Below, piece after piece: positions 1 to 51,908 of a stretch of 51,908 nucleotides of DNA. Position 1 is the first letter of the stretch. Every line of letters starts with the position of its first letter. The translations under genes and the position numbers were made by a program. The DNA is from Basidiobolus meristosporus CBS 931.73 (lineage: Eukaryota > Fungi > Basidiobolomycota), in the NCBI GenBank assembly GCA_002104905.1, contig MCFE01000625.1, forward strand, positions 1 to 51,908, read 5' to 3'. The notes under the pieces are model-generated. The model did no database searches. It had not been told where the DNA came from and worked only from the letters and a program-made list of their open reading frames with translations.

Positions 1-2
1 TT

Positions 3-239
3 ACTTTATTTCAAGATAATCCAGGATGTGTACAATTAGGTAGAAATCCAAATTTTCATGCTAGAACTAAGCACATATATATCAGACATCATTTCATACA
101 TAAAGCTATAAAGAATAAATTAGTTAAGTTGGCTTGCTGTCCTCCAGACAAAATAATTGCAGACATATTCCCTAATCCATTGGAAAAAGGCAAATTTGAA
201 TTTCTTAGGTCAAAATTAGGATTAGTTGGTATAGATTAG
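3..239 (+). mobile_element. Ty1/Copia LTR retrotransposon pol C-terminus (RNase H), degenerate
   Basis: Frame from nt 3 reads TLFQDNPGCVQLGRNPNFHARTKHIYIRHHFIH...IIADIFPNPLEKGKFEFLRSKLGL*, matching the Copia RNase H motifs DNxxA..NP.FH.RTKHI.IR.HF and ADIFTK.L..F..LR..LGL. It is followed by a PPT-like TTGAGTGGGTG and then TGTTG at 268. Confidence 0.92.
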
Positions 240-267
240 TCAGTATGAGCTTTTAGTTGAGTGGGTG

Positions 268-606
268 TGTTGTAATTCCACCTGGATATTCACCTAACTT
301 AGTCACTTAGATTATTACCTACAAATTGTGGAGAATACTGACTAAATTCCTTGATGGGATTTTCTTGGAGTATTTTCACAAAAATATCAGGTACCAGGTA
401 TTTGATAATTCTCAAAGTTGTCCAGACAGCCCCAAACTTTGCACTCATGCTCCTGGGACCATCCAGAACTTATTCTATGTGCTTGCTATACCAAGATCAT
501 GTAAAGCTATAAATACTAAACTTACATTCAACAAATCATCAAGTGAAAACCACATAATCTACTAGTTCTCCCAATCACCTCCAATATCTCCAAGACTCTT
601 GCAAAA
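268..606 (+). mobile_element. 3' LTR of the Copia element (same family as the solo LTRs at 36-39 kb)
   Basis: Starts TGTTG directly after the PPT. Aligns by eye along its length to 37303-37650 (for example CAGCCCCAAACTTTGCAC and AAGTGAAAACCACATAATCTAC). Ends in a degenerate CAACA (CAAAA). Confidence 0.85.
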
Positions 607-1690
607 TCATCTTTGCTGCATAGAAGGAACTCAACTAGCAAAATGTCACCATAAGAGCTGAGCCATTTCCTGATGTAACAGCAGAGGAACACTGTAAAGT
701 CTATTAAGTACAATAACAGTGCCCAAATATAATGCCCACAGAAAGACTCATCACAGCATGGGAGGGAAAAAATGTAATTGACCTACCAAAGCCAAATAAT
801 CAAAAGACTTCAAGAACTGTGAAGCCAGTGAGAAAAATGATGAGGAGTGGGCTAAAATTCAAGAGGCTGTACAAAGTCTAACACATCATTACCATAAGGC
901 CAGCATACCAAGGGACCATTGCAAACTCAAAGCCAAGTAGAATGTGCTTGATCTGTTCCATGAGCATTATGCTGGACTAAGCAAGTAAATAGATTTTGGG
1001 CCATCATTGATTTGCTAAGAGAGTATCTCAAAAGTAGCAAAAACTATCAAAGGCAGAAGAACAAGGGTGCCACAGCTAAAAATTAGCAACATCCTCAAAG
1101 GCCCATTACAAGCAGGGGCAACAGACCTAAGTAAGCAGCAAAGAAACATCAAGTAGCTGGAAGAATGATGGTAAGGGAAGTGCAGGCAGAAATGGATTCA
1201 CCAGTGCAATACTTATTGAGGAAAAGTGTTGTTCCATTCAAGAGGCACTCAGTCAAAGTAGCAGTAACAGACCAGGTAGCAATAAAGACCAGCAGCTTTC
1301 TCAGGAGCCCATCACAACCATGGCTGAATGCTTATAACAAGCAGCAGAGAAACATTGGTCTGCCAAAAGAGTGCCAGTAAGGGACAAGCAGGTGGAAATG
1401 AGTCCACCAGTGGAGCATTCATCTGCGTAAATATGTAGTTCAATACAAGTACTCAGACAAAGTAGCTGTCAAGACCCAGCAGTGATAAAGAAAATGGTAA
1501 AGGGAAAAAAGTCTACCAAAGCCAGACACAGGGAAGCAAGAGAAAAAAGCTGCAGTTCTCACCTATTAGTTTCATAAGACTGGAACAGTCTGAATCCCAT
1601 TATTGCCAAGACAGCATCAATACCTCTTAGTCACAGGACTTAAATTTTGTGATGGCCTTTTGACAGGATCATCGCAATTATTTTTCATAG
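607..1690. repeat. CpG-depleted degenerate repeat or TE relic, unclassified
   Basis: Almost no CpG, only short ORFs, and it lies between LTR-family fragments. I recognise no domain. Confidence 0.35.
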
Positions 1691-1694
1691 GGAG

Positions 1695-1862
1695 TATGTG
1701 AATCTTGGAATATCTTACCCAAAGTCTTTGTCCGGATTCACTCTGAAAACCCTGCCAAAATATCAGGTACTCAGGACAAGAAAAATTTCAAAGTTGTCCA
1801 AAGATTGCTAAACTTTACACACATGCTCTTAGGACCTTTGCCAACATATTGTGCATATACTC
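1695..1862 (+). mobile_element. Partial copy of the same LTR family
   Basis: CCAAAATATCAGGTAC...TCAAAGTTGTCCAAAG...AAACTTTACACACATGCTCTTAGGACC matches the LTR core at about 380-460. Confidence 0.65.
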
Positions 1863-3829
1863 ACCTGTTGGTAGATTGAGTTCAGCCAATGCCGCCGTAC
1901 CTTTGTATCACTCCAGGATAGGAACAACAACCAAGTGGTAGGAGCCAGACTGTGTATCAGGTTTACGGTGACTTAGATGAGTTTGAAGATATTGATTAGA
2001 TTTAGTCGGTAAGTGTATGGAATATATGCATGGGATTTGGCTTGTCAGTAGAGACCCACGATAGATTAATAACCCAGGGGGTAAACCGAACTGCAACACA
2101 ATCAGCCAACAACGCCTCCAACCCTGATTTCATGTTTCTCATATGATATGATGATGACTACTGTCACTCATTAGCAACAATCGTGAACAATCAAGCCCGC
2201 CAACAAATGCGTGGAGTGGGAAAGCCAGTATACGCCAAGAATCTGGACTGTAGATAGCCATTAATAATGCGTGGTAGCTAACCCTAAGCACTTCATGTAA
2301 CGCATTAGGACATCGTTAGATGGGTAACATATAATATGACACATGGGTACATCAACCAGTTCCTCAGCCCAGTGACAACAATCCTAGCAGGCTGTGTGTC
2401 CGTATGGGCCCGCCTGATTGGTGCGGCACAGCGTAGTTTGGAAATATTCGCCGAGTTTCCTCCATGATTAGTGGAGAATCTCTGCCATCCAAATTAGCAA
2501 GTGTAACAAGCCGGGTACTGCTGCGAGCCATTTGAAACAACGTAACCATACTCACCGGAGTCAATCTATGGGATGAGAACCTATGGTAGCCTACATATCC
2601 ATTGTGCGCGAAGAAGCATAGGAGAGGATTTTTCTCCCATGCAACCCGTTTCAATGGAGCCTGCTGGAGGCATCGAGTTCGGCATCTGGTTATTCATCTA
2701 GTATACGGTGATCTTTGCGTTTGCGGGAAATTCTGAGGATTTCTCTGTGTTGATAAGCATCCTCTGCATTGCTCGATGGTTTTCACACTCCGTCTGGTCA
2801 TCGAGTATGAGGGAGGAAGTGGTGCTAAGACAAGGGGCTGTGCAGCCAAGGTGCGAGTGAATGAGACAGATCAGATTGGAAATCATTATTGGAAGAAATA
2901 TACGATTACGCTCTCCGATTTCACGGCAAACGGATCTCGATGGTGGAGGAGGCCGCTTAGAAATGGGTGACTGTAGTACAGTGAAACATGGGGGAAAACC
3001 GAACTTCGGATCCTAGTGGCACCAGGAGCCGAGCCCATCCACATGGAAACCTCGTTCATATGGCCACCGCAGAGGACAAACTCGGTCTGGAGGGAACCAT
3101 GAAACACAACGATGAAATAGGCTTATCAAGTACCCAACGGGACCAGTCAGCCTAGTTTAGTCATGATGTGGGGGATGGATCGAACGAAAGCACCATGTCA
3201 GGATGATGGACAGACAACAGCCGAGTCAACGACGGGATGGATTTCCGAGGTTGTCTTCCGAAGATGCGCATCTCTGGCCATCAGTATGCCCAGCAAGCAC
3301 CATGACTGGCTTGCTAATCGGTACACACGCTGCCCCTGGGATCCGGCCATGTCAGACATGTAGCACAGTCTGAGCGACTTGGCCAACTGAGAAACTTGTT
3401 ACAAGATAGCGAACAAGAAACATGAGCCACTGTATATGAACATACCACCAAGTTTCACCTCCCCGCCGCCCCATTGGCCTGCACTAGAGGAATCGATTGC
3501 TCCAACCCGTTTTTCTCGATGATTAAGCATATCAGGAGATGACTGGGCAAATGACAAATCCCAGACCAATCTTGGAACTCTATTCTACTGAATGTACAGC
3601 GACCATTTCGATTCGGGGATTTGAATACAAGAATGCCTACTTACGTAGGAGCTCTTGCATAAAGACGATCTGCACTGTCGGGTGCTGATCGTAGGTTTCA
3701 CTGTGCCGAACATTCCATATAACATAGATAACTGATGGATCCGGCGGGGGATGTCTGTTCTCAGCAAACTTGCTTGATCTCTCGTGCGCTTATAAGCACT
3801 TGATCCGCACTCCCCCTCAGCCATTGAAG

Positions 3830-4747
3830 ATGCAAGAATCACACACTGGCAAATGGGACACTAGGGTCCCCTTGTTCGTTCTGAAATTATACAAGTAAAT
3901 CCTTCTCTTCTGACCCTCGCCTCTCCTTCGATGCCTGACTGACCATCTGATTTTCCCAGCATCCTAAGCGACCCCATCTTTGGAGACATGATATCTTGGG
4001 AAGAATCAGGCAGCAGATTCGTCATATCCAACCCGAAGGAATTCGCCTCCCAGGTGCTACCCAAGTATTATGAGACCAGCAAATTTGCCTCCTTCTCTAG
4101 ACAACTCAACGTAAGTGCTGCCCTGCGTGGGGGTCTGGCCAGCATATCTAACCTTCCCTCTACAGATATACAACTTCTATCGGATTTCCGATCGGCGACG
4201 GACGAAGCAATACAGCGAGAATTCAAGTATTGTTTACTCTCATCCACACTTCCAGCGGGCCAAGCCCGAGCTCCTCCATCACATTCATCGCAAAACTGGC
4301 CCCTATTCCCAACAAAAAACCTACCTAGAGCAGCCAAAGAGGCCCGTCCAACCCTCCCCACCCTCACCAACCCCAAGCCACGATTTGCCTGACCCCTCCT
4401 CCGCCGCCTCCATTCCCGCCCCCACCTCCACATCCACTCCAACCCAATCATACCCAACATCAACCGTAAATGCTGAGCTCGAATACTCACTGAGCGGCAC
4501 CGGTAGGTGCATGAACTGTGAGAAGCTAATGCAGGAAATAGCCGTATTAAGGAATACAATTGAACAATACATTTCGGTATTACCTGAGCCATTAATACTT
4601 GATAGCAACAATCCGCTGAAATTACTCTCATTCTATCCTGTTGCCGCCTCGGTGCAGGATTCCTCATCGCTATTGGGGGAGCCGTATGCTACGTACCTCC
4701 AGCCAACAATGGACCTCTGTGCCCCAGCTTGGCATATACAATATTAA
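3830..4747 (+). CDS. Heat-shock-factor (HSF-type DNA-binding domain) transcription factor, 3 exons (3830-3894, 3960-4110, 4166-4747)
   Basis: Spliced product VPLFVLKLYNILSDP...ISWEESGSRFVISNPKEFASQVLPKYYETSKFASFSRQLNIYNFYRIS...YSHPHFQRAKPELLHHIHRK is the HSF DBD. GT-AG introns at 3895-3959 and 4111-4165. Short coiled-coil segment follows. TATA-like TATAAG at about 3791. Confidence 0.92.
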
Positions 4748-4906
4748 TAAACCCATGTGAAGCGCACAGGTTCTGCGTCTCGAAACACTACGGGGAAGCG
4801 GCGGAGGGGGCTTTGCATCCGGTGGACATACCCGTTAGTGTGCAGGGACCATTTATTAATGATTGGTGTTGGGTGTTGCCGGTACATACTGGTCAGTTGG
4901 GCTTGT

Positions 4907-7315
4907 CTAAAGAGTAATGATGGACGATGGGTTGAGTTGGAGTTTTTCCAAATTTGGGATGCATATGTGCTGTATCATGCCTGGTGGTCCGCACAGTAAG
5001 ACGATGGTGTTTCGTTCCCCTGGATTGGGGAGCATCCTTTGGCACATACTATGGTCCACTGGGCCAATGGAGTGGGTCCAGCTAGCGGACGTGCTTTCGC
5101 TCACCGTGTAACACACCGTGAGTTGATCAGGATGCTGGCGCACGAGGTTGTTGAGCTCCTCATACAAAATGACATCATCGTCCGTCCGGTTGGCAAAGAT
5201 CAATGAGAGCCTCGTTGGATCCTGGGGGTTCTGGAGGATCGACTTGATCACCTGGTACATTGGGGTGATCCCGCTGCCACCAGCAATCATTCCAATATGC
5301 TCGACGACCCCTCCCGCCTTGCCCTGATGAGCACTGTAGAGACCGTTTCCGTTGTAGGCAAAATGGCCGATGAGACCTTTCATCTCGACCGTCTCCCCGA
5401 TTTGTAGGGAGTCAAGATGTTGACTCATTAGCCCGCCGCATGGGAATTCGGCGCTCACGTTTGGGAAATACACCTTGACAATCAGATCGATATGGCCTGG
5501 CTCGTTGTCTGTCGAGGTCGGGGTGTAAGTTCGGGTGATGGTCCTTGTGCCAATGTTACTCCTGAGGAGAATGTGGGATCCTATTGGAAGGCCTGGCCTA
5601 TGCTGTGCTGTGGGAAGCTTGAAACGGAACAACCGCGTGTTGTGGTTTAGCTGGACCTTTTCCATCAATGGAAATTCCCGATATTCCCGGGGCGAAAGGG
5701 CCACTAGATCGTCCGGCTCGTTCTTCGCCGCAGGGCGGATCGTTTCGTCGGCCGAGCCTTGACGCAATTCCCCTATGTAGAAGGTGTGCAACACATTATG
5801 TGCGTTGCTGGAGTGGATCGACTCGAAATCCTCCGTGCAATCGGATCCAGCGTTGATCTCTATGCTATTTCTACCACCTGGGTGCATGGCAATGAATTTC
5901 GTGACATCGTACACTTGCTCGTTGATAAGGACCCAGCAGTCATCGGGCTTGTTGTGTTCCTTGATCTCGTTGTGTGAGTAGGATTTCTCTCCTCCAGTGA
6001 TGCGAATACTCTCATTTGGGGTAGGTTCGAATGCTGTCGCGGGCGTAGGATCGCTGGGATGCATCCACCCACCCTCTTGGTTGCCAGCCACGCAAGGATG
6101 CTCCATTCGGTACCCCATCTTTCCGTTGCCACCTTCCTCCTGGGTGACCTTCAGCCGAAAGTAGGCGTTGTTCATCTGGCCCAGGACATTCCAAGTAATC
6201 TGGGAAGGCTGGGTGTTGTAGGTTGCGTCCCAGGCACGAACGACAATCTCCTTGCAATCAGACAATTCTCTTACTGGGAGGTCGTATGACCATCTGGCCC
6301 AGGACCAGTACTTTTTGCTGATTGGAGAAGGGATTTGAGGTTCCAAAGTGGACATCAACCACGATTCACCACCATCCATCGAGAGCTCCACCCTGATTAT
6401 CTTGTTTCCGCTTCCGGTGTATGCGTAGCCTCGAAATAGATAGGTATCTTGAGAAAGCGGAATGAACTCGTCATTTTGTGGATAGGCAATGGCGGAGTTG
6501 ATGTTGAGGGAGTTGATGACCGTGTCAGGGTTTCTCCACCAATCCTCCACATCGTTAGTAGGGATTATGCGATTATCGTGAATATGATACCAGTTGTCGG
6601 ATTCTTGTTTGGCGACTGTTATCCTCTTCAACCACTTCACCATCCGCCCGCCAATGAACCCAGGCATAAGCAGCCTGATAGGATAGCCATGATCTGGAGG
6701 TAGCTGCTGACCATTCATTTGGTATGCAATGAGCACTTCGTTAGCCGGGTTCATGACATGGCTGTAGCGGATGCTAGTAGCATAGGTTCCATTTGGGAGC
6801 TCATCACTCCCTTCAAAATGAACGTACCATTCTTCATCATCCGTATCTGGTGTGTGGACCCCGCAAGCACGCAGCAACTCGCAGAGCATCACTCCACCAA
6901 AAACCGAGGTGGAAACCGCGGCCGAGCCCCAGTTGAACCCCTTCGATTGCTTGACTAGATTTACCTCCCGGCGACGATTTCCGGCGCAGGCAAAAGTCAC
7001 CGGGAATTGCCGGCTAGGAAACGCAGCCAGCTCGTTCATGGTAAACGTCTTTGGACTGCTGACCATTCCGGTGACCTCTAGTGTGTGCGTGTCCCAGCTG
7101 AGCCTAGGCACAATGCCATGATTACGTACATAGAATAGGGCGTTGGGGGTAATGTGGCCTTCGGCGTGCAAGCGGGACGGAGAGGGCTCACTATTGAACG
7201 GATGGCTTCCAGTGAGTCGTATCAACTCCGGATGTCTCTTGATCCAGTGATCTGGGGTTCGCTTGTCCCGCTGATCAAGAATAACCTCACTGTTGGCTTT
7301 AGATTCAAAGGCCAT
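4907..7315 (-). CDS. niaD: Eukaryotic assimilatory nitrate reductase (Moco-dimerisation-cytochrome b5-FAD-NAD(P)H), intronless
   Basis: 802 aa ORF with RLTGSHPFNSEP, FYVRNHG, the Moco Cys motif CAGNRR, GRMVKWL, cytochrome b5 HPGG, RTYTP, GMIAGGSGITPMYQVI and CGPPGM. Confidence 0.97.
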   Translation of the reverse strand: MAFESKANSEVILDQRDKRTPDHWIKRHPELIRLTGSHPFNSEPSPSRLHAEGHITPNALFYVRNHGIVPRLSWDTHTLEVTGMVSSPKTFTMNELAAFPSRQFPVTFACAGNRRREVNLVKQSKGFNWGSAAVSTSVFGGVMLCELLRACGVHTPDTDDEEWYVHFEGSDELPNGTYATSIRYSHVMNPANEVLIAYQMNGQQLPPDHGYPIRLLMPGFIGGRMVKWLKRITVAKQESDNWYHIHDNRIIPTNDVEDWWRNPDTVINSLNINSAIAYPQNDEFIPLSQDTYLFRGYAYTGSGNKIIRVELSMDGGESWLMSTLEPQIPSPISKKYWSWARWSYDLPVRELSDCKEIVVRAWDATYNTQPSQITWNVLGQMNNAYFRLKVTQEEGGNGKMGYRMEHPCVAGNQEGGWMHPSDPTPATAFEPTPNESIRITGGEKSYSHNEIKEHNKPDDCWVLINEQVYDVTKFIAMHPGGRNSIEINAGSDCTEDFESIHSSNAHNVLHTFYIGELRQGSADETIRPAAKNEPDDLVALSPREYREFPLMEKVQLNHNTRLFRFKLPTAQHRPGLPIGSHILLRSNIGTRTITRTYTPTSTDNEPGHIDLIVKVYFPNVSAEFPCGGLMSQHLDSLQIGETVEMKGLIGHFAYNGNGLYSAHQGKAGGVVEHIGMIAGGSGITPMYQVIKSILQNPQDPTRLSLIFANRTDDDVILYEELNNLVRQHPDQLTVCYTVSESTSASWTHSIGPVDHSMCQRMLPNPGERNTIVLLCGPPGMIQHICIPNLEKLQLNPSSIITL

Positions 7316-7714
7316 CGTTCTAAGGAGCCCTCGCCGCTGTCGCGATGCTTAAGTACTTGGAATCTCATCATAAACCTTTACCCGAATACAATGTTTAATC
7401 CAGCATAGCTGAATGAAAGACAAAATGCGTAAATCGGCAAAGCTTCTCAAACATGGAAATAATCGATTGCATGGAAGATTGTGTCGCACCATTTGTCTCA
7501 TCCCAGCAAATCCGATTTCTTTCCGAGATTGGCTGAGTATTCTGGTTCGTTGGCCAGAGATCAGTATGCATGGAGTATGTATGAATGCCCGCCAATTCAA
7601 CGGGAGCTGGCCGCAAGATAAGTTTAGACCAAACTCAACAAGCACGAGGTTCGCCGGATGTCTTTATTTAGTACAACTAGTCATACGTTTAGCTAAAGGG
7701 GGGAATGAACAGTC

Positions 7715-10118
7715 TCAATGGATGGATTTGGTTCGTTTGCGGATTTTGACTCCAAACTCGGGCTGAGTGGGATTGATCGATCTGTACAGCGCTCTCGATT
7801 TCAATTCTGACCAAACTACGCAAATCCTCCGATGGTTAGCCTCCTCTTCATCTTCCAAGAAACCCAGCACACTTACATTTGTTCAGCTCCAGCTCCACAA
7901 GGCACCTGTTTCGAATCTGGGGAATCATGGGCCAGGTCGAGGCCTCACCCTTACGGATCCAGTAATCCAACGCGTTGTGGGTGGGGTTGGAGAAAAGGGT
8001 GTTGAAGTCCTGGTGCCAGGTCAGTTAAAAAGACGGATTCCACTCAGAATATTGTACAACTCACACTAATACTGAGGGAGGGGACGATGGTGACATTTCC
8101 CGATAGCTTGATATCGATCAATCCACGGAACACCCTGGGCAGCAGGTTAAATTGTTCCAACTGGAGAATGCTTTAGAAAAGGGGCTTCGGCGCATCGTAA
8201 AACCGCCAGGCTGTACCTGTATTAAGCGGTGTCTAGCTTCCGTCATGATGATCCGCATGATTTTGGTGAGTATCCCTCCAGGCTCCTTGAGTCCGCGGGA
8301 GATGAACGGCACAATATACGGATTGGCTTGAGAAACAATGAAGTGATTCACGTGAAATAGTTCGGTCAATCGCGTGGTGTGCGACTCGCTATGCAATAGA
8401 TATTAAATATTCGTCATGTAGTTTGCCACCCAGACTATCTACCTCTCATTCAACGCAGCCTCACTCCATTTGATTGCTGGGAATATGCATTAATAGGAGG
8501 GGATTGATATCTATGATGTGAGTCTACCTGAGGGGTTCCAAGAAACAATCTTTCCATTCTTGTCTTTGGCCAATAGCTCCACTGATTCATAAAGCCCCAT
8601 CATTGCTGTAGAAGCGCAGGCGGCACTCCAAATCAACTAGGAGAACTCTCAGAGGATGAAGTCCAATAGAATCTTGAGCATACATACCACGTTCGGGGCA
8701 GTCAGATAGTTGAGCAGCTGCGGTACTTCGTATTTACGGGTTGGGGATACTGTAATGTTTAGAATGCGACCAGTCTTTTTAAACGCATCCTAGTAAACCA
8801 ATGGTTCTCAGCATTCATTCAATGCCGTGCATGTGATGATCAGATCGGCTACCTCGAAGGTAATGTCACCGACGTTACTTCTCACACAATCTTCTAATAT
8901 TTTGACATCCAGTAAATACCCTGGAATACCACTTAGCACTTGGAACTGGCTTTTCAGATGAAAGTCTCAAGCATACCATGCTTCAAGAGCCTGTCGATTT
9001 TTCTTCGGATATTTCCCTCCACTTTTACCTTAGCAAATGCCTGTAAGTTGATTCCTCCAGGTTTGCAAATGTCCTACTCCAACTGACTTAGACCAGGAAG
9101 AATGAATGCCAACACGCTCACCTACCGGCAGCTCCTCGTCGGTATGAATGCATACCAAGGTTGCTATCAAAGCCCCTACCCCTGTTCCGCATAGGATTTT
9201 AGGAAGTAACTTTTGCTCGTGTAACGCTTTAACAACTCCTAAATGGTAGAGTCCTGAATACCGAGTGGTACGGGTTAATCGGAAGACAAGCTAAAGCACG
9301 ATTTCACCGAATTACCAAATGTGGTGCCCCCTTGCAAAATCAAAGCAGTCCGCCCAAAACTTTGTTGGGTGTCGTTAAAGAAGTCCATCTTCGCTTGCAC
9401 ACCAAGTTTACTTGGATCGCTGTTGGCAATGATGGCAAGTTCAAGAACCAGCTCGGAGATGTATTCCTCGATCAGTCTCTTTGTACTGTTGGTGTATCTT
9501 TGGTTATTATTTGTTGGGGTAGCTACAATGATGGGCTCTCTTACCCCACGTAGGAATGTCTATAGAGGCGTCGGTCGTGTATACCACCAAGATTCCGGAG
9601 CAGCCCTACATATCTTTGAATCAGCCGCTTGAGAGGTTTTTACCAGATACAACCAGCAACATACCAGAGCGTAAATAATATATCATCGCCTGAACATCAT
9701 CATTCTCCCGCACTCCAATTAGGTGTTCCAAGCGAGAGTGGATTAGTCTATAATCGTAATAACCGGATACAGGATTACTCTTCCACACGTTATTTCCTAA
9801 CAGCCTATGGGAGTGAATAAACCACGACAAGGGAATTGCCAATGATGTCTACTTACTCATCCAAAGTCAAGGCAGCTTTTAGCCAATCTTCATAGTTTTG
9901 GGCAGTCTTCAGCTGTGAACGAAGCTTATCTTCTCGGCTAGGTTCCCATAGGAAATTAAGATAGCTCTGTGAAAAAGTAACTCTTCAATACAGCACGCAG
10001 CTAAATCATTGGAATGCTCAATTACCCTCCACCAAAATTCCGCCACTTCCACAATTAAGGCAATAGACGCAAGAATTAGCTTCAGCAGGCTCTCAAACAC
10101 TTTGCTTATTTTCGGCAT
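7715..10118 (-). CDS. Patatin-domain triacylglycerol lipase, TGL3/TGL4/SDP1 family, multi-exon (exon limits partly inferred)
   Basis: Spliced segments [68 protein letters not shown] and [22 protein letters not shown]. Start ATG 10118 ([12 protein letters not shown]). Stop at 7715 after KRTKSIH. Confidence 0.88.
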
Positions 10119-11120
10119 GAGAAGAACAACTTGAGACAACGTACTACACGCAAACAATTTAGCATATGGTGGCTTAGTCATCACCAAGTAGGATTTTCAT
10201 GTGAGAATAGACTGTCCTCGTGATTGTCAAACTGAATGATATTCTTTAGTCATCACGATATTTATTTGCTAGCAACATATCTATATTTACTGTTTGCAGG
10301 ATATTGGTTGGTGCAAATGGTGTTGACCAAGAAGACCTGGAGTTGTCAGCTCCATTCGTAGGAACGGTGCGCTGAGTGTTGGTGGTGGGTACTGAGGTTG
10401 GATATATATGTAATGCGGAGAAGGATTCTCGGATTTGGACTTCGTCTCTTCCTTTTACGAAGCAAGAAGCGAAACGCCAATAGACAACCTTGAAACGCAC
10501 ACCAGAAATATCGTCAACTGCATGACCAAAACCAGGGCAAAGAACTTCGACATTCTCCGCGACAAATTTCAACAGTCATTATTGGGAACAAGGGTGGTGA
10601 TCTTTTTCAATTCTAGATTAGCTGGATACAATCATGATTATAAATAGCAGAGTTGGGCTGTTTGGCTCCAACACCAATCTTTTCCGGCAGTCCCCTTGGT
10701 GCGAGTAGAGCCTCCTAATAGAGAAGGTTTGGAAGCGTTACCAAGGGCACCTTTGTCAGCCCAGCACTCCTTGAGACGATGGTTACGAAGTTTGTGCGTG
10801 GTTGGGATAAACTTGATAATGGATTCGATACATAAACATGACCATGAAAGTGAACACACACTAACCCATATTGGAAAAAGTTGTCGGGTAGCAAGTGCGA
10901 GGTTGCTATTTTGGGTGCCATACCGAGTGCTATTTCATTGAGAGATCCATATCAGAAACAGGTTAAATAAGTTAATCATACTTCCCATCCATTTTACATA
11001 GTAACCCATCCGATGTTGGCAAAACAAATATTTCGCTTAGCACGATCCATCATCGAATTATAGTCCGAAAAATGAGCTAGTCCAGCGGTTCGCGTTTCAC
11101 TTCCTTTTCTACGGTTGAAC

Positions 11121-13806
11121 ATGGCGAACGAGGAATCAAGCAAACGAGTTTTAGAGCAGACAGAGGCTAACCACGAAAACTCTGACTCCGATGGTAATCC
11201 CCAACAAGCGGTTTGTTGTATGTCCCTTGACCGATCACTCACTCTTTTCAACAGTGGATATTGGGCCGTTACCTCCCAGCAGTGCGGAAATCGCACCAAA
11301 AAAGAAGCGCAAAGGTACTCTAGACCCGAAAAACCGCCGGATTATTCTTCCGCTCATCCACCTAATACGATTTAGTCTTGGCCCACGAGAAGCTTTACCT
11401 GGATCAATTGCCCAGTTCGGATATGTACGAGCGTAGTTTTATGCATCGCGATGTTTTGAACAATGTAGTAGTCACAAGGTTGGAGGTTTACGGTTTCTCT
11501 TCAGTGGATGCAGCTTCTAAAACGCCCCCGTCGTTTCACCTTCGCTTTACAGTACCGACTTTCTGATCACCACCTCGGTCGATGGCCACTTGAAATTCTG
11601 GAAAAAAACCGAAAAAGGAATCGAGTTCGTCAAGCATTTCCGCGCACATCTAGGTAAGCTTGGCTCCGTAGAAAGGTCCACCCCTACCCTGCAAATTTCT
11701 TACTGAGCACTTCGTTTGGATCAGGCGCGATCACTGGAGTGAGCATATCGGCGGACGGATTGCTTTTTGCTACTATCTCGGTTGACAAGTCATTGAAGGT
11801 ATTCGATGTGATCAACTTTGGTACGTCTCTTTTGTCTTGACTGTGGGCTATTCAGAAAAGCTAAACGAGTCTTCGTTCAAGATATGATCAACATGATTAA
11901 GCTAGACTACGTCCCCGGGTGTGTATGTTGGATGCATAAACGTGGCCAGGCTCAAGCTCTACTCGGTTGGTAAGTTCACAATCAACCACACCCTCGCTTA
12001 TTACAAGAAAGGCATTTCTGACCGTTCTACCTAATAGTGCTGATCAGAACTCCAATACAATTTACATGTATGACGGAAGAGGTTCCAACAAGCCACTCAG
12101 TGCGATCACAAGCATCCACGCCAATCCGGTGATTATCATGAAGGTATGTTGGGATCCTATACACCGCCGCACTCAACACTCACCAACACCATGGATCAGT
12201 ACAACGAGAAGTACGACTGTGTGGTCTCTTCCGATAATGCAGGTTTTCTAGAATATTGGAGCCCTGAGGCCCCTCACGAACTCCCCAAGAGCGTGGACTT
12301 CCAGTACAAATCGGAGACCGATCTATACGAGTTTAAGAAGTCCAAGACTGTCCCTACATCGATCAACTTCTCGCCTGATTTCTCGCAATTTGTTGTGTTG
12401 AGCGTCCAAGATCGCCAGATTCGAGTCTTCAAATTTGCCACGGCAAAAATGATCCGCAAATACGACGAATCCTTAACCGTAGTTAGCGAGATGCAGCAGG
12501 TACCGCCTAGGAGCAACTTGTCGGGGGGAAATCGTGCTAATCTCTCGAATTAGGCTGGGACCGCTGTCTACAAGTTGGATGATATGGAGTTCGGTAGAAG
12601 ATTGGCTGTTGAACGCGAGATGGAAAAAACCCCCCAGATCCATACGATGAACGCCGGTATGTGCACCATGAGACATCGCCCTTCCGCTAGTCGTCGACTC
12701 ACGCGTAATCGCAGTCTTTGACGAGAGTGGTCACTTCATCATGTACCCAACTCTGCTAGGTATCAAAGTAGTGAACATTCACAGCAACAAAGTTGTTCGG
12801 GTCATCGGAAAATCGGAAACCCACCGCTTCTTGAATCTCTCTTTGTATCAAGGCGCACCCCGTAAGAAGGCCGCGGTTTCTCTGGTAATGGACCAGTGAC
12901 CCTATACGCGTTGCATCAGTCATTTACCTTCTCCTTTACCAGGCCATGGCTGCCTCCGATAACCCTACGGTCAAGGAATCGGAAACACTAGACCCTACTC
13001 TGTTCTGCACGGCATACAAGCGCAATCGGTTCTACCTGTTCACTAGAAGAGATCCCGACAAGTATACACCATTCACGATTGGTTTGACGCGTCGAAACAC
13101 TAACCGGGTTATTTAGTGAGGAAAGTTCGAAGGGTGACAGAGATGTGTTCAATGAGAAACCCTCCAGAGAGGAGCAAACAGTCGCAGTCTCGCAGTCCAA
13201 GGCTGCGCTCAGCTCCAGTGCTATCCTGCGCACCACCATGGGTGACATCCATCTTCGACTGTTTCCGGAGCACGCTCCTAAGGCGGTGGAGAACTTTATC
13301 ACTCACAGTAAGAAGGGGTACTACGACAATGTCATATTCCATAGAGTCATCAAAGGGTTCATGATCCAAACCGGCGACCCATTAGGTAAGCAGTCCATCG
13401 AGTCCCAACCACTCCCACTCGAACATGACCACTTAACGGGCCATCTTTTATAGGCGATGGAACTGGTGGCGAATCGATCTGGGGCAATGACTTCGAGGAC
13501 GAATTCCACCGGGAACTGAGACACGATCGTCCGTACACGCTCTCCATGGCCAACGCCGGACCCAACACCAACGGATCCCAATTCTTCATCACAGTTGTCC
13601 CTACGGTAAGTAGCCTTCATTCGTGCATCTCATAAGGATATGCCGGACTCAACATGAATTCCTAGCCTTGGCTTGACAACAAACACACGGTGTTCGGAAG
13701 AGCGGTGGCCGGGATGGACGTCGTCCACGCCATTGAGAATGCCAGAGCGGACAAGATGGACAAGCCCTACGAGGATATCCAGATCCTCAACATCGAGATT
13801 CGCTAA
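11121..13806 (+). CDS. PPWD1: Peptidyl-prolyl isomerase domain and WD-repeat protein (spliceosomal cyclophilin), multi-exon
   Basis: Exons give [54 protein letters not shown] and the cyclophilin domain [50 protein letters not shown]...[18 protein letters not shown]...[11 protein letters not shown]. Confidence 0.95.
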
Positions 13807-13891
13807 ACCCGCCCCCTCTCCTCAGTACCATCAAAGCACGTTTATTGAGAAAGAGAAATAAATGTACATTCAAAAGCCCAACATCACAAGC

Positions 13892-14951
13892 TCATTTCAT
13901 CTTCGCTGGTAAGATCAATCTATCGTTGCGCTTCCAGAACTCGAACAGCGCGAGCGCCAACCGGTCCGGCAAATCCTCCTGTATGGCGTGGCCAGCCTCG
14001 GGCAAGACGAGCAGCTGGAATCTCCCTTGCATCTGGGCTATGGTCAGCTCCTTGTCCAGCCTGTCTGTCCCGGCCAGAATGAGGATCTTGGCAGTGGATG
14101 AGTTCAGGAAGCGTTTGGAGAGGCCGGTAAACCACTCCTCCCAATATTTCTCCGTTTCGTAAAGGTCGATCTGCCATTTGTATCCTTTCGAGGGCTCCTC
14201 AGGATCAATCGGCTCAAGCAGGGAGGGTACCGACACCTTGGCCGACTCGAGGTTGTGAATGGTTCCTGATCTCAGGTTCCATTCAATAGCCTTCTCGATG
14301 GTTGGGAATTGTGAGGGCCTCGTCTTTAGATAGGCTTTCATCCCAACCAAAGACTCCAGGGCGGTGCCCTCCACCACGTCGATCACCGCCAGCCCGATCA
14401 GTTTCTGGATTTTGCCACTTTCAGCCAGGTGCGTGACCACCGCACCACCCAAACTGTGTCCAACCAAGAGGAGCTCGGTCTGGTCGACGTTCGGGTACAC
14501 CGTAGTTAGTATGTTCCATAGATCGTCGGAAAGGGTGCTCAGCCGCAGGTCCTTCCCGCTCTCATTCAGCGAGCCGCCGTGGGAGCGACAGTCGAAGCAT
14601 CAGGATCGTCACTTTGTCGCTTAATTTCCGGATCTCCTTCACCAGAACCGCGAAGGAGAGCGCGGTCAGACCGGCACCATGGTGCATCACAAACACCGGA
14701 CCGGCTTCCTCGCCCTCTTTGACCTTTCCGAAGCTCTCGTAGATCCTGAACGTGTCTCCGGAGACCTGGACGTCTCTTCGGATGTCGAAATAGGTGCCCC
14801 ATTCCACCTGATTGTAGTCCCGCTTTCGAGTGGATCTGGTGAGGGCGGGCAGAGCAAACTCGTCCTTTTTTTGTGCGGTGCTGTTTTCTGGGACCGGTGG
14901 TAGCTGGGTCAAGGCCGCTTTCTTCAGGAGGGAACGCTGCAAGTCGGACAT
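13892..14951 (-). CDS. PPE1: Protein phosphatase methylesterase 1 (alpha/beta hydrolase), with an apparent +1 frameshift at about 14600
   Basis: VFVMHHGAGLTALSF, FDCRSHG, the nucleophile motif VGHSLGG, AVIDVVEGTA, KILILAGTDRLDKELTIAQMQGRFQL and GHAIQED. The two halves are in different frames with one extra base (ATC CTG A TGC TTC GAC) and no GT-AG intron. Confidence 0.92.
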
Positions 14952-15148
14952 GATACAATCAAGTTGAACCAAACGAGACCCACCACGCCATCCCCAAATA
15001 CGTGGAGTGGATCTCATGGATCCTGAGGGAATCTAATCATACGTTAAGCACAGATGAATTTCATGATTGTTTATCGGGCTCGGCACAAGAACAAGGTCCG
15101 ATTGCGTTTATTAATAATATGAACGGGTGACAGGGCCGAATCCCAGCC

Positions 15149-15988
15149 TCAATGGATCTTCTTGGTCTCTTCCAAGTCTGCTTTCTCCGGTACGTTCTGT
15201 TGGTTGGTAATGCTGGTTTGCACGAGGTGGAGGGACACCAGTATCTTGTGAACTACCCTCTGACAGATCAGGAACCAAAACAGCACACTGACCGAGCCTG
15301 GTTCCAAAGGTACCGTCAGCGCTGAATAACATCGAGGGGATCAATGGAAAACATACCAGTGGGCGCGGCTGGATAAGAGAAAATGAAGGTGATGGGGCTG
15401 AACCAGCCCTGGGGGAGATAGAACATCGGCTCGTATCTGTACCAAAAAATCGCCGTGATCCTTGCCCCATACAGCACTACACGTGAAGCGATGCTCATCT
15501 TGACTTCAAACCCGGTCTTATCGTATGCCAGGTCAGTAGCTGTTACGAGCGTTGGTTAGGCCGTGGGGGAAACCTGCACTGGACCTATGTGGGGGACGTA
15601 CCTAATTTGTCGTATTTGGCTGTCGCAGCATCCAACTTTCTTCTGATCCTGGCCCACTTTGCGAATTCGTCCTATTCGTCGGAAGTTGGAGACCAATCTG
15701 GAGGGGAGGATAAAGGAGGGGTCACTCACTTGGGAACTGGTCTGTCGTAGCTGGGTCTTCAATTCAAGGATCTCCTTTTTGTGCTGACGTAACTGTAGCA
15801 CGCTGCTCCTCTGCACCGCAAGCTTATAAAGTTTGTAACTCTGTCCCGAACGTAAGCGGTTAGCCCTCTTGAACTTGGACCGGGGGTGGTGGCCGTCTTA
15901 CCTGAGTCACAAAGTACGAGTATCCAACATACTGGATGAACTCGCAGATAATCGCTACTAACAGAACCACAAGCGCAGCTTGTACCAT
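15149..15988 (-). CDS. GET1: Guided entry of tail-anchored proteins factor 1 (GET1/WRB family), multi-exon
   Basis: Spliced: MVQAALVVLLVAIICEFIQYVGY...LKTQLRQTSSQDEFAKWARIRRKLD...FWYRYEPMFYLPQGWF...SYPAAPTGSVSVLFWFLIC. Carries the QDEFAKWA and P.F.LP.GWF signatures. Confidence 0.88.
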
Positions 15989-16220
15989 GCTCACTCTTGT
16001 GTAGGAGAGGGTTAACCAGATATATCGATGGGAGAGTATTCACGATTGTATGCATGTTTGATTTGGATTTTATCAAATCTACTTGGTCGGTGACTATCGA
16101 ACATGTCGCCCATGGAAAAAAACCGCCCCGTCACGTGATCGGATCTAATCAACCTGTCAAAGTCTCGTACCTCGACAAGCAACAATTCAAGCATAGATCC
16201 AAGTGTTCATAAAGTGTTCG

Positions 16221-16262
16221 AGCACCCTCAGCACCCTCAGCACCCTAGGCACCCTAGCACCA
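16221..16262. repeat. Short tandem repeat (AGCACCCTC-like 9-mer, about 4.5 copies) in the GET1/CDS1 divergent intergenic region
   Basis: AGCACCCTCAGCACCCTCAGCACCCTAGGCACCCTAGCACC read directly. Confidence 0.8.
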
Positions 16263-16438
16263 CACCCTCTCCACATTCATTTCGTCATTAATTAGTGCCC
16301 ACACCACTGATTGGGTCGCCACACTAATTCGTTGGTAGTTAAGGCAGTGATGACTGCACTTTCATGTGACAAGCAAAGATTAGGCATATCGGACCTTTTG
16401 CATCAATCCGACGGGAGCCTTTTGACATCATCCATACC

Positions 16439-18246
16439 ATGGTAAAACGCCGCAAGAGTCAGAAAACCCTCGGCAACCAGAACGACGCAGTCACCGTTCA
16501 AACCACCACGGCAAACGACCAGGTCAAAGCCGAGGTAACAAAGGCGTCTACTTTCCCTTCACTCCGAGTACACCGTTGGGTGTGCACGTTTTTCGACTCC
16601 TCCCCCTCTAAAGCGCACCCTTTCTAGTGACCGCACCACTTACACACCACTTTGTCTCTAGATCCCGGGCTCGGGAGTGCTGCTGGTAGACCAGGCAAGC
16701 GACAAGAAATGGAAGAACTGGTGGGTGAGAACGACCTGGACGCTTATCATGATCGGGGGTTTCTTTATGATATTGGCGGCCGGTCACTTGTACGTGGTGA
16801 TGCTCGTCATGGTGTTGCAGAACGTCGTTTACAAGGAGGTGATCAGCCTCTCACACGAGCCGAACAAAGAGAGGAAACTCCCGTGGTTCCGGGCCCTCCA
16901 CTGGTAAGTGCACCTGGGTCCAAAGAGGTTGAGGACCGCTTTGCTGAGCCGAAATTTCCCGGATAGGTACTTCTTGCTCACGACGAATTATTTCCTCTAC
17001 GGGGAATCGATCATCTACTACTTCAAGAGATGGGTGCTTGTGGACGCATTCTTGCTGCCCCTCGCGACCTATCATCGATTCATCTCGTTCATGCTTTACT
17101 GCTTTGGTAGGCACCTTTCCGAAGTATCGTTCACCCGCAGATGGACTAAGTAACATCCACCCTGCAGGATTCGTCTGGTTCGTCACCAACCTAAAGAAAG
17201 GCCACTACAAGTTCCAATTCAAGCAATTCGCCTGGACCCACATGGCGCTGCTGCTGGTGTGCTGCCAAAGCCATTTCATCATCAACAACATATTCGAGGG
17301 TCTGGTTTGGTTCTTCCTTCCGGTGGCGCTGGTGATCTGCAATGACATATTTGCCTACGTCTTCGGGTTCTTCTTCGGACGCACACCGCTGATCAAGCTG
17401 AGCCCGAAGAAGACGGTGGAGGGGTTTATCGGAGGATGGGTGTCCACCATCCTATTCGCATTCATGGTGAGCGTTCCCAGCTGCATTCCTTCCCCGCCCC
17501 CCTCGATGACGTTTCTCACTCCCACTAGTTTTCCATTGTGCTGATCAAATCGAAATACATGTGCTGTCCGGCGGAAAACTTCTCCACGAACGCGTTCAGC
17601 GACATCAGCTGCGATCTGAACCCAGTCTTCATCCCTGTAGAGTACAGGCTCCACCCGTGGACGGTCCGACTCACCTACCTACTGGTAACTATGTCTGCGT
17701 TCGATTCGGCCCATTGAGCTTTCTCTAACCATCTCATCCCCTTCCCAGTTCCGCACCGAGGTTCACCAGATCTATATCGCCCCGCTTCAGCTGCATGCTT
17801 TTTTCATGGCCTCCTTCGCCTCGCTGATCGCTCCATTTGGGGGCTTCTTCGCGAGCGGATTAAAGCGCGCGTTCAACATCAAGGTTGGCCTCGGGATCCA
17901 GCAGTCGCACCTCCATTATTTTGACGACTAACTCGTGTCATAGGACTTCGGAGACTCCATCCCAGGACATGGTGGGATTACTGATCGCATGGACTGCCAG
18001 TTCCTCATGGGCTTCTTCTCCTACATCTACTACCAGAGCTTCATTAAGGTTGGATTCGGTATGGACCAGTGGCGACCGCCCCTTACTAACCTCCATCTGT
18101 AGAGCGCGACCGGCGCGTCGATTATCATTCTTCAGGACATCATCAACAATCTGTCGGTGAACGATCAGCTGGACGTCTACTCGAATTTGCAGGAATACTT
18201 GGTGAACCAGAAACTGCTGGCGGAGAAAGTGGCGGAGTGTACGTAG
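16439..18246 (+). CDS. CDS1: Phosphatidate cytidylyltransferase (CDP-DAG synthase), multi-exon
   Basis: [120 protein letters not shown]. Confidence 0.96.
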
Positions 18247-18730
18247 ATCCATGTCGAGGGGTAGAAAATCGATCGTCCCCACCCCGAGAATTTTGAATAA
18301 AGTGCCTAAACCTCAGCATGTGCCCACGAGTTTGTACACTGTATCGACGATGGAGTTCAGGTGGTTACGATGAGGGCCACCCCTCCAAATCCGGCCCGTG
18401 TGAATGGGAAAGGGGGATCGATTGCCGGGAATGGATAGATTGGGTACGGCTCATGGAAGCCAACTTGATGATTACCATAGCTGTGGGATCTATGTGGAAA
18501 CCGGAATCAACCATTCCTTGGGCGGATTTGCATGGCGGCGATGTGGAACAGGAATTTCTCAGTCATCCCGCACTCTAAAGGCAATCGGCAAACCTCGTGC
18601 GTGTCAACGGCTGTTGGCTACGAAGTGGGATCCGTGAGGCAGCTAGGATGGGGACATCCACCCGGTACGTTGCTATATAAGCTTTCCCTCCAATCGACCA
18701 TCTAGCCTTAAAACCAACACCGCCTCGACA

Positions 18731-19973
18731 ATGTCGCTACGTTCCTACCTTCTGAGCGCCCTCCTCGGTTTGGCCCTGGTAAATCATTACGCCGCCGCCC
18801 AGGAGATCGACCTCACCAACCGCTATATCATCAAGATCAAGGATGGTGCAGATGCTAACAAAGGTACTCGGTTGAACCCTCCTGGCGAAAGTTCAGCATT
18901 AACCCACTTCATCGTTCGTAGCGGAGCAGTATCTAAAGAGCAAACTGGACCAGTACAACCGTGGCCGTAGCGGGAATAACACCATCAAGAGCGAGCTCAA
19001 GGACAAGTTCACCATGCAGAGCTTCAACGCGTATTCCAGCGTGCTTAGCGAACCACTGGCGAAGGCGCTCCTGGAGAATGGCGACGTGGAATACGTCGAG
19101 GCGGAGCAGATCTTCAAAGCCACCGGGGTCCAGCAGAACCCTCCGAGCTGGGGTCTGTGGAGGGTATCCCAACGTGATCGGAACCCTTCAGCGCCCTACA
19201 ACTACCCAGACAGCGCGGGTTCGGGGGTGGATGTGTACATCATCGACACCGGAATCAATGTGAAGCATGTGGATTTCGGAGGAAGGGCCACTTTCCCGAG
19301 GAGCTTTATCAGTGGTGAGGCGGTGGAGGACCTGAATGGGCATGGGACTCATGTGGCCGGAACCGTAGGTGGAACCACGTATGGGGTGGCGAAGAAGGTG
19401 AACCTCATCGGAGTGAAGGTGCTGAACAAGAACGCCAGTGGAAGCACCTCGGCCATCGTTGCGGGGATCAACTGGGTTGCCCAGCAAGCGAAAGCCACTG
19501 GTCGTAAAAGTGTGGCCAACATGTCCCTAGGTGGTGGGAACAGTGATGCCCTCAAGAGTGCAGTGAACGCGGCCGTGAAATCCGGGGTCAGCTTCTTCGT
19601 TGCTGCCATGAATGACAATCAGGACGCGTGCAACGTTTCCCCCGCGAATGCTGACGGGGCGTTCACGGTCGCCGCGACCACCATTTCCGATACCGCGGCC
19701 AGCTTTACCAATTACGGTCGGTGTGTGAACATCGCTGGACCTGGTCTAGACATCACCTCGGCCTGGATTGGTGGCAACAACGCCTACAGGAGAATCTCGG
19801 GTACCAGCATGGCCACCCCACATGTCGCAGGAGTAGCTGCACTCTACCTGGCTCAAGAAAACCTCACCTCGCCCCAATCCGTTTACGACACTCTGGCTGC
19901 GAGAGCCACCAAGAATGCCATCACCGGCTTGAAGGGCAACACCCCCAACCTGTTGGTCCACAACAGCAAATAA
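18731..19973 (+). CDS. Secreted subtilisin-like serine protease (S8A, proteinase K type) with I9 propeptide, one intron at about 18863-18920
   Basis: Signal peptide MSLRSYLLSALLGLALVNHYAAA, then NRYIIKIK propeptide. Catalytic triad in IIDTG, NGHGTHVAG and GTSMATPHVAG. TATATAA at about 18674. Confidence 0.96.
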
Positions 19974-20078
19974 GAAATCCGACTACTTGGCTTGAATTTA
20001 TTTTAACCTGAACATATATGAATTGGAAGATGAATGTGAATAAAGCTACAATAAGTGAGATCGATCCAACCCTGGCCA

Positions 20079-23000
20079 TCATTCCGGAATGGAGTTCGCC
20101 GAGTGGAAGTCCGATTCATCCAGAAAACCTATTTGCCTCCAATAATCTAGATAGCGAGCAATAAGGGACTCACCAATCTGTGGACATTCCTGGCCCAATG
20201 CCAGGGACCGCTCGCATGTGATGGTTGTGCTTAATTTGATCTCGGTGGAGGGGGAAGGTGCGTGGGCCATCTTCTCAAAAAACGGTAGTAATGTGAAGAT
20301 TGGATCGGTGGCTCGGAGGTGTGAGTCACTTTGGGCCAACTCCAATAGGTTGATCCACCATTCCTCCATAGACATCATCTTGATCTGGCGACCAGTGAGG
20401 TTGCCAACATATCCAATGAGCTCACTCCATGACTCAGCTGGGTGTGGATTCACCTCATGGTAGACTGAGATGCTCTCATCTGGTTGCTTTTGCCGGGTAA
20501 TCAGCTCTACCAGACTCTTGGCTCCGATGTTCACCGGAATCCAATCAGTGGGTAGGCTCATCATTGGTGACACCCCAGTCTTGATAGCGTTGCGGATGAG
20601 AATAGGGAACTGCTCGCGAGTATTCCAGGCTCCGGTCGTGCTGTTGCCCGATATCTGGCCATATCGAAAGATTGTCACCGGCAACCCTTGCTGGGCCATT
20701 CTGACCAGCGCCTCCTCCGCGACCAGCTTTGACCTGCTGTATCCATTTGGCATTGCAATGCGGATATCTGGTGGGTGAGGGGCCTCGGGGATCAGGGACC
20801 TCGAGTCAGCAGCAGCATGCACCAATGCTCGATATGAATATGTACTGCTTGGGCGCAAGTCCAGACACTGCGAATTTCGCTAGGTTCAGGGTCGGGAGTA
20901 GGCAAGTGGGCTCGAACGCCTCAAGGTTCGAGTTGAAATCCATTCTCCAGGCCCCATGGTAGATGTGGGTGATATTCTCCCTCAAATGGTTGAACGTGGC
21001 CTCGTCTAGGCCAAAGTGGGCATCACTCAGGTCACAGGGGAGCACCGTGAGCCTGTCCTCATTAGCCAGCAGCGCTTCCTTGCTCAGGTGGAAGTGGTCG
21101 AACGCCCCCTCGAGTTTTCCTCTCGACGCATCCGCGCTGTCCCCACGAATCAAGCAGTATACGTGATCGACCTCGTTGTTCAGTAACAGCTCGTGGATTA
21201 CGTGGATGGCCAGATACCCAGAGGCTCCAGTCATCAGGATGTTCATTCCAGCCGAGTCATGAGGTGACTGCTTGGCTCCGAATGGACCGATATCCTTGAG
21301 GGTGTACTTGTCGACGAATCGCTCAAAGTAGGCGTCAAGATCCTCAACATCATCCTCAGCCCCATTCTGGGTCTTGGCTGCGTTGGAAGCGCGAACTAAA
21401 TACTCGGTGAGTGATTGGATGGTTGGATATTCGAACACTAACGAGTAGGGAAGGGTGAGGAAGCCGAACCTCTTCGAGATCACACTGCGGAACTCCATGG
21501 CTGCAATGGAGTCCATCCCGAGATCTACGAGGGATGAGCCATGGTTCGCGAAGTGTTGCGCACCCACATCGAGTATGCTCGCAATGCTGGTCTGAAGGAA
21601 TCCTCGGATATTCTCCGGCTCCACGACTGCCTCCTTCGCAATGGTGAAGATGTGCGAGCCCAGGGCCTGGATGGTTGCGTTGTCGAAGATGGAAGCAAAG
21701 GCGAGTTTGAGCTCAGGAATCTGAGCCATGATTCTGCCGTGGAGCTCCATCGCGGCAATCGAGTCCATCCCCATATCAATGAGGGATTTGGAGTGGTCAC
21801 TGAACAGCTCAGCGGGCTGATTGAGGATCTCCGCAATGGTTTGTTGAATGAAGCACTCGATGGAATCAGGATTGATCACCATTTCTTGAGAACGACCTGA
21901 CTTTGTGTCGCCCTGTTGGTACAACTCCTCAATCTCCTTCTCGTACTCGATCAAGATCTTTTTGCGAGCAATGTTCCCTTTGGCCGTGCATGTAAGGACT
22001 CTACCTGGGGGCAGGGTGTAGATCATATTTCTACGTATTCTGGAGTGTTTAGGAATCTGTTGATTGATTTTCTCGACCAAACTCAAGAGCAACTGATACG
22101 AATCATCCCGATCCTTATTGGATGATAATTCCACTAGCAGGCAAGTGCCAGTCCTGTTCGAACCCAGGATGGCGATGTTGGAGAATGCGCCTCTCCCTTC
22201 AGCCACCAACTGTTTCTCAATGGGTAGTGGCCTGGTCTTCTCACCATTGCTGTGCACGAGGATATCATCGTATCTTCCTCTGTACAGCCATTTGTTTGAG
22301 CCGACTGGAGTTTCAACGAAGATGTCACCAGTATGGAATGCTCCTGTCTGTTGATTAATGGAGAGACCAGGAGCCAAGAAAGGCTCGCCTTCCAGAAACA
22401 CCAGTTCTTTCCCCTCATCCCCTTCTATCGGCATGAAACGAGTGAATTCTGGGTGACATGGGATCAGTAGATTCCACTCTTTGTTACTCCTATCGGCATC
22501 AGCAAATAAGGCCGGGCCACTTGTCTCAGTCATTCCGTATAGCGATACAAGATTGATACCTTGGTCAATGTATTTTTCGGCAATCTGCTCCGAGAACGCA
22601 GCGCCACCAAAGATCACTAATTTAAAACTCCTCATCAAAGGATACACCGTAGGGTCCTCCTCAGCAACAAAGTACACCTGTTCAAGCAACCATGGGACGA
22701 GTAGCAGCATGGTGGGCTTGTACTTTTTCAATGTGTTGACGATATTTTGCCCAGTAGGAATAAAGGTGCCTGAAGGAGCAGGAGGGACGATATACGTCGC
22801 TCCATAGTACAGCATTCTCAGATATTCGCATATAACGCTGGCTACATGGAACAATGGCAGAAACCCGCAGGCTGAGCTGTTGGAATCAATCAAGCCGCTC
22901 TGTGCATACTCTCCGTACTTGATACCTGTCATGATTTGTTTGTTGCCCTGAGCGATGAGTTTGGGAAACAGTGTACTGCCTGAGGTGTGTATGTACATGA

Positions 23001-23550
23001 TAGTACGGTTGGAGTCTTCTAGACGGCCTCTTCCACGGGCCTCCATCTCGGGGGAAATAGGGTAGGTTTCGTTCTCCTTGAGGCTCAGGCCAGGGATACT
23101 AGAGTAGTCCTCGGGGCTATTCTCAGTTATGAAATAGATTTTTAGTCCAGGGATTGCTTCCTCAAGAATCTTTGCGGTCTGCTCATATTGGGGGTGGACT
23201 ATCAGGACATCCGCTTTTCCATCTTTTAGGAGATGAGTCAAAGCATCCACCGAGTTCTTTGTGCTCAGTTGCAGTGCAACAGCTCGGGCCCTGATCAGGG
23301 AGAGCACCAAGGCACAGTACTCCACACAATTGGAAGAGAGGATCCCGACCACCGTGTTCTCTGTAATTGGTATATCAAACGTTTCCCACAAGTGAAAGGC
23401 GTTGTATATGGACATATCTCTAAGCTGCTTATAGGTGACCATGTGCTCTTTCTGTTGAGCATCTGTGTGGATGATGGCCGTATTGGACGCCATCTTCCTG
23501 GCGTAATGGTCTAGTAGAGTGTTGAAATCGTTGAATTGGACACTTGGCAT
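20079..23550 (-). CDS. NRPS-like adenylate-forming (carboxylic acid) reductase copy 1, A-T-T-R, one frameshift at about 20814
   Basis: A domain: HTSGSTLFPK, YGMTET, FHTGD, GRYDDILVHSNGEK, AKGNIARK. Two T domains: DMGMDSIAAM and DLGMDSIAAM. R domain: TGASGYLA, HGAWRMDF, NGYSRSK, FRYGQISG. The C-terminal 259 aa are in another frame because of one extra base relative to copy 2. Confidence 0.92.
20343..22065. repeat. About 1.7 kb near-identical direct repeat, copy 1 (pairs with about 24951-26671)
   Basis: Line-by-line comparison at an offset of about 4607 shows only scattered substitutions. Identity drops sharply outside the tract. Confidence 0.93.
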
Positions 23551-24706
23551 TCTGATTGTTTAATGTTTGGCACTCCATCGCCAAACACCGCATTTTATAT
23601 TGGTTCTTAGGTGCGTCACCCATGCTACGACGCGCCTGAAGTAGCATAGTCCTCGGCGGAACTGGAAAAACTAATCGGTCCTTTGTAATGCCAGGATGGG
23701 GAGGCATAATCATCCGTGTTTCGACCTTAGTTGTCAAGATGGTACCCTCGCTTACATTCGATGCAATTGATTCGGTCGTGCGGTGCGTGTATGGTGACTC
23801 AGTTTATCCACATGTATACATTTCATTCAGGGGCCTATTCTCTTCATCGGAAATGCAAATATGAATAGTGCATTGCCTGATACCCCTGAGAACCCATTGT
23901 TAGGAGAACTTGGATTTTGCAGCAAGCACCTGAATTCGATACGCGTACGATTACCTAATGAAACCCCATACTTGCTTCACCTGACATCGGATTTAAATTT
24001 CTCCCGAGACTCTTCTATCCTCGATGAGAAGCTGACATTCATTGCCATTAATAACTATTAGTAACCGTTAATAAATCGTCACAAGCAAATCCTTCAGAAA
24101 CCAGGATTTCAGATTCCCGATAGGCGGGTCACGAATTAATAGAAGAAACTAGGAGTTACTGATGCTGGTCCTTGGTTATCAGCATCAATCCATCTGTTCA
24201 CACTAGGCAGAAGAAGGAGGAGCTCCATATCAATGTTATGGAGGCTGGGGATGAGGTAATTATTACATGGATCCATGGCGCGTGAATACCCAACGTACAA
24301 CACCCACTTTACCATTGCAAAGAGAGTTGATTGGAAATCAGGCTGATGCTTTGATTGATGGCTATATCTGAGTTACACCTGATTCTTGTGAAACATGTAC
24401 TGCTTGATTAGGGAGTAACTGTGATGCCCAAATCGCTCCATTCGATAGGTCACTTCATGACTTTGTAGGTTCAGTTACTAGATTTACGCCCTTATTCGTG
24501 ATAGATATGATGTCAAGGCCCTGACATGCCAGCTACAAATAATCATGATTGTAGTCAAGTAATAGGTTCGGGTTGGGTTCGGGTTCAGTCAAGCTCGGAC
24601 TTCAGTTAGGTTTTATTATCTCATTATTACATACAAAGAATTGTTAGGCCAGTGTTAACTGTAGAATGTTGCTTGACTTGTATATTACAGTTGATAAGCT
24701 GGAGGG

Positions 24707-27700
24707 CTAATGGAAATCCGATTCGTCCAGAAATCCGATTTGTCTCCAATAGTCAAGATAACTGGAGATCAATGTCTCGTTGATAGTGGGGCATTCCTTG
24801 GCTAATGTTACGGAACGATCACAAGTAACCTCGGTATCCAGCCGGCCAAAGGTGGTCGCCGAAGGTGAGCTCGCCATCTTCTCCAAAAACGGCAATAGAG
24901 TTAGAATGGGATCATCAGGTTTAAGACCGTTCTTCGTTTGGGTGAGCTTCAATAGGTTGGTCCACCATTCCTCCATAGACATCATCTTGATCTGGCGACC
25001 AGTGAGGTTGCCAACATATCCAATGAGCTCACTCCATGACTCAGCTGGGTGTGGATTCACCTCGTGGTAGACTGAGATGCTCTCATCTGGTTGCTTTTGC
25101 CGGGTAATCAGCTCTACCAGACTCTTGGCTCCGATGTTCACCGGAATCCAATCAGTGGGTAGGCTCATCATTGGTGACACCCCAGTCTTGATAGCGTTGC
25201 GGATGAGAATAGGGAACTGCTCGCGAGTATTCCAGGCTCCGGTCGTGCTGTTGCCTGATATCTGGCCATATCGAAAGATTGTCACCGGCAACCCTTGCTG
25301 GGCCATTCTGACCAGCGCCTCCTCTGCGACCAGCTTTGACCTGCTGTATCCATTTGGCATTGCAATGCGGATATCTGGTGGGTGAGGGGCCTCGGGGATC
25401 AGGGACCTCGAGTCAGCAGCGCATGCACCAATGCTCGATATGAATATGTACTGCTTGGGCGCAAGTCCAGACACTGCGAATTTCGCTAGGTTCAGGGTCG
25501 GGGGTAGGCAAGTGGGCTCGAACGCCTCAAGGTTCGAGTTGAAATCCATTCTCCAGGCCCCATGGTAGATGTGGGTGACATTCTCCCTCAAATGGTTGAA
25601 CGTGGCCTCGTCTAGGCCAAAGTGGGCATCACTCAGGTCACAGGGGAGCACCGTGAGCCTGTCCTCATTAGCCAGCAGCACCTCCTTGCTCAGGTGGAAG
25701 TGGTCGAACGCCCCCTCGAGTTTTCCTCTCGACGCATCCGCGCTGTCCCCACGAATCAAGCAGTATACGTGATCGACCTCGTTGTTCAGTAACAGCTCGT
25801 GGATTACGTGGATGGCCAGATACCCAGAGGCTCCAGTCATCAGGATGCTCATTCCAGCCGAGTCATGAGGTGACTGCTTGGCTCCGAATGGACCGATATC
25901 CTTGAGGGTGTACTTGTCGACAAATCGCTCAAAGTAGGCGTCAAGATCCTCAACATCATCCTCAGCCCCATTCTGGGTCTTGGCTGCGTTGGAAGCGCGA
26001 ACCAAATACTCGGTGAGTGATTGGATGGTTGGATATTCGAACACTAACGAGTAGGGAAGGGTGAGGAAGCCGAACCTCTTCGAGATCACACTGCGGAACT
26101 CCATGGCTGCAATGGAGTCCATCCCGAGATCTACGAGGGATGAGTCATGGTTCGCGAAGTGTTGCGCACTCACATCGAGTATCCTCGCAATGCTGGTCTG
26201 AAGGAATCCTCGGATATTCTCCGGCTCCACGACTGCCTCCTTCGCAATGGTGAAGATGTGCCAGCCCAGGGCCTGGATGGTTGCGTTGTCGAAGATGGAA
26301 GCAAAGGCGAGTTTGAGCTCAGGAATCTGAGCCATGATTCTGCCGTGGAGCTCCATCGCGGCAATCGAGTCCATCCCCATATCAATGAGGGATTTGGAGT
26401 GGTCACTGAACAGCTCAGCGGGCTGATTGAGGATCTCCGCAATGGTTTGTTGAATGAAGCACTCGATGGAACCAGGATTGATCACCATTTCTTGAGAACG
26501 ACCTGACTTTGTGTCGCCCTGTTGGTACAACTCCTCAATCTCCTTCTCGTACTCGATCAAGATCTTTTTGCGAGCAATGTTCCCTTTGGCCGTGCATGTA
26601 AGGGCTCTACCTGGGGGCAGGATGTAGATCATATTTCTACGTATTCTGGAGTGCTTGGGAATCTGTTGATTAATATCATGGGTTAGGCTTTGAATCAATT
26701 GAAAAGCGCCTTCGCGATATTTCTCCGAAGATAGCTCCACCAGCAAGCAGGTGCCAGATCTATTCGAGCCTAGGATAGCGACGTTGTTGAATTTTCCTTT
26801 CCCTTCAGCCATCAACTGCTTCTCAATGGTAGTGGCCTGGTCTTCTCACCATTGCTGTGCACAAGGATATCATCGTATCTTCCTTTGTAAAACCATTTGC
26901 CGGAACCAGCAGGGGTTTCAACAAAGATGTCACCAGTATGGAAAGCACCAGTTTTGGGATTGATGGGAAGGGAAGGGGCCAGACAAGGATCTTCCTTGAG
27001 GAAAACCATCTCCTTCTCTCCCTCAATACCTCTATTGGTAGAAAACATGTGGTTTCCGGATTGACAGGCATCAACAAATTCCATTCAGGCTTTTCAGCCA
27101 TTAGCACGATTCCAGAAGTCTCTGTCATTCCGTACATTGATACCATATGAACATCTTCCTCTACCAGCCTGGTGGCGATTTGCTCCGAAAAAGCTGCACC
27201 ACAAACTATGATCATATCTAGGTTTCTCAGCATCTGGTATACCGTGGGGTCCTCCTCAGCTGTGAAGTAAATCTGCTCCAACATCCATGGAACAAGCAAC
27301 AAAACGTTGGGATGGTATTGCCGTATCGTTTTGACCAGGTTATTACCGGTTGGGACGAAGGTACCTGATGCAGATGGAGGGATGACGAAAGTCGCGCCAT
27401 AGTAGATGATTCTAATGAACTCGCATAAAGTACCAGCCGCATGGAATAATGGCAGAAAGCCGCAGGCGATGCTTTCGGAATTGATCGGGATTGCCTGGGT
27501 GCATTGGATACCAGTGATTATCTGCCGACTCCCTTGAGCAATTAGTTTAGGGAACAATGTACTGCCTGATGTATGCATGTACATTATAATTCTATTAAAA
27601 TCCTCAGGGCGGCTCTTGACGAGCGACTCTACTTCCGCGGGGATTGCATACACCTGATTTGTCTTGGGAGCCAAATTAGGAAGGGAAGGGAAATCGTCCA

Positions 27701-28136
27701 TCGCACTCTCGGTCAAGAGTAGTATCTGAAGATCGGGCATTGCCTTTGCGATCAATCTGGCTGTCTCGATGAACTGCGGATGGACAACAAGAATGCTTGC
27801 TTTGCCTTCCTTCAAAAGATGGATCAATCCCTCAGTAGAGTTTTTCGTACTCAAATTCAGCGAAAAAGCCCGTGCCCTGATTAGGGAGAAAAGCAGCGTA
27901 CAATATTCAATACAGTTTGGGGCCAGTATTCCCACCATGGTATCCTCTGAGATCGAAATACCGCATTGATTCCACAGCTGTAGCGCATTGTAAATAGTTA
28001 AGTCTCGGAATTGCTTGTAAGATATCCGCTGCTCCTCCCCTTGAGCGTCGGTGTATATGAGCGCAGTTTTGGAGCCCAGTTTCTTGGCATAACAGTCTAG
28101 TAAAGTGTTTAAATCCTTGGATTGGATACTCGGCAT
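24707..28136 (-). CDS. NRPS-like adenylate-forming reductase copy 2, A-T-T-R, two apparent -1 indels (about 27030 and 26829)
   Basis: ORFs of 437 aa, 90 aa and 702 aa in successive frames are collinear with copy 1 and carry the same A, T, T and R motifs. Both breaks are runs one base shorter than needed to keep frame. Could be a pseudogene or sequencing error. Confidence 0.88.
24951..26671. repeat. About 1.7 kb near-identical direct repeat, copy 2
   Basis: See copy 1 at 20343-22065. Confidence 0.93.
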
Positions 28137-29772
28137 TGTTACGCTGGCTGCTTATCGATTCCTGCCACCTTTTATATATTATGTACTGCCCCAACACCAC
28201 GGTTCCCCCCCCCCCCTTGAATCTATTTCAGATCTCACAAATCAAACATTGGGAGAGGAAATCTTCCACATCGCCCTTGCTGATCTGTGGAATAGGATAA
28301 ACTCACCGGACCTAAGTCAAAAGACCAGAGTGTGTTATCAGTTGCAGTTTTGGACATACATCTAGATCCACCCTAGGGAGCTGATCCCCTTATGGATTAC
28401 TTAGAATATTCCTAATGGTTATCATCCCTTTTCTGTCTGAATGCCATCTACACCCACTTTTTATTCAGCTACGAAGGCCTCTGGCGATGTTAGGATTTTA
28501 GAGCCTGATAACTACTACGGCATCGTATGCGGAATGATTTTCGTACCGAGATAACGGATAAACTTAACCTTCCGAATGCAGTTGTTTTGAGTTAATAAAT
28601 CGACCAATGATATGGGATATATATCACAATCACGCCAATTGTTACAGCCATGTGTTGCGGTAGGGATGAAACATGTGCCACGTGTTTTTGGGATATGGGA
28701 GACCAACTTTAAATCATCCACTGTTTTGCGATAGGAAATCACCATATCTGCAATCATCAGGCAAGTAAAATCTTTATTCCAGGCATCCAATAGTCTCAGT
28801 TTCAACTTCGTCATCAACCAATGTATATTGGGCATACTACTGGTCATCAGATGACCTACCCAGTCGTGCTCTGGATTTATTCATCTGCGGTATTTACCTG
28901 CCAAACTAATTAATTCCAACCCGTTGCTGACTCCCAGTTACCCCGCTCGGATCTTACCATACCCGTCGAAAAGCATCTGGTGAATCCTGGATATCTACAT
29001 GCTTTTCGTGGTAATACAACACTATTGCAATGTACAGGCAACTTGTATATACTTCCGGTAAATCTCCAAAGCGTTATAAGTACAGAACCTTCTACCATCA
29101 TCTGTTTTGGGAACTCCGTATTACCGCCCCGTCAGCATTGTCAATGCATCATTAATACTTTCGAAAATTCCATGATTTTCTTGGTGCCCGTTCGTTTGCA
29201 GGCTTTCGATGACAAGGTTAGTTACCAGTATGTGCCTACCACCTTTCTATTCCGATTACGAATGGTAAGAGACAACCGCGATTTGCTGTTGTGGAAAATG
29301 GCTGCTGATAGCGCTTCCCAGCTGAATCCATGCTCACCTAAAACTTCCATTTCAAGTGGGCAAGCTACACATCGAAGAGGATAGTTATCCGGCCGATATG
29401 GTCTCAGGAGTAGGATACATGTATGTTCACCCAGGGATAAAGGAGTCATTTCTCTACACCGCTCTCCAGATGGTGATGATCTGTAATGGTGATGGAGTTG
29501 ATATTGTGTCATGGGCCACAAGCCTCATGGTGGAGCATTGAAACGGCGCACTTCCTACATCATTCAAGATCAGCAAACGTTGCCAAAGCGAAATCCGCGC
29601 ACGTGATGTCGAACATTATGGCATGCATTGGAATTCGTGATATCACGAATTGAACGATTTCGGACTCAGTTGTAATCATTACAACATCGTTGGGGATAAA
29701 TCCAGATGAGTGCAATCATAGTGATGGGCGTTAGCCAACTATACCAGCACTACGCTTCGAAATAAGATCCAG

Positions 29773-29856
29773 CCTTATATTCAACCTTATAATCGCATAC
29801 CCTTATATTCAACCTTATAATCGCATACCCTTATATTCAACCTTATAATCACATAC
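29773..29856. repeat. 28-bp minisatellite, 3 copies (CCTTATATTCAACCTTATAATCGCATAC)
   Basis: Three tandem units read directly, with one substitution in the third. Confidence 0.95.
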
Positions 29857-30047
29857 CACAGACCACATTCTGGATCCAGGAGAAACGGCTAATTGAGAGC
29901 CCAAATGATCGAGCATTGGGACAATTCCACGCTTAGTAGGTCGCTATTCCATGATATTTCGCGAGATTCGATCCATTAATTGTGTATTGTTTATTGGAAT
30001 GGGGAAATATGTTACATTGGGGTATTTAATTTACGGTTTATGCTATC

Positions 30048-32066
30048 TTACTGCTTCTTCAACCTTGAGTTTTGGGAGGTTTCACTCGCCACCGTGCTGC
30101 TTGCCTCATCATCGGAGTGGGAATGGAATTCCTTTGAGATCATACTGTAGGTGGGCCATGATGAGTTATCCACGCTGATCAAGCGTGATTTTATCATCTT
30201 TTCGCTTGGATCATCCTCTTGCCTTTCCAAGTCGACTTCCGGTACGCAGCAGCACATGTAGCTCTTGATGACATCCCAATAGAGAATTCCCAAAGGGATG
30301 ATAACTACCAGAATCACCAACCAGCCCAATGCACTGTCAAGCAACGACCAGAGAAGGCGACCGACACCGACGACAAAGGCTATGAACCAAGGAATATGAA
30401 TGATCACGTGCGAGGTCCGCTCCATGAAGGAGTCCCCTTTACGCATCTCACTGGCCGAGCGCGCAGATGTACCCCACTGGGTGAGATGAGGAGTGAGCAT
30501 GGCATACATTTTGGCTGGGATGAGGAAGAAGAAATAATAAAAGCCATAGAAGGAAAACAGGAAGAAGTCCAATCGAGCATAGAGCACCCAAGGGGTACAC
30601 AGGAGGGGAATGCGGACACCTTCTTGGGATAATCTGCTGTCGAACTCGTATTTGTTTACCTTTTCGTCTTTGCGCACCAATTTGAGGGTGATCAGGAAGG
30701 CGTACAGAGCTCTGACAAGCCCGACAACCCAAACAGTAACCAAGAAGATTCCAAGTCGCTTGAGACTATGGCTTCCGTACAGATAAGCGAGCGCATTGTA
30801 TGCCAAGATGAAGGGGTATACTGCCTGGATGCTCATCTCCACGCATAACCAGGGTGAGTGAAAGATGTATACTTTGGGGAACCAGAGGAGCTCTCTATAG
30901 AAGGACTTTCCCCAACGAGTCTGCTGTTTAATCCATCTAACCACTGTGGCGGGTGCGTCGGAGTAGCAGTAGGCATGATGTGTATAGAGAACCTTGAGAT
31001 TTTGATGGAGAACTTGATTTGTAAGGTGGCGATCGTCACCGAACGTAGTCTCGGTCTTGGCAAATTTCTGAGTCACCCAAGAGCCCAGAACGACTTTAAG
31101 AATACGAACGTCATACAACCCGAGGGGGCCGCTGACACACAATACGGCTCTGTTGAAGGACTGACAAGCACGCTCAATATTGAAGGCGAACCAATAACGG
31201 AGGGAGCACATTCTGGCCAAGAAACTGTCGCTCTTGTTCCAAATCTTGACGTCACCGGTTACAGCACCAACATTTTTTTCGCATTGGATGCATCTGACCA
31301 AATGGCCGATGGCATCCTCATCTACCAAGGTGTCGGAATCCGTTGTGAACAAGTAGCCATCACACTGGAAGCCCTCAAGCGCCATAAGGAAGCCGGTAAA
31401 CATCGCGATACGCTTGTGTCCGTGTGGTTGGAGAAAGCAGATATGTTGGCTGGATTCAAGGTTGTAAGCACTAACAATATACCGCACGTCTTCACTGGTA
31501 TGTTTCCATGCCCAAGCTTCAGCCTCCTTCGTGGTATGGCCTTCCTCCAGAGATTTGTCATACATGCGCTTATAAACGGTAGCAATGCTCTCTGGCAGAG
31601 ACACGATTACTCCTTCGGGGAATACTCGAACAAACTCTTCAGCCATCTCCTGGTCGGCCTCCTCGTCACCATCGCAGACAGCAATCACCCTCGTTAAACC
31701 AAGGTAAGTGGACCTTTTAAGACTCTGGAGCGCAGCGGACCAGGCATTGATCTCTTCACGATAACCAACAATCACAGCATTCACCTCCTTGGTCTCCTTG
31801 GCGTCCAACACCTTTTTTGCAACACGATTCATTCGAAGCCGGTTGAGGGTGGCAAAGATCACCTGAACAACGAAGAACGAAATGATAACTATGCCGTAAA
31901 TACCTAGGGTGAGCCAGGATGTGCCGGCCACATTCACTTTCAGCACTAGCCCTACAATCACTGCAGCCACGAAACATGGGCCTAGCAGCACTTTGATCAG
32001 GGCGAAGCAATAGAACCAAAATCCCGTAGGATGTGGTGGAGGATACGGTTTTACCTCATCAGACAT
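30048..32066 (-). CDS. Class I hyaluronan-synthase-like GT2 processive glycosyltransferase, intronless
   Basis: 672 aa. Two N-terminal TM helices, then GYREE, TDSDT, VGAVTGDVKIWN, LRYWFAFNIERACQS, CVSGPLGLY, TFGDDRHLTN, QQTRWGKSFYRE, C-terminal TM helices and WGTSAR. These track vertebrate and chlorovirus HAS motifs (YWMAFNIERACQS, GDDRHLTN, QQTRWSKS, WGTSGR) rather than the chitin synthase QRRRW. Confidence 0.88.
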   Translation of the reverse strand: MSDEVKPYPPPHPTGFWFYCFALIKVLLGPCFVAAVIVGLVLKVNVAGTSWLTLGIYGIVIISFFVVQVIFATLNRLRMNRVAKKVLDAKETKEVNAVIVGYREEINAWSAALQSLKRSTYLGLTRVIAVCDGDEEADQEMAEEFVRVFPEGVIVSLPESIATVYKRMYDKSLEEGHTTKEAEAWAWKHTSEDVRYIVSAYNLESSQHICFLQPHGHKRIAMFTGFLMALEGFQCDGYLFTTDSDTLVDEDAIGHLVRCIQCEKNVGAVTGDVKIWNKSDSFLARMCSLRYWFAFNIERACQSFNRAVLCVSGPLGLYDVRILKVVLGSWVTQKFAKTETTFGDDRHLTNQVLHQNLKVLYTHHAYCYSDAPATVVRWIKQQTRWGKSFYRELLWFPKVYIFHSPWLCVEMSIQAVYPFILAYNALAYLYGSHSLKRLGIFLVTVWVVGLVRALYAFLITLKLVRKDEKVNKYEFDSRLSQEGVRIPLLCTPWVLYARLDFFLFSFYGFYYFFFLIPAKMYAMLTPHLTQWGTSARSASEMRKGDSFMERTSHVIIHIPWFIAFVVGVGRLLWSLLDSALGWLVILVVIIPLGILYWDVIKSYMCCCVPEVDLERQEDDPSEKMIKSRLISVDNSSWPTYSMISKEFHSHSDDEASSTVASETSQNSRLKKQ

Positions 32067-35000
32067 TTGAGTTGAAGAGAGACAAAATTAGTTAATGACA
32101 ACTCGACCACGAACTCATGGATCCCATTTATATTTCAAATAAGATCTGCCGGGTCCGTTGTAAGTAACGAAATTACGCTATTCATCCACTTACCTATAAT
32201 AGCCTAGTGGTATCAAGATACTGGTGCTCCGTCATTAATGGTCTAGCGATCAGATTTAAAGTAAGAGCTCTACATTAAGCCGTCTTTCGATTTAATATAT
32301 CTCGGGATGCAGGGCGGTATTGATACCCACCAGATTTAGGCTGCACATATAACCTCTTTCATTCATCATACCATTGGCTTCGATATAGGCTCGACTGCGT
32401 TGGATTGACGAGGTTGCTTTCTGCTTGTTTTCTGGACGAATAGCCGCTGTCATCTGTTTACCGAATTAGGTGCGATTTTGGGTAATGAGCTTTCCTAATA
32501 AGACTAAATTGCTTGATGTGCTATTCTAGAATAACCTAATCTAGATTGCATCTCAATGGTTGTTACTAGGCTAGAGATGGAATGGGAAGGCAGCAAGGGC
32601 ATTCTTTGTGCTATAGTGTCGGTCCCCATTCTTGTGATTGTATCGTCAATCCCTATACTTATCAACATCCTAACCCCAACCATAGCCACAGCCGAACTCT
32701 AGTCCTACCCCCTAGAGGTACCGCTACCCTTACCGCACTTCGTAGCCAGCAACGTAATTCGATCAGTTAAATATGCTCCCATATATGCTCCCGATATATC
32801 ACCTCTAGATCACCTCTGGATTACTCAAATTGATTAGGACACACGTTTCGAACGAGCCTTTTACTTTACGCCAATAGTAAACGCTTATAGATAATCAGTG
32901 ATCATGATGGTTACACGGACAGGCTAATTTTAAACGATCTTCGTGATTTCATTCGACCAAGTTATTAATAGATACGAGTGGGTTTTGATCAGCTTCATAC
33001 GTGATCTGCAGGTCATCGCTGTTTATGTTGCGTAGTGAGCGGGATTTTGTTATGATCGTTTGGACAGAATGTTCCAAGTCCAGAAACTTAGTCGAAGAGG
33101 AGTGTAGAAGCTTTAAAGTGGGTCAGATGCTGCATAGGCGTACGAAATAGTGTAGATTGTATCGATCGTATTGATTCCATCAAGATACGATGGTAACTTC
33201 AGTCATTCAATTTACACGTAACCGGTGAAGAACTTCGAAAGCCATGGGGATACAACGAATAGCTCCATACGAGGTTGTCTACGGTCAACGTTGCATATCG
33301 ACCCCGGTACTTCGCGCAAATCAATGTTGTTAACCCAACCAGAATGATGTTTGGATGCACAAATAGGAAAAGATGAAAAAACATCGTACAACCGTGAAAA
33401 TCATTGCCATAGCATCCCATTCAGCAGTAAAATCTTCACATCGGAAATTTTCTGCGCCACTTCATCTATCCAGAAATATCAGCAGCGATGACCACTTCCC
33501 CAATAGTACCAGGTGTCCTCGGCGAAATTTTCTCCGTTAAACGGGGTAAACCTCCTTCTCTATTTGCAGTGGTAAGATAGAGCCTATTTAGAAGGAGAAA
33601 AACTTTTGTTACGCCCTGCTTAAATTACTACCAAGTTTTGCCAAAGTGTCTACCAACACGGCGGCTGAGATATGTTTGATACTGCACTGATCAATTTGAC
33701 CCCTTTAGTTGTCAAGTTTGATGCTGCACTGATCTTACATATGCATATTTACCGCTGAGGTACTTGTATTGTGCCATAGCTTTGTTGGGTGATTTAGGCA
33801 ATCTTATTGGTTTCTGTCAGTTGGCGGTGCCACGGTAACCTCATACCTTTCCAGCTGCTACAATACTTCTATCCCCACAAAGCTAGCAACCTCCGGGTTC
33901 TATATAACAGCCATATAGCTCTATAATGATGAGCGGTCGCATTCTTTCGACCATTTGGTCAACAGAACTACTTTTTAACACTCCCTCCACTTGGCGTATT
34001 GCTCTGATGGCATCCACCCTGGACCCCAGAAAGATTAATCGAGTAGTTATTAACAATATCACCGATTTAACCTTATTGAGGAGTGACTTCACTCCGGTAT
34101 ATATATGGGTTTTTTTTGAAGTGCATTTATTGGTTATTATTTGTTAGGGTGACCTGACCGCTAAAATATTCCATTCTTGAGTGTTGATTGGATCATCGGG
34201 AGTCGGGGACTGAACGGGTGCGAGGTTGCTCAAATTTCTCATTGAGAATGCTAATGCTACGGTGGATGCAATGTATTCGGTCTTGGAAGCTAAACCCATA
34301 CGGAAGAATATTGATATCTGAGGGTGTCACTTGGCTTGAATATATGTGTGGGGCGAGAGATTAATAAGTAATGGCTTTAGTAACTTAGCGCCAAATCTGC
34401 ATATCGAGTCAATCTCCCAATGTACTAAGGTTGTGGAAATATCGAAGCAATGCGAGTATCACCATTATTTTCATGACTCTCCAATTTCTTAGCACCATTT
34501 ATGATCCACCGAATCATACTTCACATAACACAGCTTTTACTCACCCGCAAGTGAGATATGTTTCCAATAGACAAAATTAGTTCGGCGCCGAATTTTTCAC
34601 ACGTTAGTATCAAGTTTGAGGGTACAATCTTCATATGAAAGCAGTGCTCTAAAGCATTGTGAAGTCTGCCAAGCCTTATTCGCACTTAATCCAATTTGGG
34701 CATGGTTAATAGGTGGATAGTGATCTGACTTTTGCGCATTTCCTCTTTGGGAAATACAAACTGAGTGCGTGGAGCAGTGAGAATGTACAAATTATTGATC
34801 AATTATTGGCGACCAGCTAGGATGAAATTCAAGGGGAATCTGTTGTAAGTTAACACAGGGGCCTTGAAAGAAGGAACGTGATTTTCACTTAAAGTTGAGC
34901 TATAGCTCTATACTTTCACAGGGGTCTTGCGAATGTAAATATTCTACAGAATAAGTCATATGAGCTATTCAACTGGTAGGGAGTTGTTGGATTTCTTCGA

Positions 35001-35958
35001 GGGATTTTAGATAGGTGTTAGGGCAAGGCCAACAACATGATCTCTGATGATATGCTAAATGTTAAGTGCAGCATTTTTTGTTTGGTCTTGGCTCACAAAA
35101 CCTGCGCTACAGTCTCATTGCTGGTTGCTATGTCTTACACACATTATATAGCTAAGTTCTCAGCGATAAACTTACCTCTATTTATGTGTAGCCAATACAA
35201 CCTTACAGTAAGATAGGATGTAATTCTAGGTGGTATTGGCAGTGATTTGGTGAAATAGAGGAATGCCACGATATTCACTTGTTGTTTTGTTGAACTCGAA
35301 TAAAGTATCTATACCTTCAGAAGAGCTCTGTAAGCATACCGGTTTTCTCCTCTTCCTTGTATCATATAAACTTGCTTGTATATGAAGTAAACATATATTG
35401 ATGCCATTGGGTATTTTCACATAAAAGTTAATGTTTTGGAAGTATGCGTGGATCTTATTAAGTTGTACTATTTGATCCAGTAGTCTTGTTTAGCTTAGAG
35501 CTCCTTGTGATTGTCAGGATTGACTACCATCCATATAGGCTGCAAAAGACTCCATCCTTGTGAAGATCAATTCTTTCTCTGGATATTACATGAGTTTTGT
35601 TCAATCAGTGCAAAATATCTAAGCTGATATCTCTAAGCTATTCTGGCTGATCATGGTGACTCAGAGTGCCATAGCATGCCAGAGAGTACTAATGAGAGCA
35701 AGATTGGAATCAAAATTGAACTGCATATGAAACTAATTTACCAAATCAATAACAGAATATGCAGCACTGCCTGGCTCTTTCATGTATACAGAATACTCAT
35801 AGCTATAGTTAAGACCATGCCAACTTGATAGTGAGAGGGTGATTCCCCTATGTACTGTTGGGATGAACTTGGATTGCAACCTGCTTATTGGGATCAAGTG
35901 CTGCTTGGTGTCCCATTTATACTTTCTTGATTGCAGTTTCTTCACACTAAATGAAAGC

Positions 35959-36304
35959 AGTTGTAGATTTTGTAATTACACCTAAACATTCACATAGCTT
36001 AGTCACTTAGATCATTACATACAAGTCTTAGAGTATTTAATCAAATTTCTGGTTAGCAGTTACTTGGAATATTCTTACCAAAATATTAGGTTTGTATAAC
36101 ATGAGATTTTGAGAAGTTATTCAAGCAGTCCCAAGCTTTGCACACATGCTCTCAGGACCTTTCTAAACATACTCTAAGTGCTGATTCTGCCAAAACAGTA
36201 ACAAAGTACAAATACTACTTTACATTCAATAAATCTTTGAGCAAAAATCTTATTATCTACTTGTTCTCCTGGTCACTTCCAATACCTCCAAAACTCTTAC
36301 AACA
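35959..36304 (+). mobile_element. Solo LTR (Copia family of 268-606) with 5-bp TSD AAAGC
   Basis: (A)GTTG...CAACA termini, AAAGC on both flanks (35954-35958 and 36305-36309), and internal similarity to the other copies. Confidence 0.85.
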
Positions 36305-36730
36305 AAAGCTACAACAAGGTATGAGGTGCAGCTAGATCTTGTAGTTAAAGTACTGTGAAAGCTTTGGATGTATTGCAAATGACCAGTGTGCAAGAAAGGT
36401 GAATGTTGTTTACCTAAAAATTTAATAAATGAAGAGGCATTGATCATACTTGTTCGTAGTATTGGCTGATAGACATGCAGAGTGGATCTAAGAAGACTCT
36501 AAGAACATGTATGGAAAGCTTGAGAACCTTTGAACAACTTAATAAATTTCCATGCCCTAGATATCAGATGTTTTGATGAGAATATCATAGCTAAATCCTG
36601 AGAGAGAATTTTTACAACTGTTCTTAGATTCCAACACCATAATATGGGTAACTTAGTTGTAGCTACAAAGCTAACATCAGATATAGCCTAATTGTAAACT
36701 CTGGCTGGTCACTAGGCTCCAGGTACGTAT

Positions 36731-37078
36731 TGTTTTAAATTTTGTAATATACCTAGATATCCATCTGACTTGGACACTTAGATCATTGTAAACAAACATC
36801 AGAAAATTTTACCCATATTTCTAGTTGAGGCTTACATTGCTTATTCTCACCAAAACATCTGCTATCCAGGGCATGGAAATTTATTGAGTTGTCCAAGCAG
36901 CCCTAAGCTTCTAAGCTTTGAGCACATGCACTTGGGACCTTCCTAAACATATTCTATGTGTTTGCTCTGCCAAGACAATATAAAGGTGCAAATACTACTT
37001 TCACATTCAATAAATCACCAAGTGCAAACCACATAGTCAGCTTGTTCTCCCATTCACTTTTGAAATCTCTAAACCACA
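36731..37078 (+). mobile_element. Solo LTR, degenerate, probable TSD CGTAT/TGTAT
   Basis: Aligns with the family core (ACTTAGATCATT, GCACATGCACTTGGGACCTTCCTAAACATATTCTATGTG, ACATTCAATAAATCA). The flanks differ by one CpG-type transition. Confidence 0.75.
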
Positions 37079-37302
37079 TGTATCCAAAATAAGTAGCCAA
37101 TTTCTAGTAAATGTGGTTTACCAAGGTCATCATTTCTTAACCTCTTATTGTGATGGCTGATGTAAGGTAAGTTTTATTTCCTTAGCTTCTGTGACTCTAT
37201 CAAAGATGTAGAGATGAAAGTAGAAGTCCTTATGAATCTATTAGTATTAAGAAAATTGTAATAAAGATGTTCTCAGATTACTGGGCTGCAGAGTATTTCA
37301 TT

Positions 37303-37650
37303 TGTTGTAAAAACTTGGAATTCCACCTAAATGTTCACCCAGCTTAGTCACTTAGATCATTACCTTCAAATCCTAGGGAATATGGACCAAATTCCTTGTC
37401 AGGATTTACTTAAAATATTTTCACCAAAATACCAGGTACCCAGAACATGAAATTATCATAGTTGTCCAAACAGCCCCAAACTTTGCACACATATTCTTGG
37501 GACCTTCCTTAGCCTATTCTATGTGTTTGTAATGCCAAGACCAGGTAAAAGTATAAATACTACTTTTACATTCAATAAATCATTAAGTGAAAACCACATA
37601 ATCTACTTGTTCTCCCAATCACTTCCAATATCTCCAAGACTCTTACAACA
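37303..37650 (+). mobile_element. Solo LTR with perfect TGTTG...CAACA ends and 5-bp TSD TCATT
   Basis: TCATT at 37298-37302 and 37651-37655. 348 bp long. Closest match by eye to the LTR at 268-606. Confidence 0.92.
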
Positions 37651-38233
37651 TCATTGACCAGTAGACTGTAATATATCAGGTAATACAGATACCATCTGTT
37701 ATAAGTTGCTAGGATGCAACTTTAGAGCTGTGTGATTAAAAAGAACTAACTCCAGGCCATGGATGCCCCTGGGCTTGAGCAATGTCAGTAACATATCCCT
37801 TGGCCTACTACTTATTCCTCCAAACTCCTCTCTTGTAAGGAACTAGCAGTGTTGCACCTAATTTGAGCCACACTCCTTTTATATAATTTAGGCTGATTCT
37901 CACTGCATATTATTACTATCCAATAATCTTGATATACTTACTAGTTCACCACTTTCCTGTGCAATTACTACCCTGCTCACAAATGCTAATACATATGAAT
38001 TAACAATCTTACTGTACCATTGATGTCTAAAGAACAAAAACACATGAACATATTAATAAATATGTCAGTAGCTCAGTCACAATCAGCTCTTAGTACATGA
38101 AGTATACCTATGTGAGTAAGCCCTTCAGCATGCATAATAAATCTTTTTAGGTTAATTGTACAAAAGAGATTTGCATGGGTAATGAATCAACAGTGCCAGA
38201 TTCTGACATATGTCTTTGATAGATTGTTATTTG

Positions 38234-38478
38234 TGATGTAGATTCTGGAATTGCACCTAAATGCTGACTGAACTTAGTTGCCTAGATAAAAATACAAACC
38301 TTAGAGAATTCTGGCCAAATTCCTTGATGCAACTTACTCTGAATATCTCACCAAAATATCAGGCACCAATCACATGAAATACTGATAGGTGGTCCAAATA
38401 GCCATAATCTTTCATACATGCTCTTGGGACCCCTCCATCAATACTCTATAAGTGAATTTTGCCAAGACCTTGTAAATG
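38234..38478 (+). mobile_element. 3'-truncated LTR copy
   Basis: GGAATTGCACCTAAATG...CACCAAAATATCAGGCACC...CATACATGCTCTTGGGACC matches the family 5' two-thirds. Confidence 0.7.
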
Positions 38479-38489
38479 ATGCAATATTC

Positions 38490-38825
38490 TGATGAGTATT
38501 GGAAGTGATGTGGAGCACTAGAGAACACACATGTTATTCACTGGTAGATGTATTAATCAAAAGTATGGTATTTCTAACTTTGATAGAGTAAGACAAACAA
38601 GCTTGTAGAGCTTGTTAAGGAAGGTTTCAAGAATATGTGTTCAAAGTTTGGGGTCATTTGGACAGCTTTGAGAAAGGTTATAGTTTGGGTATCTAATAAT
38701 TTTGTGAAAATATCCCAAGCAAATCCAAACAGGAAGTTTGGTCAGGACAGAATGCCATTCATAGAATAAGATATATGTGGCTGAGTTAGCATAAATATTT
38801 AGGTGACAAATTGATAATCATAACA
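38490..38825 (-). mobile_element. Inverted LTR copy, degenerate
   Basis: The reverse complement contains GATATTTTCACAAAA, CTCAAAGCTGTCCAAATGACCCCAAACTTTGAACACATATTCTTG and CACTTCCAATA, and begins TGTTA. Confidence 0.7.
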
Positions 38826-40172
38826 CTTACAGACCAGAAAGGTTATAGAGCTCATTCATATTTATATATACATTAGGTCTGATACTATTCAGCAGATCAG
38901 CCATTAAAGAATCAAAGTAATAAATCTTCTGCTATGGCCAAATCTTGTGATTACATTGTGTGTCACCTTCACAACTCTCACAACTTTCACCACAACTCCA
39001 ATGCTGAAGTAATCATAATTGGCCAGCTAAACAAAGAAGCCTTACCCACTAATGAAGGTGATGCACTCATTGTATCCCTGTGCGGCCCTTCTGCTGGTGC
39101 GGTTGCTGCCACCATCCATGTCAGATCCAGGCCCGTTTCCTCAGACAAAGGTGCTCAAAAAAGCATACCTCAACTACAGTAGGGTCAATCAACAATGCTC
39201 TAACGCGTGTTGGTGTTGTTCATTGTGGAGCTGCAACAGTGAGTTCAACCAGTGGCTACTAGTGATTGAAGCGGGGTAGAATAAGCACGAAGTTACTATG
39301 CACGAGGAATGACCCCAAACATGACTACTTCAATGTCCTAAACATGTTTATGGTATGTATACATATACACTTTGGCCCTGAAGTATAATTAGGTATGGTG
39401 ATGCTAGCCTTACCGAGTTACAATGGATGTTGCTTTGTGTTATGGAATAAACTGTAGTGTCTCTACTCTATGAAGACTCAGTGCATGCGCTGAGTAGAAA
39501 TTGCCATCATTGGCTATCCAAAGTGTACTGTAGCGCGTGCCATACAAAATCGGAGGCTACTTGGTTCCGGATTGATTTGGGTACTGGGATTAACTTGAAA
39601 TAGTTAGATTTGGACCATTGAGAGGCAGCATAGATCGTGAAGTCTATTTGGGTGGTTAGTCATTAATGGATTGGAGGCTACACCTCAATTCCTTATTTAA
39701 TGATGAAGTATATCCTTCTGGCGTAGCAAATCAAGTTGGTGTTTTGTGATTGATATCAAACAAGGAGGACAGTTCCAAGATAATGGCAAACTCCGAAGCA
39801 GTTGGGATAGATGGGGCATTGTATAGATCATATACAGTTAAAGCACTAGTAATATTCACTTAAACTGACACATCTAGGTATTACAGTTGTTACATATATA
39901 CTGCCAGATATGCACTAAGTATTCGGTTAAACTCTACTGTGCTCTAATATTTCCACAGACTACGTCCAGTATTACACCTCTCCTGTAATGTAACATTGGT
40001 GAGCTAACAGCACTGTATGAAAATGACTTTATTGTATCAGCTTTCTTAAAGAAAAGCAAGTAGTAGAAGTGCGCAGAAACCGTAAAATAACGGAACCTAA
40101 GGTGCTCTGCTAACAAAATCCTATTAGTGGATTAATAAAGTCTTCAGATCAAGGATCTAAGTGCAAGCAAAA

Positions 40173-40412
40173 TCAATCGCGGCACTGAATGAGAGAGCAT
40201 GACTTGCAGTTGGTGTAGTTGGGCCAGCCTTGGTATTGGCAATTCACATTCTTGTCGGTGCATTGTACGGTGGTTCCGGAGACATAGCAAGATCTGGTGC
40301 CAAGGGAGAGAGAGCTGGCGCACTTCTGGGCGGAGGAACCACATTCAAGAGAAAATTGGGTAGCGCTGACAGCCAGCCCGAAGAAAGCAACCACAAGAGC
40401 AACAGTACGCAT
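40173..40412 (-). CDS. Small secreted cysteine-rich protein (79 aa, 8 Cys), unknown family
   Basis: MRTVALVVAFFGLAVSA is signal-peptide-like. Mature spacing C-6-C-10-C-8-C-6-C-10-C-2-C-4-C. TATAAAA lies about 55-60 nt upstream of the ATG. CpGs are locally retained within a CpG-poor region. Confidence 0.72.
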   Translation of the reverse strand: MRTVALVVAFFGLAVSATQFSLECGSSAQKCASSLSLGTRSCYVSGTTVQCTDKNVNCQYQGWPNYTNCKSCSLIQCRD

Positions 40413-43028
40413 TATTATAGACGGAATCAGAATCTGGTTGATGTCTTTGATGTCCACAGGCGCCTCTTTTTATATCAAGCACCCGTAGTTAAGATGGAAT
40501 GGCTTTGAGAATCTCGACCTACTTGAGGTTGCACCAGCAAATAAGAACAAGATTGCGGGTGAATGGGAAGCAAGTGTTGGAATATCGTTAGCCGATATAA
40601 ATGGTATAGATCAGCTTTCTATACATAACTTTCCATAAATAAACATTACGGACTATGGCGACACATATAAGCTTGCATCAGAAAAAGCACTTACTCCCGA
40701 AGGCTTGTGGTGTCAGATTTAATTGTTTGTATTTTCATTAAAAACAATGCTGATTGCTTCACAATAGAGTTGCCTAGGTGATACAATTGCAATGAGTTGC
40801 GCAAACAATACAATTAGAAGTGGTTACCTAATGTCGATCCATTCTGTATTAGCCAGATTTCAAATGATGACAGGTTCTAGATTATACAGAAGTTGATGCC
40901 AACATATCTTTACTTGAGACGCAACTGGATGCGCTCGTTGAGTGGGTACCGTGGAAGCAAGCAAAGCATAGCGTCAATATACTCTTCACCCATACTAACT
41001 TCCTCATTGACAGTTGAAGTGCATTAGAGCTGCTTATACAATAAACCTGGTACTGCCATAGAGCTTATAGAACTAGTGGCATTAGAATATGGTGTAAGGT
41101 GAATCAATCAATGCTGAGTGCGAAATCTATATCCAGCGGTAAAGGAGAGTGGTGGTTAAACCACTATAAATTCTGATATTATTCACGCGGCTACTTACTG
41201 CCTGGATCAGGCAATGATCTATCCACTGCTAGTGGTACATACTGCCCTTAGTACTTCTCGGCAAACCAACTAGAGGCTTAAGAGAGTCAGAATATCTTTT
41301 GAATCATCAGGAACATATTTGCTCAGTCCGGTAGCTAATGGGATCCGGTATGAAAGGAGATACTCAGACCACCATATAAGCATGATGTAAGAAATTGCCA
41401 CCAAGAAAACAACGCCCATTGCAGGGCCAGTCAATATAACGATTTCAATTGCTAGTTAGCAGAGCTATTTGTAACTTGATGTTCGATTGTGACTTATGGA
41501 AAGGCCTCGGAATATTAAGAATTCATTGAAATGAAAAACACACAGAGTGATAGTGGAACCAATACTCATCGCACTCATCCATCCATTAATCACTTCCCTG
41601 ACACGGCATTGCACCCATAACTGTCCATTATGTATACCAGCTTTTTGGGGATTTGAAGTAGCAAATTTACAGTAATAGTGCCGTTATACTCACCAAAATC
41701 TACCATGAAATACTGCAATTCTTCCATTTATTCATTTTTTAAACAATGTTGCGTTGATATTGTCCAACCCAGCCCTAAAACTGCTAGAAGTCGCCTGTAA
41801 AGCCTGCTCTTTACCCAACAAAACCATAAAAATATACACCCACATGTTTACATGCCGCTGAGTTGTATTTAAGAACATGATTGCGGGTGAATAGGAAGCG
41901 AGTGTTAGAATCTCCCTGACCAATGTATACAGGGGAGGCTGTCTTGCTCTCAATTGGCTTCTAAATATTGCTGTAACAAAAACAATCATTGTGGACTATC
42001 ATGTTGCATATAAGTCAGAGACTAGGTCGAATGCATGGCAACTCAACATATTAGAAAATTTTGGGAAAGCAAAAGCAATACTCCGCATGATTCAAAGCCC
42101 ATTGGTTCTCTTCCTCAAAGTAACATTGCTTGGTTTATCCAGATGGGAAGACACGCGAGTTATACAGTAGAAATAATCAACCAATTTTGGCTACAATGTG
42201 AGAAAGTGAAGGTACACTAAATAGTTGGCACCTCTATACTGGTGTGATATGACTTGATAAGTGCTACTTGATGGGAATCTTTTCTTTTTGAGAGATAATG
42301 ATGCTTACTACTGCAGATGTATTTGCACAACAAATTTTGGGATACTGATAATTTATCCAGCCACATATGTTTGCGAAATGAATTTGGCTAGTGCTACACA
42401 TTTAGACAGGATTACAGTCAAGTCCCCAATCAGAGCCACTGGGAAAATCATTGTAGATGGTAATTATCTGCTAAGGCTGCGGACCATGACTAAATCCATA
42501 GCTATCCCTGTGAAAAATTGCAAACTTGGAATTCATCTGATTATCAGCTGGTTTTCAGCTGGTGTTTTTCCTTCTGATTTTCAGTTGCAATTTGTGATAG
42601 AAGTAGCAAGCAGCCAATTACCCAATTTGTTATGAGTGCTAGTTGGCCTTGTTTTGTCCTGGAAAATATGTCTGCTTGACTGTCCAATAGCTAGTACCTG
42701 CAATATTGATAGTAGACAGTTTTGAGAAACTTGGAATTCAACTGAAATCATGCTGGTATTCCACTGGTGTTTTGTTAAATTTTTTTCTTATGATATGTCT
42801 TGACCACAGTATGGAATATCAGACCATGGCTTTCTGATGGTAAAACTAGGCACATCTAGAGCTTGGCATCCATCACTCTGATTGATGTACAGTCTGGCTT
42901 ATTCAAAGACATAGCAGGACTGAATACTTTAAGTAAGGTAACTAGTATCTCTTCAGGTAGAAAGACCACAGTATGAGGGCAAGTATGCAATGCTCAAAGC
43001 CAGTTCAGATAAGGCAGTTGCATCAGGG

Positions 43029-44052
43029 GAGGGAAAGTCACCAAGGTAGGTGAAATCTTTATTTGATTTCAGACAAGTCTAACTACAAATAAAGAAGCCA
43101 GCTGGGAATAGAAGATTCCCAAAGTAAACACTAAGTTGAATATGAATAAATCTAAGCTAAAGTTAAGGCAGTATCCCAGAGTACACTGGGGTTCAGGTTT
43201 ATGGGGGAGTGAAGTAGATAAGCTTGAGAGATATAATAATCTTTTAAGAAGTGGGTGACAGCAGGTGAAGGGGAGTTTTTGATAAGTGAAGTGAATCTTG
43301 AGATCAGAGATTCCTCTAATGAGAAAGTCTTGTAAACTGGAGAATCAGGAAACTCTTTAAAGGCATGGTCAGAAGGTTCCCAGTAAAACTGGTCAGAGGC
43401 GTTTTGAGAGAATTCTTTAGCAATACTTTTGTCAAGTACTACCTCAAGAGTGTGATGGTTGATAAATCTCATGTTGACAATCTTGGATAAGTTGTAACCT
43501 TGTTCCTTGAGATACATCCTACGCTCAGATATAGGAATAAACTCCACATTGGCAAAGTAGCAGACAGCCCAGTCAGTAGCAGGAGGCAAATCAGAAGTGG
43601 CAGGAAACTTTCTTTTGGTCTTGGGAGGAGCAGCAGGATGTCTTGAAGAAGCAGGAAGAGGCTTTTTGACAACTTCAGAGTAGGAAGAGTGAGCAGGAGC
43701 AGATGATTCTTGGGGAGTCTTGTTGGCAGGAAGAGTTGGCACAGGGACAATAGATTCTTGCAGATCAGAGAAGGAAGAAAAGAGCTTTTGAACTTGTTTC
43801 TTGAGTAGAGCATTTTCAGCTTCAACAAGTGCAAGCCTTTCCTCAAGGAAAGAAATCTGAAGGGAATGGAGTGAAGGCATAAGAAATAAGAAGAAGAGGG
43901 TAAGATGGGGTGGGTGAGAGGGAAAATTAGCAGGGAGAAGAGAAGGAAGGAGCAAAAATTCCAGAAGTCAGAATTTATAGATGGATGGACAAGGGTAGAT
44001 GAATGGATTATTCCTGGGTTAGGAAAATTAGCAGGGAGAAGAGAAGGAAGGA
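43029..44052 (-). mobile_element. Telomere-associated non-autonomous retroelement type B, copy 1 (ORF1-only)
   Basis: 1038-bp period repeat. Bounded by TCAGGG (43023-43028) and GGGTTAGGGTTAGGG (44053-44067). Shares its 3' terminal module with the LINE. Confidence 0.85.
43152..43880 (-). CDS. ORF1-like protein of type B element, copy 1 (242 aa from ATG 43880)
   Basis: Coiled coil FLEERLALVEAENALLKKQVQKL, then SYSEVVKK, then LPPATDWAVCYFANVEFIPIS...LSKIVNMRF...LEVVLD, similar to LPPASTWTVVYLKQVPWTPIS...LSRIVNLAW...LEVILD in the LINE ORF at 48449-49165. Confidence 0.82.
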   Translation of the reverse strand: MPSLHSLQISFLEERLALVEAENALLKKQVQKLFSSFSDLQESIVPVPTLPANKTPQESSAPAHSSYSEVVKKPLPASSRHPAAPPKTKRKFPATSDLPPATDWAVCYFANVEFIPISERRMYLKEQGYNLSKIVNMRFINHHTLEVVLDKSIAKEFSQNASDQFYWEPSDHAFKEFPDSPVYKTFSLEESLISRFTSLIKNSPSPAVTHFLKDYYISQAYLLHSPINLNPSVLWDTALTLA

Positions 44053-44067
44053 GGGTTAGGGTTAGGG

Positions 44068-45071
44068 AGGGAAAGTCACCAAGGTAGGTGAAATCTTTAT
44101 TTGATTTCAGACAAGTCTAACTACAAATAAAGAAGCCAGCTGGGAATAGAAGATTCCCAAAGTAAATACTAAGTTGAATATGAATAAATCTAAGCTAAAG
44201 TTAAGGCAGTATCCCAGAGTACACTGGAGTTCAGGTTCATGGGGGAGTGAAGTAGATAAGCTTGAGAGATATAATAATCTTTGAGGAAGTGGGTAACAGC
44301 AGGTGAAGGGGAGTTTTTGATAAGTGAAGTGAATCTTGAGAGCAGAGATTCCTCTAATGAGAAGGTCTTGTAAACTGGAGAATCAGGAAACTCTTTAAAG
44401 GCATGGTCAGTAGGTTCCCAGTAAAGCTGGTCAGAGACATTTTGAGAGAACTCTTTAGCAATACTTTTGTCAAGTACTACCTCCAGAGTGTGATGGTTGA
44501 TAAATCTCATATTGACAATCTTGGATAAGTTGTAACCTTGTTGCTTGAGATACATCCTATGCTCAGAAATAGGAATAAACTCTACATTGGCAAAGTAGCA
44601 GACAGCCCAGTCAGTAGCAGGAGGCAAATCAGAAGTGGCAGGAAACTTTCTTTTGGTCTTGGGAGGAGCAGCAGGATGTCTTGAGGGAGCAGGAACAGAC
44701 TTTTTGACAACTTCAGAGTAGGAAGGGTGAGCAGGAGCAGATGATTCTTGGGGAGTCTTGTTGGCAGGAAGGGTTGGCACAGGGACAATAGATTCTTGCA
44801 GATCAGAGAAGGCAGAAAAGAGCTTTTGAACTTGCTTCTTGAGTAGAGCATTTTCAGCTTCAACAAGTGCAAGCCTTTCCTCAAGGAAAGAAATCTGAAG
44901 GGAATGGAGTGAAGGCATAAGAAATAAGAAGAAGAGGGTAAGATGGGGTGGGTGGGAGGGAAAATTAGCACGGAGAAGAGAAGGAAGGAGCAAAAATTCC
45001 AGAAGTCAGAATTTATAGATGGATGGACAAGGGTAGATGGATGGATTATTCCTGGGTTAGGAAAATTAGCA
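44068..45071 (-). mobile_element. Telomere-associated non-autonomous retroelement type B, copy 2
   Basis: Roughly 95 percent identical to copy 1 by eye and about 20 nt shorter at the 5' end. Flanked by TTAGGG tracts on both sides. Confidence 0.87.
44190..44918 (-). CDS. ORF1-like protein of type B element, copy 2 (242 aa)
   Basis: Intact, same length as copy 1, roughly 14 amino-acid differences. Confidence 0.82.
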   Translation of the reverse strand: MPSLHSLQISFLEERLALVEAENALLKKQVQKLFSAFSDLQESIVPVPTLPANKTPQESSAPAHPSYSEVVKKSVPAPSRHPAAPPKTKRKFPATSDLPPATDWAVCYFANVEFIPISEHRMYLKQQGYNLSKIVNMRFINHHTLEVVLDKSIAKEFSQNVSDQLYWEPTDHAFKEFPDSPVYKTFSLEESLLSRFTSLIKNSPSPAVTHFLKDYYISQAYLLHSPMNLNSSVLWDTALTLA

Positions 45072-45086
45072 GGGTTAGGGTTAGGG

Positions 45087-45610
45087 GGGAGGAAAGTCAC
45101 CAAGTGGTGAAATCTTTATTTACTTATGACAAGTATCCAAAGAAGCCATGTTAATCTGAAGTAATTCCTAGAAAGCTAGGTCTGAGGGATATCTTCCTGG
45201 TAAGCCAGGTCTGAGAGTTGAGAAGCTGAGTGGTACTGTATTTCCTAGTTAGCTAGGTCTGAGAGAGGTTTCCTGGAAAGCCAGGCCTGAGAAGTGAGAA
45301 TCTGAGTATATCTGAGGTGAGTTGTACTGATTTGCGGTAGCTGATTTGTGGCCAGAATGGCCAGTAGACTGGGGGAACTGAGGGTATTTCTGGGCGATCA
45401 CTGGCCAAATTTACTAGGCAAATCTGACCAATTAGCATTTCAAGGATTTCAGCCAATCAGAGCCTTTACTTTGCCCAATGGTTGATCAAGCCATCTCCCA
45501 ATGAGCACACATCAATTTATTAATCAAATTTTGCTGGATCCAGGATTTGAACCCACTACCATGGGTATGGAAGGGTTAGGGATAACCACAAGGCTAAGTG
45601 TTCTTGGTTC
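45087..45610 (-). mobile_element. Type C non-coding element, copy 1 (putative tRNA-derived SINE)
   Basis: No long ORF. The minus-strand 5' end has A-box-like TAGCCTTGTGG (45596-45586) and B-box GGTTCAAATCC (45553-45543) 43 nt apart. The 3' end is shared with the LINE. TTAGGG tracts on both sides. Confidence 0.8.
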
Positions 45611-45679
45611 TTAGGGTTAGGGGGGAGACAGTCACCAACAGGTGAAATCTTTATTTCAGTTGAAACAAAGAAGCCAGCG

Positions 45680-48433
45680 CTACTGTTGTAGCTTTGATAC
45701 AAGAGTGTGTAGCTGAGGGGAATTTGTAGGTAAGTTAATAAGAAGTGATGATAGTTCTTCAGTGCTCAAGACACTGTTCAGTGGGAAGGGGGGTAGCAAG
45801 AGAGGTAAGAATGACTTGTGAACAACATTAATGAGGGGAATGTGATAAGGATTGATATTCATCATAAAGGGAGTGTGCTGCTGCAGATATTGCTGCCAAA
45901 GGTCTGTCAAGTACTTCAGGTAGGCCAGCTTGGGTTTTTCTGACTGCAGAATATAGTGTGCAAACTTCTTGACTTCAGGATCTCCAAGTATAGTTCTCCA
46001 GCAGGAGTCAGGTGTTGTGTGGTGTGTTCTCTTCCAGGCCTTAATCAGTGGGTTGTTGCAGTTGTGAAGTCTGAGGTATAATCTGGTTCTAAGGTAGAGA
46101 AGTCTGATCTTATAGGGCATAAACCCAAAAGCACCAAGAATAGCATGTCTGTAGGGGCATTCAGGCAAATGAGGCACCAAGGAGGTAATGCACCATACTG
46201 CAAACTTGTCAAGCTTAGTGCAGTCTCTAGAAGTAAGAGAGAGAAGTGGTAAGCCAAATTCCAGGACAGGGAAGACAAACTGCTTAAGTAGAAGGAGGCA
46301 GCTGGGAGCTGAAGTTGTAGGAGGAGTAACAGCCAGTAGCTTGTGGAGTGCCTGTCTTGCCAGGATAATTCTCTTCTTCAGGTGTGCTCCAGAGTCTAGT
46401 CCAGTAGGAAGGAAAGGAAAGCCAAGATATGTAGCAGAAACCTGAGCAGGTAGAGTGGAGTTCTGCAAGTTGATGGGAGAGCCCAAAGGTACTGTCTTTG
46501 CAATGGAAAGCTGGAGATTATTCTTCTGCAGATACTGGTGGATGGTCTGGGAGTCTTGTTGTACATTGGAGGAGGATATTCTGATGTCATCAGCAAAGAG
46601 AGTAACCAGGCAGTCAGCTGAGAGTCTTGGGAAATCATTCAGGAAGATGGCAAACAGTATAGGACCAAGCACAGAGCCTTGAACCACTCCATTAGGAACT
46701 GAGAACACAGCTGATTGCTCACTTGGGTGCAGAATTCTTGCTTGTGGATCCAGAAACAGAGACCTGACAAGGAGGGTGAGAGAGGTAGTGGAGAAGCATT
46801 GCAACTTGGACCAAAGCAGATTTCTGTCAACTGAATCAAAGGCCTTAGTAATATCAAACAGAACAGAGGGATACTTGCACTGGAGAGAGTGATCTTGGCT
46901 AAGTATGACTGCATATTCCAAGGAGAGGCCAGGAACAAAGCCAAACTGTGCAGGATGAAACTTGAGGGAGTCAGAGTAGAGCTCCTGAGCAAGCAGAAGC
47001 TCAAACACCTTTCTGCAGGTGGGCAGCAGAGATATTGGCCTGTAGGAGCTAGGATCCAGGTGCTTTCCTTTACCCTTGTACAGTGGCAGAACATTTGCAA
47101 AGGACCATTCCTCAGGAGTAGAAAGCTGGGCTGAGCATTGCTGAAACAGTGGAAGCAGAAGTGCAGACATGGCCTTGGTACTAGTCTTCAGAAGCTCATA
47201 GGAGATTGTGTCCACACCTGGAGCAGTAGAGTTGGGAAGCCTCTTGAGCACATTATGGATTCTCCTTTGATCAAGTGCAAGTGGGATGGGCAGAGTCTTG
47301 AAGTCAGGATGAAAGCCAGGAGTTGAGTACTGCTTTGTAGAGAAGAAGATGTTAGCCAGCTGTTCTGTTGAAGGTAACTTCCTGGAAGAGGGCCTCATTG
47401 CCCTGTAGAGTCTTGATACTGTTCTTGTTATAGAGTTGGAAGATTGCAGAGGCAAGGAACTCATAATATGATCCCAGAGCTGAGTATGCAGAGTGTGGTG
47501 AATTGCCTTGGAGTGGTGTATTGCTGTCAGGAGGAGTTTCTCTGTTTTTGGGTTAGGGAAACTCAGGTAGCTTTGTTGCAGGGCTGAAACAATGGATTCC
47601 CATTTTCTTGAGGTAACAGCAGTAGTCTTGCATGGCAGTGAGAGGGAGGCAGACACCAGAATCAGATGCTTCACAAAGAGCCAGGCATAGTTGAGATCAT
47701 CTGGCAGAGAAAGTAGCAAACTGGCAAGCTTCAAGTAGTTCCCAAAGTCTTTCTTCTGATTCTTGGTAGCTTTGTGGGTGAGCACAGTAAGTTTTGGCAG
47801 CTTCTTCTTCACAACTGGTTGCATAGAAAGGGACCAGGCTGGGTGGTCAGAGGCTCTCAAGGATCCTAGCTCAGCTCCAGAGAATTGCTTAACTTCATTC
47901 ACAAAGTAGAGGGCAGCAGCAGAAGGGCAGATCCAGTCAACACATCTTTTCTCAGATTGAGCACCTAGTGCTAGCAGGTGGCTTTCTCTCAGGAAGTTCA
48001 GTAGGAATGTAGACCTTGGCTTCATTCTTGCAGTCAGAGTAGTCTTGTTCTCAGGATGGGGAATGTTGAGATCTCCAAGCAAGATAACAGGTGTTGATAT
48101 AGATTGTTGGTATTGCTGAACCTTCTGGCATATAACTTGCACTTCCTGAAGGGCAAGACTTGGAGGCAGATAGCAGAGCACCAGACTGATAGTTGGCAAC
48201 TGGAGAGCAGCACAGTAAGGGGAGTAAAGAGGAACACAGAGCTGAGGAGTATTGATGGTAGAAGAGATGAAGCAGATAGAGGAGGTATTCTTTGTTCTAG
48301 GAGTAGAAAAGCAATATAGATTAGTCAAAAGTATAGAGGGTAGCTGGACATCAATCAAACACAGGAGGGAAAATCTTGAAAGAAGTCTCTCTAGAGTTGG
48401 TCTTGATGGCTGTATGCTGTTGCAGTTAAGCAA
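45680..48433 (-). CDS. ORF2/pol: apurinic-type endonuclease plus non-LTR reverse transcriptase (917 aa, no initiating ATG)
   Basis: APE: LLNCNS, CYLPP, LLGDLN, CVDW, ASDH. RT: APGVDTI, SYRPISLLPTCRKVFE, QFGFVPG, LFDITKAFDSVD, GVVQGSVLGPILF, LFADDI, TYLGF. No C-terminal CCHC seen. Confidence 0.96.
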   Translation of the reverse strand: MLNCNSIQPSRPTLERLLSRFSLLCLIDVQLPSILLTNLYCFSTPRTKNTSSICFISSTINTPQLCVPLYSPYCAALQLPTISLVLCYLPPSLALQEVQVICQKVQQYQQSISTPVILLGDLNIPHPENKTTLTARMKPRSTFLLNFLRESHLLALGAQSEKRCVDWICPSAAALYFVNEVKQFSGAELGSLRASDHPAWSLSMQPVVKKKLPKLTVLTHKATKNQKKDFGNYLKLASLLLSLPDDLNYAWLFVKHLILVSASLSLPCKTTAVTSRKWESIVSALQQSYLSFPNPKTEKLLLTAIHHSKAIHHTLHTQLWDHIMSSLPLQSSNSITRTVSRLYRAMRPSSRKLPSTEQLANIFFSTKQYSTPGFHPDFKTLPIPLALDQRRIHNVLKRLPNSTAPGVDTISYELLKTSTKAMSALLLPLFQQCSAQLSTPEEWSFANVLPLYKGKGKHLDPSSYRPISLLPTCRKVFELLLAQELYSDSLKFHPAQFGFVPGLSLEYAVILSQDHSLQCKYPSVLFDITKAFDSVDRNLLWSKLQCFSTTSLTLLVRSLFLDPQARILHPSEQSAVFSVPNGVVQGSVLGPILFAIFLNDFPRLSADCLVTLFADDIRISSSNVQQDSQTIHQYLQKNNLQLSIAKTVPLGSPINLQNSTLPAQVSATYLGFPFLPTGLDSGAHLKKRIILARQALHKLLAVTPPTTSAPSCLLLLKQFVFPVLEFGLPLLSLTSRDCTKLDKFAVWCITSLVPHLPECPYRHAILGAFGFMPYKIRLLYLRTRLYLRLHNCNNPLIKAWKRTHHTTPDSCWRTILGDPEVKKFAHYILQSEKPKLAYLKYLTDLWQQYLQQHTPFMMNINPYHIPLINVVHKSFLPLLLPPFPLNSVLSTEELSSLLINLPTNSPQLHTLVSKLQQ

Positions 48434-48448
48434 CAGAACTTCAGGTAG

Positions 48449-49210
48449 TCAGGCAGAGGTTGTAGCTTCTTCAGAGGCAGCATTGACAATGTGACCTGCA
48501 GAGTCCCAGAGCTCTTCAAATGGTGCATCACTTAAGTCAGCAAGGAGGGAAATGGCATGATTCTTGAGGAAGTATGCCACATCATAGGAGGGGGCTTGTC
48601 TCTTGATGGCAGCAAAGAAAGACAGAATGGCAACATGGGCTGGAGGCTTGTTGAACAGTAGAGAGTCAGAGGATTCAGATTCTTCAGGCACTATCTTGAA
48701 GTCAGTTTTCAGCCAGTTAAGGTTCTTCTCCACAAAGGCAACAAATGGGTCAGCAATGTTTTGGTCTAGGATAACCTCCAGAATCTTCCCTTTTCTCCAG
48801 GCCAGGTTGACAATTCTTGAGAGCTGAATATTGCATGCCTTGAGTGCTTTCCTGATGTTGGAAATGGGAGTCCAGGGAACTTGCTTCAAGTACACCACAG
48901 TCCAGGTAGAAGCTGGTGGTAGGTTTGCTGGGGGCTTGTAAGTCCTTCTGTGTTGCAATGGAGCTGCAGTAGTCAGATTGGAGTCCACATTCTCAGTAGA
49001 AGGTTTTCTTGATGTGTCTTGCTGAATAGTACTGGAGCTGGATGTGCTGATAATTCTTGCTAGAACCTTGCCTGCATAAGTCTGAGGTATAGCTGAGGTG
49101 ACTGTAGAGGTGGTGGCAGCTGGTGCAGGTGGAGAGGCAGAGACTGAAGCAGGAACTGAGGTCACCTGGGAGAAGGCAGTAGGAAGCAGGTTTTCTGGGA
49201 GGAACAGAGT
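48449..49210 (-). CDS. ORF1 C-terminal segment (ORF1b) of the LINE
   Basis: Open frame from just after a TGA at about 49213 to TGA 48449. Homologous to the C-terminal domain of the type B ORF. Has no own ATG (track start is GTG). Confidence 0.75.
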   Translation of the reverse strand, partial: TLFLPENLLPTAFSQVTSVPASVSASPPAPAATTSTVTSAIPQTYAGKVLARIISTSSSSTIQQDTSRKPSTENVDSNLTTAAPLQHRRTYKPPANLPPASTWTVVYLKQVPWTPISNIRKALKACNIQLSRIVNLAWRKGKILEVILDQNIADPFVAFVEKNLNWLKTDFKIVPEESESSDSLLFNKPPAHVAILSFFAAIKRQAPSYDVAYFLKNHAISLLADLSDAPFEELWDSAGHIVNAASEEATTSA

Positions 49211-49958
49211 TCACTATCCAGTTGTTCTGTAAAACACTGGAGTAGCTTTTCTGTGGAACAGGATCTTGCTCTTGAACAGGAACAGAAGCAGGAGGCTGGG
49301 GCTGAGCAGTAGTGGTAAGGCAGTGGCACTCCAAGGAAGCTTTTTGCAAGGCATCTCTGGCAGTTTTCAGGGCAGTATTGGCTTCATTCTTGAGCTTCTT
49401 GCATTGGGCATCCAGTCTCTTGTTTTCAATAGCCAGGGCAGTATTGGCAGCCTCTAAATCAGCAATTCTCTTCTCAATTGCAAGGAATCTCTGAAGAAAT
49501 GCATCAGTAGAAGTGCTGGCATCTGGGAGAGCAGTGGCAGGAATAGAGTCCATTGACAGTGGGCTTCTTGGAGGCAAGGAAAGTGGACTGGCAGATTCAG
49601 GCACAAAAGGAGATATCCTGGCAGGAGGAGAAGGAGTATCCAAGGCAGTAACAGAGGCAATTCTTGTTGGTGAAGCAGCAGCAGGGGAGGCAAGCCTGTT
49701 CAGAAACTGGGCAGGAGAGAGTGCTTGAGGAGAGGGAGTCTTCAGCTTGCCAAGCATGTCTTCCATCAGAGTGATACCAATATTCCTGGTGCATTTGCAG
49801 AGAAAAGTAAGCTTCCTGAGTCTGCCAGCTCTTCCATTCCTTCTGATAGTTCCTTTGTTTCCACAGTTGGGGCAAGAAATCTTCTTGACAGACTTGTCAA
49901 AGCAATCAAGAACCTTCCTTTCAGGTGTAGTGGGCTCCTGTTGAGGTTTTGGTGGCAT
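48993..49958 (-). CDS. ORF1 N-terminal segment (ORF1a): Zn-ribbon-like CxxC...CxC, Pro/Ser-rich linker, coiled coil
   Basis: ATG at 49958 (MPPKPQQ). CPNCGNKGTIRRNG...FLCKC, then heptad-rich FLAIEKRIADLEAANTALAIENKRLDAQCKKLK, then SYSSVLQN. Confidence 0.75.
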   Translation of the reverse strand: MPPKPQQEPTTPERKVLDCFDKSVKKISCPNCGNKGTIRRNGRAGRLRKLTFLCKCTRNIGITLMEDMLGKLKTPSPQALSPAQFLNRLASPAAASPTRIASVTALDTPSPPARISPFVPESASPLSLPPRSPLSMDSIPATALPDASTSTDAFLQRFLAIEKRIADLEAANTALAIENKRLDAQCKKLKNEANTALKTARDALQKASLECHCLTTTAQPQPPASVPVQEQDPVPQKSYSSVLQNNWIVNSVPPRKPASYCLLPGDLSSCFSLCLSTCTSCHHLYSHLSYTSDLCRQGSSKNYQHIQLQYYSARHIKKTFY

Positions 49959-50041
49959 ATCCAGAGTTTCAGCTTCAAATTTCAATTTTTGAGATTTTTG
50001 GGTGATTTTTGATGGGCGGGATCAAAATTAGGGTTAGGGTT

Positions 50042-50282
50042 GCGCGCTGTGACTGCTTTTTACGATCGCAAGGTCAGATCCTAGGAAAAAATAAAAATAG
50101 TTAGTAAAGGTGATTTAATGGATGGATGGATGGATTCGGAGTCAGATTCAATCAAAAAATCAAATCGTTGACTAATTTAAAGAGGAAAAAATAAAAATAG
50201 TTAGTAAAGGTGATTTAATGGATGGATGGATGGATTCGGAGTCAGATTCAATCAAAAAATCAAATCGTTGACTAATTTAAAG
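50042..50282. repeat. Block with two tandem 100-bp units (50083-50182, 50183-50282), directly upstream of the LINE
   Basis: Units read as identical. The first 41 nt contain several CpGs. Bounded by telomeric repeats on both sides but lacks the shared 3' module. Confidence 0.85.
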
Positions 50283-50292
50283 AGGGTTAGGG

Positions 50293-50814
50293 GGAGGAAA
50301 GTCACCAAGTGGTGAAATCTTTATTTACTTATGACAAGTATCTAAAGAAGCCAAGTTAATCTGAAGTTATTCCTAGAAAGCTAGGTCTGAGAGATATCTT
50401 CCTGGTAAGCCAGGTCTGAGAGTTGAGAAGCTGAGTGGTACTATATTTCCTAGTTAGCTAGGTCTGAGAGAGGTTTCCTGGAAAGCCAGGCCTGAGAAGT
50501 GAGAATCTGAATATATCTGAGCTAAGTTATACTGGTTTGCGATAGCTGAATTGTGGCCGGAATGGCCAGTAGACTAGGGGGAACTGAGATGAATTTCTGG
50601 GCGATCACTGGCCAAATTTACTAGGCAAATCTGACCAATTAGCATTTCAAGGATTTCAGCCAATCAGAGCCTTTACTTTGCCCGATGGTTGATCAAGCCA
50701 TCTCCCAATGAGCACACATCAATTTATTGATCAAATTTTGCTGGATCCAGGATTTGAACCCACAACCATGGGTATGGAAGGGTTAGGGATAACCACAAGG
50801 CTAAGTGTTCTTGG
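50293..50814 (-). mobile_element. Type C element, copy 2
   Basis: About 95 percent identical to copy 1 by eye. Single TTAGGG spacers at 50287-50292 and 50815-50820. Confidence 0.85.
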
Positions 50815-50820
50815 TTAGGG

Positions 50821-51343
50821 GGGAGGAAAGTCACCAAGTGGTGAAATCTTTATTTACTTATGACAAGTATCTAAAGAAGCCAAGTTAATCTGAAGTTATT
50901 CCTAGAAAGCTAGGTCTGAGAGATATCTTCCTGGTAAGCCAGGTCTGAGAGTTGAGAAGCTGAGTGGTACTATATTTCCTAGTTAGCTAGGTCTGAGAGA
51001 GGTTTCCTGGAAAGCCAGGCCTGAGAAGTGAGAATCTGAATATATCTGAGCTAAGTTATACTGGTTTGCGATAGCTGAATTGTGGCCGGAATGGCCAGTA
51101 GACTAGGGGGAACTGAGATGAATTTCTGGGCGATCACTGGCCAAATTTACTAGGCAAATCTGACCAATTAGCATTTCAAGGATTTCAGCCAATCAGAGCC
51201 TTTACTTTGCCCGATGGTTGATCAAGCCATCTCCCAATGAGCACACATCAATTTATTGATCAAATTTTGCTGGATCCAGGATTTGAACCCACAACCATGG
51301 GTATGGAAGGGTTAGGGATAACCACAAGGCTAAGTGTTCTTGG
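50821..51343 (-). mobile_element. Type C element, copy 3
   Basis: Appears identical to copy 2. Followed by TTAGGG GAGGG TTAGGG (51344-51360). Confidence 0.85.
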
Positions 51344-51360
51344 TTAGGGGAGGGTTAGGG

Positions 51361-51684
51361 GGAGGAAAGTCACCAAGTGGTGAAATCTTTATTTACTTAT
51401 GACAAGTATCTAAAGAAGCCAAGTTAATCTGAAGTTATTCCTAGAAAGCTAGGTCTGAGAGATATCTTCCTGGTAAGCCAGGTCTGAGAGTTGAGAAGCT
51501 GAGTGGTACTATAGTTCCTAGTTAGCTAGGTCTGAGAGTGGTTTCCTGGAAAGCCAGGCCTGAGAAGTGAGAATCTGAATATATCTGAACTAAGTTATAC
51601 TGGTTTGCGGTAGCTCAATTGTGGCCGGAATGGCCAGTAGACTGGGGGAACTGAGAGGAATTTCTGGGCGATCACTGGCCAAAT
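51361..51684 (-). mobile_element. Type C element, copy 4, 5'-truncated and capped by the telomere
   Basis: Matches the first about 325 nt of the unit, then switches at GGCCAAAT-TTAGGG into pure telomeric repeat. Confidence 0.87.
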
Positions 51685-51908
51685 TTAGGGTTAGGGTTAG
51701 GGTTAGGGTTAGGGTTAGGGTTAGGGTTAGGGTTAGGGTTAGGGTTAGGGTTAGGGTTAGGGTTAGGGTTAGGGTTAGGGTTAGGGTTAGGGTTAGGGTT
51801 AGGGTTAGGGTTAGGGTTAGGGTTAGGGTTAGGGTTAGGGTTAGGGTTAGGGTTAGGGTTAGGGTTAGGGTTAGGGTTAGGGTTAGGGTTAGGGTTAGGG
51901 TTAGGGTT
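51685..51908 (+). repeat. Telomere, (TTAGGG)n, about 37 repeats to the end of the window
   Basis: Uninterrupted TTAGGG array, with the G-rich strand running 5'-3' toward the end. Confidence 0.99.

Follow-up and report, generated by a model that had tools for sequence, protein, structure and literature searches.

How does a chromosome end that carries TTAGGG repeats come to hold a stack of retroelements that all point the same way? The question is raised by contig MCFE01000625.1 of Basidiobolus meristosporus CBS 931.73 (assembly GCA_002104905.1), of which positions 1-51,908 of the forward strand are the window analyzed here (51,908 bp). Seven retroelement units lie head-to-tail at 43027-51684, all with the sense strand on the minus strand and the 3′ end toward the centromere. 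From 43027 outward the order is B, B, C, LINE, C, C and a 5′-truncated C, followed by a terminal (TTAGGG)37 tract of 224 bp (51685-51908, plus strand) that reaches the contig end. This anatomy bears out the first-pass annotation, which had described seven units of one polarity capped by a telomere. No element fragments were found in window positions 1-43022. We consider it likely that the array was built by telomere-specific LINEs of the stringent type, together with dependants mobilized in trans, by addition to chromosome ends finishing in GGG.

The first B unit (43027-44055; coordinates of units are on the minus strand) is an ORF1-only, non-autonomous element with a 3′ module at 43027-43105, an ORF of 242 aa at 43152-43880 and 101-bp monomer repeats at its 5′ end (43921-44053). 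The second (44065-45074) is 97% identical to the first and its 242 aa ORF is intact (44190-44918). A full-length, non-coding and SINE-like C unit follows at 45085-45609. The LINE, of the family that we call LINE-1, is full length at 4.66 kb (45624-50283) and comprises a 3′ module (45624-45690), ORF2 with an EEP/APE-like domain and a reverse transcriptase (RT) (45680-48433), a single in-frame UGA (48449-48451), ORF1 (48452-49957), which is split in this copy by one extra base at about 49181, and a 5′ UTR (49958-50283). Beyond it lie two more full-length C units, at 50290-50816 (A-box-like motif at 50793-50803, B-box-like motif at 50750-50760) and 50819-51345, which are 100% identical and differ in their junctions. 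The last C unit (51358-51684) is truncated from the 5′ side at about nt 330, and the telomere caps the truncation directly.

The joins between units consist of 0-2.5 TTAGGG, in keeping with the spacers of 1-2.5 repeats reported earlier, and the window contains 40 occurrences of TTAGGGTTAGGG where 0 are expected. The further claim that each unit begins directly after a telomeric GGG does not hold for the first B, whose 3′ end sits on unique DNA without TTAGGG: DNA ending in ...GCATCA joins the element's own G-run at 43023. A 240-bp block at 50040-50283 had been taken for a separate unit. It instead belongs to the LINE 5′ UTR, has its homolog in the 5′ UTRs of related LINEs (L035, L039) and contains two identical, CpG-rich monomers of 100 bp (50083-50282, minus strand). 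Other copies carry the block at the equivalent place, cut distally to differing lengths, and the 5′ terminus of the full-length LINE falls on a monomer boundary. Because the block is LINE 5′ UTR, the TTAGGGTTAGGG at 50028-50039 (plus strand) is internal to the element and not a junction; it is found at the matching offset in 23/24 other full-length LINE copies.

The RT of the LINE is clear (Pfam RVT_1, E 4.1e-26, 92 bits against a cut-off of 29.6), and its best sequence match in the PDB is human L1 ORF2p (E 4.5e-13). Pfam identified no domain after the RT, and the LINE has no REL domain. At the N-terminus of ORF2, 30 of the 32 top rows of a fold search were EEP proteins, with the R1Bm endonuclease first. 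For a predicted model with a pLDDT of 51.6, the Z scores were 9.7/9.6 against R1Bm, 8.9 against the TRAS1 endonuclease and 7.0 against the L1 endonuclease. An hhalign comparison gave an E of 1.2e-4 across the GDxN...SDH motifs, and Pfam PF14529 matched the domain at E 3e-4 (21 bits, under the 27.4-bit cut-off). PDB sequence and profile searches with the N-terminal domain gave no endonuclease match, and the usual position of the catalytic Glu apparently reads Asp (LIDV). We read the domain as a diverged EEP/APE fold, on the evidence of fold, hhalign and motifs. Whether it acts as an endonuclease is uncertain in either direction, because the pLDDT is low, the Pfam match is below its cut-off, the Glu appears replaced by Asp and the PDB profile search was empty. 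An RT with an N-terminal domain of predicted EEP/APE fold and no REL agrees with the earlier placement of the element among APE-type LINEs. In ORF1, Pfam detected no zf-CCHC in either piece of the window copy, and its matches to bZIP and DivIC flag a coiled coil and nothing more. The C-terminal core is RRM-like, but its best Z of 7.8 is too low to rule out a commonly occurring arrangement, and the top rows of the fold search did not include L1 ORF1p. The ORF1 matches in the ESM Atlas are unnamed clusters from Mucoromycota and Zoopagomycota.

The first-pass annotation saw a system of three components, which proved too few. Besides a second LINE family outside the window (LINE-2, 48% identical in the RT half), a further ORF1-only family (F) was found, and E groups with B among the ORF1-only elements. 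All families end in a common 3′ module of about 60 nt with two hairpins and, last, a C-run of variable length; it thus unites no fewer than two LINE families and two ORF1-only families with a subfamily of B and with C. The module consists of a long hairpin, in which the UCUUUAUUU box and AAAUAAAGA make up the stem, a 5-bp UCACC/GGUGA hairpin, a pyrimidine tail and the C-run. This structure of 15 pairs, two of them compensatory and one G-U, was found in every family; with so little variation in the stems, covariation is modest. The AAUAAA of the module belongs to the conserved long hairpin, whose 3′ side it makes up, and no poly(A) was present at any inspected junction; we therefore reject a plain poly(A) signal as its main reading.

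B codes only for an ORF1 homolog, as had been proposed, with 34% identity between its ORF and the C-terminus of LINE ORF1 (E 8e-21). Its 3′ end is 88% identical to that of LINE-2 across 77 nt. B thus has an ORF1 homolog alone, kept by selection (see below), and a 3′ end shared with an RT-bearing element, the features of a HeT-A-like ORF1-only element. The tail of C is 93% identical over 41 nt to the tail of LINE-2 and 89% identical over 37 nt to that of LINE-1. By likeness of the 3′ tails, B is paired with LINE-2 and C probably so, rather than with the LINE in the window, which had been named as the mobilizer of both dependants. The description of C as SINE-like stands: it is non-coding, has a LINE-type 3′ tail and carries an A-box-like motif at nt 16-26 and a B-box-like motif at nt 59-69, 43 nt apart and with one mismatch each (numbered along the extracted sense strand, in which the full-length 5′ end is reached after 1-2 nt). 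In the 43 kb of unique DNA in the window, neither strand has a pair of this kind. As for an origin from a tRNA, ARAGORN detected nothing and Rfam gave no tRNA match at E up to 10 in 141 nt, which leaves the box motifs as its support.

Copies of the LINE are 99-100% identical to each other, and both frames are fully open in no fewer than 14 of 29. ORF2 has a pN/pS ratio of 0.29 and the B ORF one of 0.15-0.35, which indicates that the ORFs of these elements are under purifying selection; from identity and selection together, the addition of units would appear to be ongoing. The region was found in no RNA run. Toward the 5′ end of the LINE, read depth drops to about a tenth of that at the 3′ end, and contigs derived from the reads contain 77 joints that lead from an internal LINE position to the start of a module via a short telomere-like insert. 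Copies truncated at the 5′ side occur, and 3′ sequence is in excess over 5′, as expected of a LINE.

Across the genome (89.5 Mb) the 3′ module pattern occurs 1,525 times (1,406 forward and 119 reverse), and a reversed control pattern 0 times, which goes far beyond chance. The corresponding counts for (TTAGGG)6 are 6,728 and 68, and 92% of modules have the polarity of the telomere tract. Telomere tracts lie nearly all at the right contig end, an odd technical signature. TTAGGG is found 5-12 nt ahead of the module in 1,219 of 1,525 occurrences (80%), and the exact motif is missing from this slot in the other 20%. All modules of a 345-kb contig (C1) fall within its last 22 kb and those of a 264-kb contig (C2) within its last 10 kb; among the matches listed, copies on the reverse strand are at low coordinates. 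We inspected the first 100 places for each pattern search and 30 loci picked for carrying a LINE. Wherever checked among these, copies are confined to terminal clusters and share one polarity, which upholds the claim that the units sit at chromosome ends beside TTAGGG; rare interstitial copies may nevertheless exist elsewhere. The spacer has a median of 1.5 repeats at 83 scored junctions and is no longer than two repeats in 87% of them. Arrays start on non-element DNA after 0-2 repeats, while live terminal tracts measure about 200 bp. Near-identical copies differ in the length of the G-run (3 to 9), identical adjacent C copies have unlike junctions, and the terminal tract sits directly on a full-length 5′ end in 8/18 loci.

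A TERT gene is present in B. meristosporus, as had been anticipated, recognized by its RNA-binding domain (RBD). Relatives of the LINE, with ORF2 48-80% identical, were found on nine contigs from eight other public samples. Beyond ORF2 the same module is present in 7/9 of these contigs, followed by TAA/CCCTAA in all but one of the seven, and one contig holds a multi-unit array. The GDxN, D and SDH motifs of the EEP domain are kept in relatives 44-76% identical.

The mechanism that we propose would work as follows. Two autonomous LINE families, each with ORF1, an in-frame stop and ORF2, would serve the non-autonomous B/E, F and C. The LINE RT would recognize the 3′ module in the stringent fashion, so that any RNA bearing the module could be copied. 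The C-run would base-pair with a G-strand 3′ end that finishes in GGG, and cDNA synthesis would lengthen the G strand, which would leave the 3′ end of each unit toward the centromere and its 5′ end outermost. Telomerase would afterwards cap the new end. The ends that receive a unit would be nearly free of TTAGGG, either because short or broken ends are being healed or because additions follow one another quickly.

The alternative that fares best, although we regard it as possible rather than probable, is insertion in the manner of TRAS/SART, in which the EEP domain nicks duplex TTAGGG, target-primed reverse transcription (TPRT) starts from the nick, and the enzyme needs 1-3 repeats and acts at the first ones beside non-telomeric DNA. 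The conservation of the EEP/APE-fold motifs in diverged relatives argues that the domain is in use, the site-specific endonucleases of R1Bm and TRAS1 are among its top structural matches, and a nick on the G strand would yield the observed polarity. A short requirement also has a precedent, as SART1 depends on three repeats, the third being its insertion site (PMC7265360). Random nicking of tracts of about 200 bp, however, predicts long and variable spacers, and some junctions, such as that of the first unit in the window, have no repeat at all. Because spacers are of about 0-2 repeats under terminal tracts of this length, addition to almost bare ends is favored over random nicking.

Template jumping would build a stack in one event, the RT hopping from the 5′ end of an RNA, or from an earlier position, onto the next module RNA, with the TTAGGG supplied by 3′ read-through. 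It would account for spacers that are short after full-length and truncated 5′ ends alike, for adjacent C copies that are 100% identical and for the variable G-run. We nevertheless think it improbable, since the full-length 5′ ends that lie under the terminal tract in 8/18 loci show that single units are capped by telomerase. Still less probable is that these are ordinary subtelomeric arrays, derived from a LINE that has lost its targeting or activity and enlarged mainly as chromosome ends underwent unequal exchange or break-induced replication with one another. Near-identical copies do occur on many contigs, and the Cnl1 arrays of Cryptococcus have been proposed to recombine with each other (doi 10.1101/2021.08.11.455996), but here the spacer, G-run and truncation point vary from unit to unit, identical neighbors included, the ORFs show purifying selection, and the gradient in depth from 3′ to 5′ suits repeated TPRT. 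That a long-read assembler collapsed or chained repeats is scarcely credible despite the placement of telomere tracts at right contig ends, as junctions of these types recur in short contigs built from the reads and in the assemblies of the eight unrelated samples.

Addition to GGG-finishing ends by stringent LINEs also allows a bolder and quite tentative reading, that retroelement addition is a putative routine pathway by which the host heals and extends its ends beside telomerase. The fungus seems to have hundreds of chromosome ends. RNAs with a C-run would be copied onto any end in G, or even onto a bare break of the kind suggested by 43023, before telomerase caps the product. If so, the elements would be telomere-maintenance machinery and not just tenants of a safe niche, and they may let a karyotype of very many small chromosomes persist.

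Telomere-specialized retrotransposons are known in a handful of lineages. To our knowledge, those on record in fungi are all of the CRE/REL type; MoTeR2 is the non-autonomous partner of MoTeR. The elements MoTeR (Magnaporthe), FoTeR (Fusarium) and Cnl1 (Cryptococcus) resemble those of Basidiobolus as fungal, end-confined arrays of non-LTR elements with variable 5′ tandem repeats, and they have been assigned to the CRE/REL clade, in which a REL endonuclease follows the RT (PMC12857005). The Basidiobolus LINE, with a predicted EEP fold at the N-terminus and no REL, differs in this from the members of that clade (MoTeR, FoTeR, Cnl1 and GilM/T). We found no published description of these Basidiobolus arrays, and, as far as we know, a telomere-joined, one-way array for an APE-type LINE in fungi has not previously been described. 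The arrays bring to this list an APE-type lineage, in a fungus that diverged early and has kept telomerase. They also add a guild of six or more families with one common 3′ recognition module, and a tail that is not poly(A) but a C-run, whose sequence complements the telomere's GGG end. The roughly 1,500 young junctions of this single genome are a natural data set on how a LINE RT finds chromosome ends.

The TRAS/SART elements of Bombyx mori (R1 clade) are likewise APE-type LINEs in telomerase-made repeats that coexist with telomerase, and their initiation depends on the structure of the 3′ UTR. They have poly(A), CCHC knuckles in ORF1 and long TTAGG tracts, whereas Basidiobolus has a C-run tail, no CCHC, spacers mostly of two repeats or fewer, and ORF1-only and SINE-like dependants; in CCHC and poly(A), the features compared, the LINE differs from the R1 clade. 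HeT-A/TART/TAHRE of Drosophila (Jockey clade) form terminal arrays that are polar and head-to-tail, their 3′ ends toward the centromere. HeT-A, which is Gag-only, stands beside RT-bearing elements as B does beside the LINEs, and their sequence-independent attachment to ends resembles the first unit of the window on unique DNA. Drosophila, however, is without telomerase or telomeric repeats, and its elements have poly(A) tails, whereas Basidiobolus has TERT, TTAGGG tracts capping every array, far shorter units and a non-coding SINE-like family. Zepp (Chlorella), GilM/GilT (Giardia) and Tx1-1_ACar (anole) are telomere-associated LINEs in hosts with telomerase-type repeats (PMC10088271), and Zepp and the Gil elements also form terminal head-to-tail arrays; they belong to other clades, have poly(A) or other tails, and SINE or ORF1-only partners are unreported for them. 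C appears to be a telomere-restricted SINE-like element, and we met no description of such an element in the literature. The system may also reveal how parasites come to be parasitized in turn within a one-dimensional niche, and how a chromosome end is shared between telomerase and retroelements. UnaL2 and UnaSINE1 of eel are a stringent-type LINE/SINE pair. Stringent LINEs recognize a 3′ stem-loop, and a shared tail lets a SINE borrow the LINE RT, as in the zebrafish ZfL2 family (PMC4176376). While ZfL2 and UnaL2/UnaSINE1 are inserted genome-wide, the partnership in Basidiobolus is confined to telomeres.

The terminal array of the window consists of seven units in one polarity, sense on the minus strand, as the first-pass annotation had described. 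Reading of 42500-51908, a repeat finder, and BLAST of the units against the window agree on this layout. From the proximal side the units are two copies of B, an ORF1-only element (43027-44055 and 44065-45074), one of C, a non-coding SINE-like element (45085-45609), a 4.66 kb LINE (LINE-1, 45624-50283), two further C units (50290-50816 and 50819-51345), and a 5′-truncated C unit (51358-51684). Perfect TTAGGG then continues for 224 bp to the contig end. BLAST of the units found no piece of any of them in 1-43022, and plus-strand GC skew is +0.22 to +0.33 over the array vs. ~0 in the rest of the window. On the plus strand each unit starts with a G-run, a short purine stretch and GTCACC-loop-GGTGAAATCTTTATTT, and spacers are 1-2.5 TTAGGG. 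A start directly after a telomeric GGG holds for every unit except the most proximal B, where unique DNA meets the unit's own G-run at 43023. The C units at 50290 and 50819 match exactly in sequence but not in their junctions.

What had been annotated as a separate "240-bp block" is the 5′ UTR of the LINE. The TTAGGGTTAGGG dimer was considered as a unit junction and rejected, since it lies at the same offset in 23/24 other full-length LINE copies. Beyond the dimer the copies carry the same sequence, trimmed distally at varying points or ending at a common terminus, the monomer boundary. The 5′ UTRs of related LINEs in other samples are homologous to it but lack the dimer. The LINE 5′ monomers are 100 bp (1-3 copies) and those of B are 101 bp (43921-44053; 1 to >10 in tandem across contigs), and both contain the GGATGGATGG motif. 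The ratio of observed to expected CpG is down to 0.01 for the LINE body, 0.05 for B and 0.17 for C (45624-50283 and 43027-45609), against 1.35 for the LINE monomers and 0.72 for unique window sequence. The element bodies are CpG-free, while the LINE monomers, which are putative promoters, are CpG-rich. The C body has two internal direct repeats of ~65 nt, ~85% alike, around a CTAGGTCTGAGAG motif (50370-50510, likewise in every C unit), and its tRNA-like head includes CCCTAACCC.

Proximal to the array are subtelomeric genes (4907-7315, 20806-28136, 30048-32066). They include a subtilase, a chitin/hyaluronan-synthase-like glycosyltransferase, tandem carboxylic-acid-reductase-like genes, one split into two ORFs, and a nitrate reductase that is a divergent fourth paralogue, 56-60% identical to the other three of B. 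meristosporus.

All families share a ~60-nt 3′ module. A pattern for this module had 1,406 forward and 119 reverse matches (1,525 in all) in the whole assembly (89.49 Mb, 1,366 contigs); the reversed control pattern had none. Forward matches to (TTAGGG)6 number 6,728, against 68 in reverse, so the contigs are nearly all written telomere-right, and the modules have the same polarity. The plus-strand (TTAGGG)6 matches (99%) lie at the right end in contigs whose ends were visible, hence nearly every telomere-bearing contig has the same orientation and one telomere only, which probably reflects a peculiarity of the assembler. As to whether units sit only at contig ends or next to TTAGGG, 1,219 modules (80%) lie 5-12 nt after TTAGGG and 20% have no exact TTAGGG in this slot. 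All modules lie within the last 22 kb of a 345 kb contig and the last 10 kb of a 264 kb contig, and elsewhere among the large contigs listed they gather in a single tight cluster at high coordinates. Minus-strand copies are at low coordinates, and on contig C479 the two ends bear arrays of opposite orientation. From the (TTAGGG)6 count and terminal tracts of ~190 bp, we estimate roughly 250 assembled chromosome ends with about six units each.

The proposed three-component system proved to have more families. Loop variants of the module distinguish LINE-1, LINE-2, B (with subfamily E), F, and C. LINE-2 (loop AAGTTGG) has its own RT and was found at four loci (L003:6176-7401, L004:460-1495, also L014 and L018); its C-terminal RT half, open over 372 aa, shares 48% identity with LINE-1 across 357 aa. 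F is a second ORF1-only family (L026:600-1495, L010:425-1400); its small hairpin is a variant, ATCACC...GGGTGA, its tail is of the GATNATCATCC type, and the inspected loci showed no autonomous partner for it. A similar tail is on a 128-nt unit in a contig from another sample (L034:5517-5644). Similarity between families ends immediately upstream of the GCTTCTTT box. Past the small hairpin, the tail of B is that of LINE-2 and the C tail nearly so, while the LINE-1 and F tails differ. The 3′ ends of B and LINE-2 match at 88% over 77 nt. From these sequence likenesses, B more likely partners LINE-2 than the window's LINE-1, and C probably does as well.

Single-sequence folds of seven family representatives gave the long hairpin in 7/7 and a small UCACC-type hairpin in 6/7, and an alignment fold of thirteen representatives agrees. 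The long hairpin has a 9-10-bp stem, UCUUUAUUU paired with AAAUAAAGA, and a variable apical part. A 5-bp UCACC/GGUGA hairpin follows, then a pyrimidine tail ending in the C-run. Of the 15 module pairs, compensatory changes affect two, and a third alternates between A-U and G-U; covariation support is modest because the others are invariant. AAUAAA is part of the long-hairpin stem, and no junction has poly(A).

ORF2 matches RVT_1 (E 4e-26) and, weakly, Exo_endo_phos_2. Its N-terminal 200 aa are conserved among relatives (motifs LNCNS, CLIDV, GDLN, VDW, SDH). A fold search with a low-confidence model of this domain (pLDDT 51.6) retrieved almost only EEP nucleases, with Z of 9.6-9.7 for the R1Bm, 8.9 for the TRAS1 and 7.0 for the L1 endonuclease; hhalign against insect APE domains gave E 1e-4. 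ORF1 is 502 aa in intact copies. It has a Cys motif in its N-terminal part, then a coiled coil and, towards the C-terminus, an RRM-like core; the B ORF is 34% identical to this core (E 8e-21). In the copies examined (L002-L030), ORF1 and ORF2 are in one frame with a single stop between them (in the window UGA, then CUA, at 48449-48451), a sequence layout that suggests readthrough or reinitiation. A related element is arranged likewise (L031, ORF1 801-2114, ORF2 from 2118). The window LINE has one extra base near 49181 (49181-49182) that splits ORF1 into 342 + 253 codons. As it is missing from most reads and read-derived contigs, either this copy is truly frameshifted or the long-read assembly is in error here. 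The genome also encodes telomerase, as the first-pass annotation had suggested checking: two adjacent Telomerase_RBD segments on contig C935 are above the Pfam cut-off.

LINE copies are 99-100% identical, and both frames are fully open in at least 14/29. pN/pS is 0.29 for ORF2 (pooled over 24 copies) and 0.15-0.35 for B. In read-derived contigs from the source sample, depth falls about tenfold between the 3′ and 5′ ends of the LINE, and 77 joints connect a point inside the LINE to the start of a module through short telomere-like sequence.

The closest relatives of ORF2 are five proteins from ENA and Logan assemblies, 48-80% identical to it; the next matches are RT-only at ≤32%. Related ORF2 carriers comprise nine contigs from eight samples. 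Seven of the nine read past ORF2 into the same 3′ module, and all but one of these go on to TAA or CCCTAA; one foreign contig is a three-unit array with only TAA as spacer. The LINEs with the module (L031, L034-L042) are from ERR14127404, ERR14042393, ERR14042384, ERR14656578, ERR14042375, ERR14127551, ERZ23872178 and SRR13100619; ERZ27274739 has a related LINE on a contig that ends at the ORF2 stop.

Extension of the G strand from its own 3′-OH would produce the polarity observed. The C-run is complementary to the GGG end, and its varying length between near-identical copies fits priming in a register chosen afresh for every addition. Recognition of a shared module is established for stringent LINEs (PMC4176376). 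We scored 83 junctions from 29 loci and the window. Their G-runs span 3-9 nt, and the perfect telomeric sequence upstream has a median of 6 nt, or 1.5 repeats counting the GGG; 87% have ≤2 repeats and a few reach 7. Short spacers follow both precise full-length and truncated 5′ ends, array starts on non-element DNA have 0-2 repeats, and long terminal tracts sit on full-length 5′ ends at 8/18 loci. Under G-strand priming, we give about even chances to addition to nearly bare ends, which the short or absent spacers fit. An endonuclease acting only at the first repeats fits these spacers too and seems rather unlikely; SART1 requires three repeats and inserts in the third one (PMC7265360). Template jumping, also compatible with such spacers, is the least probable of the three. 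Spacers this short beside live telomeres of ~200 bp argue against random nicking within long tracts.

We did not find a description of such a system in the literature on Basidiobolus telomeres or transposons. The telomere-associated elements covered in reviews are TRAS/SART, HeT-A/TART/TAHRE, Zepp, GilM/T, MoTeR and Tx1-1_ACar (PMC10088271). The CRE/REL clade holds FoTeR and Cnl1 together with MoTeR (PMC12857005), and large subtelomeric arrays have been described for Cnl1 (doi 10.1101/2021.08.11.455996). The 5′ monomers of B and the LINE recall the 5′ VNTRs of MoTeR/FoTeR, as well as the monomers of mouse L1.
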